Origin: Gemmatimonadales bacterium
GTDB lineage: Bacteria; Gemmatimonadota; Gemmatimonadetes; Gemmatimonadales; GWC2-71-9
Length of the DNA: 64,000 nt
Assembly (NCBI GenBank): GCA_036265815.1
Contig: DATAOI010000102.1
Coordinates: 45,194-109,193 of the forward strand
Direction of reading: 5' to 3'
Shown: piece after piece, positions 1-64,000 of the stretch
Layout of the letters: every line of letters begins with the position of its first letter
How positions within the stretch are numbered: position 1 is the stretch's first letter
Made by a program: the position numbers and the translations under genes
The notes under the pieces: generated by a model
What the model saw: the letters and a program-made list of their open reading frames with translations, nothing else
What the model was told of the DNA's origin: nothing
Database searches by the model: none

Positions 1-2249
1 CCTTGCGACAGCACCAGCAGCAGGATCTCCCGCGGCACGGCGCCGAGTGCCATGCGGATCCCGATCTCGCGGCTCCGTCGCACCACCTGGTGCGCCATCA
101 CGCCGTAGATCCCGACCGCGCCCAGGGTGAGCGCGACCAGCGCGAAGCCGGTGACCAGCAGCATCGTGAGGCGGCGCTCGGCGGTCCAGGACCCGAGCGC
201 CTGCTCCATGGTCTGCACCTCGGAGAGCGGGATGTTGGGATCGACCTCGTCCAGCGCCGCCCGCAGTGCGGGGGCCAGCCGGGCGGGGCTGCCGCTGGCC
301 CGGACCGCGAGGTAGAGCGACCGCGCGGCGGTTCCGGTCCCGGCGGGAAACTGCGCATGGGGCAGAAACATCTCCGGACGCGGCTCGTCGCTGAGCCCAC
401 GACGCCGGACGTCGCCCACGATCCCCACCACGGTGCGCCACACCGAGTCGACCGCCCCGCCACCCAGGAGCACCCGCTGGCCGAGCGCGTTTCCTCCCGG
501 CCACACCTTGCGCGCCAGGGTCTGGTTGATCACCACCGCGCCCGGCGCGTCGAGGCGGTCCTCCGGCTCGACTCCCCTGCCTTGCAGCACCGGGATGCGC
601 ATGGTGCGGAAGTAGTCCGGGGTGACCACCTCCCAGTCCGCCGGGTGCCAGTCCCCCGGAGCGGGCGGGGTGGAGAATGCGCCTTCGATCACGAAGGACC
701 AATCCCCGATGTCGGTCTGCCCGGTCATCGGGAGCGCCCGGACCGCCGCCGCGGAGGTGACGCCGGGAATGGCGCGGACCCTTCGAAGCAAGTTGTCGTA
801 CAGCGCGCGAATCTCCGGGCTGTGCGGATACCTCACCGAGGTGAGCTCGATCCGCGCGGTCAGCAGGTGTTCCGGATCGAACCCGGGATCGACCCCACGG
901 ACCCGAAGGAAGCTCTGCACCAGCAGTCCGGCGCCGATCAAAAGCACCAGCGCGAGGGCGATCTGTCCCACGACGAGGCCGCGGCGGAAGCGCTGGCCCG
1001 CCGCGCCCGAGCTGCCCCAGCGACCCCCTTCCGCCAGCGTGGTGGCCAGATCGACCCGCCCGGCATGCAGGACCGGCACCAGGCCGAACAGCAGCGCGGC
1101 CGACAGCGACGCCGCCGCCGCGAACGTCAGGACCCACCCGTCGACCTCGATCGCGCCGAGGCGCGGGACGCTGGAAGGCGCGGCGAGTATCAGCCCGCGA
1201 ACGCCCCACGCCGCGAGCAGCAACCCGACCAGTCCGCCGATCGTCGCCAGGGCGACGCTCTCGGTGATCAGCTGGCGCACGATCCGGCCGCGCCCGGCAC
1301 CGAGCGCCGACCGCAGGGCCATCTCCCGTTGCCGGGACTCGGCGCGGGCCAGCAGCAGGCTCGCCACGTTGGCGCAGGCGATGAGCAGGAGCAGGCCGAC
1401 GGCGCCGAGCAGCAGCAGGATCGCGGGGCGGGCGGCACCGACCACCTGATCATCCACCGGCCGCACCGACGCGGTGAACCCGGGCAGGTAGTCGTTGGGA
1501 TAGGCGTCGCGCATGCGATGCGCCAGCCCGGCCACCTCGCGTTCCGCCGCCGCGGCGTCGACGCCGGGGCGGAGCCGCCCGATCATCTGAAGGAAGTGCC
1601 AGCCCCGCACGCTGCGATCGGTGGCCGGATCGAGCTGCAGGGGTCCCCACAGCTCCATCTCCGAGCCGGCGAAGTGGAGTGGAAGCTGAAAGCCGGGAGG
1701 CATGACGCCGACGATGGTCGTGGTCGCGTCATCCAGGATCACCGTCCGGCCGATGACGGACCGGTCGGCACCGAACCGGCGCCGCCATACGCCGTCGCTC
1801 AGGAGCACCACGGGGGAATGGCCCGGCAGATCATCGTCGGTCGTGAGGCCCCGCCCGATCGCGGGCGCGACCCCGAGGAGCGGGAGGGCCTCGGCAGTGA
1901 CATACCCCATCTGCAGCCGCTCCGGGGTGCCGCTGCCGGTCAGATTGACCGAGCCGCCGGCGAAGGCCGCGACTCCCTGGAAGGAGTGAGCCTGCTCCCG
2001 CATCTCGCAGTATTCCGGGACGCTGAGCTCGGCCTGGGCCTTCTGCTCTCGCCAGCCCCAGATCATGACCAGCTGCTCCGGCCGCTGGTACGGCAGCGGG
2101 CGGAGCAGCACGCCGTTCACCACGCTGAAGATCGCGGTGGTGGCGCCGATGCCGAGTGCCAGGGTGAGGACCGCGACGGCGGCGAAGCCGGGCCGCTGCC
2201 GCATCCCCCGGAAGGCGTAGCGCAGGTCGGAGGCGACGGCGTCGATCAT
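1..2249 (-). CDS. ADOP-family (duplicated FtsX/MacB-type) ABC permease, permease 5 of the array. The 3' end runs off the window.
   Basis: Absent from the ORF track because there is no stop in the window. Reverse-strand reading from ATG 2249 gives [54 protein letters not shown], the same N-terminus as the four upstream paralogues. Nt 60-130 read [25 protein letters not shown] (second FtsX module). The ATG overlaps the upstream TGA (ATGA). The 783-aa plus-strand ORF 3..2354 is its antisense shadow. Confidence 0.85.
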
Positions 2250-4705
2250 TCCGACCTGAGCGAGATCATCGGATCCACCCGCAGCGCCCGCCGGGCCGGC
2301 AGGTACGTCGCCGCGAGCGCTACGATCCCAAGCAGGGCCGCGACAGCGGCATAGGTGACCGGATCCCGCGAGGACACGTCGTAGAGCTGACTCGAGAGCA
2401 CCCGGCTCAACGCCCAGGCGCCAACCAGCCCGAGGCCCAGTCCGATGAGCACCAGCCGCATGCCTTGACCCACCACCAATCCCAGCACATCGGAGGATCC
2501 CGCCCCGAGCGCCACCCGGATGCCGATCTCGTGTCGACGCTGGGTGGTGGTGTAGGCCATGACCCCGTAGATGCCGATGGCCGAGAGCAGGAGCGCGATG
2601 CCCGCGAACAGGGTGAGCAGGAGCAGCGAGAACCGCCGTTCCGCGCTGGCGTTGGTGAGCACACGCTCCATCGGCATGATGCCGAAGACCGGCTGGTCCG
2701 GCTCCGCCTCGCGGATCGCTCGGGTCACTGCCGTGCCCAGCCGCTCGGGCGGCCCGTCGGTGCGGACGATAAAGGACATCTCCTGACCCGGCCGGTACAG
2801 ACTGGAGAGGTAGAACTCCTCGCGCGCCGGCTGGTCGGGCGCCTGCTGACGTACGTCTCCGACCACGCCCACCACGCTGACCCACGGTCCCGTGGATCCG
2901 AAGAGCTGAATCCGGCGTCCGATCGGGCTCTCACCGGGCCAGTACTTCTCGGCCAGCGTCCGGTTCACCAGGACCTCGCCTCGCGAAGCCGAGTCGGCCA
3001 CGGATGAGAGCTGCTGCCCGCGCAGCAGGGGGATCTGCATGGTCTCGAAATAGTTCGGCGTCACCAGCCGGAATTCGGCGCTGGGCGACGGCTGGTCGGG
3101 CGGCGTCGGCCGGCCTTCAATCTCGAAGCGGGCGTCGTTGCTGCCGCGGAACGGCAGCCGGGAGGTGAGCGCGACCGCGCGCACACCCGGCACGCGCTGC
3201 ACCGCCGCGAGTGCCGCGCTGTAGAAGCCCCGGCGCTGCGCGTCGGTGAAATACTTCCCCTTCTCCGGCTCGTTGCGGACCGGGAGCCACACCTGAAGAG
3301 TCAGCAGGTGTTCGGGGTTGAAGCCCGGTTCCACCGCGATCAGCCGCTGGAAGCTCCGGAGTAGCAGCCCGGCGCCAGCCAGCAGCATGAGCGCCACCGC
3401 CACCTCGGTCACCACCAGGGTGCTCCGGACCCGCGCCCGCGGCACGCCGCTGGTGGCGCCGCGGGCCGAATCCTTGAGTACGCTCTGCAGATCGGGGCGG
3501 GACGCCTGAATCGCCGGGATCATTCCGAAGCCCAGGCCGGTGAACAGGATAAGGAAGGCACTGAAGCCCAGCACCGCGCGATCGATCCCGATCTCGCGGG
3601 CGCGGGGAAGGTAGAGTGCGGCGAGGTGCTCCAGTGCGCTGGTGCCCCACATGGCGATGAACAGCCCCAGCACTCCGCCCAGCGCCGCGAGCAAGAGGCT
3701 CTCGGTGAGGAGCTGCCGCACCAGGCGCATCCGGCTCCCGCCGAGCGCGGTGCGGATGGCGATCTCGCGATCCCGGGTGGTGGCGCGCGCGAGCAGCAGG
3801 TTGGCGACGTTGGCGCAGCCGATGAGCAGCACGAATCCCACGGCGCCGAGCAGCACCAGCAAGGCGGGCCGCACATTCCCCACCACCCGCGCCGCCAGCG
3901 GGATCGCGTCCACCTGCCAGCCGACCGCGGGAGGGTAGGAGTTGGGATACGCTTCGGCCAGCCGGTGCGTCAGGATGGCGAGCTGAGAGTGGAGCTCATC
4001 CGGTGTCGCCCCGGGCTTGAGCCGGCCGATGAGATCGAACACCCGCGCGCCCCGAACGTTCAGGAAGGTGGTGTCGGGATTGTCCAGCGAGACCGGGGCC
4101 CACAGCTCCATCGGGGAGGCGCCGCTCTCCACCGGATGGCGGAAGCCCTTCGGCATGACGCCGATGATGGTGATCGGATCGTCGTCCAGCCTGACCGTCT
4201 TGCCGATGACCCCACGGTCCCCGCCGAAGTGCGATTGCCAGAGATCGTAGGAGATGAGGGCGACGAAGCCGATGTGCCCGATGTCGTCGGCCTTGGTGAA
4301 GTCGCGCCCGAGCACCGGAGCCGTGCCCAGCACCGAGAAGTAGTTGGTGCTTACGACCGCCGCCTGGATCCGCTGAGGCTCGCCCAGGCCGGTGAGATTG
4401 ATGTTGATCGGCCAGATCGCCGAGATCTCGCGCAAGGCGGGCACGCCGCTGAGCAGATCGTGGTACTCCGGCTGCGACATCGGCACGTTGTTCCGGTCCC
4501 GCCCGGTGAGCCGGGCGCGGATCGAGACCAGCTGGTCGGGCTCGGCGTAGGACAGTGGCTTGAGCAGCACCGCGTTGACCACGCTGAAGATCGCGGTGTT
4601 GGCGCCGATCCCCAGCGCCAGCGTGAGCACGGCGATCGCGGTGAACCCCGGACTCCGGATCAACCCGCGGAGCGCGAAGCGAAAGTCCCGCCAGAGCGTG
4701 TCCAT
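2246..4705 (-). CDS. ADOP-family MacB-type ABC permease (permease 4)
   Basis: Track ORF 2246..4708. Reads [41 protein letters not shown], has two 4-TM FtsX-like modules each preceded by a large periplasmic domain, and ends [22 protein letters not shown] 4705 matches the paralogue N-termini. GTG 4708 is the alternative. Either start overlaps the ATPase TGA. Confidence 0.9.
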
Positions 4706-5415
4706 CACGCCACCTCCTGATGAAACGGGCCGCGCCCATCGAGCCGACCGTCGAACAGATAGATCGTGCGCTGGGCATGCCGGAGATACCGGGGATCGTG
4801 GGTCACCATACAGATCGTCGCCCCACCCTGGTGCAGCTCGGCCAGGAGCTCCATGACCTGCTGGCCGCTCTTGGAGTCGAGGCTGCCCGTCGGCTCGTCG
4901 GCCAGGAGCACCAGCGGCCGGCCCGCGATCGCCCGGGCCACCGCCACCCGCTGTTGCTGCCCGCCGGAAAGCTGGGCCGGGTAGTGGCCGATCCGGTGCA
5001 GCATCCCGACCCGGTCGAGCGACTCGTACACCGCATCGCGCCGCTCCTTGGGCGACATCCCCCGGTACTTGAGGGGCAGCTCGATATTCTGGAACACGGT
5101 GAGGTCGCCGATCAGGTTGAACGCCTGGAAGATGAAACCGACCGCGCGACAGCGGACCCGGGCCCGGCGCTCGCGTGAGAGCGTGGCCACGGGCTCGCCC
5201 GCGAGGATGTAGCTCCCCTCGCTGGGCGAATCGAGCAGGCCGAGGATGGAGAGCAGGGTGGTCTTGCCGCAGCCCGAGGGACCACCGATGGCCACGTACT
5301 CACCGGCCCGGATCTCCAGATCGATGTTGGAGAGCGCGTGGGTCTCCACCTCTTCCGTGTGGAAGATCTTGGAGACTCCGACGAGCCGGATCAGGGGATC
5401 GATGGGAAGCGGCAT
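4705..5415 (-). CDS. ABC transporter ATP-binding protein, MacB/LolD-like (ATPase B)
   Basis: Walker [10 protein letters not shown], signature [14 protein letters not shown], Walker [13 protein letters not shown]-loop MVTHD. Track ORF 4705..5619 carries a 68-aa Gly/Arg-rich extension that overlaps the upstream permease. ATG 5415 ([18 protein letters not shown]) lies 2 nt after the upstream TAG. Confidence 0.9.
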
Positions 5416-5417
5416 GG

Positions 5418-7850
5418 CTATTCCGACCGGAGCGCCGTGACCGGATCCACCAGCGCCGCCCGGCGCGCGGGCAGCGCCGCGGCCAGCACGGCGACGAAGC
5501 TGAGGACCACGAGGCCGGTCGCGAATGTCGGTGGATCGGTCGGGCTCACCCGGAAGAGCAGGCCGGAGAGTAGCCGGGTGAGCACCAGCGCCCCGACCAG
5601 GCCCAGGGCAAGGCCCCATCCCGCGAGCATCGCGCCATGCCGCACCACCATGGTGAGCACGTCCCGGCTCTGGGCGCCGAGCGCGATGCGGATGCCGATC
5701 TCCTGCACCCGCTGGGTCACCCCATAGGAGATGATGCCGTACACGCCAATGGCGGCGAGCAGCAGCGCGATGCCGCCGAACGCGGTGAGGAGCATGGTGC
5801 TGAAGCGGGTCTGCGAGAGTGATGCTGTGATCCGCTGATCCATGGTGCCGATGTTGTAGACCGGGACCGTCGGGTCCACCGCGCGGACCGCGTCACGAAT
5901 GGTCCCCGCCGCGGCGATCGGCTCGCCCGAGGTGCGCACCGCCAGCGTCATGGTGCGGTCGAGCCAGCCCCACGCCACCCCGGGCGCCTGCGCCACCGGC
6001 AGGTAGAACTCGGGATCGGGATCCTCGGCCAGTCCCCTCGCCCGGGTATTGGCCACGACACCGATCACGGTCTTCCACGCCGGTCCGCCGTCAGGATTCT
6101 CGTCACAGCAGGCGACCCGTTTGCCGATCGGGTCCTCGCCCGGCCAGGCCTGGCGGGCAAGCTCCTCGTTGATCACCATCGCCAGCGGCGCGCCGGCACG
6201 ATCTTCGGCGGTGAAGGTCCGGCCGCGGCGGAGCGCGATGCGCATGGTTTTGAAGTAATCCGGCGTCACCAGCCGGAGCGACGAGTTGATGGCCGACTCG
6301 ATGCCCAGCGGGCGCCCCTCGGGTACCAACCCGTTGGTGCCACCTCCCTCCAGCGGGGCCGAGGACACCAGACCCGCCGCCACCACGCCCGGCGCGTGCT
6401 CCAGCTGCTCGGCGAAACGGGCGAAGGCCCGCTGCGTCTGCTCCGGCGCCTGGTACCCCGCCGCCGGCAGGCTCACCCGGGCGGCCAGCACGTTCCGGGG
6501 ATCGAACCCTGGATCTACCCCGTCGAGCGCGATGCCGGTCCGGATCAGCAGCCCGGCGCCGGTGAGGAGCACCAGTGCGAGCGCGATCTCCGCCACCACC
6601 AGCGTGCTCCGGAGGCGATCGCGGCGTCCGGCCGCTCCCAGAGCACGCCCACCTTCCTTGAGCGCCTGCTGCGGGAAGCTCGCGGCCATCCGGAGCGCCG
6701 GGGCGATGCCGAAGATGAGACCGCTCGCCAGGGTAACCAGCAGCGCGAACCCGAGCGCCATGCCATCCACTCGCGCCTGGGATAGCCGGGGCACGTCGGC
6801 CGGTCCGATCGCGACCAGAGCCGTCACTCCCCAGTATGCGGCGAAGGCGCCGAGCACACCGCCAGCGGCCGCGAGCACCAAGCACTCCGTCAGAGCCTGC
6901 CGCAGGATGTGGCCGCGCCCCGCGCCCACCGCGGCGCGGATGGCCGTCTCGTGCGAGCGGGCGGCAGCGCGGGCCAGCAGCAGGTTGGCGATGTTGGCGC
7001 AGGCGATGAGCAGGACGAATCCCACGGCGCCGAGCAGGACATACAGCCGGGGCCGGTACTCGCGGATCAGCTCCTCCTGGAACGGCTTTGCCGCCAGCCC
7101 GCGCTCGGCGTTGTCCTTGGGAAACCGCCGCTGCAGGTCCGCCGCGATGGCGTTCAGCTCGGCGGTGAGCTGCTGCAGCGTGGCGCCGGGCTTGAGCCGG
7201 CCGAGCACCGTGAGGTAGTGCTCGTCGTGCATCGCCAGGCGCTCGGGGGTCAGCTCGAACGGGACCCAGAGCTCCTCGTCGTGCACGGCGTAGTCGAGCG
7301 ACGCCGGCATGACCCCGATCACGGTGTACGGTTGCCCCTCCAGCCGCACCTCCCGGCCGACGATGGCCCGGTCGCCCCCGAACCGGCGGCGCCAGAGCCG
7401 GTCGCTCAGGATTACCACGCCGTCGTGGCCCGGCTGATTCTCTTCGGCCGCAAAGTCCCGGCCCAGCGCCGGCCGCACGCCGAGGAGCCGGAAGTAGTCC
7501 GCCCCGACCCGGGCGCTGGGGACATTCTCGGGCAGATCGCCTTCGGAGAGATTGAGGCTCGCGCCCTGGGCCGGCACCAGATACTGGAGCAGATGATCCT
7601 CTCGCCTGGTATCCGCCCAGTTGCCGACCGAGAAGTCGCCGCGCATTCCGCGCCAGGCCTCACTGACCAGCAGCACGTTCCCCGGGTCGGCCCAGGGGAG
7701 CGGGCGGAACAGCACCGCGTAGACCACGCTGAAGATCGCGGTGGTGGCGCCGATGCAGAGCGCGAGCGTCAGGACCACGGCCCCGGTGAGCGTCGGGCTC
7801 TTCCGGAGAGAGCGGACGGCGAAGCGGAGATTCTGGAGGAAGGCGTCCAT
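5418..7850 (-). CDS. ADOP-family MacB-type ABC permease (permease 3)
   Basis: 810 aa. Reads [41 protein letters not shown] and ends ALPARRAALVDPVTALRSE. Duplicated FtsX architecture. The start lies 1 nt after the upstream stop. Confidence 0.9.
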   Translation of the reverse strand: MDAFLQNLRFAVRSLRKSPTLTGAVVLTLALCIGATTAIFSVVYAVLFRPLPWADPGNVLLVSEAWRGMRGDFSVGNWADTRREDHLLQYLVPAQGASLNLSEGDLPENVPSARVGADYFRLLGVRPALGRDFAAEENQPGHDGVVILSDRLWRRRFGGDRAIVGREVRLEGQPYTVIGVMPASLDYAVHDEELWVPFELTPERLAMHDEHYLTVLGRLKPGATLQQLTAELNAIAADLQRRFPKDNAERGLAAKPFQEELIREYRPRLYVLLGAVGFVLLIACANIANLLLARAAARSHETAIRAAVGAGRGHILRQALTECLVLAAAGGVLGAFAAYWGVTALVAIGPADVPRLSQARVDGMALGFALLVTLASGLIFGIAPALRMAASFPQQALKEGGRALGAAGRRDRLRSTLVVAEIALALVLLTGAGLLIRTGIALDGVDPGFDPRNVLAARVSLPAAGYQAPEQTQRAFARFAEQLEHAPGVVAAGLVSSAPLEGGGTNGLVPEGRPLGIESAINSSLRLVTPDYFKTMRIALRRGRTFTAEDRAGAPLAMVINEELARQAWPGEDPIGKRVACCDENPDGGPAWKTVIGVVANTRARGLAEDPDPEFYLPVAQAPGVAWGWLDRTMTLAVRTSGEPIAAAGTIRDAVRAVDPTVPVYNIGTMDQRITASLSQTRFSTMLLTAFGGIALLLAAIGVYGIISYGVTQRVQEIGIRIALGAQSRDVLTMVVRHGAMLAGWGLALGLVGALVLTRLLSGLLFRVSPTDPPTFATGLVVLSFVAVLAAALPARRAALVDPVTALRSE

Positions 7851-7851
7851 G

Positions 7852-10263
<2,412 letters not shown>

Positions 10264-10267
10264 CGGG

Positions 10268-12685
10268 TTACTCCGAGCGCAGGGCGACCATCGGGTCGAC
10301 CCGAGTGGCACGGCGCGCCGGCGCATAGCATGCGACCACCCCGACGGCGATCAGGAGGACGATGATCCCGGCGAAGACCGCGGGATCGGTTGCGCTGACA
10401 CCATACAGCAGGGCCCCCAAGACCCTGGAGAAGGCAGCGGCGCCGGCGATCCCCACCACCAAACCGGCACCGACCAGCCCGAGTCCCCGCTTCAGCACGC
10501 CACCCAGCACCGCATTGCGAGTCGCACCCAGCGCGAGCCGGATGCCCAGCTCCCGGGTGCGCTGCACCACGGTGTACGCCATGACCCCGTAGAGCCCCAC
10601 GCCCGTGAGCACCAGCGCGAGGGCCGCGAAGCCGGCCAACAGGGCCATGCTGAAGCGCCGGCGCGCGAGCGCGTCGCCCAGGTACGCCTCGAGTGGCCGG
10701 ATTTCCGCCACGGCGAGCTCGGGATCGAGGGCGTGGATCTGCGCGGTTACCGTGAGCGCGAGTTCTGCGGGATCGCCGCTTGTGCGGAGGACCAGGTTCA
10801 TGAAGTTCGACGGGAACTGCTCCAGCGGCCAATACGTCGTCGGGCTGGCGGCTGAATCGACGCCGGTGTGCTTCACGTCGGCGACGACGCCCACGATGGT
10901 TGCCGTGAGCGTATCGCCCCAGGGCATGACGATTCGCTGCCCCAGTGGCTTCTCTCCGGGCAGGTACCGCTGCACGAAGCTTTCGCTCACCACCACGGAT
11001 CGGGGCTGCAGTGGCCCGTCGGCCGGCGTGAGCGCCCGCCCCTGGAGCAACGCGATCCGCATGGTCCGGAAGTAATCCGGATCTACCGCGCGGACGTCGG
11101 TGCCCAGCTTCTCGCCGGGACGCGGTGCCGGGCGGTTCTCGAACCAGAAGCTCGTGGCGGAGCGGAGGCCGGAGAGCGGAAGCCAGTTGATCCCGCCCGC
11201 GGCGCTCACGCCAGGAAGCGCGCGCAGCCGGCTCAGCGCCGCGTCAAAGAAGGCAACCTGCTGCTCGGGTTTCGGGTACCGCAGCTCGGGCAGCGTGACC
11301 CGGGCGGTGAGCACGTGCTCGGGGTCGAAGCCGAGATCGACCTGCTGCAGACGCGCGAAGCTCTTGAGCAGCAGCCCGGCACCGACCAGGAGCACCAGAG
11401 ACAGTGCGACCTGAGCCGCGACCAGCACGGCCTGCGTCCTGGCCCCTCCGCCTGAGGAGGCGCGTCCGCCTTCCTTCAGAGATTCGTGCAGGTCGGCCCG
11501 GCCCGCGTGGACGGCCGGGACCAACCCGAAGAGGATGCCGGCGGCCGAGGAGATGACGAGGGTGAACCCCAGGGTGGCGAGATCGACGTGGACCTCACCC
11601 AATCGAGGAATTTCCACGGCGGCCCGCGCCACCAGCGCGTCCGTCAGCCAGACGGCAAGCAGCACGCCGGCCATCCCCGCAACGAGCGCGAGCAGGAGAC
11701 TCTCCGCCAGGAACTGGCGTACCACCCGCGAGCGGCTCGCTCCGAGCGCCGCCCGGACGGCGATTTCCCGCCGGCGCGCCGTCGCCCGGGCGAGCTGAAG
11801 ATTGGCCGCGTTGGCGCAGGCGATCAGCAGCACCAGGACTACCACACCCGCCAGCACCAGTAGCGTGCGCCGTACCTGGCCCGTGGCCATGTCGCGCATC
11901 GGCACCAGATTCACCGACCAGCCGCTGTTGAAGTCGGGATGCACGTCCGCCAGCCGACGGGCGATCGTGCCCATCGCCGCCTGGGCCTGGGCGCGGCTGA
12001 CCGTGGGCTTGAGCCGTGCGAGAGCCAGCATGAACCGCCCTGAGCTCGCGCGATAGTCAGTGGCGGGATCGAGGGCGAACGGAACCCAGAGCTCGGGTGC
12101 GTGCGGAAGACCCACGATCCCTGCGCCCGGTGGGAGCACCCCGATGATCGTGTGGGGCTTGCCGTCCAGCGAGAGCGTCTGGCCGACCACGTTCCTCGAT
12201 CCGCCGAAGCGCCGCTGCCAAAGCCCGTGGCTCAGGACCACAACCGGCGGTCCGCCGGGCGCGTCCTCCTCGGCGGTGTAGGCCCGGCCAACAATCGGGC
12301 GGAGGCCCAGCAGGGGGAAGAGATCGGAGGTCGCGAGCTGGACCGGAACCTCGATCGGCTCGCCTCCGCCGGTCAGGTTCATCCGCACCTCGTACACTCC
12401 GGCCATCCGCTCGAAGACCTGGTTCTGCGCCTTCCAGTCCAGGAAATCTCCCGGAGACACCACATTGCGGTCGCGGTGCCGGGACTCGTTGGCCGCGAAG
12501 ACCATCACCAGGCGGTCGGGGGCCGGATACGGCAACGGCCGCACCAGCACCGCATTGATCACCGAGAAGATCGCGGTGTTCGCCCCGATCCCGAGGGCGA
12601 GACAGGCGACGGCCGCGGCGGTGGACGCCGGCGTACGGCGAAGCTGCCGGAGCGCGTAGCGGATATCCTGGAGAATCGAATCCAT
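10268..12685 (-). CDS. ADOP-family MacB-type ABC permease (permease 1)
   Basis: 805 aa. Reads [41 protein letters not shown] and ends [19 protein letters not shown]. Confidence 0.9.
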
Positions 12686-12710
12686 GGCAAACGGTCCTGA
12701 TGGAAATGGG

Positions 12711-13409
<699 letters not shown>

Positions 13410-13535
13410 GGGAGTCTCGGGCCTTGGCGATTGGCGGTGAATCAATGAGGGATGGGCGATGAGCCACGACTCCCGGGTCCTGCGCGGTCACGTCGGTTAG
13501 CCAGCACGAGCCATGGCCCATGCCCATCGTTGCGG

Positions 13536-14783
13536 TCATTCGACTCTCACGCGGTCGAACCCATCCCAGCGGGACATGTCGGAGATGATCACCTTGTCAC
13601 CCGGCTGGAGGCCGCCCAGCACCTCGACGGTGTTGACCGACGTGCGGCCCAGCCGGACGTTCACCCGTACCGCGGTGGTGCCGTCCTCGATCAGCTTGAA
13701 CAGGCCTACCGTGCTCCCGGCCTGCCCATACGCGGGCCGCCCGACGTGGAGCACGTTGTCCAGCCGCTCGACCTGGATGGTGCCATCGACCGACAGGTCC
13801 GGCCGGGCGCCGCGGGGCAGCTCGCCTTCCAGCGATACGTCCACCGTGACGGTGCCGTTGAGCACCGCCGGGTCCATCCGCGACACCTTCCCGCGGGCGA
13901 TTCCGTTGCGGGTGTCGATCGCGGCGGGTTGACCCAGAGTGACGTCCTTGGCCTGCGTCTCCGGAATGCGAAGCACCGCCTTGAGCCGGCCCGGCTCCAC
14001 GATCCGGGCGAGCGACGCGCCCGACTGGGCCCACTGCCCCACCTCGAGGGAGAGCTCCTGCAGCGTGCCGTTCGCGCCGGCCTTCACCACCATGGAGCGG
14101 ATCCGGCCGCGCTGGAACTCGGTCACGTCCCGCAGCCGGTTCACCTGGGCCTGCTGCAGCGCGAGCTGCGAGTCGGCGGCCTGGGTCATCACCTGCAGCC
14201 GTTCCTGCTCGACCTTGAACCGGGTGCTCAGCTCCTCCAGCCGATCCTGCGCCCGGCTGGCCTCGCTGGTCGAGATGAGCTGCTTGGCCGCGAGCGAGTC
14301 GGAGGCGTCCGCCGTCCGCTTGGCATCGAGGAACGCGGCCTTCGCCGCCGCGACCGTCGCCTCCTGGTTGAGCCGCTGGGTGGCGAGCGTGGCGCGGAGG
14401 TTCACCCGATCAGCTTGGGCCACGCTGAGCTGGCGCTCGGACTCGAGTGCCTGGAGCTGGACGTCGGGGTTGCTCATCTCCAGCAGGACCGTCTCGGCCG
14501 TCACTTCCTGGCCGGGCTGGGCCAGCCGCTGCTCGACCCGGCCGGCCGTCACGGCGGAGATGTAGCGGATCCTCTCCGGCACCAGGGTACCCGGGCCGCG
14601 CACTTCGATCACCAGGGGCCCACGCACTACGGAATCCACCCAGACGGCCGCGCGGTCGACCTTGGGGGCGGCCGGCTTCAGGTTGCGCAGGCCGACCGTC
14701 GCCAGCACGATGGCCAGGAGCCCCAGGCCCCCATACATGAGCCGCTTGCGTCCGCGTTTGGCTGGTTCCCTCGGAATGTCCAC
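13536..14783 (-). CDS. Efflux membrane-fusion (periplasmic adaptor) protein, HlyD/MacA family
   Basis: 415 aa. N-terminal TM anchor (LMYGGLGLLAIVLATVGL). Lipoyl-like halves flank a long coiled-coil hairpin (QLQALESERQLSVAQADRVNLRATLATQRLNQEATVAAAKAAFLDAKR ... RLEELSTRFKVEQERLQVM). C-terminal beta-barrel and MP domain. First gene of the operon. Confidence 0.85.
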   Translation of the reverse strand: MDIPREPAKRGRKRLMYGGLGLLAIVLATVGLRNLKPAAPKVDRAAVWVDSVVRGPLVIEVRGPGTLVPERIRYISAVTAGRVEQRLAQPGQEVTAETVLLEMSNPDVQLQALESERQLSVAQADRVNLRATLATQRLNQEATVAAAKAAFLDAKRTADASDSLAAKQLISTSEASRAQDRLEELSTRFKVEQERLQVMTQAADSQLALQQAQVNRLRDVTEFQRGRIRSMVVKAGANGTLQELSLEVGQWAQSGASLARIVEPGRLKAVLRIPETQAKDVTLGQPAAIDTRNGIARGKVSRMDPAVLNGTVTVDVSLEGELPRGARPDLSVDGTIQVERLDNVLHVGRPAYGQAGSTVGLFKLIEDGTTAVRVNVRLGRTSVNTVEVLGGLQPGDKVIISDMSRWDGFDRVRVE

Positions 14784-14918
14784 GCTGCTGCCTCACTCGT
14801 CGCATGATGAATCGCACGCCCTGCCCTATGAAAGGTGCGTGCCACCTGAGGCGAACCCGCAAAGCACGGTCGTACAAAGGGTTGCCAGTCGGCCCTGGGG
14901 TTGGGATCCAGTTCGAGC

Positions 14919-14954
14919 GTTCGGTCATGGGATCGACAAATCCCACATCCGAAC
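14919..14954. promoter_or_regulatory. Imperfect 36-bp inverted repeat (candidate operator or 5'-UTR hairpin) upstream of the efflux operon
   Basis: GTTCGG tca TGGGAT cgacaa ATCCCA cat CCGAAC: two 6-bp arms on each side around a 6-nt centre. It lies about 135 nt upstream of the adaptor start (14783), in a stretch of lower GC (14790-15010). Confidence 0.3.
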
Positions 14955-15067
14955 ACAGCGTCCAACTGCGTTGGATGCCGCGAGCGTCGACAAGGTTCGG
15001 ATTGAGAAGGGTCCTGCTCATCGTGGGGAGCTGCTGCTGTGGCGGCGCGGCTGCGCCAGCCGGTCTG

Positions 15068-16048
15068 CTACGGCGTGCCCAGGCTGGCCCGACTGGGTTT
15101 CGAGCTGCTCTTCTGAGGCCTGATCCGGGCGAGATCCTCCCGGAGCAGCGCCTGATTCACGGCCATGCCGGCCTCCGCCCCTTCGGCCGCGGCCACCACC
15201 ACGAACTGCGCCTCCCGCGACGCGTCGCCGCAAACGTAAAGGCCCGGCAGGTTAGTGGACTCGCACTTTCCGGTGTCCACCGCCCCGGCCTCGGTGAACG
15301 CGCATCCCAAGCGGCCCGGCAGGTCGGAGCGCTGGTGGTGGCCGGCGGCCAGGAAGAGCGCCCGGCGGTCCACGCTGCTTCCATCGAGGAAGACCACCCG
15401 CTCCAGCTGGCCGTCGGCGCCGTCGAGCCGAAGTACCCGCTCCTCCCGCAGGGGCACGCCGACAGCGTCCAGCCTCTCGCGCAGGTGCTCGGGCAGCTCC
15501 GCCGGCCCGTCGGTGCAGAGCACCAGATCATCGGTCCAGACCGTGAGGGCCAGCGCGAGGCCGGCGCCAGCTTCCCCTTGGCCGTAGACGGCAATCGGCT
15601 GATCGCGCCATTCCCAGGCATCGCAGTAGGGACAGTGATGCACGCTCAGGCCGTACAGCGGCGCGAGGCCCTCGATCTCCGGGATCTCGTCGACCACCCC
15701 GGTGGCCAGCAACAGCTTCCGGCTCCGGAGCAGCGTCCCGTCGGCGCAGCGCACGGCGAACCCGTCGGCCTCGGGCGCGGCATCCACCACGTTCGCGTGG
15801 CGCAGCTCGATGCTCTGGTATCGCCGGAGCTCGTCGCGGGCGAGCCGCAGGAGCTCGGAGGGAGGCGTGCCGTCTCGGGTGAGAAATCCGTGGATCTCTC
15901 GGGACCACCAGTTGCGCGGCGCGCCGAGGTCGCAGACCAGCACCCGCCGGCGGCAGCGGCCGAGCATGAGTGCGGCGCTCAAGCCCGCGGGGCCGCCGCC
16001 CACGACGATGCAGTCCCAGGCGGGATCGTCAGGCCGGCGAGACTTCAC
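15068..16048 (-). CDS. Thioredoxin-reductase-like NAD(P)/FAD-dependent oxidoreductase
   Basis: 326 aa. FAD motif CIVVGGGPAGLSAA, redox-active HHCPYCDAWE at the TrxR CxxC position, second dinucleotide fold IAVYGQGEAGAG, and C-terminal GLYVCGDA. Confidence 0.8.
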   Translation of the reverse strand: MKSRRPDDPAWDCIVVGGGPAGLSAALMLGRCRRRVLVCDLGAPRNWWSREIHGFLTRDGTPPSELLRLARDELRRYQSIELRHANVVDAAPEADGFAVRCADGTLLRSRKLLLATGVVDEIPEIEGLAPLYGLSVHHCPYCDAWEWRDQPIAVYGQGEAGAGLALALTVWTDDLVLCTDGPAELPEHLRERLDAVGVPLREERVLRLDGADGQLERVVFLDGSSVDRRALFLAAGHHQRSDLPGRLGCAFTEAGAVDTGKCESTNLPGLYVCGDASREAQFVVVAAAEGAEAGMAVNQALLREDLARIRPQKSSSKPSRASLGTP

Positions 16049-16769
16049 CCGCCTCCATCACCTGTCTGAAGCGGCGGAGATCGTCGGCCACCTGCCGAGC
16101 GGGATCCTCTCCCGCGAGCCTGGCCGCCGCGGTCCCGAGCTTCCCGGCCGGGGGGGAATACCGCAGAATCACCCGAACCTCGGTGCCGTCGCCCCGGGGC
16201 GTGAAATGGACCGAGCCCGCGTGGTCCACATCGGAGTCCGGGAGCGAGCGCCAGGCGATCAACTCGTTCTCGATCTCGTTATGGATCTCCGCATCCCACT
16301 CGACCCTGGTGCCCGCCGGGCCCTTGGCCACCCAGTGAGAGCGCCGGTCATCCAGCCGAGTGACCGACTCGAGGTTGTCCATGAAGCGCGGCAGGTTCTC
16401 GAAGTTCCGCCAGAATCGGAACAGGTCTTCTCGCGCCCGGTTGATCGTGACCGACTGCTCCACCCGAGTCCCGTCGCCATGCCGGAGGCTGGCCACCCGG
16501 CTGGTTCGGCCCTCACCCTGCGCGGAGTTGCGGCCCAGCGCCCGGTTGACGGGACAGCGGCCGGTGACCCCGCGGCGAATGAGCTCTCCCCCGAGCGGCA
16601 GCAATACTCCGCGAAGACGCTTCTGTCGGAGGCTGTAGCCTACGAGGGTCAGACCCGCGAGGCCGGAGATCCACCGCTCGGTCCGGCCCACATTCACCTC
16701 TCGTCGGACGTCCCGGGGATCCAGATGCTCCCATCCGCCGGAGCGTACGCCGTCATACGTCGAAGTCAT
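16029..16769 (-). CDS. SRPBCC (cyclase/dehydrase-type) protein with an N-terminal YgaP-like/DUF2892 membrane segment
   Basis: 246 aa. N-terminal part ERWISGLAGLTLVGYSL...GVTGRCPVNRALG. SRPBCC part VEQSVTINRAREDLFRFWRNFENLPRFMDNLESVTRLDDRRSHWVAKGPAGTRVEWDAEI. Paralogue of 18117..18989. Confidence 0.75.
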   Translation of the reverse strand: MTSTYDGVRSGGWEHLDPRDVRREVNVGRTERWISGLAGLTLVGYSLRQKRLRGVLLPLGGELIRRGVTGRCPVNRALGRNSAQGEGRTSRVASLRHGDGTRVEQSVTINRAREDLFRFWRNFENLPRFMDNLESVTRLDDRRSHWVAKGPAGTRVEWDAEIHNEIENELIAWRSLPDSDVDHAGSVHFTPRGDGTEVRVILRYSPPAGKLGTAAARLAGEDPARQVADDLRRFRQVMEAGEVSPA

Positions 16770-16799
16770 CGCCGTCCTTTCGTGTGCGTGGTAAGTGAG

Positions 16800-17855
16800 T
16801 CAGCCGCGGGCCGGCTCCTGAGGCGCGATCTGGTTGTACCGGCGCGCGGCACGATCGCCGAGCCAGGTGAGCCATGATGGCGAGACCGGCGACTGGCTTT
16901 CCCGCCCGCTGAGGCGCATGCCCGTGGTCGGGTCCATTCGCGGGAGCAGGCGCGCGGCGACGCCCAGGGCCTTGCTGGTGAGCTCGGGCGCGAGTCCGTT
17001 GGCGGCCGCCGCGAGCCAAGTGGAGAGGGGGAAACGGACTTCGGCGTCTCCCCGGGCGCAGCCCGCCAGAATGAGGCGGGCGGCACGCTTGACCGAGATC
17101 GAGAGACCCGGCAGAGAATCCGCGATGCTGAACCAGGCGTATTCGGCGCGGTGCCTGCCGCGGAAGATGGCATTGCGTGGGCTGCCCGTACGCATCAACC
17201 CGGGCACCACCGCCACCACCGCGATCCCCTCGGCGGCGAGCTCGGCCCGGAGCGCCTGAGTCAAGCCCAGCGCCGCAAACTTGCTCGCGCTGTAGGGGAT
17301 CAGATGAGGCACCCCGATCTTGGCCCCGACCGACGTGATGTTCACGATCCTGCCACTGCCGCGGGCCTGCATGTCGGGCAACACGGCGGCAGTGGCGTGC
17401 AGCACACCCCAGAAGTTGGTGTCCATCGCCTCCTGATAGTCCGCCAGTGACATCGCCCCGGCTGGGCCGACCTCGATTACGCCCGCGTTGTTGATCAGCA
17501 CGTCCACCGGTCCCAGCCGCACCCGAACCGATTCGATCAGCTGGCGCACCGAGGCTTGGTGCCGGACGTCGCACGGGATCGCGACGACCTCTCCCCCTCG
17601 TCTCTGAAGAAGCGAGCGCGCGCGCTCCAGGGAGCCGGCGTCCCGGCCGCAGATGGCTACCCGTGCCCCCATCGCTGACGCGGCTTGGGCGAGGGCGAGC
17701 CCCAGGCCGCGGGAGCCACCGGTGATCAGCACCGTCCGTCCGGCGAGGTCGTAGGCGGCCCGGGGCCGACGCAGGCGCCACGCGAGGGCCACGCACACTA
17801 CTGCCGCCGCCACGAGCCGCCCGCGGCGACTCCGGGCCTTGCGCGGTTTGGTCAT
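16800..17855 (-). CDS. Short-chain dehydrogenase/reductase (SDR) with an N-terminal membrane anchor
   Basis: 351 aa. TGGSRGLG (TGxxxGxG), NNAG, and catalytic YSASKFA (YxxxK). N-terminal hydrophobic segment LVAAAVVCVALAW. Confidence 0.85.
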   Translation of the reverse strand: MTKPRKARSRRGRLVAAAVVCVALAWRLRRPRAAYDLAGRTVLITGGSRGLGLALAQAASAMGARVAICGRDAGSLERARSLLQRRGGEVVAIPCDVRHQASVRQLIESVRVRLGPVDVLINNAGVIEVGPAGAMSLADYQEAMDTNFWGVLHATAAVLPDMQARGSGRIVNITSVGAKIGVPHLIPYSASKFAALGLTQALRAELAAEGIAVVAVVPGLMRTGSPRNAIFRGRHRAEYAWFSIADSLPGLSISVKRAARLILAGCARGDAEVRFPLSTWLAAAANGLAPELTSKALGVAARLLPRMDPTTGMRLSGRESQSPVSPSWLTWLGDRAARRYNQIAPQEPARG

Positions 17856-18148
17856 CGCTTGCCGGACCGGCGGCGCGAGTTGGCGGGCCGGGCGCCTTTG
17901 GCGACCTCCCGGTCGTGCTGTTTGTCGTCGAGGGTGGCGCTCAGCCCATCCCGGTGGTCCGGATCCGCCACTTCGTCGGCCGGGGAGGCGTAGTGGCGAC
18001 CAATCCGGTCCTCGTCGCGCGGGTCTTCCAGATCGAGCTCCTCCGGCGCAGTCTCGCCCGCATCCGGCTGCTCCAGTGCGAAGCGGCGCCGCTCATCCTC
18101 CGACATGGTGGCGAAGTCACGACCCAGATTCTTGGCCATGCGTCTCAC
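17852..18148 (-). CDS. Small acidic hypothetical protein
   Basis: Track ORF of 98 aa, rich in D/E with a basic tail (ARPANSRRRSGKR). Alternative starts are ATG 18139 (MAKNLGRDF) and ATG 18106 (MSEDERRRF). Only the last avoids overlap with the upstream gene. No family recognised. Confidence 0.5.
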   Translation of the reverse strand: MRRMAKNLGRDFATMSEDERRRFALEQPDAGETAPEELDLEDPRDEDRIGRHYASPADEVADPDHRDGLSATLDDKQHDREVAKGARPANSRRRSGKR

Positions 18149-18989
18149 TCCTCACGGTACTCTCGAGCAAGGCCTTCATCCGCCCGAGGTCCTCGTTCAA
18201 TTTGGCGCGGGGATCCGCCCCGAAGAGCTCGGCCACGGCCGCGCCGGCACCGCCGCCCGGAGGGTTGTAGCAGAGTCGGAAGTCGATTCCGGTTCCGACC
18301 CCCTCCGTCCGGAAGCGGATGACGCCCGCGTTTTCCAGCGTGGAGCCGGGCTCGCTGCGCCAGGCGATCGCTTCGTTGAGTGTATCCTGCGTCATCACCG
18401 CGTCCCATTCGACCGGAACGCCCGCGGGTCCGCTCACCACCCAATGGGAGCGTCCGGCGCCGAGGTCGGTCACCGACCGCACGTTCGACATGAAGAGCGG
18501 GAAGTTCTCGTAGTTGGTCCAGAAGGCGTACACCCGTTCGACCGGCGCTGCGATGTGCAGCGTCTTCTGGATATCGATCGTCCGGCGCCGCTCGCCCCGG
18601 CGCGGACCCCGGCCGGCCACGCCGGTCCGGAGGTTGGCGGCCAGCAGACCGACGCCCACGGTGCGCGTGGCGGAGCCGACAACACCCCGGCGGGAGAGGC
18701 CGTAGAGGGAGAGGACGCCGCCGGCCAGCGCCAGTATCAGCTCCACGAGTGAGCGGGATGCCGGGCCGCTACGGGTCAGATTCGCGGCCTCCAACCCGCC
18801 GATGTCTCCTGCCCGGCTTCCGTATCGACGCACCGCCATCGGCTCGGCGGCGGGCGCGCCGGATCGGACAGTCATCCGGGTGATGCGCACGCGCGCGCGA
18901 GTTCTTCTCGCTTCCCCACGCTCCGGATCCAGGAAGTAGACCAATCCGGCGCCGAGTGCCGCGCCACTCAAGAAATCCTTGGCTCCCAT
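18117..18989 (-). CDS. SRPBCC (cyclase/dehydrase-type) protein, second paralogue
   Basis: Track ORF 18117..19037. ATG 18989 gives MGAKDFLSGAALGAGLVYFLDPERGEARRTRAR. Core QKTLHIAAPVERVYAFWTNYENFPLFMSNVRSVTDLGAGRSHWVVSGPAGVPVEWDAVM aligns motif for motif with 16029..16769. Confidence 0.75.
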   Translation of the reverse strand: MGAKDFLSGAALGAGLVYFLDPERGEARRTRARVRITRMTVRSGAPAAEPMAVRRYGSRAGDIGGLEAANLTRSGPASRSLVELILALAGGVLSLYGLSRRGVVGSATRTVGVGLLAANLRTGVAGRGPRRGERRRTIDIQKTLHIAAPVERVYAFWTNYENFPLFMSNVRSVTDLGAGRSHWVVSGPAGVPVEWDAVMTQDTLNEAIAWRSEPGSTLENAGVIRFRTEGVGTGIDFRLCYNPPGGGAGAAVAELFGADPRAKLNEDLGRMKALLESTVRSETHGQESGS

Positions 18990-19033
18990 ACGCTCAAACC
19001 TGCCTGTTCGGCGTGCTGAGGCTGTGATCGCCC

Positions 19034-19085
19034 TCACACGAGGCGCTCACACGAGGCGTTCACACGAGGCGCTCACCTGAGCGGT
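19034..19085. repeat. 13-bp tandem direct repeat, three full copies plus a degenerate fourth, in a divergent intergenic region
   Basis: TCACACGAGGCGC / TCACACGAGGCGT / TCACACGAGGCGC / TCACCTGAGCGGT at 19034, 19047, 19060 and 19073. It lies between the minus-strand start at 18989 and the plus-strand start at 19183. Confidence 0.9.
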
Positions 19086-19182
19086 GCGCGATGCTCTGGT
19101 GCGGCGCATCGACGTGCTCCTCGTCCGCCCTTACCTTTCACGGGTCTGCATCCACCCACACCGAAGGGAGTGCAAGGCGTAC

Positions 19183-19545
19183 ATGGGGCTCATCTTTCTG
19201 GCGATCGGACTTGCCGCGGGCGTGCTTTCGGGACTGTTCGGAATCGGCGGGGGCCTGCTCATCGTGCCCACCCTCGTGACCCTGACCAACTTTTCGACGA
19301 AGACCGCGCTGGGCACCTCTCTCGCATCGCTGCTGCTGCCGGTCGGGCTCCTCGGCGCCTACACCTACTATCAGAACGGTCAGGTGAACGTCTCTGCCTC
19401 GCTGCTCATTGCTCTGGGGCTCTTTCTCGGCGCCGGCGTCGGCGCCCGGATCGCCGAGGTGCTGCCGGTGATCACCTTGCAGCGGCTCTTCGCCGTGTTC
19501 CTCGTCGCCATGGCCGTGCGTCTGTGGATTCACGCGGGAGGATGA
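19183..19545 (+). CDS. Half-size (4-TM) TSUP/TauE-SafE family membrane protein
   Basis: Track ORF 19084..19545. ATG 19183 is preceded by GAAGGGAG at 19163-19170. The 120-aa product MGLIFLAIGLAAGVLSGLFGIGGGLLIVP... has four hydrophobic spans and the family GxGGG motif. Confidence 0.75.
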   Translation: MGLIFLAIGLAAGVLSGLFGIGGGLLIVPTLVTLTNFSTKTALGTSLASLLLPVGLLGAYTYYQNGQVNVSASLLIALGLFLGAGVGARIAEVLPVITLQRLFAVFLVAMAVRLWIHAGG

Positions 19546-19546
19546 C

Positions 19547-20011
19547 ATGGAACTGAGCAGTCCGGCATTCCGCCAGGGGCAGCCGATCCCGGCTGCCTTC
19601 ACCTGCGACGGGGATGACCGCTCACCCACCCTCGCGTGGAGCGGCGCGCCCGGGGAGACCCGGAGCCTGGCGCTCCTCTGCGAAGATCCCGACGCGCCCC
19701 GGGGCATCTGGGTCCACTGGGTGATCTTCAACCTGCCGGCGGACGCGGTCGAGCTGGAGGAGGGCGTGCCCGCGCTGCCTCAGCTCCCTTCGGGCGCACG
19801 TCAGGGCACCAACGACAGCAGCCACCTTGGATACAACGGCCCCTGTCCTCCGCCGGGCAACCCCCACCGCTACTTCTTCCGGCTCTATGCGCTCGATGCG
19901 CTGCTCAATCTCGCTCCGGGTGCGAGCCGGGCGGATCTGGAGGAGGCGATGTCCGGCCACATCCTGGGCGACGTCAGTCTCATGGGAACGTACCAGCGCC
20001 GCACGCGTTGA
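19547..20011 (+). CDS. YbhB/YbcL family Raf-kinase-inhibitor-like (PEBP) protein
   Basis: 154 aa. Motifs LLCEDPDAP, WVHWVIFNLP, GYNGPCPPPGNPHRYFFRLYALD. The start lies 1 nt after the upstream TGA. Confidence 0.85.
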   Translation: MELSSPAFRQGQPIPAAFTCDGDDRSPTLAWSGAPGETRSLALLCEDPDAPRGIWVHWVIFNLPADAVELEEGVPALPQLPSGARQGTNDSSHLGYNGPCPPPGNPHRYFFRLYALDALLNLAPGASRADLEEAMSGHILGDVSLMGTYQRRTR

Positions 20012-20028
20012 GCCGCCACAGTCCTCGG

Positions 20029-20550
20029 ATGCGCAACGCTTGGATCGAGCCCGGCCGCGCCACACTGCTCGGCTCACTCCTTCTCTCGGTCTGCGGGCTC
20101 ACCGCCTGCGCCGGCCGGCCGCCCGGCCCGGGCGGACGACCCCTGCCCAAGCCGACCGCCACTGCGAAGCTCACCGATTCGAGCGGTAAACAGGTAGGCC
20201 TCGCGATCTTCACGGCCACGGACACCGGCACCAGTGTGGGCCTCAGCGTCGGCGGTCTCGCGCCCGGACTTCACGGGCTCCAGGTCCACGCGACCGGCCA
20301 GTGCGCACCACCTGATTTCAGCTCTGCCGGCCCCCGCCTGCGCGATCTGCCCGACCTCCTGGTCCAGGCGGACGGCTCGGCGGACACCACCTTTCCGCTC
20401 GACCCGGCGCTCCTCCGGCCGGGCCCGTCCTCGCTGCTGCGACCGGAGGGCACCGCGATCGTGGTGCACGCCGAGGCGGGTGATCAATCCAGTGAACCGA
20501 GCGACGGCTCGGGCGACCGGATCGCCTGCGGTACGATCGAGCCCGACTGA
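20029..20550 (+). CDS. Cu/Zn-superoxide-dismutase-like lipoprotein with an incomplete metal-ligand set
   Basis: In-frame ATG 20029 within track ORF 19636..20550. Lipobox LSVCGLTAC. SodC-like GLHGLQVHATGQC and IVVHAEAGDQ...GDRIACGTI. The zinc-loop histidines are not visible. Confidence 0.7.
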   Translation: MRNAWIEPGRATLLGSLLLSVCGLTACAGRPPGPGGRPLPKPTATAKLTDSSGKQVGLAIFTATDTGTSVGLSVGGLAPGLHGLQVHATGQCAPPDFSSAGPRLRDLPDLLVQADGSADTTFPLDPALLRPGPSSLLRPEGTAIVVHAEAGDQSSEPSDGSGDRIACGTIEPD

Positions 20551-20551
20551 C

Positions 20552-21592
20552 GTGGCCACGCTGCTCCGCCTGACCGATCACGGCCTCTATTGCGAGGCCG
20601 GCGACTTTCACGTCGACCCGTGGGGCGCGGTGCCTCGCGCCGTGGTGACGCACGCGCACGGCGACCACGTGGCCTGGGGATGTGGCTCCTATCTGACCAC
20701 CACCTCCGGCCTGCCGCCGCTCCGCGCCCGGCTCGACCGGGATGCTCGGATCCGCGCACTCGCCTACGGCGAAGCCATCGTGATCAATGGCGTCCGCGTG
20801 TCGCTGCATCCCGCGGGGCACATTCTCGGATCGGCCCAGGTCCGGATGGAATACCAGGGCGAGGTCTGGGTCGTCTCGGGAGACTACAAGATCGACCCCG
20901 ACCCGACCTGCGCCGCGTTCGAGCCGGTGCGCTGCCACACCTTCGTCACCGAGTCGACCTTCGGCCTGCCAATCTACCGCTGGCCGCCGCAGCAGGAGGT
21001 ATTCGCCGAGATCAACGCCTGGTGGCGCGCCAACCAGCGCGCGGGCAAGGCCACGCTGCTCTTCGCGTACGCGCTGGGGAAGGCGCAGCGGCTGCTCGCC
21101 GGTCTCGATCCGTCGCTGGGGCCGATCTTCACCCATGGAGCGGTCGAGCGGATGACCCAGGCGTACTTGGCCGCCGGGGTCCAGCTTCCTCTCACTACCC
21201 ACGCGGCCACGGTGGAGCGCGGCGCCGATTGGAGCCAGGCGCTCGTGCTCGCCCCACCGTCCGCTGACGGCTCTCCTTGGACCCGGCGATTCGGAAACCA
21301 GGCGACGGGCTTTGCCTCGGGCTGGATGCTGGTTCGCGGCGCCCGCCGGCGGGGCGCGCTCGATCGCGGATTCGCCTTGTCCGACCACGTGGATTGGCCC
21401 GGTCTAATGGCCGCGATCGACGCGACCGGCGCCTCGCGGATCTGGGTCACCCACGGTTACTCCAGCGTGGTGGTCCGCTGGCTGCGTGAGCGGGGCCTCG
21501 AAGCTCACCTGGTCCAGACTCGCTTCGAAGGCGAACGGGACGACGAGGAGCGCGACGCCGACGCGGCCGTGGCCTCGCCGGAGTACCCATGA
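20552..21592 (+). CDS. Ligase-associated DNA damage response exonuclease (MBL/beta-CASP fold)
   Basis: GTG 20552 is in frame in track ORF 20234..21592, 1 nt after the upstream stop. Motifs VVTHAHGDHVAWG, VSGDYK, TFVTESTFGLPIYRWP, SDHVDWPGL, WVTHGY. Confidence 0.8.
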   Translation: MATLLRLTDHGLYCEAGDFHVDPWGAVPRAVVTHAHGDHVAWGCGSYLTTTSGLPPLRARLDRDARIRALAYGEAIVINGVRVSLHPAGHILGSAQVRMEYQGEVWVVSGDYKIDPDPTCAAFEPVRCHTFVTESTFGLPIYRWPPQQEVFAEINAWWRANQRAGKATLLFAYALGKAQRLLAGLDPSLGPIFTHGAVERMTQAYLAAGVQLPLTTHAATVERGADWSQALVLAPPSADGSPWTRRFGNQATGFASGWMLVRGARRRGALDRGFALSDHVDWPGLMAAIDATGASRIWVTHGYSSVVVRWLRERGLEAHLVQTRFEGERDDEERDADAAVASPEYP

Positions 21593-23190
21593 AAGCCTTC
21601 GCCCGGCTCTACACGGCGCTCGACGAGACCAGCGCGACCAGCGGCAAGGTGGCGGCGCTCGCCGAGTTCTTTCGTAGCTCGCCGCCGGGCGACGCGGCCT
21701 GGGCGATCCATTTTCTGATCGGCCGCCGCCCCAAGCGGCTGGTCGGGTCTCCCCGCCTCCGGACCTGGGCCGCGGCAGAGGCGGGAATTCCCGACTGGCT
21801 CTTCGAGGAGAGCTACCACGCCGTGGGCGATCTGGCGGAGACCGTGACCCTGCTGCTGCCCGATCGGGAGAGCTCCGCCGACCAGCCGCTCGCATGGTGG
21901 GTCGAGGAGCGGTTGATGACGCTGCGCGATCAGGACGAATCGGTGCAGCGCGAGATGATGCTGCGGGCCTGGCGAGAGCTCGACCGCTGGGAGCGCTACG
22001 TGTGGAACAAGCTGATCACCGGCAGCTTCCGCGTGGGGGTGTCTTCGGGGCTGGTGGTCCGAGCCCTGGCGGAGGTGAGCGGGGTGGAAGAGGGCGTGAT
22101 CGCCCACCGGCTGATGGGAGCATGGCATCCGACCCCAGAGTTCTTCCAGCGGCTGGTGGCCACCGACACCCGCGACGCCGACGTGAGCCGGCCCTATCCC
22201 TTCTATCTCGCGTACCCACTGGAGGACGATCCGGCCCTCCTGGGTGATCCCGCGGAATGGATGGCGGAGTGGAAATGGGACGGCATCCGTGCCCAGCTCG
22301 TCCGCCGCACGGGCCGCACATTCCTTTGGTCCCGGGGCGAGGAGCTTCTGAGCGGCCGCTTTCCCGAGGTGGAGCAAGCGGCCGCGCTGCTGCCGGACGG
22401 GACGGTGCTCGACGGCGAGCTCCTCCCCTGGGCAGAGGGCGGGCCGCTCCCCTTCGCACAGCTGCAGCGCCGGATCGGGCGGACCACGCTCGGCGCCAAG
22501 ATTCTGGCGGAGGTGCCGGTGGCACTGGTCGCCTACGACCTGCTGGAGGAGTCGGGCGAGGATCTCCGGGCGCTTGGGTTTCGGGAGCGCCGCCGCCGTC
22601 TCGCCAGGCTCCTGGAGCACATTCCCTCCGCGGGGCGACTGATGTTGTCACCAGTCATCCCGGCGGAGACCTGGGCCGAGTTGGCGGGGGCGCGGAGACG
22701 CGCCCGGGAGGTGGGAGCGGAGGGGTTGATGCTCAAGCGCCTGGAGAGCGCCTACGGCGTCGGCCGCCGCCGGGGCGATTGGTGGAAATGGAAGGTCGAG
22801 GCGCTCAGCGTGGACGCCGTGCTGATCTACGCCCAGCCGGGGAGCGGCCGGCGGGCCGGCCTCTTCACCGACTACACCTTCGGCATCTGGGATGGAGACC
22901 GGCTGGTGCCGTTCGCCAAAGCCTACACCGGGCTCAGCGACGAGGAGATCCGCCGGGTGGACGCCTTCGTCCGGCGGAATACGCTGGAGAAATTCGGCCC
23001 CGTGCGTACGGTCAAGCCCGAGCTGGTGTTCGAGCTCGCGTTCGAGGGCATTCAGCGCTCCAGCCGGCACAAGTCGGGCGTCGCGGTCCGGTTTCCCCGG
23101 ATGGCTCGCTGGCGTGACGACAAGCGGCCGGAGCAGGCGGACACGATCGAAACGGTGCGGGCGCTGCTGGGGCCGGGCGGCGGACAGTAG
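21589..23190 (+). CDS. ATP-dependent DNA ligase of the ligase-associated damage-response type
   Basis: 533 aa. Adenylation motif I EWKWDGIRAQLV (KxDG), then GEELLSGRFPE, VLDGELL, EGLMLKR and a C-terminal OB-fold domain. ATGA overlap with the exonuclease. Confidence 0.85.
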   Translation: MKAFARLYTALDETSATSGKVAALAEFFRSSPPGDAAWAIHFLIGRRPKRLVGSPRLRTWAAAEAGIPDWLFEESYHAVGDLAETVTLLLPDRESSADQPLAWWVEERLMTLRDQDESVQREMMLRAWRELDRWERYVWNKLITGSFRVGVSSGLVVRALAEVSGVEEGVIAHRLMGAWHPTPEFFQRLVATDTRDADVSRPYPFYLAYPLEDDPALLGDPAEWMAEWKWDGIRAQLVRRTGRTFLWSRGEELLSGRFPEVEQAAALLPDGTVLDGELLPWAEGGPLPFAQLQRRIGRTTLGAKILAEVPVALVAYDLLEESGEDLRALGFRERRRRLARLLEHIPSAGRLMLSPVIPAETWAELAGARRRAREVGAEGLMLKRLESAYGVGRRRGDWWKWKVEALSVDAVLIYAQPGSGRRAGLFTDYTFGIWDGDRLVPFAKAYTGLSDEEIRRVDAFVRRNTLEKFGPVRTVKPELVFELAFEGIQRSSRHKSGVAVRFPRMARWRDDKRPEQADTIETVRALLGPGGGQ

Positions 23191-23196
23191 TCTGGC

Positions 23197-23910
23197 TTAC
23201 GGCGTGGCCGGGGGCTCCGCGCGGAACGTGACCACCAGGGCGTCTCGGTAGGCGGGCTGCCCGGCGATGCTCACCTTCAGCGGGGTGACCCCATGCCAGA
23301 CCCGCCGGTCATCGAGGAGCACCGCGTCGAGCGGCTCCCGCAGCTCGAACGTGCCGAGCGGCCGTTGCTGCTCGTCGCCGATCGCGGTGACACCGCCGGC
23401 GACGTTGCGGCGCGCCACCAGCGTCACCAGCACCCAGTCGACGCCGTCGCGATGCATTCCCTCGGGCGTCGGCTTCCCTTCGTGCGCCCCGTCGGGCTCG
23501 ATCCGGAACTGGTGCATCTCGACGTGCCAGCGGTCGGGCACCGGGCCCTGGGTCGAGGCGGCGAACGCGCTGCGGCAGATCGCCAGGATCCGCTGGGTGA
23601 TCGGATGCGCAGCAATCAGGTCGGTGACCGGCTCGAACCACCGCTCGATGCCGCCGTTCAACGAATTGTAGGCCCGCTCCTGATAGTGGGGCTGGTGCGG
23701 CTTGCGGACGATGGTCGAGGCCGTGACCGAGAAGCAGCCGAACCGCCGCCGGCGATAGCGACCGCCATCCGCCATGAAATGATCGACGTCCAGCTCGTTC
23801 CAGCTCCTGGCGAACCCAGCCCAATCGGCCAGCGCTTCCGGACCAATGAGCCCCCGCAGCTCGGCGGCCGGCACGATGCGAAATCCCGGCTCCGGCACGC
23901 GAAGCTGCAT
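23197..23910 (-). CDS. 2OG-Fe(II) dioxygenase of the free-amino-acid hydroxylase type (2OG-Fe_Oxy_2-like)
   Basis: Track ORF 23197..24051. ATG 23910 gives MQLRVPEPGFRIV. The facial triad is visible: GMHRDGVD (HxD) and a distal RRVWHGVTP. Also YRRRRFGCF and YNSLNGGIER. Confidence 0.65.
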   Translation of the reverse strand: MQLRVPEPGFRIVPAAELRGLIGPEALADWAGFARSWNELDVDHFMADGGRYRRRRFGCFSVTASTIVRKPHQPHYQERAYNSLNGGIERWFEPVTDLIAAHPITQRILAICRSAFAASTQGPVPDRWHVEMHQFRIEPDGAHEGKPTPEGMHRDGVDWVLVTLVARRNVAGGVTAIGDEQQRPLGTFELREPLDAVLLDDRRVWHGVTPLKVSIAGQPAYRDALVVTFRAEPPATP

Positions 23911-23933
23911 CGGTGCCAACAGTCGCGCGCCCA

Positions 23934-25280
23934 TCAGCCGGCGGCTCGCAGGATCGCCGCAACCGACTGTTCGACGTCGGCGTCGGTGGTAGCCCACGAC
24001 GACACGCTGATGCGCATCGCTTCCCGCCCCTGCCATCGGGTGCCGCCACACCAGCAGACGCCGTCGCTCTGCAGCCGGGCGATGACCCGCCGGGTCTCGG
24101 CTTCGTCGCCGAAGGCCACCAGCACCTGATTCAGCTCCACCTCGTTCAGCACCTCCTGACCGGCCTCACGCAGCAGCTGGGCGATTCGGGCGGCGTGCCG
24201 GCAGCACCGCTCCACCAGGTCGGCCACGCCCTGGCGGCCGAGCTGCTGATACGCGGCCCACACGTCGACGCCGCGGGCCCGCCGGGAGCCGTCTGGGGAG
24301 TAGTGCATCGGATCGCGAATGCCCGAGGGCGGAAGATAGGCCGCGCTCATCGCCATGGCCGCGCGGAGCGACGACTGGTCTCGCACCAGCGCGATGCCGC
24401 AGTCGTAGGGAACGTTGAGCCACTTGTGACCGTCGGTGGCCCAGGAATCGGCATGGTCGAGGCCGTCGACCAGGCGATCGAGCGACGGCACCGCCCGGGC
24501 CCAGAGCCCAAACGCACCGTCGACGTGCACCCAGGCGCCCGCCTCATGGGCCCAGGCGCAGATCTCCCGTGCCGGATCGAACGCCCCGGTGTTGACGTTG
24601 CCCGCCTGGATGCAGACGATCGCGGGACTATCGAGCGGGGGGAAGGCCCCGGGCCGGATCCGGCCCTGGCCGTCGACCGGGAGCCGGACGACGCGATTCC
24701 GGCCGAGGCCCAGGAGGCCGAGCACCCGAACAACCGTGGAGTGCACCTCACCGCCGACCACCGCCGTGATCGGAGGCGCGCCGAACAGGCCATCGTTGTC
24801 GGCGTCCCATCCGGCCCGGCGCAAGATGGCGTGCCGTGCGGCGGCGAGAGCCGTGAAGTTCGCCATGGTGGCGCCGGTGACGAGGGCGCCCCCGCACTCG
24901 GGCGGGAGGCGGAGCAGCTCCACCGTCCATTGCAGCGCGATCTCTTCGATGACCGCGGTGGCGGGCGACATGCTGTGGAGGGCGCAGTTCTGGTCCCACG
25001 CCGTGGCGAGCCAGTTGGAGGCGATCGTGACCGGCAACGAGCTGCCGTTCACGAAGCCGAAGTATCGGCCACCGGCCGTGGCGATCGTGGCCGGCGAGGC
25101 CACCTCGTCGAGCAGCGCCAGCACCTGCCGGGGATCGGTGCCGGTGGCCGGGAGTGGGTGTCGCAGGCGGTCGAGCCCGGCGAGCGCGGCCGGGCTCGGC
25201 GCGACCGGGCGGGTCTCGAGCGATTCGCGGTAGCGGATGCCGCGCTGTGCGGCGTCCAGCAGGAGGTCCCGGAGCGGCAC
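23934..25280 (-). CDS. PLP-dependent group II decarboxylase-like enzyme (AAT fold type I)
   Basis: Track ORF 23934..25658. GC3 falls to about 58% between 25281 and 25334, so GTG 25280 (PLRDLLLDAAQRGIRYRESL) is preferred over ATG 25334. Motifs GGALVTGATMANFTALAAAR, HVDGAFG and PLP-lysine WATDGHKWLNVPYDCG. Confidence 0.75.
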   Translation of the reverse strand: MPLRDLLLDAAQRGIRYRESLETRPVAPSPAALAGLDRLRHPLPATGTDPRQVLALLDEVASPATIATAGGRYFGFVNGSSLPVTIASNWLATAWDQNCALHSMSPATAVIEEIALQWTVELLRLPPECGGALVTGATMANFTALAAARHAILRRAGWDADNDGLFGAPPITAVVGGEVHSTVVRVLGLLGLGRNRVVRLPVDGQGRIRPGAFPPLDSPAIVCIQAGNVNTGAFDPAREICAWAHEAGAWVHVDGAFGLWARAVPSLDRLVDGLDHADSWATDGHKWLNVPYDCGIALVRDQSSLRAAMAMSAAYLPPSGIRDPMHYSPDGSRRARGVDVWAAYQQLGRQGVADLVERCCRHAARIAQLLREAGQEVLNEVELNQVLVAFGDEAETRRVIARLQSDGVCWCGGTRWQGREAMRISVSSWATTDADVEQSVAAILRAAG

Positions 25281-25307
25281 CGGATGGGGAAGCGCTTTCC
25301 TAACCGC

Positions 25308-25351
25308 CGCAGTAGCGCTATCGTTGGCTCTCATGAAACAGAGTAGCAGTA
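25308..25351. promoter_or_regulatory. Candidate MocR operator: direct repeat C-NN-AGTAGC-NN-TA at 31-bp spacing
   Basis: cgcAGTAGCgcta at 25308-25320 and cagAGTAGCagta at 25339-25351, in the lower-GC 70-bp gap between the divergent decarboxylase and MocR genes. Confidence 0.3.
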
Positions 25352-26730
25352 TGTCCCGGTTGGTGCAACTGCTCCGGCGCGACATCGCCCGGCTGGAGCC
25401 GGGCAAGCGGCTGCCCTCGGTCCGGACGCTGATGGCCCGGCACCAGGTCAGCCCGGTCACCGTGCGCCACGCGGTCGCCACGCTGGTCAACGAGGGACTC
25501 ATCGACGCGCGGCCTGGCCATGGGACCTTCATCGCCGAGCGTTCTGTGGCACCGGCGGCCGTGGACTTCGGGTGGCAGGCGCTGGCCCTCGGTCCGGCCC
25601 GCGTCGCAGTCGACGCCATCGAAGCGATCCTGACTCCGCCGAGTGCGGGATCGGTCAACCTGGCCGGCGGCTATCCCTCGGAGGATCTGCAGGCGCTGTC
25701 GCTCGTGGCCACCGCGATGGCCCGCGCCGCCCGCCGGCCCGGCGTCTGGGGCCGGATGCCGCTCGAAGGCATCGAGCCGCTCCGGGCCTGGTTCGCCCAA
25801 CAGATTGGCGACCCGATCACCCCGCGCGAGGTCCTGATCTGTCCCGGGTCACAGGCCGCGATCACGACCGCCTTCGGCGCGCTCGCCAATCCCGGAGCGC
25901 CCGTGCTGGTCGAATCACCGACCTACCTGGGCGCCATGGTGTCGGCCCGGGCCGCGGGGCTCGAGCTCGTGCCCGTCCCGACCGATCGCGACGGGGTCAT
26001 CCCCGACCTCCTCGCACGAGCCTTCGCCCGTACGGGCGCCCGGCTCTTCTATGCCCAGCCCACGTTCGCGAATCCCACCGGCGCGTCGCTCTCGGTGGAG
26101 CGGCGTCGGCAGGTGCTGGACGTGGTTGCGTCGGCCGGCGCGCTCCTGATCGAGGACGACTGGTGCCGCGATTTGAGCCTGGAGCCCAACCCACCTCGGC
26201 CGCTGATCAGGAACGATCCCCACGGGCACTGCGTCTATCTTCGATCGCTCACCAAATCGGCAGCACCCGGGCTCCGGATCGGTGCCATCTGCGCCCGCGG
26301 CGCCGCGCTCACCCGGCTCGGCGCAAGCCGCGCCATCAGTGATTTCTTCGTGCCCGGTCCCATTCAGGAAGCCGCCCTCGAGGTGGTGACTTCCCCGGCG
26401 TGGCCCCGTCACCTGCGGGCGCTTCGGGCGGCGTTGGCCGAGCGCCGGGATCGAATGGCCGCCGGGGTCCGCCAGCATTTCGGGGAGGCCAGCCTGGCGC
26501 TGGTGCCGGCCGGAGGAATCCACATGTGGGTTCGGCTGCCGGATAAAGTGGACGACGTGGAGCTCGCCCGCCGAGCCGCCGCTGCCAGAATCCTGGTGAG
26601 CCCGGGCCGACACTGGTTCCCGGCGGAGGCGACGGGATCGTTCCTTCGGATGAGCTACGCGAGCGCCTCGCCCGAGGCGCTGGGGAGAGCGGTGGCGACG
26701 GTGGGCCAACTGGCGGCGCGGATGGCCTGA
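25351..26730 (+). CDS. MocR/PdxR/GabR-type regulator (GntR winged HTH fused to an aminotransferase-fold domain)
   Basis: ATG 25351 (MSRLVQLLRRDIARLEPGKRLPSVRTLMARHQVSPVTVRHAVATLVNEGLI), where GC3 rises. The earlier ATGs have low GC3. The AAT domain has LRSLTKSAAPGLRIG (PLP lysine). Confidence 0.85.
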   Translation: MSRLVQLLRRDIARLEPGKRLPSVRTLMARHQVSPVTVRHAVATLVNEGLIDARPGHGTFIAERSVAPAAVDFGWQALALGPARVAVDAIEAILTPPSAGSVNLAGGYPSEDLQALSLVATAMARAARRPGVWGRMPLEGIEPLRAWFAQQIGDPITPREVLICPGSQAAITTAFGALANPGAPVLVESPTYLGAMVSARAAGLELVPVPTDRDGVIPDLLARAFARTGARLFYAQPTFANPTGASLSVERRRQVLDVVASAGALLIEDDWCRDLSLEPNPPRPLIRNDPHGHCVYLRSLTKSAAPGLRIGAICARGAALTRLGASRAISDFFVPGPIQEAALEVVTSPAWPRHLRALRAALAERRDRMAAGVRQHFGEASLALVPAGGIHMWVRLPDKVDDVELARRAAAARILVSPGRHWFPAEATGSFLRMSYASASPEALGRAVATVGQLAARMA

Positions 26731-26805
26731 GGCGCGAACGGTCGCGAGCGTCGGTCAGCGCTGGGGCCGGACAATCGCCAAGCGACTGCGCATTACTCTT
26801 CTCCC

Positions 26806-27627
26806 ATGGCGAATTTCATCTGCTCCACCTGCGGTACCCAGTACCCCGACTCGCCGCTTCCGCCCGAGCAGTGCGTCATCTGCACCGAGGAGCGGCAGTA
26901 CGTCGGCTGGAAGGGCCAGCTCTGGACTACCCTCGACGAGCTCCGACGGGATCACCGAAACAAGGTCGAAGTCGAAGGCCCGGGACTGGTAGGGATCGGC
27001 ACCGAGCCGGCCTTCGCCATCGGCCAACGGGCGCTCCACCTGCGGACAGCGGAAGGCGGGGTGCTGTGGGACTGCATCAGCCTGGTGGACGACGCCAGCG
27101 TCGCCGCGATTCAGACGCTCGGCGGGGTCCGCGCCATCGCCATCTCCCACCCGCACTACTACTCCTCGATGATCGAGTGGAGTCGCGCGCTGGGCGACAT
27201 CCCCATCTACTTGCACGCTGCGGATGCGCCGTGGGTGGTCCGGCCGGAGCGGCCCGTCGTCTTCTGGGATGGTCCGGCGCGGGAGCTCGCGCCCGGGGTC
27301 ACCTTGATCCACTGCGGCGGTCATTTCGCCGGCGGCACGGTCCTCCATTGGGCCCAGGGCGCGGACGGTGAGGGTGCGCTGCTCACCGGCGACATCATCA
27401 TGGTGGCCCAGGACCGCCGCACTGTGAGCTTCATGTACAGCTACCCGAATTACATCCCGCTGAACGCGGCGGCGGTGCGCCGCATCGGGGACGCGGTCGA
27501 GCCGTTCGAGTTCGAGCAGATCTATGGCGCCTGGTTCGGGCGCAACATCCTGAGCGCGGGGAAGCAGGCCGTCCGCTACTCGGTGCGCCGCTACCTTCAC
27601 GCCATTTCCCCGCGTGACATCCAATAG
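26806..27627 (+). CDS. MBL-fold metallo-hydrolase with an N-terminal 4-Cys zinc ribbon
   Basis: 273 aa. MANFICSTCGTQYPDSPLPPEQCVICTEE (CxxC...CxxC), ISHPHYYSSM (HxHxxx motif region) and HCGGHF. Confidence 0.8.
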   Translation: MANFICSTCGTQYPDSPLPPEQCVICTEERQYVGWKGQLWTTLDELRRDHRNKVEVEGPGLVGIGTEPAFAIGQRALHLRTAEGGVLWDCISLVDDASVAAIQTLGGVRAIAISHPHYYSSMIEWSRALGDIPIYLHAADAPWVVRPERPVVFWDGPARELAPGVTLIHCGGHFAGGTVLHWAQGADGEGALLTGDIIMVAQDRRTVSFMYSYPNYIPLNAAAVRRIGDAVEPFEFEQIYGAWFGRNILSAGKQAVRYSVRRYLHAISPRDIQ

Positions 27628-30271
27628 AGGCGGCGGCTCCGCGCTGGCGGTCGATCTGCGGCGGGCCCGTGCCGCACGGCGCCGGGCGGAGCGTGCATTG
27701 ACGCCTCCCGCCGCCCCCGCGCCACGGCCACGGGCTTGTCCCGTCGAATGCGGCGGGCGAGAGCCGCTCGAGTGCGTCCGCGAGTGGTTCGACCTGCACG
27801 ACTGGACGCCGTTCCCCTTTCAGGAGACTGTCTGGCAAGCCTACCTCAATGGTGAGAGCGGCCTGGTGCACGCTGCGACCGGCACCGGCAAGACCTACGC
27901 GGCATGGCTCGGGTCCGTGATGGAGTGGCTGCGGGACTACCCCGCGCCTGGCCGGCGGAAGCCGGCCGCTCCGCCCCTCCGAGTGCTCTGGATCACGCCG
28001 CTCCGGGCACTCGCGGTCGATACTGAGGCCGCGCTCCGCGCACCGGTCGAAGACCTCGGTCTTCCCTGGACGGTCGAGACCCGCACCGGCGACACCCCCG
28101 CGAGAATTCGCACACGCCAGCAGCAGCGGCTGCCGACAGCGCTCATCACCACGCCCGAGAGCCTGTCGCTCCTGCTTACCCGGGAGGACGCGGCCCAGCT
28201 CTTCGACCACCTGGAGCTCGTGGTGGTCGACGAGTGGCACGAGCTGATGGCCTCCAAGCGCGGAGTTCAGACCGAGCTCGACCTCGCCCGGCTGCGGCAG
28301 TTTCGACCGGAACTCCGCACTCTGGGGCTCTCCGCCACGCTGGGTAACCTGGAGGTCGCGCGCGACACGCTCCTGGGCGTCGACGCCGAGGGCGCGCCGA
28401 GGCAGGGACGGATCATCCCCGGGCTCGTGCCCAAGGCGCTGCTGGTCGATGCGCTGATCCCCGAGGCGATGGAGCGGTTCCCCTGGTCGGGTCAGATTGG
28501 CCTTCGCCTGCTGCCCGACGTGGTGCGCGCGATCGAGGAGGGGGAAACCTCGCTGGTGTTCACCAACACTCGCGCCACTGCGGAGCTCTGGTATCAGGCG
28601 CTGCTGGCCGAGCGTCCCGACTGGGCCGGCGTCATGGCGCTGCACCACGGCTCGCTGGACCGCGACACCCGCGAGTGGGTGGAGGATGGCCTCCGGGACG
28701 GCCGGCTCCGTTGCGTCGTGTGTACCTCCACGCTGGACCTCGGCGTGGATTTCACTCCCGTCGACCGGGTGCTGCAGGTCGGGAGCCCCAAGGCGGTCGG
28801 CCGGCTGATTCAACGGGCCGGACGGAGCGGCCATCAGCCAGGCTCGGTCAGCCGGCTCACCTGCGTCCCGACCAACGCCCTCGAGCTGGTCGACGTGGCG
28901 GCGGCTCGGGACGCGCTCGACGCCGGCTCGATCGAGGCACGCCGGCCGGTGGAACGCCCGCTCGACTTGCTTGCCCAGCACGCGGTGACGGTGGCGTTGG
29001 GCGGCGGCTTCCTGCCGGATGAGCTGTACCACGAAGTGCGCACCACCCGCTCCTATCGTGACCTGACCCGGCCGGAGTGGGCCTGGGTGCTCGACTTCAT
29101 CTCCCGCGGCGGCCAGGCGCTCGGCGCCTATCCGGAGTACAGCAAGGTGGTCGAGCGCGAGGGCCGCCTGGTGGTCGAGAGCCGCGCGGTAGCCTTGCGG
29201 CACCGGCTGTCCATCGGGACCATCGTGAGCGAGAGCGCGATGAAGGTCCAGTACCTACGAGGCCGAGCGCTGGGCACCGTAGAGGAGTCGTTCATCGCCC
29301 GACTCCGCCCGGGGGATCGGTTCACCTTTGCCGGCCGCGTGCTTGAGTTCGTGCGGGTGCGCGGGATGGTGGCGTACGTCCGGAAGACCAGCCGGTCGAG
29401 CTCCGGCGTCCCCCATTGGTCCGGCGCCCGCATGCCGATCTCGCCCGAGCTGGCCGCCGCGGTTCGCGACAAGCTGGACCAGGCCCGGAGGGGGATCTAC
29501 CGCGGCGCCGAGATGGAAGCAGTGCGCCCCATCCTCGAGCTGCAGGCCAGCTGGTCGCGCCTGCCTGCGCCCGACGAGCTGCTGGTCGAGCGGGTACGCA
29601 CCCGCGAGGGTCACCATCTTTTCTTCTATCCAGTCGAGGGCCGGCTGGTGCACGAAGGGCTTGCCGCGCTCTTCGCCTACCGGATCGCTCAGCTCGGCCC
29701 CATCTCCTTCACTCTCGCGGCCAACGACTACGGGCTCGAGCTGCTGTCGGCCGAGCGGGCGCCGCTCGATGAGGCCCTGGAGGCCGGCCTCCTCTCCAGC
29801 TCACACCTGCTGCATGACATTCCGGCGAGCCTCAACGCCGCGGAGCTCGCGCGGCGGCAATTCCGCGAGATCGCCCGAATCGCGGGCCTCATTTTCCAAG
29901 GGTACCCCGGAGTCAGCAAGAGTGTGAAGCAGGTGCAGGCGTCGAGCGAGCTGCTCTATGACGTGTTCGCGCGATACGACCCAGAAAACCTGCTGCTCTT
30001 CCAGGCGCATCGCGAGGTCCTCGAGCGCCAGCTGGAGCAGAGCCGGCTGGCCCGGGCGCTGGATCGGATCGGGAGCGGTCGAGTCACCGTGGTCGACGTG
30101 GAGCGCCCCACGCCACTCGCGTTCCCGCTGCTGGTGGACCGAGCGCGGGAGCAGGTGAGCTCGGAGAAGCTGCCCGACCGAATCCGCCGGATGATGGCTC
30201 CGCTGGAGCGCGCGGCCGAGAGAGTCCACTTCGCGCGGGGCAGCCGCCGCGGATTCCGGAGCGGAGCATGA
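27614..30271 (+). CDS. Ligase-associated DNA damage response DEXH-box helicase (Lhr-core-like)
   Basis: 885 aa. Motif I AATGTGKT, motif II VVVDEWHEL, motif VI QRAGRSGH, then a long C-terminal winged-helix region. GTG 27614 overlaps the MBL gene by 14 nt. The exact start is uncertain. Confidence 0.85.
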   Translation: MTSNRGGGSALAVDLRRARAARRRAERALTPPAAPAPRPRACPVECGGREPLECVREWFDLHDWTPFPFQETVWQAYLNGESGLVHAATGTGKTYAAWLGSVMEWLRDYPAPGRRKPAAPPLRVLWITPLRALAVDTEAALRAPVEDLGLPWTVETRTGDTPARIRTRQQQRLPTALITTPESLSLLLTREDAAQLFDHLELVVVDEWHELMASKRGVQTELDLARLRQFRPELRTLGLSATLGNLEVARDTLLGVDAEGAPRQGRIIPGLVPKALLVDALIPEAMERFPWSGQIGLRLLPDVVRAIEEGETSLVFTNTRATAELWYQALLAERPDWAGVMALHHGSLDRDTREWVEDGLRDGRLRCVVCTSTLDLGVDFTPVDRVLQVGSPKAVGRLIQRAGRSGHQPGSVSRLTCVPTNALELVDVAAARDALDAGSIEARRPVERPLDLLAQHAVTVALGGGFLPDELYHEVRTTRSYRDLTRPEWAWVLDFISRGGQALGAYPEYSKVVEREGRLVVESRAVALRHRLSIGTIVSESAMKVQYLRGRALGTVEESFIARLRPGDRFTFAGRVLEFVRVRGMVAYVRKTSRSSSGVPHWSGARMPISPELAAAVRDKLDQARRGIYRGAEMEAVRPILELQASWSRLPAPDELLVERVRTREGHHLFFYPVEGRLVHEGLAALFAYRIAQLGPISFTLAANDYGLELLSAERAPLDEALEAGLLSSSHLLHDIPASLNAAELARRQFREIARIAGLIFQGYPGVSKSVKQVQASSELLYDVFARYDPENLLLFQAHREVLERQLEQSRLARALDRIGSGRVTVVDVERPTPLAFPLLVDRAREQVSSEKLPDRIRRMMAPLERAAERVHFARGSRRGFRSGA

Positions 30272-30921
30272 GCGAAGTCTGTCTCCGGCTCGCGGGCGAA
30301 GAGGTCGCGCTGTTGCCGGAGCGGGCGCTCTTCTGGCCTCGCACCCGAACCCTGGTCGCCGCGGATCTACATTGGGGCAAGGCCGCGACCTTTCGCGCGG
30401 CCGGCATCCCGGTGCCGGAAGGCTCCACCCACGACGATCTCACCCGTCTCGACTCGGCACTGGTCCGCACCGGGGCCGAGCGGCTGATCGTGCTGGGCGA
30501 CCTGTTTCACGCCCGGGCAGGCCGGATCGCGACCCGCACGCTCGCCGAGCTCCGGGAGTGGCGGCGGGGATGCGAGGTCGAGATGCTGCTGATCCGGGGC
30601 AACCACGACCGCCACGCCGGCGATCCGCCCGACGACCTCCGGATCAACTGCCTCAACGCGCCGGCGTTCGTGCCGCCGTTTGTGCTTCGGCACCAGCCGG
30701 CGACCTCGAACGAAGGGTACACGCTCGCCGGACACCTGCATCCGGGCCTGGCGCTGGCCGGGCCCGCGCTGCAGGTGGAGCGGCTTCCCTGCTTTCTGTT
30801 GGGCCCTGAAGTCGCGATTCTCCCGGCATTCGGGAGCTTCACCGGCCTCTCCCTGCTGTCGCCGGCACCAGGGGACCGGGCGTTCGTCATCGCGGGAGAC
30901 GAGGTACTGGCGCTCGGGTGA
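30268..30921 (+). CDS. pdeM: Ligase-associated DNA damage response endonuclease PdeM (metallophosphoesterase)
   Basis: 217 aa. Motifs LVAADLHWGK, VLGDLFH, IRGNHDRH and GHLHPG. ATGA overlap with the helicase. Confidence 0.8.
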   Translation: MSEVCLRLAGEEVALLPERALFWPRTRTLVAADLHWGKAATFRAAGIPVPEGSTHDDLTRLDSALVRTGAERLIVLGDLFHARAGRIATRTLAELREWRRGCEVEMLLIRGNHDRHAGDPPDDLRINCLNAPAFVPPFVLRHQPATSNEGYTLAGHLHPGLALAGPALQVERLPCFLLGPEVAILPAFGSFTGLSLLSPAPGDRAFVIAGDEVLALG

Positions 30922-31043
30922 TCCTGCCGGTCGGATGCTCTTGCGGAGCCGCGGCGGCGCGGTATCCCTATCTGGTACGAAGCTGGCCGCGAACATAGCT
31001 TCGGCAGATCCGTCGCATGGGTTGCCGGGGGGAGGATAGGCAG

Positions 31044-31595
31044 ATGGTCGACATGTCAGTGCGCACCGAGCGCCTGGAGCTCTCGCCCCTGGGCCTCGAG
31101 GCGATCGAAGCGCTTCTGCAGGGTGATGCCGCGCGCCTGCGCGAGCTGACCGGCGCCACTTTCCCCCGTCCCGTCGCCCCCCCACCGTACATGGCCGAGG
31201 CGCTTCCGGTGGTCCGGGACCGGTTGCGGGCCCAACCGGACGAGGCCCCGTGGTGGAACTGGGTCATCGCCGAGCGCGCCACCAGGCGGGCGATCGGCTC
31301 GGTGGCCTTCGGAGGCAGGCCGGAGGCGAATGGGTCGGTGCTGATCGGCTACGCGATGTACCCGGCCTTCGAGGGTCTCGGCTACGCCACCGAGGCCGTC
31401 CGGGCGATGATCGGCTGGGCGTTCCACCATCCGGAGGTCAAGCTGGTGCGCGCGCTGGCGCCGGTGTGGAATACGCCTGCCCTCCGGGTGGCAGAGAACG
31501 TCGGGATGCGGCCGGTGGCCGCCGACGAGGACGACGATATCGGCGAGGTGCTGGTCTACGCCGTCAGCGCTCCAGCATCCGTCGGATCGGCCTGA
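31044..31595 (+). CDS. GNAT family N-acetyltransferase
   Basis: ATG 31044 is preceded by GGAGGAT at 31031-31037. Reads TERLELSPL and IGYAMYPAFEGLGYATEAVRAMIGWAF (acetyl-CoA-binding region). Confidence 0.75.
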   Translation: MVDMSVRTERLELSPLGLEAIEALLQGDAARLRELTGATFPRPVAPPPYMAEALPVVRDRLRAQPDEAPWWNWVIAERATRRAIGSVAFGGRPEANGSVLIGYAMYPAFEGLGYATEAVRAMIGWAFHHPEVKLVRALAPVWNTPALRVAENVGMRPVAADEDDDIGEVLVYAVSAPASVGSA

Positions 31596-33111
31596 TCATG
31601 AACGCCATCAGTACCGCGGCCGTCAACGCGTACAGGCCCACCGTCCCGAACAGCTGGGGCAGCGTAAACGTTTCGTAGAGGCTCGCCACCCGCCCCCCCA
31701 GGTAGCTGCCTACCGACAGCGCGAGATACCAGACCCCCATGGTGAGCCCGACGATCCGCGCCGGCGCCAGCTTGCTGATCGCGCTCATGCCGACCGGGCT
31801 GAGCAGGAGCTCACCGATGGCGTGCAGGAAGAACGTGGCAACCAGCCAGAGCGGGCTCACCCGGACGCCGTTCTGAGCCAGCCGAGCGGCGAGGAACATG
31901 ACGCCGAATCCCGCCGCGACGAAGAACAGACCGATGGCGAATTTGGTCGGGCTGGACGGGTCGCGCTTGCCCATCCGGATCCACACCCATGCGAAGACCG
32001 GCGCCAGCAGCACCAGGAACACCGATTCCACCGACTGGAACCAGCTCGGGGGGAACGGATGTCCCATGATTCTGGTGTCGGTATTGCGCTGCGCGAACAG
32101 GTTGAGCGACGAGCCCTGCTGCTCGAACACCGACCAGAAAACCGTGGCGCCGAGGAACAGCACCAGCACTACGGTCAACCGCTTCCGCTCGGCCGGCGTC
32201 CACTGGGCCGAAAGGAACAGCCAGAGGAAGAACCCTACCGTGATCAGCAGCAGCAGGAGGCCGAAGGCGTTTCCCAGGCCCTGAGCCGTGATCCGCAGGA
32301 TGCCCGAGAGCGAAAGCCCCACCAGCAGCCCGGCTGCCGCGAGCACCGCCACGATCCCCAGCTGCAGCTGGCGTCGCTGGCGGGCGCGCTCGGTCTCGTT
32401 CGCCGGCGCGACGGGCTCCATCCCGGCGGTCCCCAGGTGCTTCCAGCCGCCCAGGTACTGCACGATGCCGAGGAACATCCCGACGGCGGCCATCCCGAAG
32501 CCGAAGTGCCAGGAGAGCTCGGGCGAGATCCCCGCCGACGAGAGAATTCCCCGGAACTGTTCGCTCTGCGCCAGCCAGCCGCAGAGCAGCGGCGCCGTCA
32601 GGGCGCCGAGGTTGATTCCCATGTAGAAGATCGAGAATCCGGCGTCGCGGCGCTCGTCATCCGGAGCGTAGATCTGGCCGACCATGGTGGCCACATTGGC
32701 CTTGAGCAGACCAGTGCCGATGATCACCAGCCCCAGTCCGAGATAGAAGGTGGCGATCGACGGAATGGCCAGGCTGATGTGCCCCAGCATGATGATGACA
32801 CCGCCATAGAGGGTGGCCCGGCGCTGGCCCAGAAATCGGTCCGCCAGCCACCCGCCGGGCAGAGTCATCATGTAGACCAGCGCGGTATAGGAGCCGTAGA
32901 TCACCCCGGCCTTGGCCGCGTCGAACTGGAGGCCTCCGGCGGCGATCGGCGCCGTCATGAAGAGGATGAGCAGCGCCCGCATCCCGTAGTAGCTGAAGCG
33001 CTCCCACAGTTCGGTGAGGAACAGCGTGGAGAGTCCCCGCGGATGGCCGAAGAAGCGGGTATCACGCGGCAGGGTCACGGGCTCGCTTGGCCGAGCGGCG
33101 GCAGTGGTCAC
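31564..33111 (-). CDS. POT/PTR2 family proton-dependent oligopeptide transporter
   Basis: Signature ELWERFSYYGMRALLILFM and about 14 TM spans. Track ORF runs to 33231. GTG 33111 avoids overlap with the upstream gene. The 3' end overlaps the convergent GNAT gene by 32 nt. Confidence 0.85.
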   Translation of the reverse strand: MTTAAARPSEPVTLPRDTRFFGHPRGLSTLFLTELWERFSYYGMRALLILFMTAPIAAGGLQFDAAKAGVIYGSYTALVYMMTLPGGWLADRFLGQRRATLYGGVIIMLGHISLAIPSIATFYLGLGLVIIGTGLLKANVATMVGQIYAPDDERRDAGFSIFYMGINLGALTAPLLCGWLAQSEQFRGILSSAGISPELSWHFGFGMAAVGMFLGIVQYLGGWKHLGTAGMEPVAPANETERARQRRQLQLGIVAVLAAAGLLVGLSLSGILRITAQGLGNAFGLLLLLITVGFFLWLFLSAQWTPAERKRLTVVLVLFLGATVFWSVFEQQGSSLNLFAQRNTDTRIMGHPFPPSWFQSVESVFLVLLAPVFAWVWIRMGKRDPSSPTKFAIGLFFVAAGFGVMFLAARLAQNGVRVSPLWLVATFFLHAIGELLLSPVGMSAISKLAPARIVGLTMGVWYLALSVGSYLGGRVASLYETFTLPQLFGTVGLYALTAAVLMAFMIRPIRRMLER

Positions 33112-33151
33112 CTGAGCTGCTCCGATCCGTTGTGCTGTGGGGGAATCACGC

Positions 33152-33700
33152 TCACCGATCCTTGCCCAGCTTGCGTTTGAGATAGGCGAGCTGGGCCTCG
33201 ATCGCCTGGTTCCGCCGCTGCCGCTCGGCATCGGCGTGCTGCTGCTCCTGCTCGTCGGGCCGGGCGGCGCCCGCCGATTCGAGATCGCGCCACGCGGCAG
33301 CCACCGACTCGGAAGCCGCGGTGCCCCCGGCGGAACGGGCCTGCGTCGTCATCTCCGTCACCTCGCGCTCCGCCAGCGCGAGCTCCTCCCGCTGGACCGC
33401 GATCCTGCGCTCGACCACCGCCACGCGCTCCCGGTGGCGGGCGGCGAAGCGCTCGGCGACCGCTACCGTCTCCGGATCGGGCACGGCAGCAGCCAGACGG
33501 CCGCGGCGCTCGGCGTTCTCCAGCTGCTGCCGCTCCGCCGCGAGCTCGCGCTCGCTCGCGGCCAGCGCATCGCGCATGGTCCCGACGCCCAGCTTGGCCT
33601 CGAGCAGCGCCTCGCGCAGCCGCGCGGCGTAGGCCTGGGGATCGGTGCGCTCGCGCTCGCGCAGCAGCTGGTCCAGTCGCGCCTTCAGCCCGTCGAACAC
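33152..33700 (-). CDS. Coiled-coil protein with a weak PspA/IM30-like pattern
   Basis: 182 aa, almost entirely heptad-like, A/E/R-rich helix (MFDGLKARLDQLLRERE...ELAAERQQLENAERRG...). The functional call is weak. Confidence 0.45.
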   Translation of the reverse strand: MFDGLKARLDQLLRERERTDPQAYAARLREALLEAKLGVGTMRDALAASERELAAERQQLENAERRGRLAAAVPDPETVAVAERFAARHRERVAVVERRIAVQREELALAEREVTEMTTQARSAGGTAASESVAAAWRDLESAGAARPDEQEQQHADAERQRRNQAIEAQLAYLKRKLGKDR

Positions 33701-33905
33701 GTCCGGCGAGCACCTGTCATGGAGTGATACCTCGGGGGAGGCGGCCGGTCGCCGGGAGGCGGCCGATGCTCATAGAGAGATCGAATGGTAGGACCGGCGG
33801 CGGAGGCCGTCAAGCGAGTTTGGCGGGCGGACGTCTCCCGGTCTTCCCGCGTGGCCAGGTCGTGGCTAGGCTACCGTTGGACCCGCCTCTCCGAGGACTG
33901 GTGAC

Positions 33906-34382
33906 ATGACCGACCCACCCTGCAGCGTCTGCGAAGAGGTCGCCGGACGGATTGCCTCGCCCGGCGGCGTGATCTACGACGACGGCCTGTGGACCGTGGC
34001 GCATCACACCGGCGCCTACACCGATCCCGGAGAGCTCATCGTCAAGCTCCGCCGGCATTGCGAATCTTTGTCCCAGCTGACCGAGGCCGAAGCTCGCGCT
34101 ATGGGCCCGGTGCTCCGGTCGGCGGTTGGCGCCATCGAGCAGGTGGTCCGGCCTGAGCGGGTGTACGTGGCATCCTACGGCGAACGGGTGCGTCACCTGC
34201 ACTTCTTCCTCCTCCCTCGTACCACCGCCCTGCCCGCCGGCCATATCGTTTCGGACGTCTATCGCCGGGCTCGTACGCTGCTCCGATCCTGGGGGCTGGT
34301 GCGCAACCCTTCGGCCGAGGCCCGCGCCCAGGCGGCGGACCGGATCCGGGAGTCCAATCTGTGGAAACGGTCGAGCATCTGA
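33906..34382 (+). CDS. HIT-superfamily (histidine triad-like) protein
   Basis: 158 aa. N-terminal CSVCEE and a triad-like RHLHFFLLPR near the expected position. Confidence 0.55.
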   Translation: MTDPPCSVCEEVAGRIASPGGVIYDDGLWTVAHHTGAYTDPGELIVKLRRHCESLSQLTEAEARAMGPVLRSAVGAIEQVVRPERVYVASYGERVRHLHFFLLPRTTALPAGHIVSDVYRRARTLLRSWGLVRNPSAEARAQAADRIRESNLWKRSSI

Positions 34383-35401
34383 TCATCGGGGCCGGACCCG
34401 CCGGCCTTCGCGCGGCACAGGTGCTCGCCGAGGCCGGACGCGAAGTCCTGGTACTGGAGAAGCAGCCGGAGATCGGGCCCAAGACCTGCGCGGGCGGCCT
34501 CACGCTCAAGGCGTTCCGGGAGCTCGAGCGGCTCGGGCTCCCGCCGGGGACGTCCCACCGCACCGTCGGGCACATCGCCTTCACGGGCGGACCGTCGGAG
34601 ACCCTCGACCCGGACCGGTGTGTGATTCACACCATTCCGCGCAGCCAGCTGGGGCAGTGGATGCTCCGCTGGACCCGCGCCGCCGGGGCCGAGGTATGTG
34701 CCGGCACGGCGGCACGGTCCATCGATCTCGCCGACCGAAGCCTCCTGTCAGGCAGCCGGCGGCTCCGCTGGCGGCATCTGATTGGGGCGGACGGTGCCGA
34801 CTCGTCGGTCCGCCGAACGCTCGGGCTTCCCTCTCCCAGAGAATACTTCGCGGCCGAGTACAACATTCCCGGGCCTCGCCTGGAGCCGTTGCGGGTCGAG
34901 TGCGACCCTGACCAGCTGATGAACGGCTACTTCTGGGTCTTTCCCCATGCCGGCTACACGTCGATCGGCGCGGTCGCGGCCAAGCGGCTTGTGCGGCCGC
35001 CCGCCCTCTGCCGCTACCTCGACGCGCGACTGGCGGCGCTGGGCGTTTCCCGGGATGGGATCCCGTTGGAAGCGGCCACCCTCGAGGTGCAGTTTCGGGG
35101 ACTGCACTTCGCGAACGGCGTGCATCTCGTCGGCGATGCCGCGGGAATCCCGTCCTCGCTGACCGCCGAGGGAATCTACGGGGCGCTGGTGAGCGGAGAG
35201 GAGGTGGCCCGCACGATCCTGGAGCCGCGCTATCCGGCTCCGAAGATTCGGCGCTGGCTTGCCGTCAAGCGCCGGCACGACCGGGTGGCTCGGCTGTTGG
35301 GCCGCGCCAGCGTGCGGCGGATCCTCTTGCCGGCGTTGGCGAGAGTTGCCCGCCAGCGCGCCGCTCGAGGCGCCATGGCGAACTGGTTTCTCACCGGGTG
35401 A
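34361..35401 (+). CDS. FAD-dependent oxidoreductase, geranylgeranyl-reductase family
   Basis: 346 aa. [49 protein letters not shown] and VGDAAG. Confidence 0.75.
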   Translation: METVEHLIIGAGPAGLRAAQVLAEAGREVLVLEKQPEIGPKTCAGGLTLKAFRELERLGLPPGTSHRTVGHIAFTGGPSETLDPDRCVIHTIPRSQLGQWMLRWTRAAGAEVCAGTAARSIDLADRSLLSGSRRLRWRHLIGADGADSSVRRTLGLPSPREYFAAEYNIPGPRLEPLRVECDPDQLMNGYFWVFPHAGYTSIGAVAAKRLVRPPALCRYLDARLAALGVSRDGIPLEAATLEVQFRGLHFANGVHLVGDAAGIPSSLTAEGIYGALVSGEEVARTILEPRYPAPKIRRWLAVKRRHDRVARLLGRASVRRILLPALARVARQRAARGAMANWFLTG

Positions 35402-35424
35402 GCGATGCACCGTCACTCGGCTCA

Positions 35425-36066
35425 ATGAGGTCCAGGTTCGCGGACCTCTGGCACCGGCTGGGAGCGGACGGAGACGGCGCCGAGATCTACGCGGCTCTCG
35501 ATGCCGCCTACCGCGAGCCCGCCCGGGCCTATCACACGACGGCGCACCTGACCGACTGTCTGGACCAGCTCGACCAGTTCCCCGAGCCCGTGGCCGAGCG
35601 CGATCTGGTGGAGGCGGCCCTCTGGTTTCACGACGCGGTGTATGACCCGCGCAGCTCGGAGAACGAGGCGCGAAGCGCCGAATGGGCGGCACGGGCGCTC
35701 GGTGGAGCGGGAGTGGAAGCGCACCTGGTCCAGCGGGTCTCGGCACTGGTGCTGCTCACCCGCCATCTGGAGCCGACCAGCGACTCCGCCGGCCGACTCC
35801 TCTGCGACGTCGACCTGTCGATCCTGGGTCGGGAGGCCGCCGAATTCGAGCGGTTCGAGCGCGCCATTCGCACAGAGTATGGCTGGGTTCCCGAGCCGGA
35901 GTATCGGGCCGCTCGGGCGCGAGTCCTCCGCGGATTCGTGGAGCGCCAGCCCTTGTACCAGACCGTGCCGTTCCGCATCCGCTACGAGGAGACCGCGCGG
36001 CGGAACCTCTTGCACGCGCTCGCCGGACTCGGCCAGTCCGGCCCTCCTCAGCCGGCCGTGGGATAG
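35425..36066 (+). CDS. Predicted metal-dependent phosphohydrolase-like protein (HD-related, uncharacterised family)
   Basis: Track ORF 35398..36066. The first 9 codons have low GC3, so ATG 35425 (MRSRFADLWHRLGA) is preferred. Motifs YHTTAHL, ALWFHDAVYD and DVDLSILG. Confidence 0.55.
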   Translation: MRSRFADLWHRLGADGDGAEIYAALDAAYREPARAYHTTAHLTDCLDQLDQFPEPVAERDLVEAALWFHDAVYDPRSSENEARSAEWAARALGGAGVEAHLVQRVSALVLLTRHLEPTSDSAGRLLCDVDLSILGREAAEFERFERAIRTEYGWVPEPEYRAARARVLRGFVERQPLYQTVPFRIRYEETARRNLLHALAGLGQSGPPQPAVG

Positions 36067-36136
36067 GTCTCCGGCGGCTCGCCCGGGGGAGGGCGGCTTT
36101 CACGGGCGGATTCGCGATCCAAAACCATAGGAGCTC

Positions 36137-36796
36137 TCACCTCGTGCGCTCGGTGGCCGCCCGCTCCAGCAGCGCGCGCACCCCGTCGTCGCTGATCTGG
36201 GAGAAGTCTGCGTAGAACGTGCCGACCGAAATGAACGGGCTGGGCGAAAAGAGGCAGACCACCTCGTCCACTTCGGCGCGGAGTGTCGTGCAGGTCTCCG
36301 CGGGCGCCACCGGGACGGCCACCACCACGCGCTCCGGTCGCTGGCTTTGCACGGCGGCCGCGGCCGCGCGCATCGTGGAGCCGGTCGCCAGGCCGTCGTC
36401 CACCAGCAGGACGGTGCGTCCGCGGATCGGCGGCGAGGGCAGCTGGTCCCGGTAGGCTTGCTCGCGGCGCGCCAGCTCGTGCTCCTCGTTGGCCGCCGCG
36501 GCGGCGATCACCCGGTCCGGGATCCCCAGCGATGCGACGACGTCCTGGCTGACGATGCGCACGCCGCCCGAGGCGATCGCCCCCATGGCCAGCTCCTCGT
36601 GTCCCGGCACGCCCAGCTTCCGAACCAGAATCACGTCGAGCGGTGCGGGCAGGGCGCGGGCGACTTCATAGCCGATCGGCACGCCGCCGCGAGGCAGCGC
36701 GAGCACCAGGAGATTCGGGCGCCCGGCATAGGAGGAGAGTGCGGCGGCGAGGCGGCGCCCGGCGTCGGTGCGGTCGCGGAATCGAATTCGGTCCAT
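36137..36796 (-). CDS. Phosphoribosyltransferase family protein
   Basis: Track ORF 36137..37072. ATG 36796 is preceded by a strong GAGGAGGAGGA. Motifs LALPRGGVP and PRPP-binding VLLVDDGLATGSTM. Confidence 0.8.
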   Translation of the reverse strand: MDRIRFRDRTDAGRRLAAALSSYAGRPNLLVLALPRGGVPIGYEVARALPAPLDVILVRKLGVPGHEELAMGAIASGGVRIVSQDVVASLGIPDRVIAAAAANEEHELARREQAYRDQLPSPPIRGRTVLLVDDGLATGSTMRAAAAAVQSQRPERVVVAVPVAPAETCTTLRAEVDEVVCLFSPSPFISVGTFYADFSQISDDGVRALLERAATERTR

Positions 36797-36937
36797 CGGT
36801 CCTCCTCCTCGACCCCTCACACGGGTCGCGGTGTGGATGGATAGACCGCGAGTCCTGAGGACGATGTGATCGCACTCACAGGCTCGCGCACCGTTCGGGA
36901 TGACCCGGGGCCAGCCCCCGGGGTTATCTTGGGTGCG

Positions 36938-37420
36938 ATGCGAACGACCCTGCTTCTCTCCCTGCTGGCTCTCCTCGGGGCGTGCGAACGACCGGCCTCT
37001 GGCGGCGCAGCCTGCGGTCTCGCCTCGCTCGCGGGGCCGACCGCCTTGCTCACCCAGTTCAGCGTGCCCCATCAGACCCTGAGCACCGCGCCGCGCCGCT
37101 TGCCGGAGCGCCTGGTCACCCGGGTCGTTGCCGGCCCGGCCTACTCCTCCGTGGTGGGCCGCTCCGACTCCATGCTGCTGATCGGAGTAGAGGGGGCGTT
37201 GCCCAAAGGAGTGAAGCCCGGCTACGGGGTCCTGGTGCTGGATCAGCAGGAGACCGCCCGAGGTGTAATGCTCTATGAGGGAACCCCGGTGGAAGGAGCA
37301 CCCACCATCGGGAACGTGAGCATCGGCAACGCTTCCCTCCCGCTCATCGGTATCCAGCTCGATCCGGCCAAGATCGAGAATCCCCGCTGCCCGTTCTTCC
37401 CCGATTCGGTTCGCCAGTGA
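36938..37420 (+). CDS. Hypothetical lipoprotein
   Basis: ATG 36938 in track ORF 36866..37420. Signal peptide with lipobox MRTTLLLSLLALLGAC. No family recognised. Confidence 0.6.
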   Translation: MRTTLLLSLLALLGACERPASGGAACGLASLAGPTALLTQFSVPHQTLSTAPRRLPERLVTRVVAGPAYSSVVGRSDSMLLIGVEGALPKGVKPGYGVLVLDQQETARGVMLYEGTPVEGAPTIGNVSIGNASLPLIGIQLDPAKIENPRCPFFPDSVRQ

Positions 37421-38154
37421 GCGCGCCCCGCATCGGCGTCACGGGCGTGCTCCGGCTCTGGGATGGAGCGGAGCGGACCGGCGTCAACGCGGCATACGTC
37501 CGATCGGTCATTGCGGCTGGTGGGGTCCCGATCATCCTCTCCCCGGTGCTCGAGCCCTCCTATGCCGCGCGTGCCTTGGACGGACTGGACGGGCTGGTCC
37601 TGAGCGGGGGCGAGGATATCGATCCGGCCTGGTACGGCGCCGACCGTTCTCCCCAGCTCTATCCGCCGAGTCGCGAGCGCGATCTCTTCGAGCTGGCGGC
37701 GTTCGCCGCCGCTCGGCAACGGGAGCTGCCCGTTCTGGGCATCTGCCGGGGAATCCAGCTGGTGAACGTGGGTCTCGGCGGCACGCTCTACCAGGACCTC
37801 CCATCAGAACGTCCTGGCGCGGTCGACCACAACGCTTCCACCGAGCGCACCGCCCGCTCTCACGTGGTCGTGCTCGAGGCGGGCAGCCGGGTCGCCGCCG
37901 CCCTCGGTGCCACGCGGTTGAGCGTGAACTCCTTTCATCATCAGGCCATTCGCGACCTGGCGGCGGGACTGGTGGTCTCCGGGCTAACCGAGGATGGAGT
38001 CATCGAAGCGGTCGAGTCGCCGGGCTCCTCGCCCTGGCTGCTCGCGGTACAATGGCATCCGGAGGAGATGCATGCCGATGGACGGGCGCCGGAGCGCGGC
38101 CTGTTCAAGGCGCTGGTGGCGGCGGCGGGCGAGCGAGAGGCGCTGGCGCCGTGA
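37417..38154 (+). CDS. Gamma-glutamyl-GABA hydrolase-like class I glutamine amidotransferase (peptidase C26)
   Basis: 245 aa. Nucleophile LGICRGIQLVNV, then FHHQAI and VQWHPE. GTGA overlap with the lipoprotein gene. Confidence 0.8.
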   Translation: MSAPRIGVTGVLRLWDGAERTGVNAAYVRSVIAAGGVPIILSPVLEPSYAARALDGLDGLVLSGGEDIDPAWYGADRSPQLYPPSRERDLFELAAFAAARQRELPVLGICRGIQLVNVGLGGTLYQDLPSERPGAVDHNASTERTARSHVVVLEAGSRVAAALGATRLSVNSFHHQAIRDLAAGLVVSGLTEDGVIEAVESPGSSPWLLAVQWHPEEMHADGRAPERGLFKALVAAAGEREALAP

Positions 38155-38173
38155 GGGTGGGCGCGGGAAAGCG

Positions 38174-38884
38174 CTAGTGCGAGCCCAGCTCGCGAAGGAT
38201 CCGGTCGGCAGGCCGGTGATGGGGAAACAGCAGCCGATCGCTCACCCCGTTGAGGGCCCCACGCACCGAGGGAAACCGCTCGGCCGCCATACGGAAGACC
38301 GCCGTCAGCCCGTACTCGCCGGCGAGCTCGTGATCCGACGCCATGCCGAACCCGCGCCGGCCGAGAGCATCATAGTAGGTGACGTCCGGTCCGCCCTTGC
38401 GCAGGTGCCGCGCGGCGATGTAATCGGGAAAGAGGCCGGCAAGCCAGAGGGCATGATTGCCCAGGTGGGCCATCACTCGGAAGCGGCGGTCGCCGGCACT
38501 CGCCTCCAGATCCGCCAGGATGTCCACCAGGTAGCGGTGGCTCTGGTCGTCGTTCCAATCGATTCGCCAGGCCCGGTCGCGTTGCCCGAAGTCGAGCAGC
38601 ATCGCGGCCAGATAGTCGGCGAGATCTCGGTCGTCGATGCCGGCGCCGCGGAGCGCCTGCCGGGTGAGCACATAGAAGAAGAGCGCCTCCGATGGCACCA
38701 GCATCGTCCGCACCGTCAGGAGCCGCTCCAGCAGGTCGGGGGCGTCGAGCAGCGGGTCGGGGCCTTCGGTGGCCAGCCGCCGTTCGAGGTAGACCCTCCG
38801 ATGCGCCGAGCCGCGGCTCAGTAGCAGGATCACCAGCTGCAGGTCCGCCGCGGTCAGGCGGCCTCGGGTATTCGCGCGAATCAT
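38174..38884 (-). CDS. Conserved hypothetical protein (all-alpha, no family recognised)
   Basis: Track ORF to 38920. ATG 38884 is preceded by AGAGGAGGA, and GC3 is low upstream of it. The product starts MIRANTRGRLTAADLQLVILLL. Confidence 0.6.
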   Translation of the reverse strand: MIRANTRGRLTAADLQLVILLLSRGSAHRRVYLERRLATEGPDPLLDAPDLLERLLTVRTMLVPSEALFFYVLTRQALRGAGIDDRDLADYLAAMLLDFGQRDRAWRIDWNDDQSHRYLVDILADLEASAGDRRFRVMAHLGNHALWLAGLFPDYIAARHLRKGGPDVTYYDALGRRGFGMASDHELAGEYGLTAVFRMAAERFPSVRGALNGVSDRLLFPHHRPADRILRELGSH

Positions 38885-40898
38885 GTCCAATCCTCCTCTG
38901 ACAAATATCACGCCTTCCACTGAATCCCGCGACGACCTGGCGCTACTGCGTCGAGTGACCGCGTTCGGTCAGGAGCTGGCCGGGACGCTCCGCCGTGCCT
39001 CGGTGATCGATCTGCTGGTTCGCCACATCCGCGAGACGCTCGCGCCCAAGGAGATCGCCATCTCCCTGCTCCCGCGGGAGCCCGAAGGCAAGGACTTCTG
39101 GCAGACCTGGCCCGGCGGCCGTCCCGATCGCCGGCCCATTCTCGAGCTGGTGGAAAGGCAGGGTGCGCTGGCGCTGCCCGACGGTCTCGACTCGCTGGTC
39201 GAGCGGGGGGTCCTGCCCCGGCAGCCCGACAGTCTCGGCGGCTGGCTCATCGCGCCGTTCACCGCCAAGGGACGGGTCACCGGTGCCGTGGCCCTCTGTG
39301 GTGAGCGCGGCCGGTACGGTCCGGACGCGCTGCCGCTGCTGGAAGGACTGGTGGCCCTGGCGAGTGTCGCGATCGAGAGCGCCCGACTAGTCGACCTGCA
39401 GGACGAGGGGCGGCGCTCCTGGCAGGAGGTGGTGGACGCCATCCCGCCCGCACTCTGCATCGTGGACCGCGGCGGACGGATCCGCCGAGCCAACCGAGCC
39501 TTCGCTGATCTGGTGAACGTCCCTCCGGCGAGCCTGATCGGCCGGCCTTGGCAGGCCTTCGCTCCGCCGGAGTGGACTGCCGACCTCCAGCGGGCCCTGG
39601 AGCAGCAAGGAGCGGGCCGGGAGGTGGACCTGCGCACCGGGGATCGGACGTATGCCGTTACCGCGGTGCCGATTAGCAGCGGGGATCGATCCACCCTCGT
39701 GCTCCTCTTCGACGATCAGACCGATCGCCGGCGGTTGCAAGACCAGTTGATCCAATCGGAAAAAATGTCCGCCATCGGACAGCTCATTGCCGGCATCGCC
39801 CATGACCTGAACAATCCCCTGGCCTCGGTGGTCGGCTTCGCCGATTTCCTGCGTGAGGTCCCCAACGTTCCGCCGGCGCTGCGCGAGCCGCTCACCGTCA
39901 TCCAGGAAGAGGCCGAGCGCGCCTCCGGAATAGTGAAGAACCTGCTGAGCTTCGCCCGCAAGCAGGAGCACCAGCGGCGGCCGACCGCGCTTCAGCCTCT
40001 GCTCGAGGCCACCTTCGTGCTGCTGCGTAACCAACTCATGGCGCATCGGGTCGAGGCCCGAATGGAGATCGAGCCGGATCTCCCGATGCCCGACATCGAG
40101 CCCAACCAGATCCAGCAGGTCTTTTTCAATCTTATTCTCAACGCCGCCCAGGCCATCGCATCGACCGGGCGCCTGGGCACCATCGTGGTCCGAGCCCGGC
40201 GCTGGCTGGACGGCGTCGCCATCGACGTGATCGATGACGGCCCCGGGATGCCCGAAGCTCTGGCGACCCAGGTCTTCGAGCCGTTCTTCACCACCAAGCC
40301 CGAGGGCGAGGGCACCGGGCTTGGGCTTTCCATCAGCCACGGCATCGTCCGGGAGCACGGCGGCCGCATCATGCTCTCCACCGAAGAGGGAAGAGGCTCC
40401 ACCTTCACCGTGCAGCTTCCTCTGGCCACCCGGCCTCCGGCTCCGGCACCCGCGGCAGGGACCGGTACCCCAACGAAACGGCTTCGCGTGCTGGTTGTCG
40501 ACGACGAGCCTCACATCCTCCACTATATGCGCGCCACGCTGGAAGCGTGGGGCCACATCCCGGTGGTGGCCCGGGACGGCGAGGAGGCTCTGAACATCAC
40601 GGCGTCTGAGGAGTTCGACCTGGTGATCTCCGATCTCCGGATGCCGCGGGTTGATGGCCGAGAGTTCTACGAGGCGCTGGTGCGCCGCCAGCCGGCCCTG
40701 GCGTCCCGCCTGGTCTTCAGCACCGGTGACACCGTCCGGGGCGACACCCTCGCGTTCCTGGAGAGCCTCGACCGGCCCTACCTGCACAAACCGTTCAGCC
40801 TCGGTGAGCTCCGGGCGTTGCTGGCCGATGTCGCCCTGGAGGGCGCGGCGCCGCACCGGCGGGACAATCCCCAGGTGGAGGCCGCGCCGGGGACGTGA
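38883..40898 (+). CDS. Soluble hybrid sensor histidine kinase/response regulator (GAF-like, PAS, HisKA, HATPase, REC)
   Basis: H-box IAGIAHDLNNPLASV, N-box FFNLILNAAQA, G-boxes DDGPGMP and GTGLGLSISHGIV. Receiver domain VLVVDDEPHIL...ISDLRMPRVDG...KPF. No TM segment seen. The first 14 codons have low GC3, so GTG 38955 is a plausible true start. Confidence 0.85.
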   Translation: MSNPPLTNITPSTESRDDLALLRRVTAFGQELAGTLRRASVIDLLVRHIRETLAPKEIAISLLPREPEGKDFWQTWPGGRPDRRPILELVERQGALALPDGLDSLVERGVLPRQPDSLGGWLIAPFTAKGRVTGAVALCGERGRYGPDALPLLEGLVALASVAIESARLVDLQDEGRRSWQEVVDAIPPALCIVDRGGRIRRANRAFADLVNVPPASLIGRPWQAFAPPEWTADLQRALEQQGAGREVDLRTGDRTYAVTAVPISSGDRSTLVLLFDDQTDRRRLQDQLIQSEKMSAIGQLIAGIAHDLNNPLASVVGFADFLREVPNVPPALREPLTVIQEEAERASGIVKNLLSFARKQEHQRRPTALQPLLEATFVLLRNQLMAHRVEARMEIEPDLPMPDIEPNQIQQVFFNLILNAAQAIASTGRLGTIVVRARRWLDGVAIDVIDDGPGMPEALATQVFEPFFTTKPEGEGTGLGLSISHGIVREHGGRIMLSTEEGRGSTFTVQLPLATRPPAPAPAAGTGTPTKRLRVLVVDDEPHILHYMRATLEAWGHIPVVARDGEEALNITASEEFDLVISDLRMPRVDGREFYEALVRRQPALASRLVFSTGDTVRGDTLAFLESLDRPYLHKPFSLGELRALLADVALEGAAPHRRDNPQVEAAPGT

Positions 40899-41968
40899 TC
40901 AGCCGGCTGGTGCACGTCGCCTCGGGGCGTGAGTGGCGGGGCGGACAACGGCAGGTGTGGCTGCTCGCACGCGAGCTCGCGCGGGCCGGCGTGAGGGAGC
41001 AAGTCGTGATCACCACCGCCGGCTCCGAGCTCGCCCGCAGGGTGGCGGACGCCGGCATTCGGGTGCGGGAGGTGCGATGGATCTCCGGAGTCGACCCACG
41101 CGCGTTTCCCGCCGTGCTGGCCGAGGTCCGGCACCGGCCCGTGATTCTCCACGCGCACGACGCCCACGCGCTCACGGTCGCGGGCATCTGCGCGGTACTG
41201 ACCCATCAGCCGCTGGTGGTGACTCGGCGGGTAGTGTTCCGCCTGCGGCGCACTGGCCTGTGGCGACGGGCCGACCGAGTGGTCGCGATCTCACGTGCAG
41301 TGGCTGACACGCTCGCTGCCGATGGAATCGATCCCGGCCGGGTGAGCATCGTGCCCTCGGGAGTCGCCCTCGAGGACCTGGCTGGCGTGACCCCGCTCGG
41401 CGTGCGGCGGTTCCTCGGACTGCCCGATACTGCGACGGTTGCCGTGAACGTGGCGACATTGAGCGGTGAAAAGGATCACGTCACGCTGCTCCGGGCCGCT
41501 CACCGGCTGGCCGGTCGTCTGCCGGATCTCCATTGGATCATCGCGGGCAGCGGACCGCTGCGACGGGAGCTCGAGCGCGTGCGCTCCGAGCTTGGCCTGG
41601 TGGACCGGGTGCACTTCCTCGGCCACCTGAAGGAACCTGCAGCACTCATCGCCGACGCCGATCTCTTCGTCATGAGCTCTCGGGAAGAAGGCCTGGGCAC
41701 CTCGGTGCTCGATGCCATGGCCCTTGGCATCCCGGTTGCATCCACCTCCGCGGGCGGTCTCCCGGAGATGGTAGGCGAAGGGGCCGGCCTGCTGGTGCCC
41801 GCGGGAGACGCGGAGGCTCTGGCGGCAGCAGTCGAGTGTCTGGTGAAGGACTCCGCGTGCCGGGCCGCGTGCGTCGCACGAGCCCGCCAGGTCGTGCACC
41901 GTTTCACCGCGGCGCGCATGGCAGACGGCATGGCTTCGGTGTATCGTTCCTGTGCCCCATTTCCTTGA
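40895..41968 (+). CDS. Glycosyltransferase family 4 (GT-B)
   Basis: 357 aa. Reads GGQRQVWLLARELARAG and the EX7E region SSREEGLGTSVLDAMALGIPVASTSAGGLPEMV. GTGA overlap with the kinase gene. Confidence 0.85.
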   Translation: MISRLVHVASGREWRGGQRQVWLLARELARAGVREQVVITTAGSELARRVADAGIRVREVRWISGVDPRAFPAVLAEVRHRPVILHAHDAHALTVAGICAVLTHQPLVVTRRVVFRLRRTGLWRRADRVVAISRAVADTLAADGIDPGRVSIVPSGVALEDLAGVTPLGVRRFLGLPDTATVAVNVATLSGEKDHVTLLRAAHRLAGRLPDLHWIIAGSGPLRRELERVRSELGLVDRVHFLGHLKEPAALIADADLFVMSSREEGLGTSVLDAMALGIPVASTSAGGLPEMVGEGAGLLVPAGDAEALAAAVECLVKDSACRAACVARARQVVHRFTAARMADGMASVYRSCAPFP

Positions 41969-41974
41969 CGGCTC

Positions 41975-42766
41975 ATGATTTACGTTTGCATACCGAGTTA
42001 CAATGAAGCCCCGACCGTGGGGCTTCTGCTCTGGAAGGTGCGGCAGGTGTTCGCCAGCTTCCCACGCGAATATCAGCTCCTCGTTCTGGACGATGGATCG
42101 AGCGATCAGACGGCCGAGGTCCTCGAGCCGTACACCCGCGTCCTCCCGCTCAGCGTGATCCGCCAGCCGGAGCGGCTGGGCTACGCCGCGTCCGTAGAAG
42201 CGCTGCTGCGGAGAGCAGTCGAGCTGACCGATCGGCCCAAGCGGGATGCCGCGATCCTCATGCATGCCGACTTCGCCCACAACACCCAGACGATTCCGGA
42301 CCTGGTTCGGCGGATCGAGAGCGGTGCCGACCTGGTCGTGGCCCAGGCCAAGCTCGAGGGCGAGCCGGCACGGAGCCAGCATTGGCTCCGGCGCTACGCG
42401 CCAGCGCTGCTCCGGGGCGTCGTCTCGGTGCCTGGGGTAACCGATCTGGTCTCGGGCTTCGCCATCTTCCGGCTGGTAACGCTGCGGAACGCGATTCGCA
42501 GCCAGGCGGGACGCCTCCTGGTGACGGACGGCTGGACGGCCAACGCCGAGCTCTACTGGCGCGCGGCACGGTACGCCAGACGGATCGAGGCCGTGACCTC
42601 GGTCGAGCGGCACGATCTCCGGAGCCGGCCGACACGAGTGCATCCGTGGGAAACGGTCGCGGCCATCTGGAGCTGCCGGCGCGCGCTGCGGGATACGCCC
42701 GTGGCGCCGTCCGCCCCGGAGCCGTCGAACCGGCGGCAGGAGCCCCAGGCGGAGGTGGTCTCGTGA
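41975..42766 (+). CDS. Glycosyltransferase family 2 (polyprenyl-phosphate sugar synthase-like)
   Basis: 263 aa. Reads CIPSYNEAPTVG, LVLDDGSSDQT and HADFAH. Confidence 0.8.
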   Translation: MIYVCIPSYNEAPTVGLLLWKVRQVFASFPREYQLLVLDDGSSDQTAEVLEPYTRVLPLSVIRQPERLGYAASVEALLRRAVELTDRPKRDAAILMHADFAHNTQTIPDLVRRIESGADLVVAQAKLEGEPARSQHWLRRYAPALLRGVVSVPGVTDLVSGFAIFRLVTLRNAIRSQAGRLLVTDGWTANAELYWRAARYARRIEAVTSVERHDLRSRPTRVHPWETVAAIWSCRRALRDTPVAPSAPEPSNRRQEPQAEVVS

Positions 42767-43515
42767 TCCGAAGCCTGATGCTCGCCTTGGCACTGCAGCA
42801 GGATGCGCACCCGGTCCGGCCAGCCCCGTCGTACCCGTTCGCTGTTGGCGAGACCCTGACCTACAGCGCCAAGCTCGGGCTCCTGACCCTGGGCTCGGGC
42901 ACGCTCCAGGTGGCGGCGCTCGATTCGATTCGAGGTGCGGAGGCCTTCCGCTTTCGGTTCCGCCTGCAGGGCAGGACCGTCTTCTATTCCCTGGACGATG
43001 TGCTCGAGTCCTGGGTCGGCACTCAGGACTTCAACTCCCGGCGCTTCGTGCAGGACTTCGTGGAGAACGACAAGCCCATCCATCGGTACTTCGAGATCTA
43101 TCCCGACTCCGGCTTCTTCCGCGAGCGGGGCCGCGATCAGGCTCAGCCGAGCCCGCCAGATCCGCTGGACGATACGGCCTTCTTCTATTTCGTGCGGATC
43201 ACGCCGCTGGAGGTGGGAAAGAAGTACGTCTTCCAACGGTACTTCAGGAAAGAGAAGAATCCGGTCACGATTGAGGTGGTGAAGCGGGAGAAGATGGAGC
43301 TGCCCGGCGGCAAGGAGGTCGACTGCCTGGTGCTGCATCCGGTCATCGACACCAAAGGAATGTTCTCCAAGCGCTCCGATACCCGGATCTGGCTGACGGA
43401 CGACGCGCGCCGCCTGCCGGTGCAGATCCGCAGCAAGTTCCCGTTCGGGACCATTACCCTGCGGCTCAAGGACATGGTTCTGCCGCCGATGCCCACCGCC
43501 GCCGCGGGGAAGTAG
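42763..43515 (+). CDS. DUF3108-like protein
   Basis: GTG 42763 is in frame in track ORF 42382..43515 and overlaps the GT2 stop (GTGA). Reads FAVGETLTYSAKLGLLTLGSGTLQV...WLTDDARRLPVQIRSKFPFGTITLRL. Confidence 0.65.
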   Translation: MIRSLMLALALQQDAHPVRPAPSYPFAVGETLTYSAKLGLLTLGSGTLQVAALDSIRGAEAFRFRFRLQGRTVFYSLDDVLESWVGTQDFNSRRFVQDFVENDKPIHRYFEIYPDSGFFRERGRDQAQPSPPDPLDDTAFFYFVRITPLEVGKKYVFQRYFRKEKNPVTIEVVKREKMELPGGKEVDCLVLHPVIDTKGMFSKRSDTRIWLTDDARRLPVQIRSKFPFGTITLRLKDMVLPPMPTAAAGK

Positions 43516-44471
43516 TGCCCTATCGCGAGGCTGACCTCAGCCGGGTGAGCACGGTGCCGGTCGCGGGCCGCCGGAACAAGGTCGACGCCTCGCTTCTCGC
43601 CAGCCCACCCGATCGCGACCGCTCGTTCGCGGCTTTCCTCTCCAGCCTGCCCGACATCCTCGCCGCCAAAGACCTCCGGGCCGTGATCGACGGCGTGGCC
43701 TCGGCCGCGCGGGCCGACCGCGGGGTCGTACTCCTGATCGGGGGGCACGTCATCAAGGTGGGACTCGGACCGCTCATCAATTCCCTGCTGGCCCGGGGGG
43801 TGGTGACTCACCTGGCCATGAACGGCGCCGCTGCCATCCACGACTTCGAGCTCGCGGCCTACGGCGGAACCAGCGAGGACGTGGAGAGCGGACTCTCGGA
43901 CGGGAGCTTCGGGATGGCCGAGGAGACCGGCGCCGAGATGAATGCGGCCGTGGCGGCCGCGGCAGAGGACGGTCAGGGCATGGGCGAGGGTTTGGCGGCA
44001 GCGCTCGCCGGGCGAGCCACTCTGCCTGGCGGGGACCACTCCGTCCTGCTGGCTGCGCGGCGCTACGACGTGCCCGTCACGGTGCACACCGCCATCGGGG
44101 CCGAGATCATCCATCAGCACCCCTCGGCCGACGGCGCGTCCCTGGGGGCCACCAGCCACCGGGATTTCCGGCGGCTGGCCGCGTCACTGCCTGCGCTGGA
44201 TCGGGGTGGCGCGGTGCTCAACTGGGGAAGCGCCGTCCTGCTGCCCGAGGTGTTCCTCAAGGCGTTGACCATCGCGAGGAATCTGGAGAGCGGCCGGCCG
44301 ACTCATTTCCTGGCGGCGGACTTCGACATGCAGCGGCACTACCGCCCCCGGCTCAACGTGGTGCAGCGTCCGACCCGAGAAGGTGGCGTGGGCTACCTGC
44401 TCACCGGCCACCACGAGCTCCTGGTGCCGATGTTCGTCTGGGGGGTGTTGGAGGCGCTGGAGGGGGGGTGA
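43515..44471 (+). CDS. Hypothetical protein, possibly a deoxyhypusine-synthase-like fold
   Basis: 318 aa. GTG shares 1 nt with the upstream TAG. LLIGGHVIKVGLGPLINSLLARGVVTHLAMNGAAAIHDFE resembles the nucleotide-binding core of the DS family. This is a weak call from memory. Confidence 0.35.
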   Translation: MPYREADLSRVSTVPVAGRRNKVDASLLASPPDRDRSFAAFLSSLPDILAAKDLRAVIDGVASAARADRGVVLLIGGHVIKVGLGPLINSLLARGVVTHLAMNGAAAIHDFELAAYGGTSEDVESGLSDGSFGMAEETGAEMNAAVAAAAEDGQGMGEGLAAALAGRATLPGGDHSVLLAARRYDVPVTVHTAIGAEIIHQHPSADGASLGATSHRDFRRLAASLPALDRGGAVLNWGSAVLLPEVFLKALTIARNLESGRPTHFLAADFDMQRHYRPRLNVVQRPTREGGVGYLLTGHHELLVPMFVWGVLEALEGG

Positions 44472-44520
44472 AGTGAATTATTGCTCGCCGACGCTCTTCG
44501 GGATGTCAGCATGCAGCAGA

Positions 44521-44563
44521 CGCGACGGGTGCACCCGGGCTCTCGCCGAATGCACCCGTCGCG
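44521..44563. terminator. Strong GC-rich hairpin between convergent genes (candidate bidirectional terminator without a U-tract)
   Basis: CGCGACGGGTGCA (44521-44533) pairs perfectly with TGCACCCGTCGCG (44551-44563). 13-bp stem and 17-nt loop. Confidence 0.45.
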
Positions 44564-44591
44564 CTGGACCTGCCGCCGGTACCCCGCAGAC

Positions 44592-44786
44592 TCAAATCGA
44601 GGGATGCCCCACGATCATCTCCCGGACCCGAGCCGCCGTGTCCGGGGCGACGATCTTGAGGATGAGGTAGATCAGGAACCCGACGAAGGCGAACCAGAGA
44701 ATCGCCCCCAGGAGGCCGAAGAACACCTTCAGCAAAAAGATCGCGAGTACGGCGAAGATCGCGAACCCAAGCAGTTTCCGGATCAT
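44592..44786 (-). CDS. Small two-TM membrane protein
   Basis: ATG 44786 in track ORF 44592..44837. Product MIRKLLGFAIFAVLAIFLLKVFFGLLGAILWFAFVGFLIYLILKIV (64 aa). Confidence 0.55.
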   Translation of the reverse strand: MIRKLLGFAIFAVLAIFLLKVFFGLLGAILWFAFVGFLIYLILKIVAPDTAARVREMIVGHPSI

Positions 44787-44857
44787 ACTAAGTTCCTCAG
44801 GTAGCGGGTCAGAGCGCCTTACGCCCGGACGTTCCAAAAAGATTCATAGGAATATAA

Positions 44858-45964
44858 GTGACTGCGACCTCCGATGTTATCGTGGTCGGTGCCGGGCCGA
44901 TCGGCGCGGCCTGCGCCCGGGAGCTGGCCCTGGCCGGCGGCCGTGTTCTCCTGCTCGACCCCGGCGGCGAGCGGGGCCAGGCCTGGCACGCCGCGGCCGG
45001 AATGCTCGCGCCGCAGATCGAGACGGGCGAGGATGACCCCCTGCTCCCCTTAGGCCTCGCCGGTCGTGACCTGTACCCCAGCCTCGCCGCGGCGCTCCAG
45101 GAGACAACCGGTGTCGACATCGGACTCTGGCAGGAAGGCATCGCCTGGGCGGCCGCCACCGAGACCGAGGCCGGCGAGCTCAAATCGAAGGTAGCGTCAC
45201 AGCGCCAGCGGGGACACCTCTCCGACTGGCTCGATGCGGACGAGGTCCGTGTCCGATGGCAGTGGCTGGGACCCACCTCGGGTGCCCTCTGGGCGCCGAG
45301 GGAGGGCGCGCTCGAGCCGGTGAAGCTGGTGCAGGCTCTGTTGGCCGACGCGGAGCAGCACGGCGCCCGGATCGTCCAGGACGAGGCCATCGCCCTGGCG
45401 CAGCATGGGGATCGTGTGGTCGGCGTGACGGGAAGAGCCGAGCGATATGCCGCAGCCAACGTAGTGATCGCGGCGGGCGCCTGGTCCGGCGGCATCTCCG
45501 GCCTGCCCCGCCCGCTCTCGGTGGCTCCGGTGCGGGGACAGATGGCCGCGTTTCCCTGGCCGCGGGCCACCCGCCGCGCGATCATCTATGGTCACGGGAC
45601 CTACCTGCTGACGCGCGGGAGCGAGGCGATCGCTGGGTCGACCATGGAGTACGTCGGATTCCGTCCGGAGGTCACTCCCACTGGCCTGGACCACTTGTTC
45701 GCCGGCGTGACCGCGCTCTATCCCGGGCTGGATCGTGCAGAGGTAAGTCGGACGTGGGCCGGGCTCCGGCCAATGACGCCCGATGGACTGCCGATCATCG
45801 GAGCGGAGCCGCGCCTCTCCGGGCTCTGGTATAGCACCGGCCACGGCCGGAACGGCATCCTGCTCGCCGGAATCACCGGTCTCATCATCCGCCAACTCCT
45901 GGCGGGCGAGCAGGCGGTGGAGGACCTGAGCCCTTTCTCACCCGCCCGATTCTGGAACTGGTGA
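44858..45964 (+). CDS. FAD-dependent oxidoreductase, glycine oxidase (ThiO)/DAO family
   Basis: 368 aa. VIVVGAGPIGAACARELALAGGRVLLLD, AAGMLAPQ, and C-terminal TGHGRNGILLA. No thiS/thiG genes or riboswitch nearby, so the ThiO role is not assured. Confidence 0.7.
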   Translation: MTATSDVIVVGAGPIGAACARELALAGGRVLLLDPGGERGQAWHAAAGMLAPQIETGEDDPLLPLGLAGRDLYPSLAAALQETTGVDIGLWQEGIAWAAATETEAGELKSKVASQRQRGHLSDWLDADEVRVRWQWLGPTSGALWAPREGALEPVKLVQALLADAEQHGARIVQDEAIALAQHGDRVVGVTGRAERYAAANVVIAAGAWSGGISGLPRPLSVAPVRGQMAAFPWPRATRRAIIYGHGTYLLTRGSEAIAGSTMEYVGFRPEVTPTGLDHLFAGVTALYPGLDRAEVSRTWAGLRPMTPDGLPIIGAEPRLSGLWYSTGHGRNGILLAGITGLIIRQLLAGEQAVEDLSPFSPARFWNW

Positions 45965-46233
45965 AGAACCGGTGAAGAAGAGGAGTCGCCGACCACCGTT
46001 CTCCAGAGGTCAGTAGAGCAGTAGAACGAACCTGCACCCTCGTGAGCCCGACGGCCGGCGACCGGATCCTCGCCCCTCTCCCCCCTGTCCCCATCTACGC
46101 CGTCCCGCCTGCCACTGGATGTGTCTCGCCCGCCGGTGCTCCGCATAGATCCAATCGGCCAGCCCCCGCGTACACCGGGTCACTGGGACAGGCGTCGACC
46201 TGCCCGTGTTGCATCCCCCGGCTAAGGAGAAGC

Positions 46234-46986
46234 ATGGCCATGCAATGGAGACCGACCACACGCCGTCGGGCGCTCGTCGCGAGTCTCGTGGCGCTCGCCG
46301 GCGCCGCCGGCACGACGGCACTCGTGATGGCGTCCGATCACCAGGACACTCCGTTTACCGAGCTCAACGCGAAGTCCGACATGACCGATGTCTACGCGTT
46401 CCCCGGTGGGTCGGAGGGGCGGATCGTCCTGGCGATGGATACCCGGGCGTTTCTCACCCCGGCGCAGGCGACCGACCCGACCGAAGCTTCGTTCGATCAC
46501 AATCTGCTCTACCAATTCAAGATCGATAACAACGGGGACGCGAAGGAGGACAAGGTCATCCAGGTGTCCTTCACCGGGGAAGGAGCCGACCAGAAAGTCG
46601 AGGTGCGCGGCCCGATGACTCCGCCCGTGCAAGGCGCCATGGAGAACCAGATTGCCGACGCGACTCCGGTCGTCACCGGCGCACTCGGCAGCACCCTCGG
46701 CGACGCCGGCGGCATTCAGGTCTTCGCCGGCCCGCGCGATGACCCGTTCTTCCTCGATCTCGAGGCGTTCTTCTGCATTCTCCCGGACCGCCGGCCGGTG
46801 GAGGGTGATTTCGCCAAGCCCTGCGCCCTCGAGCCCAACGGCCAGGCTCCGTTCTACTTCCGGAACCCCGGCGTGGATTATCTGGACGGATTCAACGTCA
46901 ACTCGATCGTGATCGAGCTGCCGAGCTCGATGCTGGAGAACGGCACCCCTGGCAGGCTCGGCATCTGGGGCACCATCAGTCAGTGA
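46234..46986 (+). CDS. DUF4331-like exported protein, N-terminal-half type, with a twin-arginine-like signal
   Basis: ATG 46234 is preceded by AAGGAGA. MAMQWRPTTRRRALVASLVALAGAAGTTALVMA is followed immediately by SDHQDTP. Also DMTDVYAF, the acidic loop FKIDNNGDAKEDKV, and GPRDDPFFLDL. Confidence 0.7.
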   Translation: MAMQWRPTTRRRALVASLVALAGAAGTTALVMASDHQDTPFTELNAKSDMTDVYAFPGGSEGRIVLAMDTRAFLTPAQATDPTEASFDHNLLYQFKIDNNGDAKEDKVIQVSFTGEGADQKVEVRGPMTPPVQGAMENQIADATPVVTGALGSTLGDAGGIQVFAGPRDDPFFLDLEAFFCILPDRRPVEGDFAKPCALEPNGQAPFYFRNPGVDYLDGFNVNSIVIELPSSMLENGTPGRLGIWGTISQ

Positions 46987-47021
46987 TCACCCACGCGACC
47001 CGAATGGAAAGGGACGGAACC

Positions 47022-47585
47022 ATGCAGCTCAGCACTTTCGGCCTCCGCGTGCGTCGTCTGGCGCTCGCCGCGGCTGCCGCGGCATTGACCCTGGCCGCCG
47101 CCGGTTGCAGCGACGACGGCAATACCGGGCCGGCCACACCGCGCATGTTCAACCAGGTCCAACGCCTCGGCAACCCGCTGGTGAGCGAGGTGCTCCTGTC
47201 GAAGCGCAGCCATGCCACCCACGGCACCATCGGTCCCGACGAAGATGGCACCCTGGTGGCGCCCGAAGTCGTCGACTTCCTGACCACCGTGGCCGGACGC
47301 GATCCAGCATACATCAACGCCATCGCTCCGGCGCTGATTCCGGACATGTTGATCGTGGATACCAGTAAGGATCCATCCACGGCCACCTGGCTCTCCACCA
47401 CGCTCTCGGCCGGTTGGGGTGGCCGCAAGCTGCAGGACGATGTGGTGGATCTGGCGCTCACCGCGGTGTTCGGCTCGGCCTTGGGCGATGCGGCCCACGC
47501 CACGCCGCAGCTCACCACCGACAATCTCGCCTTCGACTCGCCCGCAGTCACCACCAGCTTCCCCTATCTCGCGCCGCCCAACTGA
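47022..47585 (+). CDS. DUF4331-like lipoprotein, C-terminal-half type
   Basis: ATG 47022 in track ORF 46983..47585. Lipobox LTLAAAGC. Motifs QRLGNPLVSEVLL, GWGGRKLQDDVVDLALT, and terminal FPYLAPPN. Confidence 0.65.
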   Translation: MQLSTFGLRVRRLALAAAAAALTLAAAGCSDDGNTGPATPRMFNQVQRLGNPLVSEVLLSKRSHATHGTIGPDEDGTLVAPEVVDFLTTVAGRDPAYINAIAPALIPDMLIVDTSKDPSTATWLSTTLSAGWGGRKLQDDVVDLALTAVFGSALGDAAHATPQLTTDNLAFDSPAVTTSFPYLAPPN

Positions 47586-47597
47586 CACCGCGCGACG

Positions 47598-47625
47598 CTC
47601 CGGCCGCCGCACCTGGCGGCCGGAG
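47598..47625 (+). terminator. Intra-operon GC hairpin (candidate attenuator or mRNA-stabilising stem)
   Basis: CTCCGGCCGCC gcacct GGCGGCCGGAG: a perfect 11-bp stem 13 nt after the stop at 47585 and 30 nt before the next start. No U-tract. Confidence 0.4.
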
Positions 47626-47654
47626 ACCCGCGTTGACGAGGAGAGAGAATCAGC

Positions 47655-48962
47655 ATGAGCAAGCTGCTGCAAGGCGTCGGAGGTGCCCTGGCGGTTCTTG
47701 GACTGGTGGCGGGCGGAGCCTCCGTGGCGCATTCGGGCAATTCATCGCGAGCGACTCGGGCGGCGTCACCCTCCCCGGCCTCGATCCGAGACATGGACAT
47801 CGCGTTCTACCAGAGGCGGGTGGAGCGCGACCGGTTCAGCGCCCGGGATTTCGCTCAGCTCGGGGGACTCTATCTCCAGAGAGCACGCGAGTCCGCCGAC
47901 AATGAGGATCTGGTGCGCGCGGAGGCGAATGCCCGGCACTCGCTCCGCCTTCGCACCAGCCGGAACGGCGCCGCGATCGGAGTGCTCGCCAGCAGTCTCC
48001 TGTCCCAGCATCGGTTCGTCGAGGCGCTCGGCGCGGCCCGCCGCCTCGTGGAGCTGGACTCCACGTCGGTCGGCGCGCGCGGGTTGCTTGCCGAGACCGA
48101 GCTGGAGCTCGGCCATTACGATGACGCGGGTCGGATGTTTGGTACTCTGGCGACGTATCGCACCGACCTGAGCGTCGCGCCCCGGCTTGCCCGGTGGGAG
48201 GAGCTGCACGGCCGGCCTGAGGAGGCGCGCCGGCTGCTCCGGACGGCGCGCGACGAGGCCGAACGGCGACACGGCCTGCCGCGAGAGCAGCTCGCGTGGC
48301 TGCACCTCAGGCTGGGCGATCTGGCCCTTCGGAACGGTCATCTGGGCGAGGCGGAGGACGAGCTCCGGGTGGGACTCGAGGTCTCGCCTGGGGACTACCG
48401 CCTGCTCGGCACCATGGCCCGGCTGGAAGCGGTGCGGCACCGCTGGGAATCGGCCATCCGGTATGGGGAAGACGCCATCGGGCAGGCGCTCGACCCGGCC
48501 ACCCTAGGCGTGATCGGCGATGCGTATGCCGCCCGCGGTGACAGCGCGAAGGCAGGCGAGTACTACCACACGATGGAAGTCGCGGTGCTGCATCAGCCCG
48601 GGCCGTTCCACCGGGCCTGGAGTCTCTTCCTGCTCGACCACCAGCGGGATGTGCCCCACGTGCTCGCCAAGGTATCGGCCGAGCTCGAGACCCGGCGCGA
48701 CATCTACGGATACGACCTCGTCGCCTGGGCGCTCCACCACTCCGGACGCGACGCCGAGGCGGCGCCCGCGATCGAGCGCGCGCTGGCGCTCGGGAGCCGG
48801 GACGCGATGCTGTTCTTCCATGCCGGGATGATCGAGCGCGCCTTGGGTCACGACGAAACAGCCAGGAGCTACCTGGAGAGAGCGCTCCAGACCAATCCCT
48901 ACTGGCATCCCTACCAGCCGGTCGAGGCTCGGGCGGTGCTCGACTCGCTGCGCGCGCACTAG
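47655..48962 (+). CDS. Membrane-anchored tetratricopeptide-repeat protein
   Basis: 435 aa. [15 protein letters not shown]-terminal anchor GGALAVLGLVAGGASVA. Repeated TPR-like helices (LELGHYDDAGRMF..., LRNGHLGEAEDELRVGLEVSPGDY..., ERALGHDETARSYLERALQTNPY). Confidence 0.75.
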   Translation: MSKLLQGVGGALAVLGLVAGGASVAHSGNSSRATRAASPSPASIRDMDIAFYQRRVERDRFSARDFAQLGGLYLQRARESADNEDLVRAEANARHSLRLRTSRNGAAIGVLASSLLSQHRFVEALGAARRLVELDSTSVGARGLLAETELELGHYDDAGRMFGTLATYRTDLSVAPRLARWEELHGRPEEARRLLRTARDEAERRHGLPREQLAWLHLRLGDLALRNGHLGEAEDELRVGLEVSPGDYRLLGTMARLEAVRHRWESAIRYGEDAIGQALDPATLGVIGDAYAARGDSAKAGEYYHTMEVAVLHQPGPFHRAWSLFLLDHQRDVPHVLAKVSAELETRRDIYGYDLVAWALHHSGRDAEAAPAIERALALGSRDAMLFFHAGMIERALGHDETARSYLERALQTNPYWHPYQPVEARAVLDSLRAH

Positions 48963-48970
48963 GAGAACCG

Positions 48971-49576
48971 ATGTCCGAGCTCTTCGTCTTCGTCCATCTC
49001 GGCTTCCGCCACATCACCGATCCGGCGGCGCTGGACCACATCCTCTTCCTGCTGGCCCTGGCCGCCATCTATCGCGGCCGCGACTGGCGGGACAGCCTCT
49101 GGGTGATCACGGCCTTCACCCTGGGTCACTCCATCACGCTGGCGCTGGCGGTGACGGGCGCACTGCGGCTGCCAACCCCGCTGATCGAGTTTCTCATCCC
49201 GCTCACCATCGTGGCCACGGGAGTCGAGAACATTTTGGTGCGGCACCGGGCCCAGGCGCCGCTCCGAGGCCGATACCGCCCGGTCTTCGCGGGGGGCTTC
49301 GGGCTGGTGCACGGGGCCGGGTTCGCCAACTACCTGCGCAGCCTGTTCACCGGCTCGATCGCCATTCCCCTGTTCGGGTTCAACGCCGGGATCGAGTTGG
49401 GCCAACTCATCGTGCTGGCCATCGCGGGCCTCGGGCTCGCCGGACTCGACGGAGTCATCGCCCGGCTCCGCCTGCCCGGCGACAGGCCCTCGTCGCACCG
49501 GCTGCGGGTCGTGGCAGTCTCGACCGTCGTCGTCTTGGTGGCGGCGCAGATGGCCGTCGCTCGCCGACCGTGGTAA
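48971..49576 (+). CDS. HupE/UreJ-family membrane protein (putative metal-cation channel or transporter)
   Basis: 201 aa. RBS AGGAGA. HLGFRHITDPAALDHILFLLAL (H...DH motif), FTLGHSITLA and about 6 TM spans. Confidence 0.75.
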   Translation: MSELFVFVHLGFRHITDPAALDHILFLLALAAIYRGRDWRDSLWVITAFTLGHSITLALAVTGALRLPTPLIEFLIPLTIVATGVENILVRHRAQAPLRGRYRPVFAGGFGLVHGAGFANYLRSLFTGSIAIPLFGFNAGIELGQLIVLAIAGLGLAGLDGVIARLRLPGDRPSSHRLRVVAVSTVVVLVAAQMAVARRPW

Positions 49577-49580
49577 CCGG

Positions 49581-50048
49581 ATGAGTACGCCGGCACTGCT
49601 CCTGGGTACGGCGCTGTGGCTGCTGCCGACACCCGCGCGTCACCCGATGCACACGGCGGTCACCGAGATCGTGTACCAGGCCATCAGCGCCTCGGCGACC
49701 ATCCGGGTTCGGGTGTTCCTGGACGACCTCACCACGGCCGTCGGCAGACCACCCGGTACGCCCGTCGGTGATTCGGCGATGGCTCGATACGTGACGGCCG
49801 GCCTGACCGTCACCGACGGAACAGGAAGGCGTCTGCCGCTCCGCTGGGAGGGCTCCGAGCAGACCGGAGACGTCATGCTGCTCCGCCTCACTGCGGCGGC
49901 CCCGGCGGGGCTCGACGGCGGGTCGGTGGGCAGCAGGCTGCTCACCGAGCGGTTCGAGGACCAGGTCAACATCGTACGGGTCAGCTGGAGCGGCCGCACC
50001 AGGACACTGCTCTTCACCCGGGGCGAGGCGGCGAAGCCGCTTGACTGA
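49581..50048 (+). CDS. DUF6702-like exported protein
   Basis: 155 aa. Starts 4 nt after HupE. Signal-like N-terminus then HPMHTAVTEIVY. The family name is from memory of HupE-adjacent genes. Confidence 0.5.
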   Translation: MSTPALLLGTALWLLPTPARHPMHTAVTEIVYQAISASATIRVRVFLDDLTTAVGRPPGTPVGDSAMARYVTAGLTVTDGTGRRLPLRWEGSEQTGDVMLLRLTAAAPAGLDGGSVGSRLLTERFEDQVNIVRVSWSGRTRTLLFTRGEAAKPLD

Positions 50049-50148
50049 GGCCGGGGCTTCTTGTGGACGCTCTACGGTGGCGTGTAGACTCTCTGTCGTC
50101 GTTCCGGACAGACCCGCTCGCCTGAGGAGCTTCCTCGCCCGATGGACC

Positions 50149-50754
50149 ATGTTTAGCCAGGCAGCCGCATCGCCCGCGTCGGCCGACGGCGATCTGATCG
50201 TCCAGGTGGCCGGCGGCGACGAGCGGGCCATCGCGACGCTCTACGAACGCTACGGCGGCGTGCTCTACGCGGTGGCGTACCGCATCGTGGGGCAACGGGC
50301 GGACGCCGAGGAGGTCGTGATCGAGGCCTTCGCGCAGGCCTGGCGCGAGGCCCCGCGCTTCGCGTCGGAGCGGGGATCGGTGGCGGGCTGGCTCACCATG
50401 ATCGCCCGGAGCCGGGCGCTGGATACCGTACGCGCCCGATCACGCCGCGACCGCCTCACCGCCTCCGCCGCGGCCGATCGAACCGGCCTCTCCCCCGCGA
50501 TGGGCGCGTGGCATTCTGACCCCGCCGGCGTGGTCGACCATGCCGAGCGTCGGGCCAAGGTGAGGGAGGCGCTGGAGTCGCTCTCGCCGCCGCAGCGCCA
50601 GGCCATCGAGCTGGCCTACTTCGAAGGCCTCTCGCAGTCGGAAATCGCCGAACGGCTCCAGGAGCCGCTGGGCACCATCAAGACGCGAGTGCGCCTCGCC
50701 ATGCAGAAGCTGCGCGAGTCCCTGCGGCCCTTTTATTTCGAGCGTGGCACATGA
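50149..50754 (+). CDS. ECF (sigma-70 group IV) RNA polymerase sigma factor
   Basis: ATG 50149 in track ORF 50041..50754. Region 2 LYERYGGVLYAVAYRIVGQRADAEEVVIEAF. Region 4 ELAYFEGLSQSEIAERLQEPLGTIKTRVRLAMQKLRE. Confidence 0.85.
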   Translation: MFSQAAASPASADGDLIVQVAGGDERAIATLYERYGGVLYAVAYRIVGQRADAEEVVIEAFAQAWREAPRFASERGSVAGWLTMIARSRALDTVRARSRRDRLTASAAADRTGLSPAMGAWHSDPAGVVDHAERRAKVREALESLSPPQRQAIELAYFEGLSQSEIAERLQEPLGTIKTRVRLAMQKLRESLRPFYFERGT

Positions 50755-51557
50755 GCCGCCCCGACCAGGACGCCCTGCTGGACCTGGCACCCGCCTACGC
50801 CCTCGGCGCGCTCTCCGCCGAGGAGGCGCAGCGGTTCGAGGCCTACCTCGCCACCTCGCCGGAGGCGCAACGCGAGGTCGCCGAGTACCGCGAGATCGGC
50901 GCGCTGCTGGCGCTTTCCGAAGCGGAGGCCCGCCCGGCACCCGATCTGGGGAGCCGGGTCCTCGCGCGGGTCAGCGAGCAGAAGACGACCACGTTGGCTG
51001 CCCGCCGGCCGGCCGCGACCCCCGGCCGGCCGGCCCCGCTGCTCTGGGGCGCTCTCGCGGCGAGCCTCATCGCCGCGGCTGGCCTGGGTGCGGGGTTGAT
51101 CTCGCTCCGCGGACGGGTGGATGCGCTGCGGACCGAGCTTGCGGCGCGAGAGCAGACCTTGAGCGAGCGCGAGCGTCTGCTCCGGGCGCGCGATGCCACG
51201 CTCAATGCGATCCTCGAGCCCGGGGTGAAGCTCTTCCAGCTCACCTCCAGCGGCGATCCGGAGCCGCTGATCCAGCTCTTCTGGGACCAGCGGCACAACG
51301 TAGCCATCCTGCACGGATTCCAGCTCAGGAGTGTGCCGCCAGGCCGGGCCTATCAGCTCTGGTTCGTCAAGGACGGCAAGCCGGTGCCCTCGATCACCTT
51401 CCAGCCCGAATCGAGCGGCAAGGCCAAGGTGGAGCGGATCCCGGTCCCCACCGGCGGTACGCTGAGCGCGGCGGCGATCACCGTCGAGCCCGAGTCCGGG
51501 TCGTCCCAGCCGACCTCGCCCATCCTGCTCGTGGGACCGCTGCAGCAGAAGTCCTGA
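50751..51557 (+). CDS. Anti-sigma factor, RskA-like (single TM with a periplasmic C-terminal domain)
   Basis: 268 aa. ATGA overlap with the sigma gene. LAPAYALGALSAEEAQRFEAYLATSPEAQREVAEY, TM LLWGALAASLIAAAGLGAGLI, and C-terminal AAAITVEPESGS. Confidence 0.8.
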   Translation: MSRPDQDALLDLAPAYALGALSAEEAQRFEAYLATSPEAQREVAEYREIGALLALSEAEARPAPDLGSRVLARVSEQKTTTLAARRPAATPGRPAPLLWGALAASLIAAAGLGAGLISLRGRVDALRTELAAREQTLSERERLLRARDATLNAILEPGVKLFQLTSSGDPEPLIQLFWDQRHNVAILHGFQLRSVPPGRAYQLWFVKDGKPVPSITFQPESSGKAKVERIPVPTGGTLSAAAITVEPESGSSQPTSPILLVGPLQQKS

Positions 51558-51577
51558 TCCTATCGACGAGCCGCGAC

Positions 51578-53554
51578 GTGCGCCAAACCCGGAGCTTCCT
51601 GCCACCGAGCGCGGGCCCGGTGACCGGGCTGGCGCTCCTGATCGCGCTGGCCCTCCCCCTCTCCGCCCAGCTCCCGCCAGACCTCGCCCGTGAACGGAGA
51701 GAGTATGCTGCCTGGCTCACGACGGCGGCCACATCTCCCTTCGCGGTGATAGCGGTGCAGCCGGTCGGGGCGGGACTTCGGCTGGGTCCCGGCGACGCTG
51801 ACGTTCCCTTGACTGGATTAGCGGAGGCTCGGGTGACGCAGGCATCCGGTACCGTGACGCTGGATGGTCCGGATGGCCGGCGGAAGCTCTTGCCCGGACG
51901 CCTCACGGCCCTCGGACCCTATGCGGTGAGAGTTCAGGGGCCGCCGGACCGGGCTACGCTGGCCGTGTTCGGTGCTCGCCAGAACGCCCACGCGCCGGAG
52001 TACTACTCGTACGATCCCGGCCTCGCGCTCGACACCCGGCTGATCCCGCCGGAGCACCCCGAAGGTCTGCGGCTGCTCGCGCCCGATGGCGTGGAGCTGA
52101 AGGCCCAGGAGGCGGGAACGGTCGAGATCCAGGTGGGTGGCGCGAGGGTGAAGCTTCTGGTGCGGCGATTTCCCAGCGACACCGGGGGTGAGCCCGAGCT
52201 CCTGATCTACTTCAGGGACGGGACCAACGGACGGGGAACCTATCCCGCCGGTCGCTTCGTCCGTCTCCTCCCCGCGGGAGGCGATCGCTACCGGCTGGAC
52301 CTGAACCGCGCGGGCAATCCGTTCTGCGCCTACAGCTCGGTCTACCCCTGCCCCGCGCCGTGGCGCGGCAACACCATCTCAGCTCCAGTGGCGGCCGGCG
52401 AGCGCTACGGCAGTGAAACGAAGCCGGCGGAATCGTGGCGCGCGGCACTCGACCTTGCCGGCGGGCAGCTCCGGTTCGGGCTCGAAGTGGAAACGAGCGG
52501 AAGCGAACGGCGAGGACGGCTGTGCAACGGCCGTGTCTGCCAGTCGATCTCCGAGGTCCGCGTGCGAGGCGACAGCATCGAGTTCTCCATCGCGGACTAT
52601 GCGGCATCGATCACGGCGGCAGTGCGCGGCGATTCACTGGTGGGGAGCTATCGCAACGTCGGGAACCGGGGCCCTCGGGTGATCCCGTTTCACGCCTCCC
52701 GCGGTCGCTGGCCCTCCGCGCCCGCCCCGCCCGCGCTGCTCGGGCGCTGGGACGCGAGCTTTCTCCAGGACTGGGGCCCCAGCCCACGCATTTTCGAGTT
52801 CCGCAACGGACCAGCCGGCTTCGAGGGCACGGTGCTCTCCAGCACCGGCGACTACGGGCACTTCGCGGGCAGCGTGAGGGGAGACAGCTTCGCCCTGGCG
52901 CACTTCGACGGCTCGTTCGTCTACCTCCTCACCGGCCGGCTCCGGGGCGACACGCTGCGCGGAGTGTTCCATGCAGGCCTCCGCGCCCAGACTCCATGGA
53001 TCGCCGTCCGGAGCAGCCGGACCACTCACCTCAAGGCGGCGACGGAGATCACCAGGGCAGATACCAGCCGGCCGTTTCACTTCGCCTTTCCCGATCTTGC
53101 CGGACGGCTGGTCACCGAGCGGGATCCACGCTTCCGGGGCAAGGTCCTGCTGATCGATGTGTTCGGGACCTGGTGCCCCACCTGCCACGACGCGGCACCC
53201 GACCTGGTGCGGCTCTATCGCCGATACCACCGGCGAGGCCTGGAGATGGTGGGGCTGGCCTACGAGGTGACTGGCGACACGGCCACCGACGCGGCACAGG
53301 TCCGACGCTTCCGGGACAAGTTCGGGATCGAGTATCCGCTGCTCCTGGCGGGCATCAACGATACCGACGCGGCCGCGGCCACCCTACCGCAGCTTCAGGG
53401 ATTCACCTCATTCCCTACGACAGTATTCCTGGGACGCGACGGCAAGGTGCGGCGGGTGCACGCCGGGTTCTACGGCCCCAGCACGGGCGCGCAGCACGGG
53501 CGGGTGGTGCGGGAGTTCGAGCGGGAGATCGAACGGCTGCTGTCCGAACGCTGA
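51578..53554 (+). CDS. Exported fusion protein: DUF1684 domain, repeated beta-module and TlpA-like thioredoxin domain
   Basis: GTG 51578 is in frame in track ORF 50744..53554, whose 5' part is out-of-frame overlap with the sigma and anti-sigma genes. DUF1684 part: YFRDGTNGRGTYPAGRFV...NRAGNPFCAYSSVYPCPAPW. Thioredoxin part: GKVLLIDVFGTWCPTCHDAAPDL. Confidence 0.75.
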   Translation: MRQTRSFLPPSAGPVTGLALLIALALPLSAQLPPDLARERREYAAWLTTAATSPFAVIAVQPVGAGLRLGPGDADVPLTGLAEARVTQASGTVTLDGPDGRRKLLPGRLTALGPYAVRVQGPPDRATLAVFGARQNAHAPEYYSYDPGLALDTRLIPPEHPEGLRLLAPDGVELKAQEAGTVEIQVGGARVKLLVRRFPSDTGGEPELLIYFRDGTNGRGTYPAGRFVRLLPAGGDRYRLDLNRAGNPFCAYSSVYPCPAPWRGNTISAPVAAGERYGSETKPAESWRAALDLAGGQLRFGLEVETSGSERRGRLCNGRVCQSISEVRVRGDSIEFSIADYAASITAAVRGDSLVGSYRNVGNRGPRVIPFHASRGRWPSAPAPPALLGRWDASFLQDWGPSPRIFEFRNGPAGFEGTVLSSTGDYGHFAGSVRGDSFALAHFDGSFVYLLTGRLRGDTLRGVFHAGLRAQTPWIAVRSSRTTHLKAATEITRADTSRPFHFAFPDLAGRLVTERDPRFRGKVLLIDVFGTWCPTCHDAAPDLVRLYRRYHRRGLEMVGLAYEVTGDTATDAAQVRRFRDKFGIEYPLLLAGINDTDAAAATLPQLQGFTSFPTTVFLGRDGKVRRVHAGFYGPSTGAQHGRVVREFEREIERLLSER

Positions 53555-53566
53555 CCGGGCGGCGGG

Positions 53567-54112
53567 TCAGCTCTTCGACTTAAGGCTCGCCGTCCGGGCG
53601 TCGGGGTCGACTCGCAGGCCGAGATACTCACCCTGGATGGCGTGGCCGGGCACTCCGCAGAGGAGCCAGTACCACCCGGCCTGATCGGCGGTGAACGTGG
53701 TCTGGTCCGACTGGCCGGGGCGGAGCCCCGCAGTGACCATCCGGGTCATGGCGTTGGTGAAGGCCGCGCGACCGCCTTCGGTAGGGAGCTTCTCCCGCTC
53801 GCCCATGACCACCAGGCTGTGCGGCGCGGTGGAATCCGCCGACTGCCAGTCCCACTGCACGGTCCAGTTGAGCGGCACGACGATCTGCACCTCGCCGGCG
53901 CGGTGGCCGTTGATCAGGGCGGACGGCGCACCCGCGGGAGCGGTCACCTGGAGCGTGAGCCGGGCGGTCCGGGTAGCGCTGTCGGCGGTGAGCCAGACCG
54001 CCTCGGACGAGGGTGCCTGGGCGGCTGCGTCCGCCGGCAGGCACCCGATCGCAGCCAGGGCGGCGGCCGCGAGCAACGCGCCAACTCGTGGGATGCCGCT
54101 CATGCCCGTCAC
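53567..54112 (-). CDS. Cupredoxin (sulfocyanin/azurin-like) lipoprotein lacking the canonical axial Met
   Basis: 181 aa (ATG 54103 is an alternative start). Lipobox LAAIGC. Upstream ligand His in TAPHSLVVM. C-terminal loop WYWLLCGVPGHAIQGEYLGLRV, giving Cys-x4-His but no Met. Confidence 0.7.
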   Translation of the reverse strand: MTGMSGIPRVGALLAAAALAAIGCLPADAAAQAPSSEAVWLTADSATRTARLTLQVTAPAGAPSALINGHRAGEVQIVVPLNWTVQWDWQSADSTAPHSLVVMGEREKLPTEGGRAAFTNAMTRMVTAGLRPGQSDQTTFTADQAGWYWLLCGVPGHAIQGEYLGLRVDPDARTASLKSKS

Positions 54113-54207
54113 TCTAGCCCCCCGATCTGGCGCACGGTACCTTGATGCCGCTGCTCTCCGCTCGCGGCTGGCGAAGTTCGGCCGGAATCTAATGGAGGAG
54201 GCTGGCG

Positions 54208-55596
54208 ATGGCTGGATTACTGGCGCGGGAACGGATCGTCGCGAAACCGGGCTTCAATCGATGGCTGGTGCCGCCCGCCGCGTTGGCCATTCACCTGAGC
54301 ATCGGGCAGGCGTACGCCTTCAGCGTCTTCAAGCTGCCGCTCACCAAGGTGCTGGGCGTGAGCCAGCCTGCCCCGGGGGACTGGAAGCAGAGCGAGCTCG
54401 CCTGGATCTTCACCATCGCCATCGTGTTCCTGGGGCTGTCGGCCGCGGTGTTCGGCCGCTGGCTGGAGCATGCCGGCCCCCGCAAGAGCGGCGTAGTGGC
54501 CGCCCTTTGCTGGAGCCTGGGATTCATGATCTCCGCGGTGGGCGTCCGGACCCACCAGATCTGGCTGCTCTACCTCGGATATGGCGTGCTGGGCGGCTGC
54601 GGGCTGGGCCTGGGGTACATCACCCCCGTCTCGACCCTGATCAAGTGGTTTCCAGACCGGCGGGGAATGGCCACCGGCATGGCGATCATGGGGTTCGGCG
54701 GCGGGGCGATGATCGCGAGCCCGCTCTCGCAGATCCTGCTCGACCGATACAAGTCAGCCACCTCAGTCGGGGTGGCCGAGACCTTCGTCACCATCGGAAC
54801 GCTGTATCTCGTAGCGATGCTGGCCGGGGCGTTTCTCTTCCGGGTTCCCCCGGTCGGGTGGAAGCCGGCCGGGTGGGAGCCGCCTGCCCCGGACGCGCAG
54901 CGCCTGATCACCCAACACCACGTCCACGTGGACCAGGCGATCCGCACCACCCCGTTCTACTTCCTCTGGGCGGTCCTCTTCCTCAACGTGACCGCCGGTA
55001 TCGGGATCCTGGAGCAGGCTTCTCCGATGATCCAGGAGATGTTCAAGGGGGCGGTAAAGGCGAGCGCGGCGGCCGGATTCGTGGGGCTGCTCAGCCTGTT
55101 CAACATGGGCGGACGGTTCGGCTGGTCCTCACTGTCCGACCATATCGGCCGGAAGGCGACCTACGCGATCTTCTTCACCCTGGGGCCGCTGCTCTACGTG
55201 ACGCTACCCTATGCAGGCCGCATCGGGAGCGTGGAGCTGTTCGTCGCTTGCGCAGCGGTGATCCTGACCATGTACGGCGGCGGGTTCGCGACCATCCCGG
55301 CGTATCTCTCGGACATCTTCGGCACCCAGTACGTCGGTGCGATCCATGGGCGGCTCTTGACGGCCTGGTCGGCGGCCGGCGTGGCGGGCCCGGTGCTGGT
55401 GAACTACATCCGGGAGTATCGCATCGGTCGCGGAGTGCCCGCATCCGAGGCCTACAACTTCACCATGTACCTCATGGCCGGGCTGCTGGTGGTGGGCTTC
55501 TTCTGCAATCTGGCCGTTCGACCGGTGGCGGCCCGGTACTACATGACGGACGAGGAGCTGGCCCGGGACCGGGGCCTGGCACGCGGGACAGCCTGA
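54208..55596 (+). CDS. MFS transporter, oxalate/formate antiporter (OFA) family
   Basis: 462 aa. RBS GGAGGAGG. Typical OFA N-terminus GFNRWLVPPAALAIHLSIGQAYAFSVF. 12 TM spans. Confidence 0.85.
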   Translation: MAGLLARERIVAKPGFNRWLVPPAALAIHLSIGQAYAFSVFKLPLTKVLGVSQPAPGDWKQSELAWIFTIAIVFLGLSAAVFGRWLEHAGPRKSGVVAALCWSLGFMISAVGVRTHQIWLLYLGYGVLGGCGLGLGYITPVSTLIKWFPDRRGMATGMAIMGFGGGAMIASPLSQILLDRYKSATSVGVAETFVTIGTLYLVAMLAGAFLFRVPPVGWKPAGWEPPAPDAQRLITQHHVHVDQAIRTTPFYFLWAVLFLNVTAGIGILEQASPMIQEMFKGAVKASAAAGFVGLLSLFNMGGRFGWSSLSDHIGRKATYAIFFTLGPLLYVTLPYAGRIGSVELFVACAAVILTMYGGGFATIPAYLSDIFGTQYVGAIHGRLLTAWSAAGVAGPVLVNYIREYRIGRGVPASEAYNFTMYLMAGLLVVGFFCNLAVRPVAARYYMTDEELARDRGLARGTA

Positions 55597-55677
55597 CGAT
55601 TGCATAAAATCTGTTACCCCCGAATATTATTGCGGTCCAGGACCGGGCCGATGCCCTCGTAGTCCCGGGAGGAATTC

Positions 55678-55815
55678 ATGGCCGAGATTGACCCTTCCCC
55701 TCAGCTGCCGGCGGGACAATGGGGGCTGGTGGCGGTGGCATGGCTGCTGGTCGGGGTCCCGTTACTCTGGGGGGTCTGGAACACGCTGCTCAAGGCAGCA
55801 GCCCTCTTTCGCTGA
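55678..55815 (+). CDS. Untracked 45-aa single-TM protein downstream of the OFA transporter (candidate small transporter subunit)
   Basis: Below the ORF-track size cutoff. ATG 55678 is preceded by GGGAGGAA at 55667-55674. Product MAEIDPSPQLPAGQWGLVAVAWLLVGVPLLWGVWNTLLKAAALFR with high GC3. TGA at 55813-55815. Confidence 0.6.
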   Translation: MAEIDPSPQLPAGQWGLVAVAWLLVGVPLLWGVWNTLLKAAALFR

Positions 55816-56208
55816 GCGCAACTCTTTGCACATCATGGGCTTGGAGTCGTGAAACGCGGTGGAAATGGGCCACTGTAGCGAACTTGGGGTCTTGACGGCA
55901 GGATCGGACCTCGCAGATTGTAACCCGTCCATCACTTAGCGCTGCCGAACCGACACGCCCCCTGGGCGTTGCCTCCGCGGCTTGCCGGCCGCAACGATCA
56001 CATCGCTGCTGTACCCAGGTGCGCGGGCCCGATGCGGGCAGGCGCGCGGGATAGCTCGGATCGGCGGACACACCGCAAAGTTATGCATGGCCCGAAGTCC
56101 GGCACCAGCCAGGGTTCGGGCGACCGGGCAGGCCCCTCGGTATCTCTACCGGGCCGCTGCGGATCGCTTCGCGCTCCGCCCACTCGTACTCGCTCGAGGA
56201 GAGTGTTC

Positions 56209-57873
56209 ATGACAATCGGCTCGCGTTGGTTGGTGGCCCCGGTGCTCCTCGCCCTCGCCGGTCCCGCCGCCGCCCAGGGCAGCGGAGACTGGACCACCTA
56301 CGGCGGCAACGACTGGAACCAGCGATACTCGACCCTGAAGACGATCAACACCAGCAACGTGTCCAAGCTGGTTCCCCGAATGATCTTCCAGACCGGAGTG
56401 ACGAAGCTGGGATCGTTCGAGAATACCCCGATCGTCAGCAAGGGCATGATGTACGTGACCACTCCGTACAACACGGCGATCGCCTACGATCTGACCACCA
56501 AGAAGGAAGTCTGGCGCTACGAGCACAAGCTGGGCACCACGATCTTCTGTTGCGGCCCCAATAATCGTGGGTTCGGCATGCACGGCGGGGCGCACCTCTA
56601 CATGGGCACCCTCGACGGCCACCTGGTAGCGCTCGACGCGAAGGACGGCAAGGTGCTGTGGGACAAGGAAGTCGGCGATCCCGCCTTTGGATACAGCATC
56701 ACCCACGCCCCCCTCATCATCGGGGACAATGTCATCGTCGGCGTCTCCGGCGGCGAATACGGCATCCGCGGCTACGTCACGGCCTACAACGCCATGTCCG
56801 GCGAGCAGGTGTGGCGCTGGTACTCGATCCCGGCCCCCAATGGCGATCCGACGTTCGACGACAAGGCCCCCAATGGCTGGTTCGGCACGTGGGCCCCGAA
56901 GGCCGAGGATGCCGATCTCCACCGCGACGTCGCGAAGGAGAAGGGCGATAGCTCCAAGTTCGCCGACGCCTGGAAGACCGGCGGCGGCGGCGTCTGGACC
57001 ACGCCGGCGTACGACAAGGACCTGAATACGATCTTCCTGTCGGTCGGCAACCCGTCGCCCGATCTGGATGGCAGCGTGCGGCCGGGTGACAATCTCTACA
57101 CCGACTGCATCGTCGCCATCGATGCAACGTCCGGGAAGACCAAGTGGTACTACCAGACGGTCCCGCACGACGTCTGGGACCTCGACGCCACGTCGCCACC
57201 GGCCGTGGTCACCATCGGTGGCACCAAGGCCGTGATCCATGCGGGCAAGACCGGCTGGGTGTACGTCCTCGATGCGTCCAGCGGCAAGCTCATCCGCAAG
57301 AGCCAGAACTTCGTCCCGCAGGAGAACATGTTCGCCCTGCCGACGGAGAAGGGCGCCCGGATGCTGCCGGGCGCCAATGGCGGCTCGGAGTGGTCACCGG
57401 TCTCGATCAATCCGACCCTGGGCTATGCGTATGTGGCCGCGCTGCACCAGCCGATGAACTACATCGTGCACACCGCTCCGTGGGAAAAGGGCCGCCTCTG
57501 GCTCGGCTCCGCCTTCGTTGCCATCCCGGGCGAGGAGCAGTACGGGCTCTTCTCGGCCGTGGACCTCAAGACCGGCAAGGTCGTCTGGCAGAACAAAGTC
57601 CCCCAGCCGATGATGGGCGGCTCGCTGGCCACGGCCGGCGGACTCACCTTCACCGGTGAAGGCAACGGGAACTTCAACGCCTACGATTCCAAGACCGGCA
57701 AGATGCTGTGGCAGTTCAATGCCGGCGCAGGCTGCAACTCCGCCCCCATGAGCTTCACGCAGGCGGGCGAGCAGTTCATCGCGGTGGCCTGCGGCGGCAA
57801 CTTCCAGATCAGCTATCCGCTGGGTGACGCTCTGATGGTCTTCGGCCTCCCGGCCAAAGCGATGAAGAAGTAG
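56209..57873 (+). CDS. PQQ-dependent alcohol dehydrogenase (methanol/ethanol family) with the lanthanide-type D-x-D signature
   Basis: ATG 56209 is preceded by GAGGAGAG, inside track ORF 55969..57873. Signal peptide ends LAGPAAAQG. Motifs WTTYGGN, vicinal disulfide FCCGPNNRG, SGGEYGIRG, VGNPSPD, and PHDVWDLDA (Asp at codons 324 and 326). Confidence 0.85.
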   Translation: MTIGSRWLVAPVLLALAGPAAAQGSGDWTTYGGNDWNQRYSTLKTINTSNVSKLVPRMIFQTGVTKLGSFENTPIVSKGMMYVTTPYNTAIAYDLTTKKEVWRYEHKLGTTIFCCGPNNRGFGMHGGAHLYMGTLDGHLVALDAKDGKVLWDKEVGDPAFGYSITHAPLIIGDNVIVGVSGGEYGIRGYVTAYNAMSGEQVWRWYSIPAPNGDPTFDDKAPNGWFGTWAPKAEDADLHRDVAKEKGDSSKFADAWKTGGGGVWTTPAYDKDLNTIFLSVGNPSPDLDGSVRPGDNLYTDCIVAIDATSGKTKWYYQTVPHDVWDLDATSPPAVVTIGGTKAVIHAGKTGWVYVLDASSGKLIRKSQNFVPQENMFALPTEKGARMLPGANGGSEWSPVSINPTLGYAYVAALHQPMNYIVHTAPWEKGRLWLGSAFVAIPGEEQYGLFSAVDLKTGKVVWQNKVPQPMMGGSLATAGGLTFTGEGNGNFNAYDSKTGKMLWQFNAGAGCNSAPMSFTQAGEQFIAVACGGNFQISYPLGDALMVFGLPAKAMKK

Positions 57874-57924
57874 GCAGCGATTCCGGCCGGTAGGGCTCTT
57901 GTCGGGCCCTGCCGGCCGATTCGT

Positions 57925-58332
57925 GTGGATGGCATGGTGACACGCTGGTTGTGGGTGGCTCTGGCGGCCGGCGGGTTCGTCGCGGGACACGCGTGGCCCC
58001 GGCCGGAGCCGGATGGCCACTGGATCGCCAGGAACGGAGAGGATTGGCGGCGGCTGGCACCGGCGGCCCAGGTCGCCTACACGGAGGGGTTCCTCGCCGG
58101 CTCCGCCTTGGGTCAGGCGGCGGCAGTGTCCGCGGATTCCGCGGGGCTCGACCGAACCATCCGGGACCTGCGGCGCCAAGGCCGCTTCCGTTTGCCGTTC
58201 GGCGCCAATGTCTACCGGAGCCGGCTCAACGACTACTACTGGTGGGAGAACCATCGGGTGCTCCCCCTGTGGTACGCATTCTGGGAGGTGAACGCATCGC
58301 TCACTCGTCAGACGACTGATTCCGCGCCCTGA
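57925..58332 (+). CDS. Hypothetical exported Trp/Tyr-rich protein
   Basis: 135 aa (ATG 57934 is an alternative start). Signal-like WLWVALAAGGFVAGHA. C-terminal NDYYWWENHRVLPLWYAFWEV. No family recognised. Confidence 0.5.
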   Translation: MDGMVTRWLWVALAAGGFVAGHAWPRPEPDGHWIARNGEDWRRLAPAAQVAYTEGFLAGSALGQAAAVSADSAGLDRTIRDLRRQGRFRLPFGANVYRSRLNDYYWWENHRVLPLWYAFWEVNASLTRQTTDSAP

Positions 58333-58418
58333 ACGCGCGGTCCGAATGCTGGTGCAGGTATTTGTCCCGAAGTTTGGCTGTCGTTGGCGGTCATCCTTAC
58401 TCTGAGGGAGAAGCACCT

Positions 58419-59621
58419 ATGAAGCGAGTCGCACTGTTGTGCTTGGGCCTGGCGTTGGGGGCGGCGAATGCCGCCGAAGCCCAGCTCACGATGCAAATGA
58501 GCAACGGCTGGAGCTTCACCTTCGCCGGCAACGTGAACGCGTTCATGATTTACCAGACCAGCAAGAATGCGGCTGGGACCACGACCGGAAAGGACTTCAG
58601 CTTCGGCACCGGCCTGCTCCCCGCCTTCGCGGTGCTCGACGCGAAGGGCAAGGAGGAGAACCTCGATCTCGGCGTGCACTTCGGCTTCGCGCCGCAGATA
58701 GAGACCGGTGGCCATTACGCCAGCTTCTTCGGCAATCAGGCGGCTGGCGCGCAGATCGACATGCGCCAGGTGTACCTGACCGCCGGCGGCACCTGGGGCT
58801 CGCTGCTCATCGGTAAGGAGCTGGGCCTGTACCAGCGCGGCAACATCCTCACCGACATGACGCTGCTCGGCGTGGGCGTGAGCGGTGGTGGCCGCGGCAC
58901 CGCCCTGGGCCGGATCGGCTACGGATACCTGTACACCGACTTCCGTCCCCAGTTGACCTACAGCTCACCCAGCGGTCGGCCGACCTCGATCAGCATCGGC
59001 CTCTTCGAGGGCATCGCCTCCGCCCCGTATGAGACCATCGAGCTGCCCCGGGTCGAGGCGGAGTTCACCTACAACTCCAAGTTCGGCGAGAACAGCAACG
59101 TCAAGTTCTTCCTGAATGGAGCCGCGCAAACGGCCAAGTCGGGTGCCACTGGTCCCACCGAGAGCCTCAGCTCTGCGGGTGGCGGCGCCGGCCTCACGAT
59201 CGACGTCTCCGGCTTCGCGATCACCGGCTCCGGCTTCTTCGCCAAGGGCATGGGCTCGCTCTTCATGGGTGACGCGTTCGCCGGCACCTCTCGCGCCAAT
59301 AGCGACGGGGTGGACGTTGCGGGCGACGGCCGGAATTCGTTCGGTTACATCGGCCAGATCGTCTATAACTCGCCCAACAGCAAGGTCGGGATCGGCGGCA
59401 GTTTCGGCGAGAACCACCTGAAGCGGACCGACGCCGACAAGGCTGCTGACGGCACCGACTCGGAGATCCTGAAGCGTCGGGCCATCGTCGGCCAGATCAC
59501 CTACCACTGGAGCAAGTCGCTGCGGTGGGTCGCCGAGTACGGCCACATCGACGGCTACGGCGATGGCGTGAAGACCTCCAAGGGGGATCAGGGCTCGCTC
59601 GGCATGATGCTGTTCTTCTAA
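58419..59621 (+). CDS. Outer-membrane beta-barrel porin
   Basis: ATG 58419 is preceded by GAGGGAGAAG, inside track ORF 58362..59621. Signal MKRVALLCLGLALGAANAAEA. Alternating amphipathic strands. Terminal GSLGMMLFF (C-terminal Phe). Confidence 0.75.
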   Translation: MKRVALLCLGLALGAANAAEAQLTMQMSNGWSFTFAGNVNAFMIYQTSKNAAGTTTGKDFSFGTGLLPAFAVLDAKGKEENLDLGVHFGFAPQIETGGHYASFFGNQAAGAQIDMRQVYLTAGGTWGSLLIGKELGLYQRGNILTDMTLLGVGVSGGGRGTALGRIGYGYLYTDFRPQLTYSSPSGRPTSISIGLFEGIASAPYETIELPRVEAEFTYNSKFGENSNVKFFLNGAAQTAKSGATGPTESLSSAGGGAGLTIDVSGFAITGSGFFAKGMGSLFMGDAFAGTSRANSDGVDVAGDGRNSFGYIGQIVYNSPNSKVGIGGSFGENHLKRTDADKAADGTDSEILKRRAIVGQITYHWSKSLRWVAEYGHIDGYGDGVKTSKGDQGSLGMMLFF

Positions 59622-59641
59622 ATTCAACCGTCGTTGCACTG

Positions 59642-59680
59642 GAGCGGCCGTTCCGCGAGGGACGGCCGCTCTCTTTTCTC
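59642..59680 (+). terminator. Rho-independent terminator after the porin gene
   Basis: GAGCGGCCGT tccgcgaggg ACGGCCGCTC is a perfect 10-bp stem, followed by TCTTTTCTC. Confidence 0.75.
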
Positions 59681-59764
59681 CCCCACAGCCCTGTCATCCG
59701 CCGCGCCCGTTCATCGGCGCTGTTAGATTGCCTTCAACCCTCACCCCTGCGGAGACCCGCCACG

Positions 59765-60181
59765 ATGCGCTCGCACCCGATCCTCGGTATGCTCTTCCTG
59801 CTGAGCGCCTGCGGCGCCGCATTTGCCACCACGATGACGGCGTCGCCATCGGCAAGCCCGGCCGACGCCATCGCCTGCGTGCGCGACCAACTCCGCCCCA
59901 TCCACTACCAGCAGACCTCGTTCGACCAGGACAACTTCCGGGTCACCGCGCGCAAGATCGACAACAGCGTCCACCGGGCCGACCCGCAGTATCGCCGGAA
60001 CATCGACCGGCTGGAGGTCCAGGCCGCACCTACTGCGGATGGCAAGACCTCGCTCAGCATCGTCGGCCGGAGCTTCGCGGAGTTCGAGACCCAGCGCGGC
60101 CCCACCGAGGAGGAGCAGCGGGCGTCCGCCGGCGTGAAGGAGAGCGCGAAAGCCATCCTCGACGCTTGCGGGAAGTCCTGA
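59765..60181 (+). CDS. Hypothetical lipoprotein
   Basis: ATG 59765 in track ORF 59525..60181. Lipobox MRSHPILGMLFLLSAC. 138 aa. No family recognised. Confidence 0.6.
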   Translation: MRSHPILGMLFLLSACGAAFATTMTASPSASPADAIACVRDQLRPIHYQQTSFDQDNFRVTARKIDNSVHRADPQYRRNIDRLEVQAAPTADGKTSLSIVGRSFAEFETQRGPTEEEQRASAGVKESAKAILDACGKS

Positions 60182-60260
60182 GCGGCGGTGGCTTCGCCTT
60201 CCGGAGGCGACTAGCTTTCCCGATGCATGAACTCGAATCATATGCCTCGGGAGCATCGCG

Positions 60261-61193
60261 GTGGCGGTCCCACTCGTACAACTGACGCGCTCGCCCGCCG
60301 CTGACCCGCGGGCGCACGGCGTACCGGCGCGGAAGCCTGCCTGGCTCAAGGTGCGGGCTCCCGGCGGGCCCAGCTACGCGCATATCAAGAGCACCATGCG
60401 CGAGCTGGGGCTGCACACGGTCTGCGAGGAGGCGCGCTGCCCCAACATCGGGGAGTGCTGGGAGCACAAGGCCGCCACCTTCATGATCCTGGGCGACGTG
60501 TGCACCCGCAACTGCGCCTACTGTGCGGTGGCCCACGGCACCCCGTTGGCCTACGACCCGTTGGAGCCGGTGCGCCTGGCCGAGGCAGTCGAGCGGATGG
60601 GGCTCGAGCACGTCGTGATCACCTCGGTGGACCGGGACGATCTGCCCAACGGTGGGGCCGAGGCCTTCGCCGGGTGCATCACGGCCATCCGCCAACGCCT
60701 CCCGGACACCTCGGTCGAGGTCCTCATTCCCGACTTCAAGGGCTCCGAGCGCGCGCTCCGGCTGGTCATGGACGCCCGGCCCGACATCCTCAACCACAAC
60801 CTCGAGACGGCCGAGCGACTCTACCGGCTGGCGCGTCCAGGCGGGCGCTACGATCGTGCCCTCCGGCTCCTGGCCAACGCCAGGGCGATGGACCCGGACG
60901 GGCTCACCAAGTCGGGCATGATCCTGGGCATGGGCGAGGAGTGGGACGAGATCCTGGTGGCGATGCGCGACTTGAGACGGAGCGACGTCAACATCCTGAC
61001 CCTGGGGCAGTATCTCCGCCCGTCGGACGGACACCTCCCGGTGGCCCGCTACTACACCCCCGACGAGTTTGCCGAGTTGCGTGAGCTCGGCCGCCGGATG
61101 GGGTTCTCCCACGTGGAGGCGAGCCCGCTCACCCGGTCGTCGTATCACGCATGGGACCAGGCCAAGGCCGCCGTCTCCCGGCGAGTCGACTGA
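60261..61193 (+). CDS. lipA: Lipoyl synthase
   Basis: CEEARCPNIGEC (auxiliary cluster) and radical-SAM CTRNCAYC. Also ITSVDRDDL and SGMILGMGE. The GTG 60261 start is uncertain by a few codons. Confidence 0.92.
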   Translation: MAVPLVQLTRSPAADPRAHGVPARKPAWLKVRAPGGPSYAHIKSTMRELGLHTVCEEARCPNIGECWEHKAATFMILGDVCTRNCAYCAVAHGTPLAYDPLEPVRLAEAVERMGLEHVVITSVDRDDLPNGGAEAFAGCITAIRQRLPDTSVEVLIPDFKGSERALRLVMDARPDILNHNLETAERLYRLARPGGRYDRALRLLANARAMDPDGLTKSGMILGMGEEWDEILVAMRDLRRSDVNILTLGQYLRPSDGHLPVARYYTPDEFAELRELGRRMGFSHVEASPLTRSSYHAWDQAKAAVSRRVD

Positions 61194-62248
61194 TGGCGGA
61201 ATCCACCGTGGCGCGCACCCGAGCCAAACGCCGAGGCATCGATCCGGCCCGCGCCGACGAGTATCGCGGCTGGCTCAGGCAGATGATCCTGATCCGCCGC
61301 TTCGAGGAGAAGGCCGGTGAGGCTTATAGCCTGGGCAAGATCGGCGGCTTCTGCCATCTGTACATCGGGCAGGAGGCGGTGGCCGTCGGGAGCCTGGCCA
61401 CGCTGGGGCCGGACGACTACATCACCTGCTCCTACCGGGAGCACGGACACGCCCTGGCCCGCGGCATCCCGACGCGGGCGGTCATGGCCGAGCTCTTCGG
61501 CAAGGCGGCGGGCTGCTCGGCGGGCAAGGGCGGCTCGATGCACCTGTTCGATGCCTCGCTCGGTTTTCTGGGCGGCCACGCGATCGTAGGCGGTCACATC
61601 CCGCTCAGCACCGGCATGGCCTTCGCCGCTAAGTACCGCAACACCAACCAGGTCGCCGTCTGCTACTTCGGCGAGGCTGCGGTCAATAACGGCGCCTTTC
61701 ACGAGGCGCTCAACATGGCCGCGCTGTGGAAGCTGCCCGCCGTCTACATCTGCGAGAACAATCGCTACGGGATGGGCACCGCGCTGGAGCGGGCCAGCGC
61801 CATCTACGACATCTCCGAGCGGGCCTGCTCCTACGACATGGCCAACGAGGTGGTGGACGGACAGGACGTGCTGGTGATGCACGCTGCCATGGATCGCGCG
61901 GTCCAGCGCGCCCGGAACGACAAGCACCCTACCCTGCTGGAGGTCCGGACCTACCGGTTCATGGGCCACTCGATGTCCGATCCGATCCACGGCCACTATC
62001 GCACGCGGGAGGAGGTCGAAGACCAGCGGAAGCGCGACCCGATCGCCGTCTGGTCCCAGCGCCTCATCGCGGAGGGCCTGTTGGACGAGCCCGGGCTCAA
62101 GGCGCTCAACAAGGAGGTCGTAGACGAGGTGGAGGACGCCTACCAGTTCGCCGAGCAGGCACCCGACCCGGCACCGGAAGAGCTCTACACCCACGTGTAC
62201 GCCGGCTCCTCTCCCGCCGATCCGGCCGGGCCTTCCCGACCCGCCTGA
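61193..62248 (+). CDS. pdhA: Pyruvate dehydrogenase E1 component, alpha subunit
   Basis: ATG 61193 overlaps the lipA TGA (TGATG). Reads IRRFEEKAGEAYSLGKIGGFCHLYIGQEA and the ThDP region YFGEAAVNNGAFHEALNMAALWKLPAVYICENNRYGMGT. Track ORF 61151..62248. Confidence 0.92.
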   Translation: MAESTVARTRAKRRGIDPARADEYRGWLRQMILIRRFEEKAGEAYSLGKIGGFCHLYIGQEAVAVGSLATLGPDDYITCSYREHGHALARGIPTRAVMAELFGKAAGCSAGKGGSMHLFDASLGFLGGHAIVGGHIPLSTGMAFAAKYRNTNQVAVCYFGEAAVNNGAFHEALNMAALWKLPAVYICENNRYGMGTALERASAIYDISERACSYDMANEVVDGQDVLVMHAAMDRAVQRARNDKHPTLLEVRTYRFMGHSMSDPIHGHYRTREEVEDQRKRDPIAVWSQRLIAEGLLDEPGLKALNKEVVDEVEDAYQFAEQAPDPAPEELYTHVYAGSSPADPAGPSRPA

Positions 62249-63228
62249 TGCCCACACTCACCTACCGCGACGCCCTCAACCAGGCGCTCCGCGAGGAGAT
62301 GCAGCGGGACCCCGACGTCTTCCTGATGGGTGAAGAGGTGGGCGTCTACCAGGGTGCCTACAAGGTGAGCCGCGGCCTGCTGGACGAGTTCGGGCCCATG
62401 CGGGTGGTGGACACGCCGATCACCGAGCTGGGCTTCGCCGGCGTTGGTGTGGGGGCCGCGATGGTGGGCCTCCGGCCGGTGATCGAGTTCATGACCTGGA
62501 ACTTCGCGCTGCTGGCCATCGACCAGCTGGTCAATTCGGCGGCCAAGATGCGCTACATGTCGGGCGGCCAGATCGGTGTGCCGGCGGTGTTCCGTGGACC
62601 CGGCGGATCGGCCCTCCAGCTCGGCGCGCAGCACTCGCAGGCGTTCGAGAGCTGGTACGCCCACATCCCCGGCCTCAAGGTGGTCATGCCCGCCACGCCG
62701 GCCGATGCCAAAGGACTGCTCAAAAGCGCCATCCGGGACGACGATCCGGTCGTCTTCATCGAGGGCGAGATGCTCTACAACCTGAAGGGTGAGGTGCCCG
62801 AGGGCGAGCACGTCATTCCGCTGGGGAAGGCCGACGTGAAGCGGCCCGGTAAGGACGTGACGATCGTCTGCCACTCGAAGACGGTGGCCGTGGCCCTCAA
62901 GGCGGCCGAGCAGCTCGCCGCCGACGGCGTGGACGCCGAGGTGATCGACCTCCGCACCATCCGCCCCCTCGACCAGGAGGCCGTCCTCGGCTCGGTGGTC
63001 CGGACCCATCGCTGCGTGGTGGCGGAGGAGGGATGGCCTTTCGCCGGCGTCGGCGCCCAGGTGGCCGACACCATCCAGCGGGAGGCGTTCGACGAACTGG
63101 ACGCTCCGGTCCTCCGGGTCACCGGCGCCGACGTCCCGATGCCCTACAACAAGCAGCTCGAGAAGGCCGCCAAGGTCGATCCCGCCCGGGTGATCGCCGC
63201 GGTCGACTCGGTGCTCTATCGCGACTGA
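62248..63228 (+). CDS. pdhB: Pyruvate dehydrogenase E1 component, beta subunit
   Basis: ATG 62248 overlaps the pdhA TGA. Reads MPTLTYRDALNQALREEMQRDPDVFLMGEEVGVYQGAYKVSRGL...VVDTPITE. In frame in track ORF 61726..63228. Confidence 0.92.
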   Translation: MPTLTYRDALNQALREEMQRDPDVFLMGEEVGVYQGAYKVSRGLLDEFGPMRVVDTPITELGFAGVGVGAAMVGLRPVIEFMTWNFALLAIDQLVNSAAKMRYMSGGQIGVPAVFRGPGGSALQLGAQHSQAFESWYAHIPGLKVVMPATPADAKGLLKSAIRDDDPVVFIEGEMLYNLKGEVPEGEHVIPLGKADVKRPGKDVTIVCHSKTVAVALKAAEQLAADGVDAEVIDLRTIRPLDQEAVLGSVVRTHRCVVAEEGWPFAGVGAQVADTIQREAFDELDAPVLRVTGADVPMPYNKQLEKAAKVDPARVIAAVDSVLYRD

Positions 63229-63231
63229 CGC

Positions 63232-64000
63232 ATGGCTACCAAGGTCGTCATGGAGGCGCTCTCCCCCACCATGGAGGAAGGGCGCCTCGTCGAGTGGAAG
63301 AAGGGCGAAGGCGAGCCGGTGGCCGTCGGCGACGTACTGGCCGAGGTGGAGACCGACAAGGCGGTGATGGAGCTGGTGGCCCGGGCCGGCGGCACCCTGC
63401 TCAAGCAGGTGGTGGCAGCCGGAGCCACGGTGCCGGTCTCCCAGCTCGTGGCGCTGATCGGGGAGGCGGGCGAAGCGGTCGAGAACGGAGCCGCGCCTCC
63501 GAAAGAGGAGGAGGCCCAGGCCACCCAGCCGACGCCGGACAGAAACCGACCGGTCTCGACGCCGCCGGCGCCGCCGGCGCAGGCGGCCGCGGCCGCACCC
63601 GCTCGCGAGGTCACTGGAAGGGTCAAGGCGTCGCCCCTCGCACGGAGGCTTGCCGCGGAGCGGGGCATCGAGCTCGGCGCCATTCGGGGATCGGGGCCGG
63701 AGGGACGGGTCGTAGTCCGTGACCTGGAGGGTGCCTCTGCGCAGCGCGCGGCGGTTGCGCCAGCGCCCGCTCCGGCTGCTCGAGCCGCCGCGCCTTCGCC
63801 ACGCCCGGTGATGCCTGCGCCGGGCGGGCCACCGTACACCGACGTCCCGCTGAGCCAGATCCGGAAGACGATCGCCAAACGGCTGGTCCAGTCGATCGGT
63901 CCGATCCCTACCTTCTACCTCACGACCGAGGTGGACATGGAGCGTGCCTGGGATGCGCGCGAGGCGCTCAAGGCACTGGGGGAAGGGCCCAAGGTGTCGT
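63232..64000 (+). CDS. Dihydrolipoamide acetyltransferase (E2). The 3' end runs off the window.
   Basis: Not in the track because there is no stop. ATG 63232 gives MATKVVMEALSPTMEEGRLVEWKKGEGEPVAVGDVLAEVETDKAVMEL (lipoyl-lysine DKA), an Ala/Pro linker, then E1/E3-binding ASPLARRLAAERGIELGAIRGSGPEGRV. Confidence 0.9.
   Translation, partial: MATKVVMEALSPTMEEGRLVEWKKGEGEPVAVGDVLAEVETDKAVMELVARAGGTLLKQVVAAGATVPVSQLVALIGEAGEAVENGAAPPKEEEAQATQPTPDRNRPVSTPPAPPAQAAAAAPAREVTGRVKASPLARRLAAERGIELGAIRGSGPEGRVVVRDLEGASAQRAAVAPAPAPAARAAAPSPRPVMPAPGGPPYTDVPLSQIRKTIAKRLVQSIGPIPTFYLTTEVDMERAWDAREALKALGEGPKVS

Follow-up and report, generated by a model that had tools for sequence, protein, structure and literature searches.

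The operon described here, from a soil Gemmatimonadales bacterium, combines a single MacA-like adaptor gene and two related ABC ATPase genes with at least five genes for fused permeases of the ADOP family, in one tightly packed array of eight genes that all lie on the minus strand. We judge the chances about even that the operon encodes an expanded MacAB-like envelope export system of the type VII (mechanotransmission-type) ABC class, in which a common ATPase and adaptor engine would serve alternative permeases. Throughout, the window is the whole 64 kb stretch of DNA that was analysed. The genes run in the order adaptor, ATPase A, P1, P2, P3, ATPase B, P4, P5, with the following positions:

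13536-14783, minus strand: adaptor, a MacA/HlyD-type periplasmic adaptor of 415 aa
13410..13535, minus strand: spacer between adaptor and ATPase A, 126 nt, in which a hairpin of ~21 bp is possible
12711-13409, minus strand: ATPase A, a MacB/LolD/DarD-class ABC nucleotide-binding protein of 232 aa
10268-12685, minus strand: P1, an ADOP-family fused permease of 805 aa with 8 TM helices and two periplasmic domains
7852-10263, minus strand: P2, an ADOP-family fused permease of 803 aa
5418-7850, minus strand: P3, an ADOP-family fused permease of 810 aa
4705-5415, minus strand: ATPase B, 236 aa, with an ABC_tran domain
2246-4705, minus strand: P4, an ADOP-family fused permease of 819 aa
1..2249, minus strand: P5, an ADOP-family fused permease of which the window edge leaves 749 of ~820 aa

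The gaps between these genes are 126 nt (adaptor/ATPase A), 25 nt (ATPase A/P1), 4 nt (P1/P2), 1 nt (P2/P3) and 2 nt (P3/ATPase B). They are followed by a 1-nt overlap between the ATPase B stop codon and the P4 ATG in TGATG (given as GTGATG in the first-pass annotation of this DNA) and a 4-nt overlap between the P4 stop and the P5 start in ATGA. These coordinates and junctions agree with the eight co-directional genes and the spacings that the first-pass annotation had listed. The lengths of 805, 803, 810 and 236 aa recur in independent JGI gene calls on metagenome fragments of 100% identity, four JGI metagenome contigs carry a protein identical to P3, and no frameshift or internal stop was seen in any of the copies. 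The reading of the array as an operon also holds. Beyond the first gap all genes are spaced by 1-25 nt or overlap, and no sigma-70-like, sigma-54-like or terminator signals above chance were found within the operon, where strong internal promoters or terminators had been named as marks of independent units. We infer that the array is read as a single transcript. The spacer between the adaptor and ATPase A has a minimum free energy of -51.9 kcal/mol, which is not significant (z = -0.99). In many relatives the long spacers found between these two genes have very stable folds (z -3 to -9).

As proposed earlier, the array probably runs past the left edge of the window. In the related locus L085 the P5 orthologue, which is 821 aa long and 86% identical to P5, has a stop codon that overlaps the start of a sixth ADOP gene (ATGA), and a sixth ADOP also comes after P5 in L004, L006, L012, L047 and L086. 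Because the arrays of relatives extend further downstream, with this sixth permease and an ATPase of a third class, the 5+:2:1 count of permease, ATPase and adaptor genes on which the first-pass annotation had built is probably incomplete.

All five permeases score far over the 622.3-bit cut-off of the NCBIfam ADOP model TIGR03434 (P1, 988; P2, 962; P3, 950; P4, 964; and P5, 886 bits), as expected from their earlier assignment to this family; the match of P5, which is cut by the window edge, covers profile positions 2-731 of 803. Pfam finds two MacB_PCD (PF12704) and two FtsX (PF02687) stretches in each of the five, and the N-terminal and C-terminal motifs that they had been said to share were confirmed. 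In P1, hydropathy and the secondary structure of an AF2 model of low confidence (overall pLDDT 62) agree on eight TM helices, with no TM pair linking the two halves. The halves of the permeases are instead joined by a hydrophilic cytoplasmic linker of ~15-25 residues. The nearest solved relative of P1 is MacB (phmmer against the PDB; 5nik, 5gko and 5lil at E = 1e-18 to 1e-16, with 5nik at 1e-18).

ADOP paralogous families are large, with 74,867 clusters at 50% identity reaching E <= 1e-30. The family was originally thought to be acidobacterial and was named 'orphan' because its genes do not lie beside ABC ATPase genes; acidobacterial copies often come after a PadR-type regulator. Neither orphan status nor a limitation to Acidobacteria applies here: two ATPase genes lie within the array, most related loci are alike in this, the nearest genomes are MAGs of Gemmatimonadales or Gemmatimonadota, and an adaptor of 100% identity is annotated as belonging to a Gemmatimonadales bacterium. 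The absence of an adjacent ATPase is a contextual trait rather than a sequence criterion, and the current NCBI model name omits 'orphan'.

The permeases are ancient paralogues maintained as separate orthogroups. Pairwise identity among P1-P5 is 40-45% in all ten pairs, neighbour-joining (NJ) distances lie near 1.0 for every pair, and each paralogue forms its own orthogroup and its own clade in the tree, with identities to relatives falling bimodally at 35-45% and 50-88%. Across the close clade, P2 is the fastest-evolving orthogroup (53-60% identity) and P4 the best conserved of the permeases (64-88%). The duplications are thus old, and not the simple recent events that the first-pass annotation had set against its own proposal.

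Divergence is unevenly spread along the proteins. Among the five paralogues the periplasmic domains are 35-36% identical, against 51-64% in the membrane and N-terminal regions, which confirms the impression that they have diverged more than the other parts. By element, paralogue identity is 70% in TM1, 70% in TM2, 64% in the C-terminal tail and 57-61% in the coupling helices, against 34-36% in the periplasmic domains. However, the ratio of periplasmic to membrane divergence is 1.66 in orthologues and 1.43 in paralogues. Because orthologues likewise diverge faster in the periplasmic domains, this divergence is not itself a sign that the paralogues have different substrates, and it loses the value as a mark of substrate specialization that had been placed on it.

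That periplasmic divergence tracks the general family rate, and that copy content is free to vary between close species, would fit a set of redundant paralogues that do the same job and are kept for dosage or robustness, with species variation as neutral gain and loss. We regard this as very unlikely, since redundancy should lead to the decay or homogenization of copies, whereas these are ancient copies at 40-45% identity in separate orthogroups that are each intact across many species, and the window is without recent duplicates.

We compared the array with its counterparts in related genomes. Relatives of the adaptor occur in 179 species genomes and, judged from these loci, the operon layout is a lineage-wide design and not a one-off. 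The adaptor-ATPase A head and the ATPase B-P4 pair are constant in 29 close species, and P1, P2 and P3 are variable, giving six configurations between the two ATPases. Distant Gemmatimonadota carry ADOP-adaptor-ATPase triads (L067, L069, L073, L075, L077 and L078), and in L092 one adaptor and one ATPase are followed by at least eight ADOP genes. ATPase genes are fewer than permease genes throughout the related loci. The comparative genomics fits a shared core and exchangeable permeases, and so does L072, a locus with the adaptor and two ATPases but no ADOP gene within 9 kb. Because relatives keep the adaptor and the ATPases and vary the permease set, the operon lends itself to the question of whether one pump engine serves many permeases.

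ATPase A matches ABC_tran in Pfam at 122.6 bits, a domain also present in ATPase B. Among NCBIfam models it scores best with DarD, the MacB nucleotide-binding domain and LolD, in each case under the equivalog cut-off. It is the most conserved gene of the operon, at 88-94% identity across the close clade. ATPase B is 72% identical to ATPase A (158/220 identities by BLASTP), and the two are distinct lineages that stay separate across the clade. The third ATPase class, Nx, closes the array in relatives and is itself conserved and distinct, with the D-loop TGNLH in place of TGNLD and changed surroundings of the Q-loop and H-loop.

This division of the ATPases raises the possibility, doubtful in our view but a serious one, that the array is a concatenation of independent pumps (adaptor-ATPase A-P1-P2-P3, ATPase B-P4-P5-P6 and the third ATPase) joined end to end as two or three modules, in which each ATPase homodimer would be restricted to the permeases whose genes come right after its own and the adaptor would partner some of the permeases but not all. 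P4 comes directly after ATPase B in 26 of the 29 close-clade loci in which ATPase B is visible (L035, L038 and L039 have another permease between them), and in the window the two genes overlap by one base. Because this pairing is so constant, a modular arrangement in which each ATPase serves its own downstream permeases fits equally well, and both the separation of the A and B lineages and the third ATPase class at the end of the array in relatives point the same way. However, ATPase A remains 88-93% identical in four species in which ATPase B follows directly with no permease between (L012, L026, L038 and L039), and there is one adaptor gene per array, whatever the array length. Some sharing would be unavoidable even among concatenated pumps, because each module has two or three permeases and one ATPase.

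Several related loci hold two ATPase genes beside few permeases or none. The arrangement adaptor-ATPase A-ADOP-Nx is found in L056 and L080, where a single ADOP is visible, and also in L048 and L065, on contigs that stop shortly beyond Nx; adaptor-ATPase A-Nx is found in L060 and in L072, the latter with an adjoining regulator pair and with ADOP genes absent within 9 kb. Such loci, together with the distinctive D-loop and altered Q-loop and H-loop surroundings of Nx, would suit a heterodimeric engine (A with B, or A with Nx) that places one subunit on each half of an asymmetric pseudo-dimeric ADOP. We consider this unlikely. Because the catalytic motifs of ATPase A, ATPase B and Nx are all intact, there is no degenerate site, and the RxREIxxRxALGA motif is common to both coupling helices of the ADOPs. 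Moreover, L045 has an adaptor, ATPase A, two ADOPs and a regulator pair but no second ATPase, and the minimal triads have one ATPase only.

The adaptor matches HlyD_3 and HlyD_D23 in Pfam and reaches 85 bits with RND_mfp, under the cut-off of 94.9. Its GTG start is supported because the N-terminus is conserved among homologues, and its one TM segment (residues 14-33) provides an N-terminal membrane anchor. In the AF2 model the hairpin helices (residues 106-166 and 172-225) have pLDDT > 90, although the global pLDDT is only 60, and with a model of this quality the best Foldseek PDB matches are MacA chains in MacAB-TolC at TM-scores of 0.24-0.33. No gene for an outer-membrane factor (OEP-family or TolC-like) was found among the scanned genes of the window. 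E. coli tolC is unlinked to macAB, and genes for outer-membrane channels are often unlinked; by this parallel the missing gene, which had been used as an argument for a combinatorial pump, is uninformative.

The same missing gene could also be read as a sign that the ADOP units work not in efflux but in mechanotransduction or extraction, as LolCDE, FtsEX, YbbAP or BceAB do, removing lipids, lipoproteins or peptides from the membrane or reporting flux to a histidine kinase. Several known type VII ABC systems are indeed non-efflux machines (PMC12646458; PMC5985334). In distant relatives, moreover, the adjacent histidine kinase has two N-terminal TM segments ~5 residues apart and the periplasmic sensor domain is absent. 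In this it resembles the transporter-dependent kinases of Bce-type modules. Nevertheless, we think a role other than efflux quite unlikely, given a membrane-anchored adaptor that keeps its place as first gene of the operon across 179 genomes and has a confidently predicted hairpin of ~55-60 residues per helix and MacA as its best fold match; such hairpins dock on TolC-like channels in MacAB-TolC and EmrAB-TolC.

Upstream of the adaptor we located two elements which suggest that the operon is probably sigma-54-dependent:

14830..14843, minus strand: sigma-54-like -24/-12 element GGCACGcacCTTTC, starting 61 nt upstream of the adaptor GTG
14919..14955, minus strand: palindromic upstream element TGTTCGgatgtGGGATttgtcgATCCCatgacCGAAC, inverted repeat I1, a candidate site for a sigma-54 enhancer-binding protein

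With its flanks, GGCACGcacCTTTC gives TGGCACG-N4-TTTCA, which departs from TGGCACG-N4-TTGCW at a single position: the -24 half matches in full and the -12 half has T instead of G. GGCACGNNNCTTYC (GGCACG-N3-CTTTC) has one exact match in the 64 kb window, this element at -61. The -24/-12-like element is kept in 42 of 43 close-clade loci against a background of 4%, and its -12 variant TTYC (TTTC or TTCC, not the canonical TTGC) is likewise kept in 42 of the 43. The palindrome, with the consensus TGTTCG-N5-GGGAT-N6-ATCCC-N5-CGAAC and a background rate of 0.7% per 300 nt, lies 112-114 nt upstream of the -24/-12-like element in 40 of the 43 loci (113 nt in the window), so that an inverted repeat at least about 100 bp upstream of the promoter, as in sigma-54 systems, is present. 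No sigma-54 activator gene (Sigma54_activat, HTH_8) was found in the 64 kb window, and what follows the array in the close relative L038 is an unrelated gene and not an activator. In 19 related loci, however, the array is flanked by genes for a sigma-54 response regulator and a histidine kinase. With this pair and the conserved sigma-54-like promoter and palindrome, the absence of a regulator, as first noted, is not a feature of the system.

In the arrangement that we favour, a common engine with alternative permeases, each ADOP is a complete pseudo-dimeric unit of two fused four-helix FtsX modules, each with a MacB-type periplasmic domain, and by analogy with YbbAP would require two copies of an ATPase that has its own gene. 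YbbAP, with two YbbA per YbbP, is the precedent for this 2:1 ratio of ATPase to fused permease (PMC12646458). The operon encodes two closely related ATPases and one membrane-anchored, long-hairpin adaptor of MacA type for its permeases, of which there are at least five and probably no fewer than six. The common engine of ATPase dimers and adaptor, working with an outer-membrane channel whose gene lies elsewhere, would combine with alternative permeases, whose cytoplasm-facing and stalk elements would be conserved for common docking and whose differing periplasmic domains would select different periplasmic or outer-leaflet substrates. The permeases carried differ between species. We infer that export is the direction of transport and that substrates differ between permeases. 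That the ATPases and the adaptor are common to many permeases is plausible from gene counts and conservation.

Among known systems, the permeases are comparable to the ADOP family (TIGR03434, from Acidobacteria), with end-to-end matches and two FtsX and two MacB-type periplasmic domains per chain. Unlike that family as commonly described, here and in 179 Gemmatimonadota genomes they lie in operons with ATPases and an adaptor, and the PadR-type regulator of acidobacterial copies is absent, with a putative sigma-54-type promoter instead. The darobactin exporter DarBCD likewise combines an adaptor, a separate ATPase and a long FtsX-type permease, and DarD is the top model for both ATPases. Identity with DarBCD was nevertheless rejected on scores far from the equivalog cut-offs (models NF038007, NF038008 and NF038010; DarD, 250.6 versus 375 bits; DarC, 47.6 versus 450; and DarB, 28.7 versus 700), and no peptide-precursor or maturation genes were found nearby in the window.

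Like MacAB-TolC of E. coli (PDB 5NIK), the system has MacB-type periplasmic domains, FtsX-type four-helix modules, a MacB-class ATPase and an adaptor with a membrane anchor and a long hairpin for which MacA is the best fold match, albeit from a low-confidence model. MacB is a homodimer of 4-TM chains with an ATPase fused to each and has one permease gene per adaptor gene, whereas here the halves are fused, the ATPases are separate (232 and 236 aa) and there are at least five permease genes per adaptor gene. In having a single pseudo-symmetric permease chain and separately encoded ATPases, the operon resembles YbbAP of E. coli and BceAB of Bacillus; the nucleotide-binding domain is always separate where permease halves are fused (PMC5985334). 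However, in YbbP and BceB a helix pair that links the halves brings the TM helices to 10 (PMC5985334, PMC12646458), compared with 8 in the ADOPs here, and YbbAP and BceAB operate without a MacA-type adaptor. A clustering of many ADOP paralogues with ATP-binding proteins is also seen in genomic island 43 of Psychroflexus torquis (Bacteroidota), a 42-kb cluster with ten ADOP paralogues and other transporter and ATP-binding proteins, for which efflux has been suggested and whose proteins are abundant (PMC3914696). That island is mobile, with transposases and pseudogenes, and an adaptor is unmentioned in its description (PMC3914696); the array described here is chromosomal and tightly coupled, with one adaptor at its head and a defined core conserved throughout the order.

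The eight co-directional minus-strand genes that the first-pass annotation placed in window 1-14783 are all present, with spacings exactly as it gave, and their boundaries match JGI gene calls on identical metagenome fragments. The copies are intact, as it had also stated, with no frameshift or stop in any of them. In operon order they are as follows.

13536-14783, minus strand: adaptor; 126 nt to the next gene downstream, ATPase A
12711-13409, minus strand: ATPase A; 25 nt to P1
10268-12685, minus strand: permease P1; 4 nt to P2
7852-10263, minus strand: permease P2; 1 nt to P3
5418-7850, minus strand: permease P3; 2 nt to ATPase B
4705-5415, minus strand: ATPase B; 1-nt overlap with P4 (TGATG)
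2246-4705, minus strand: permease P4; 4-nt overlap with P5 (ATGA)
left edge of the window to 2249, minus strand: permease P5, which runs off the window

A profile search confirmed that the permeases belong to the ADOP family: P1-P5 match the NCBIfam model TIGR03434 end to end, and their scores of 886-988 bits lie well above the cut-off of 622. Each contains two MacB_PCD and two FtsX Pfam stretches, and hydropathy together with AF2 secondary structure gives eight membrane helices, with a short cytoplasmic linker joining the halves. ATPase A and ATPase B are both MacB/LolD/DarD-class ABC proteins with intact motifs and are 72% identical to each other; membership of the operon proteins in DarBCD was ruled out on match scores. 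The GC content is about 70% throughout the window, and an Rfam scan of window 1-16100 gave no match.

The adaptor combines HlyD_3 and HlyD_D23 domains with a single membrane helix at its N-terminus. Its AF2 model, built from 37 close homologues, has a low overall pLDDT of 60, with hairpin helices 106-166 and 172-225 at pLDDT above 90; the P1 model, built from a 5-sequence alignment, is also of low global confidence, and from the two models we used only the secondary structure and the high-confidence adaptor hairpin. In a Foldseek search of the PDB, the best matches to the adaptor model were MacA chains of MacAB-TolC (9qgy_G, 5nik_D), followed by EmrA, all with low TM-scores. TolC-type channels are the docking partner of membrane-anchored, long-hairpin adaptors. 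No gene for such a channel was found among the scanned genes of the window.

A scan of one genome per species returned 179 relatives of the adaptor. We fetched 80 of these loci, nearly all of them from metagenome-assembled genomes (MAGs) of Gemmatimonadales or other Gemmatimonadota at 53-94% identity, and mapped the eight window proteins onto them. NCBI also records an adaptor with 100% identity in a Gemmatimonadales MAG. Close relatives share the order adaptor, ATPase A, a variable set of P1, P2 and P3, ATPase B, P4, and then P5 or other permeases. In 29 species the whole stretch from ATPase A to ATPase B can be seen, and between the two lies an interval that contains P2 P3 (11 species), P2 (6), P1 P2 P3 as in the window (6), P1 (2) or P1 P3 P2 (1), or is empty (3). 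Relative to the window proteins, mean identity falls from 91% (ATPase A) through 80% (adaptor), 77% (ATPase B) and 73% (P4) to 64-65% for P1, P3 and P5 and 56% for P2.

The first-pass annotation had the array continuing past the left edge of the window, and the related loci support this indirectly. At locus L085 the P5 counterpart (86% identical, 821 aa) has a stop that overlaps the start of a sixth ADOP, which begins MIDTLWLVLRYALRSL..., and a sixth ADOP also lies downstream of P5 at five more loci (L004, L006, L012, L047 and L086). A third class of ATPase, Nx, closes the array at two loci (L012:20352-21101, L038:20133-20795); it is 42-48% identical to ATPases A and B and recurs at 19 other loci. 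Its conserved motifs are GPSGAGKST, FVFQQYHL, LSGGQQQLV, DEPTGNLH and QVTHS, and its D-loop reads TGNLH, with Asp replaced by His. Because relatives add a sixth ADOP and Nx further downstream, the 5:2:1 ratio of permease, ATPase and adaptor genes is a minimum, and the proposed 5+:2:1 stoichiometry probably falls short of the full set.

More distant relatives include plain triads of ADOP, adaptor and ATPase (L067, L069, L073, L075, L077 and L078), loci with one adaptor, one ATPase and from four to at least eight ADOPs (L053, L044 and L092), and one locus with an adaptor and two ATPases but no ADOP within 9 kb (L072). Because plain triads occur, the comparison suggests that Gemmatimonadota ADOPs work in a MacAB-like three-part unit, of which the arrays are expansions.

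The five permeases are 40-45% identical in all ten pairwise comparisons. Mean identity between them is 64% over the N-terminus and TM1, 51-58% over the other membrane blocks and 35-36% over the two periplasmic domains; at a finer scale conservation is highest in TM1 and TM2, at 70%, followed by the C-terminal tail at 64% and the two coupling helices at 57-61%. In MacB-type proteins, such elements are stalk and ATPase-docking parts. Across the related loci, permease identities to the window copies are bimodal (35-45% and 50-88%), and P1-P5 each form a clade of their own in a neighbour-joining tree. The bimodal identities imply separate orthogroups, so that, on these comparisons, the paralogues are old and predate the species.

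Divergence of the periplasmic domains had been read as a mark of specialisation, a claim that did not survive comparison with orthologues. Between orthologues (7-24 sequences sampled per group), identity is 59% in the periplasmic and 74% in the membrane regions, a divergence ratio of 1.66, against 33% and 53% between paralogues, a ratio of 1.43. Because orthologues show the same pattern, the faster periplasmic divergence is a property of the family rather than a sign of specialisation.

Two further observations concern permease gene models. About one-fifth of the best ADOP representatives in a search with P1 (for example P0121, P0126 and P0131) reach 870-890 aa and carry about 75 N-terminal residues that P1 lacks, an extension that could reflect a wrongly called start or an additional domain. 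Permease orthologues at L006, L010, L016, L017, L029, L038 and L039, from MAGs labelled MFD, are split into 2-3 tblastn pieces and look frameshifted, through either real decay or assembly indel errors; we did not count them as pseudogenes.

Several features of the arrays argue for an adaptor-ATPase engine shared by alternative permeases. There are more permease genes than genes for ATPases or adaptors, and within the permeases conservation is greatest in the docking and stalk elements. The permease set varies around a constant core in which ATPase A is the most conserved gene and is kept even where no permease lies between it and ATPase B. The arrangement also fits a modular organization in which each ATPase serves only the permeases encoded directly after it, and the near-constant pairing of ATPase B with P4 speaks for this. 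Alternatively, the two unlike ATPases might act together on ADOPs as an obligatory heterodimer, as their frequent position beside a single ADOP could indicate (L048, L056, L065 and L080); this explanation is weakened by locus L045 and by the single-ATPase triads. We give roughly even chances to a mechanism in which a shared adaptor-ATPase engine would work with alternative permeases to export substrates from the periplasm or the outer leaflet.

In the 285-nt region upstream of the adaptor, the element TGGCACGcaccTTTCA begins 61 nt before the GTG (window 14844-14829) and differs at one position from TGGCACG-N4-TTGCW, the sigma-54 consensus. The core of the element, GGCACGNNNCTTYC, has a single exact match in the 64 kb window. 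A palindrome, TGTTCG-N5-GGGAT-N6-ATCCC-N5-CGAAC, lies at 14955-14919, beginning 112 nt further upstream. Anchored alignments of upstream regions show both elements, and a third conserved block, GCAAGTC, across the clade. The sigma-54-like element and the palindrome occur together, 112-114 nt apart, in 40 of 43 loci of the close clade; their background frequencies per 300 nt are 4% and 0.7%, respectively. We read the element as a candidate promoter, controlled by sigma-54 and an activator, that drives the whole array, and this prediction fits the earlier guess of one transcript from about 14.9 kb. Scans of the array, which have low power at 70% GC in a non-model phylum, found no internal sigma-70-like promoter, no second sigma-54-like site and 4 terminator-like hits against 4.2 expected from shuffles.

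A sigma-54 response regulator and histidine kinase pair is absent from the 64 kb window, and no PadR-type regulator was found near the operon there. At 19 more distant loci, a response regulator (REC, Sigma54_activat, HTH_8) and a PAS-HATPase_c histidine kinase flank the array, usually directly after Nx (L042:17493-20235, L072:12406-15208, L054:13250-15409 and 16 further loci); at L038 the gene after the array is an unrelated one. In the kinase only about 5 residues separate the two N-terminal membrane helices, so that it has no periplasmic sensor domain. This helix layout resembles that of the transporter-dependent kinases of Bce-type modules, an analogy which suggests that the transporter itself might be the sensor. 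With a conserved promoter-like element and palindrome in the clade and a regulator pair beside 19 related loci, the argument that the system has no regulator falls away.

The spacer between the adaptor and ATPase A varies among relatives. In the window its 126 nt (13410-13535) form a hairpin of about 21 bp that is not significant (z = -0.99). Long spacers (118-239 nt; L004, L006, L008, L026, L031, L034, L036 and others) fold at -50 to -106 kcal/mol, with z from -3 to -9 against mononucleotide shuffles, and short ones (34-70 nt) have no such structure. The long spacer resembles either a palindromic insert of variable form or a hairpin that stabilises the mRNA behind the adaptor gene.

Upstream of the operon, window 15068-19046 (minus strand) encodes a Pyr_redox_2 oxidoreductase, a short-chain dehydrogenase and two SRPBCC/polyketide-cyclase-like proteins, one of which carries a YgaP-like TM domain. 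Most close relatives keep the Pyr_redox_2 and SRPBCC genes in synteny with the operon; we found no evidence for a functional link between these neighbours and the operon. In most close relatives about 4 kb separates the Pyr_redox_2 gene from the adaptor (L010:5822-9985, L005:4687-8777) and encodes a divergently transcribed TonB-dependent-receptor-like outer-membrane barrel with CarboxypepD_reg (about 910 aa) and an uncharacterised protein of about 460 aa. At the same site in the window (14784-15067) there is only the 285-nt spacer, and the indel adjoins the operon control region. Because both genes are absent from the window, we did not count them as parts of the system.

The window beyond the operon is ordinary chromosome, with redox and SRPBCC genes, DNA ligase, Lhr helicase, a POT transporter, glycosyltransferases, PQQ dehydrogenase and lipoyl synthase. 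Window 21490-30271 is possibly a DNA-repair neighbourhood with a small amino-acid-modifying cluster: an ATP-dependent DNA ligase (three ligase domains) and a large Lhr-type helicase (DEAD, Helicase_C, WH_Lhr, DEAD_assoc) enclose a 2OG-Fe dioxygenase (PF10014), a PLP-dependent decarboxylase and a GntR-aminotransferase fusion regulator. Window 54000-60000, with genes for an MFS transporter, a PQQ-dependent dehydrogenase and an unannotated 433-aa ORF, is possibly acquired DNA; its GC content is 0.65-0.66 compared with about 0.70 elsewhere, and GC at the first codon position is lower, at 0.57-0.63.

The combinatorial pump proposed by the first-pass annotation retains its central idea, in that the pattern of constant core and variable cassettes fits a shared engine, but loses its arguments from periplasmic divergence and from the lack of a regulator. 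A fuller version, which we offer tentatively and consider less probable than the shared engine itself, would have one engine pair inside the cell with any permease of a cassette array that encodes at least five or six pseudo-dimeric ADOPs. One sigma-54-controlled operon would then yield several related tripartite pumps that differ in periplasmic specificity, and each species would tune its export repertoire through gain or loss of permease cassettes around a nearly unchanged engine (ATPase A is about 91% identical across the clade). This version would supply a first functional logic for ADOPs, a very large and uncharacterised family, and account for how the 'orphan' copies of Acidobacteria are powered.

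The ADOP family comprises 74,867 clusters at 50% identity with E <= 1e-30, and takes its name from acidobacterial copies without neighbouring ATPases. In the searchable literature we found no functional study of ADOPs, no experimental substrate, structure or partner for them and no account of their regulation, and no functional study of MacB in Gemmatimonadetes or of FtsX with sigma-54. Gemmatimonadota ADOPs, judged by gene neighbourhood, are not orphans: genes for probable partners adjoin them, at 1:1:1 in the triads and, at the other extreme, with eight or more permeases to one adaptor. Conserved core, variable cassettes, partner genes and candidate promoter together make ADOP function directly testable: the ATPase and adaptor genes beside an ADOP indicate which proteins to express with it for biochemistry or cryo-EM, the conserved candidate promoter and operator offer a handle for probing the inducing signal, and the presence or absence of each permease orthogroup from species to species forms a natural matrix that could be tested for correlation with habitat or metabolite profiles. 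If many permeases do share one engine, the known assembly rules of tripartite ABC pumps would be extended.

Clustered ADOP paralogues alone would be no great surprise to a specialist; Psychroflexus torquis has a highly expressed 42-kb cluster, its role not known, of ten ADOP paralogues with ATP-binding proteins (PMC3914696). In the MacB superfamily, permeases are homodimeric, heterodimeric or, as in YbbP and BceB, fused through two linking helices, and where the halves are fused the ATPases are always separate (PMC5985334); in YbbAP each fused permease is served by two ATPase subunits (PMC12646458). Relative to MacAB, the operon described here differs in its fused 8-TM permease, separate ATPases, one adaptor for many permease paralogues and a conserved candidate promoter of sigma-54 type. 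It is a known protein family, ADOP, in an altered gene architecture on the MacAB theme.

Follow-up and report, generated by a model that had tools for sequence, protein, structure and literature searches.

A MocR regulator, a PLP-dependent decarboxylase and a PF10014 dioxygenase as a candidate mobile hydroxy-amine module in a soil Gemmatimonadales bacterium

In the genome of a soil Gemmatimonadales bacterium, the genes for a MocR regulator, a group II PLP decarboxylase and a PF10014 Fe/2OG dioxygenase are inserted as a 3.6-kb block within a DNA-repair gene cluster. We put at about even the chance that this trio is a self-contained, horizontally mobile and substrate-inducible module that converts an amino acid to a hydroxy-amine in two steps. 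The features discussed below lie in the window, i.e., the whole 64,000-nt stretch of DNA that was analyzed:

21589..23190, plus strand: ATP-dependent DNA ligase (Pfam), left border of the insert
23197..23934, minus strand: PF10014 (2OG-Fe_Oxy_2) Fe(II)/2-oxoglutarate dioxygenase, 245 aa (Pfam, 3PL0 match, AF2 model)
23934..25280, minus strand: group II PLP-dependent amino-acid decarboxylase (PF00282), 448 aa from GTG 25280
25281..25350, no strand: divergent control region, 70 bp between decarboxylase and MocR
25288-25300, read on the minus strand: palindrome box C, GGAAAGCGCTTCC
25311-25322, read on the minus strand: box B, GATAGCGCTACT
25331-25336, read on the minus strand: palindrome TCATGA
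25342-25349, read on the minus strand: box A, CTGCTACT
25351..26730, plus strand: MocR-subfamily regulator (GntR winged helix and fold-type I aminotransferase-like PLP domain), alternative start ATG 25333
26806..27627, plus strand: 273-aa ORF, called MBL-fold, right border of the insert, preceding the Lhr-type helicase
27614-30271: Lhr-type helicase (Lhr Pfam domains)

The insertion is evident from comparison with relatives. The DNA ligase gene converges on the dioxygenase gene with a 6-nt gap between them, and in same-genus genomes that lack the trio the ligase is directly followed by the MBL and Lhr genes. The 273-aa ORF itself has no Pfam match; its homologues in these trio-less relatives are located approximately 0-1260 nt past the ligase (mostly ~50-250). 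The dioxygenase turned up in 1 of 401 genomes from the phylum. Flanking direct or inverted repeats were not found at the insert ends, where no mobility gene is visible, and the locus yielded no sigma-70-like promoters, intrinsic terminators or Rfam match. The insert also contains no transporter, biosynthetic gene or downstream enzyme, and the product roles originally proposed (osmolyte, signal or siderophore precursor) therefore find no support.

The full trio recurs in nine fully covered loci (the window, L083, L167, L168, L171, L173, G627, G522, and G457), plus partial contigs, distributed over Gemmatimonadota and soil Acidobacteriota, in Vicinamibacteria genomes as well as metagenome contigs. 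In every gene-called locus the decarboxylase and dioxygenase genes either overlap by 1-4 nt or are separated by 8-10 nt, and outside this genome the trio has TRAP transporter, AraC regulator, and glyoxalase-family genes among its neighbors. The arrangement is nevertheless a minority one, and its co-occurrence is conserved in a sub-clade only: pairing was seen in 0/80 of the nearest reference-genome dioxygenase loci (Proteobacteria) and 0/80 of the metagenome decarboxylase loci, versus 6/30 of the Vicinamibacteria dioxygenase loci. Co-occurrence, whose absence would have counted against the original prediction, holds as a tight trio in two phyla and was not seen in the two 80-locus samples. On the tree, the dioxygenases with a partner group together (2 label changes versus ~10.5 with shuffled labels), and the pairing is spread over three diverged clades. 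That most homologues of either enzyme are unpaired would suit a chance adjacency of unrelated genes, but the three genes arrived together as one insert in this genome, and the same order and operator are kept in at least four genomic contexts across the two phyla, which makes coincidence barely credible.

The dioxygenase ORF (23200-23937, minus strand) matches PF10014 at 221 bits (cut-off 23.1) over profile positions 2-192 of 192. The HRD...H triad that had been read from the sequence is intact: H162, D164, and H215, together with R231, are invariant across 21 homologues (numbering of the 246-aa translation). The 2OG-binding Arg sits 16 residues past the distal His, a spacing equal to that of H251/R267 in GlbB (PMC9951290). 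[quoted passage not shown] The structural matches, as named by PDB title, include 3PL0, HrmJ, IDO, TqaL, and BelL, and every functionally known structural relative uses a free L-amino acid; the enzyme groups with amino-acid dioxygenases, as had been anticipated, rather than with other clades.

IDO, LdoA, MFL, GOX, AVI, and BPE, which are C4/C5 hydroxylases of Ile, Leu, and Thr, as well as HilB, GlbB, TqaL, HrmJ, and BelL, have the same Pfam domain and fold (Z 22-26), although the characterized PF10014 enzymes are only 20-30% identical to the window dioxygenase. It is not an IDO/HilB equivalog, scoring 25.9 bits against NF042428 HilB (cut-off 350) and only E 2.4e-11 against IDO (6LNH). Instead, it belongs to an uncharacterized MpDO-like clade. 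MpDO (Mpe_A2762, PDB 3PL0) is the closest solved structure (Z 28.1, with 229 aligned residues at 38% identity; sequence match E 4.4e-44) and has the HxD...H triad and distal Arg in common with the window enzyme, but is itself uncharacterized, with no substrate assigned to it. No decarboxylase gene adjoins its proteobacterial relatives, of which 32 of 80 come after the gene for a large MscK-like channel. Known PF10014 C4/C5 hydroxylases act on Ile, Leu, and Thr (PMC3684760), GlbB is a Lys 4-hydroxylase (PMC9951290), and the substrate-anchoring loop residues of IDO have been described (PMC13336071); literature searches by the PDB codes 9DQP, 9DQ0, 8JMS, and 8W8H returned nothing relevant. Since HrmJ and TqaL, which have the same triad, can cyclize their substrates, hydroxylation is the default expectation only.

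The coupling of the two enzyme genes is closer than was originally supposed. The most likely start of the dioxygenase, ATG 23934-23932, has one base in common with the TGA stop of the decarboxylase (TGATG). The 23-nt gap had been read from a second ATG at 23910, which P0002, a homologue of 82% identity, does not conserve.

The decarboxylase assignment was borne out at the family level, with 127 bits against PF00282 Pyridoxal_deC (cut-off 27). The PLP Lys (DGHKW), stacking His (EVHST), Asp (HVDGAFG), and catalytic-loop Tyr (AAYLPP) all align with those of the solved decarboxylases 4OBU, 4RIT, and 7XIN. A start at ATG 25334, which gives the longest ORF, probably makes the gene too long: GC3 is 0.56 in 25281-25334 compared with 0.89 in the gene body, and alignments with homologues that are not part of a trio begin only near residue 20 of this ORF. 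The best structural-database relatives are aromatic-L-amino-acid and tryptophan decarboxylases (4OBU, 7XIN, 1JS3), which share the catalytic Lys, His, Asp, and loop Tyr, although at only E ~1e-29, and the aromatic/hydrophobic type (4OBU, DDC) stands ahead of the GAD/CSAD/DABA types by small margins. Placement among characterized decarboxylases, which had been proposed as a check, matched no equivalog: scores fell below the cut-offs for RhbB (DABA-DC; 99.3 vs 900), PanP (93.9 vs 606), MfnA (58.8 vs 299), and TyrDC (27.6 vs 905). NCBIfam equivalogs gave no name to any of the three trio proteins, and ESM Atlas gave generic family names only. Neighbors of the wider decarboxylase family, with rimP-nusA and a CSS-motif protein among the conserved ones, offered no pathway clue. 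No fused decarboxylase-dioxygenase occurs in 24 longer homologues, which is weak evidence. What was seen instead were MS-channel, luciferase-like, MetE-like, and PALP domains, joined on by fusion or by read-through gene calls.

The third gene was correctly recognized as a divergent MocR regulator 70 bp away. Its ORF (25333-26727, plus strand) combines the Pfam domains GntR (PF00392) and Aminotran_1_2 (PF00155), carries the PLP lysine motif SLTKSAAPGLRIG, and has a LysN-like domain matching 2EGY (E 1.4e-41). No named MocR model reached its cut-off: PdxR was best (210.8 vs 320), followed by YczR (207.8 vs 487), EhuR (171.4 vs 480), the MocR model (142.8 vs 650), and GabR (56.7 vs 600). The 70-bp spacer is supported by the point at which homologue alignments start and by GC3, which is down to 0.56 in one candidate N-terminal extension and 0.50 in the other, versus 0.85-0.89 in the gene bodies. 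GC content is 0.56 in the control region versus 0.72 in the genes.

The spacer contains GCTACT direct repeats 31 bp apart, and judged from its sequence it has the layout typical of MocR targets, with direct repeats at whole helical turns plus palindromes, and is a candidate operator. [quoted passage not shown] The putative operator forms a gap-free alignment with invariant blocks across 11 loci: 10 other MocR-linked loci were aligned, and the copy in the window was identified and matched to them by eye. In L087 and L088, these boxes lie in non-coding DNA. The GabR, PdxR, TauR, and EhuR/EnuR regulons have regulators of the same wHTH plus aminotransferase-like PLP domain architecture, and in MocR regulons, as in the trio, the regulator is divergent from a PLP enzyme gene and accompanied by direct repeats three helical turns apart and an inverted element. 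A decarboxylase plus PF10014 dioxygenase target operon is absent from the regulons of PMC5320631.

Taken as a pathway, the trio might operate as follows. MocR would bind the conserved spacer repeats and control the translationally coupled decarboxylase-dioxygenase operon, with its PLP domain sensing an amino compound as the presumed effector, be it the substrate or the amine that results. The PF10014 enzyme would hydroxylate a free L-amino acid with Fe(II), 2-oxoglutarate, and O2, and the decarboxylase, tolerating the hydroxyl group, would then take the alpha-carboxylate off the same carbon skeleton, so that overall the amino acid would yield a hydroxylated primary amine along with CO2 and succinate. 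A related cascade exists, in that the clavaminate-synthase-like lysine dioxygenase KDO combined with a PLP decarboxylase gives hydroxy-cadaverines (Baud et al., 2017, as cited in PMC9288024). The KDO cascade follows the same two-step logic, but uses another dioxygenase family, is known mainly from biocatalysis, and is without MocR control. For the characterized PF10014 enzymes, no partner decarboxylase or MocR is reported in the literature examined.

That both enzymes act on one skeleton seems to us slightly the better bet. The alternative is that they are co-induced by one amino compound and act in parallel, for example as two ways of removing an amino acid that is toxic or non-proteinogenic and has been taken up from soil. 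Each family does work alone elsewhere, and relatives of the decarboxylase adjoin peptide/amide hydrolases (GGT, amidohydrolase, PF00144, M20/M28), as might be expected of independent action. By contrast, start/stop overlaps are kept across lineages that are only ~55-60% identical in the dioxygenase, suggesting stoichiometric co-production as for consecutive steps, and we regard parallel action as quite unlikely.

For consecutive steps, hydroxylation before decarboxylation is the likeliest order, albeit one that we propose tentatively. The opposite order, in which the decarboxylase forms a common amine that the dioxygenase then hydroxylates in an amine-removal or catabolic route, has several points in its favor. 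MocR and the decarboxylase form the more widespread core, existing as a pair without the dioxygenase in L087 and L088; the dioxygenase gene occupies the distal position in the operon; and decarboxylases of 75-76% identity that are coupled to gamma-glutamyltranspeptidase (GGT), without a dioxygenase, are nested among the paired ones. These GGT-coupled enzymes and the L087/L088 pairs suggest that the decarboxylase probably takes an ordinary amino acid, and that the dioxygenase could equally act after it. A variant of this order would have attack next to the nitrogen, leading to oxidative deamination to an aldehyde; TauD attacks taurine in a comparable manner. However, every characterized PF10014 enzyme needs a free alpha-amino acid, and dioxygenases 55-62% identical to that of the window occur without a nearby decarboxylase, some of them beside an amino-acid permease and an aminotransferase. 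In particular, genes of a sister dioxygenase clade are clustered on one strand with those for an APC amino-acid permease and a class I/II aminotransferase, a context that points to a free amino acid and not an amine; these sister dioxygenases also adjoin a luciferase-like monooxygenase. By analogy with these sister genes, the window enzyme is predicted to oxidize a free L-amino acid, and the amine-first order appears unlikely. If it were nonetheless correct, oxidation of an amine would be a new activity for PF10014.

The hydroxylated product might alternatively be a building block of a secondary metabolite, comparable to the unusual amino acids made for non-ribosomal peptides by GlbB, HrmJ, and BelL, and the nearest characterized structures, HrmJ and BelL, are indeed biosynthetic. 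Yet NRPS, PKS, ligase, and exporter genes are absent beside the trio in the window and in all trio contexts examined, where the neighbors are DNA-repair genes here and the TRAP transporter, AraC regulator, and glyoxalase-family gene elsewhere, so that a biosynthetic role of this kind is very unlikely. Overall, the hydroxy-amine pathway first proposed for this locus is partly supported: neither of the two outcomes named as refuting it came about, and the product roles attached to it found no support.

As the original prediction held, the substrate is not readable from the sequence, and context gives only an aliphatic lead, e.g., leucine. GOX, a PF10014 enzyme of Gluconobacter oxydans, reportedly hydroxylates L-leucine at C4 (PMC8948231). 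Acetobacteraceae genomes nearly always contain exactly one homologue of the window dioxygenase, 47-62% identical, and it is through this one-homologue-per-genome pattern that GOX leads to leucine; an aliphatic substrate such as leucine is a possible but doubtful assignment. In a more far-reaching and similarly speculative reading, soil Acidobacteriota and Gemmatimonadota would have in the trio a mobile, self-regulated pathway not described before, which makes or destroys a specific hydroxy-amine (e.g., 4-hydroxy-isopentylamine from leucine). MocR would be a sensor for that compound, and the PF10014 clade would either have a physiological substrate new to the family or use an amine.

Should the two enzymes indeed act sequentially, they would form a natural matched pair leading from an amino acid to chiral amino alcohols, complete with its own inducible regulator and operator and of use in biocatalysis and biosensors. 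Sequential action would also supply the first physiological context for the MpDO-like clade, a large one that counts thousands of homologues and is represented once in most Acetobacteraceae. Ecologically, the trio would represent a tiny regulated cassette that moves between soil phyla and, in this genome, has landed inside a DNA-repair operon.

The three genes form a 3.6-kb insert that splits a set of ligase, MBL-fold and Lhr repair genes, with the following layout:

21589-23190, ATP-dependent DNA ligase (left flank)
23197-23934, minus strand, PF10014 (2OG-Fe_Oxy_2) dioxygenase, 245 aa
23934-25280, minus strand, group II PLP decarboxylase (PF00282), immediately upstream of the dioxygenase
25351-26730, plus strand, MocR-type regulator (GntR wHTH + Aminotran_1_2), the third gene within 23197-26730
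26806 onward (to 30271), MBL-fold gene, then Lhr-type helicase (right flank)

In same-genus genomes, the MBL and Lhr genes follow the ligase at ~0-1260 nt (mostly ~50-250), and none of the three trio genes was found between them. Among 401 genomes sampled from the phylum, the dioxygenase was found solely in the window's own, and none of 24 further same-genus genomes has it. The decarboxylase family is frequent in the phylum (92/401 genomes), where its copies stand alone and, apart from one at 76%, do not exceed 64% identity to that of the window. On a metagenome contig (L082), an 82%-identical dioxygenase adjoins the same ligase, and the insertion is therefore common to a small lineage. Terminal repeats, mobility genes, promoters and terminators were searched for in the insert, and none was detected.

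The original prediction placed the dioxygenase 23 nt downstream of the decarboxylase. This gap reflects a second ATG at 23910 that is not kept in an 82%-identical homologue; the N-terminus of that protein lines up with the first ATG (23934-23932), whose A is shared with the decarboxylase TGA (TGATG). The longest ORFs of the divergent pair, decarboxylase and MocR, would overlap at TCATGA. However, in this window of ~70% G+C, GC3 collapses to 0.56 in 25281-25334 and 0.50 in 25333-25350 versus 0.85-0.89 in the gene bodies, and non-trio decarboxylase homologues align only from about residue 20; for these reasons, GTG 25280 and ATG 25351 are most likely the decarboxylase and MocR starts, and with them the predicted 70-bp divergent spacer remains.

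Read towards the decarboxylase and compared over 11 loci of both phyla (a gap-free alignment of 10, plus the window, which was placed by its pattern and compared visually), this spacer has these elements:

Box A, (G/A)CTG(C/T)TA(C/T), first element
CATGA, invariant, between box A and box B
Box B, (C/G)(G/A)(A/T)(T/A)A(G/A)CGCTA(C/T), after CATGA
Palindrome, GGAAGCGCTTCC or GAAAGCGCTTTC, last element, just ahead of the decarboxylase start

GCTAC direct repeats in the spacer lie exactly 31 bp apart. At two loci, L087 and L088, the start of the decarboxylase lies further downstream in another frame and the boxes are kept nonetheless; they are therefore conserved at the DNA level. The commonest MocR operator design consists of two direct boxes and an inverted element with whole-helical-turn spacing (PMC5320631); the spacer has the same layout of direct boxes plus inverted element and is a predicted operator.

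Judged by sequence, all three proteins belong to known families (PF10014, PF00282 group II and MocR), as originally predicted, and none falls in a characterised equivalog: the dioxygenase lies below every NCBIfam equivalog cut-off, and neither the decarboxylase nor MocR reached one. The regulator combines a GntR wHTH with an Aminotran_1_2 domain in which the PLP-lysine motif is kept; the sensor domain is LysN-like (2EGY, E 1.4e-41). Alignment to 4OBU, 4RIT and 7XIN shows that the decarboxylase retains the PLP lysine (the predicted DGHKW), the stacking His, the Asp and the catalytic-loop Tyr, and it therefore looks like a true decarboxylase; its best PDB relatives are, by small margins, of the tryptophan/DOPA decarboxylase type rather than the GAD, CSAD or DABA types. 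In the dioxygenase, the predicted HRD...H triad is intact, with H162, D164, H215 and R231 invariant across 21 homologues; R231 lies sixteen residues past the distal His (H215), the same spacing as in GlbB (PMC9951290). The alignment-based AlphaFold2 model (mean pLDDT 87.8) matches every solved PF10014 structure, with Z between 22 and 28, including MpDO (3PL0; Z 28.1, 38% identity), 8W8H, HrmJ (9DQP, 9DQ0), IDO (6LNH), TqaL (7EEH) and BelL (8JMS), and the next fold class, the prolyl hydroxylases, scores Z 13.

Co-occurrence of the predicted pair holds among the closest homologues and fails in broad samples. Neither a decarboxylase nor a MocR gene was found within 8 kb of the dioxygenase homologue at any of the best 80 reference-genome loci (49-62% identical; 79/80 Pseudomonadota, mostly Alphaproteobacteria), and no dioxygenase adjoins the decarboxylase homologue at 80 metagenome loci (52-67% identical), two of which have a divergent MocR. 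Among closer loci, L083 carries the full trio with proteins 73-80% identical, three short contigs (L084-L086) carry decarboxylase and dioxygenase, and the trio recurs, with overlaps of 4 nt or a gap of 8 nt, on four Vicinamibacterales contigs (L167, L168, L171 and L172) and on L173. The dioxygenase occurs in 30 of 301 sampled Vicinamibacteria genomes; of its 17 copies that reach at least 55% identity, six are preceded by the decarboxylase, seven are followed by a luciferase-like monooxygenase and four have neither partner. The divergent MocR is also present in all three paired Vicinamibacteria genomes whose neighbourhood was extended. Paired genes cluster strongly in the dioxygenase trees (2 label changes vs ~10.5 for shuffled labels), with pairing in three diverged clades. 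The broad samples, the recurrent close loci and the tree clustering together show a pairing that is real, old and maintained, yet a minority arrangement in both families. Chance adjacency of the three genes is ruled out, as the trio is inserted jointly and recurs. At L173 (4475-6017), the MocR gene call is split between a 303-aa part resembling an aminotransferase and a distinct 209-aa ORF, with the tblastn match limited to residues 156-454; this regulator may be frameshifted or decaying.

All characterised PF10014 enzymes act on free L-amino acids. For IDO, TqaL, HrmJ and BelL, this use is read from PDB entry titles. Val and 6-nitronorleucine are among the substrates of these enzymes. Free Ile, Leu and Thr (PMC3684760) and, for GlbB, free Lys (PMC9951290) are also documented. 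Genes of the clade that is sister to the paired Vicinamibacteria dioxygenases are found in same-strand clusters ordered PF10014 dioxygenase, luciferase-like monooxygenase, APC amino-acid permease and class I/II aminotransferase (L005:7959-12159; L258:4907-12912), with a sodium:solute symporter (SSF) directly upstream in one genome; here the same dioxygenase clade has a different set of partners. Because of this permease, aminotransferase and symporter context, a free, imported amino acid is favoured as the dioxygenase substrate.

The best-supported reading of the trio is an inducible two-step route from one free L-amino acid, possibly an aliphatic one such as leucine, to a hydroxylated amine, in which MocR would respond to either the substrate or the amine. 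Its chief rival reverses the order, with the dioxygenase acting on the amine made by the decarboxylase. It gains from MocR and decarboxylase forming the wider core and from the closeness of paired decarboxylases to 75-76%-identical forms that are translationally coupled to secreted gamma-glutamyltranspeptidase (GGT), whereas known PF10014 chemistry on free L-amino acids and the permease and aminotransferase genes beside the sister dioxygenases count against it. In the decarboxylase tree, MocR-, dioxygenase- and GGT-linked forms share one clade (SH-aLRT 99), with the GGT-coupled forms nested among paired ones. The GGT coupling, together with amidohydrolase, PF00144 and peptidase neighbours, suggests that the decarboxylase substrate is an ordinary amino acid freed from peptides or amides. 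At L169 (5349-8365), L170 and L174 (2323-5354), the signal-peptide-bearing GGT overlaps the decarboxylase start (ATGA), and the next genes are an amidohydrolase or small unknown ones; at L088 (2254-3795) and L205 (3087-4502), same-clade decarboxylases without a dioxygenase adjoin genes of PF00144 (beta-lactamase/serine hydrolase family). Neighbours of the Vicinamibacterales trios include a TRAP transporter of the TatT type, an AraC regulator and a small gene of the glyoxalase family, and a role of the trio in secondary metabolism finds no support in any neighbourhood examined.

The two-step route would share its hydroxylation and decarboxylation logic with lysine dioxygenase cascades, in which Fe/2OG hydroxylation plus PLP decarboxylation yields an amino alcohol (Baud et al., 2017, as cited in PMC9288024); their dioxygenase family differs from PF10014. 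No description of a MocR-controlled PF10014 and decarboxylase operon was found in the literature searched.

In Acetobacteraceae, 167 of 201 genomes carry a dioxygenase homologue, nearly always in single copy and 47-62% identical to the window's. Since these bacteria nearly always have one homologue, the Gluconobacter oxydans PF10014 enzyme GOX, reported to be an L-leucine C4-hydroxylase (kcat/Km 66 per mM per min; Smirnov et al., 2012, as cited in PMC8948231), is probably a member of the MpDO-like orthologous group. At 32 of the 80 reference-genome loci (L002-L081; e.g., L035:5513-8017), an MpDO-like dioxygenase directly follows (~-18 nt) a gene for a ~835-aa MscK/MscM-like mechanosensitive channel, and a number of database entries appear as fusions of channel and dioxygenase. 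The ESM Atlas also contains a cluster of 160 giant-virus (Nucleocytoviricota) proteins, 627 aa long, in which PF10014 is fused to an Aminotran_5 PLP domain, a natural fusion with a fold-type I PLP enzyme.
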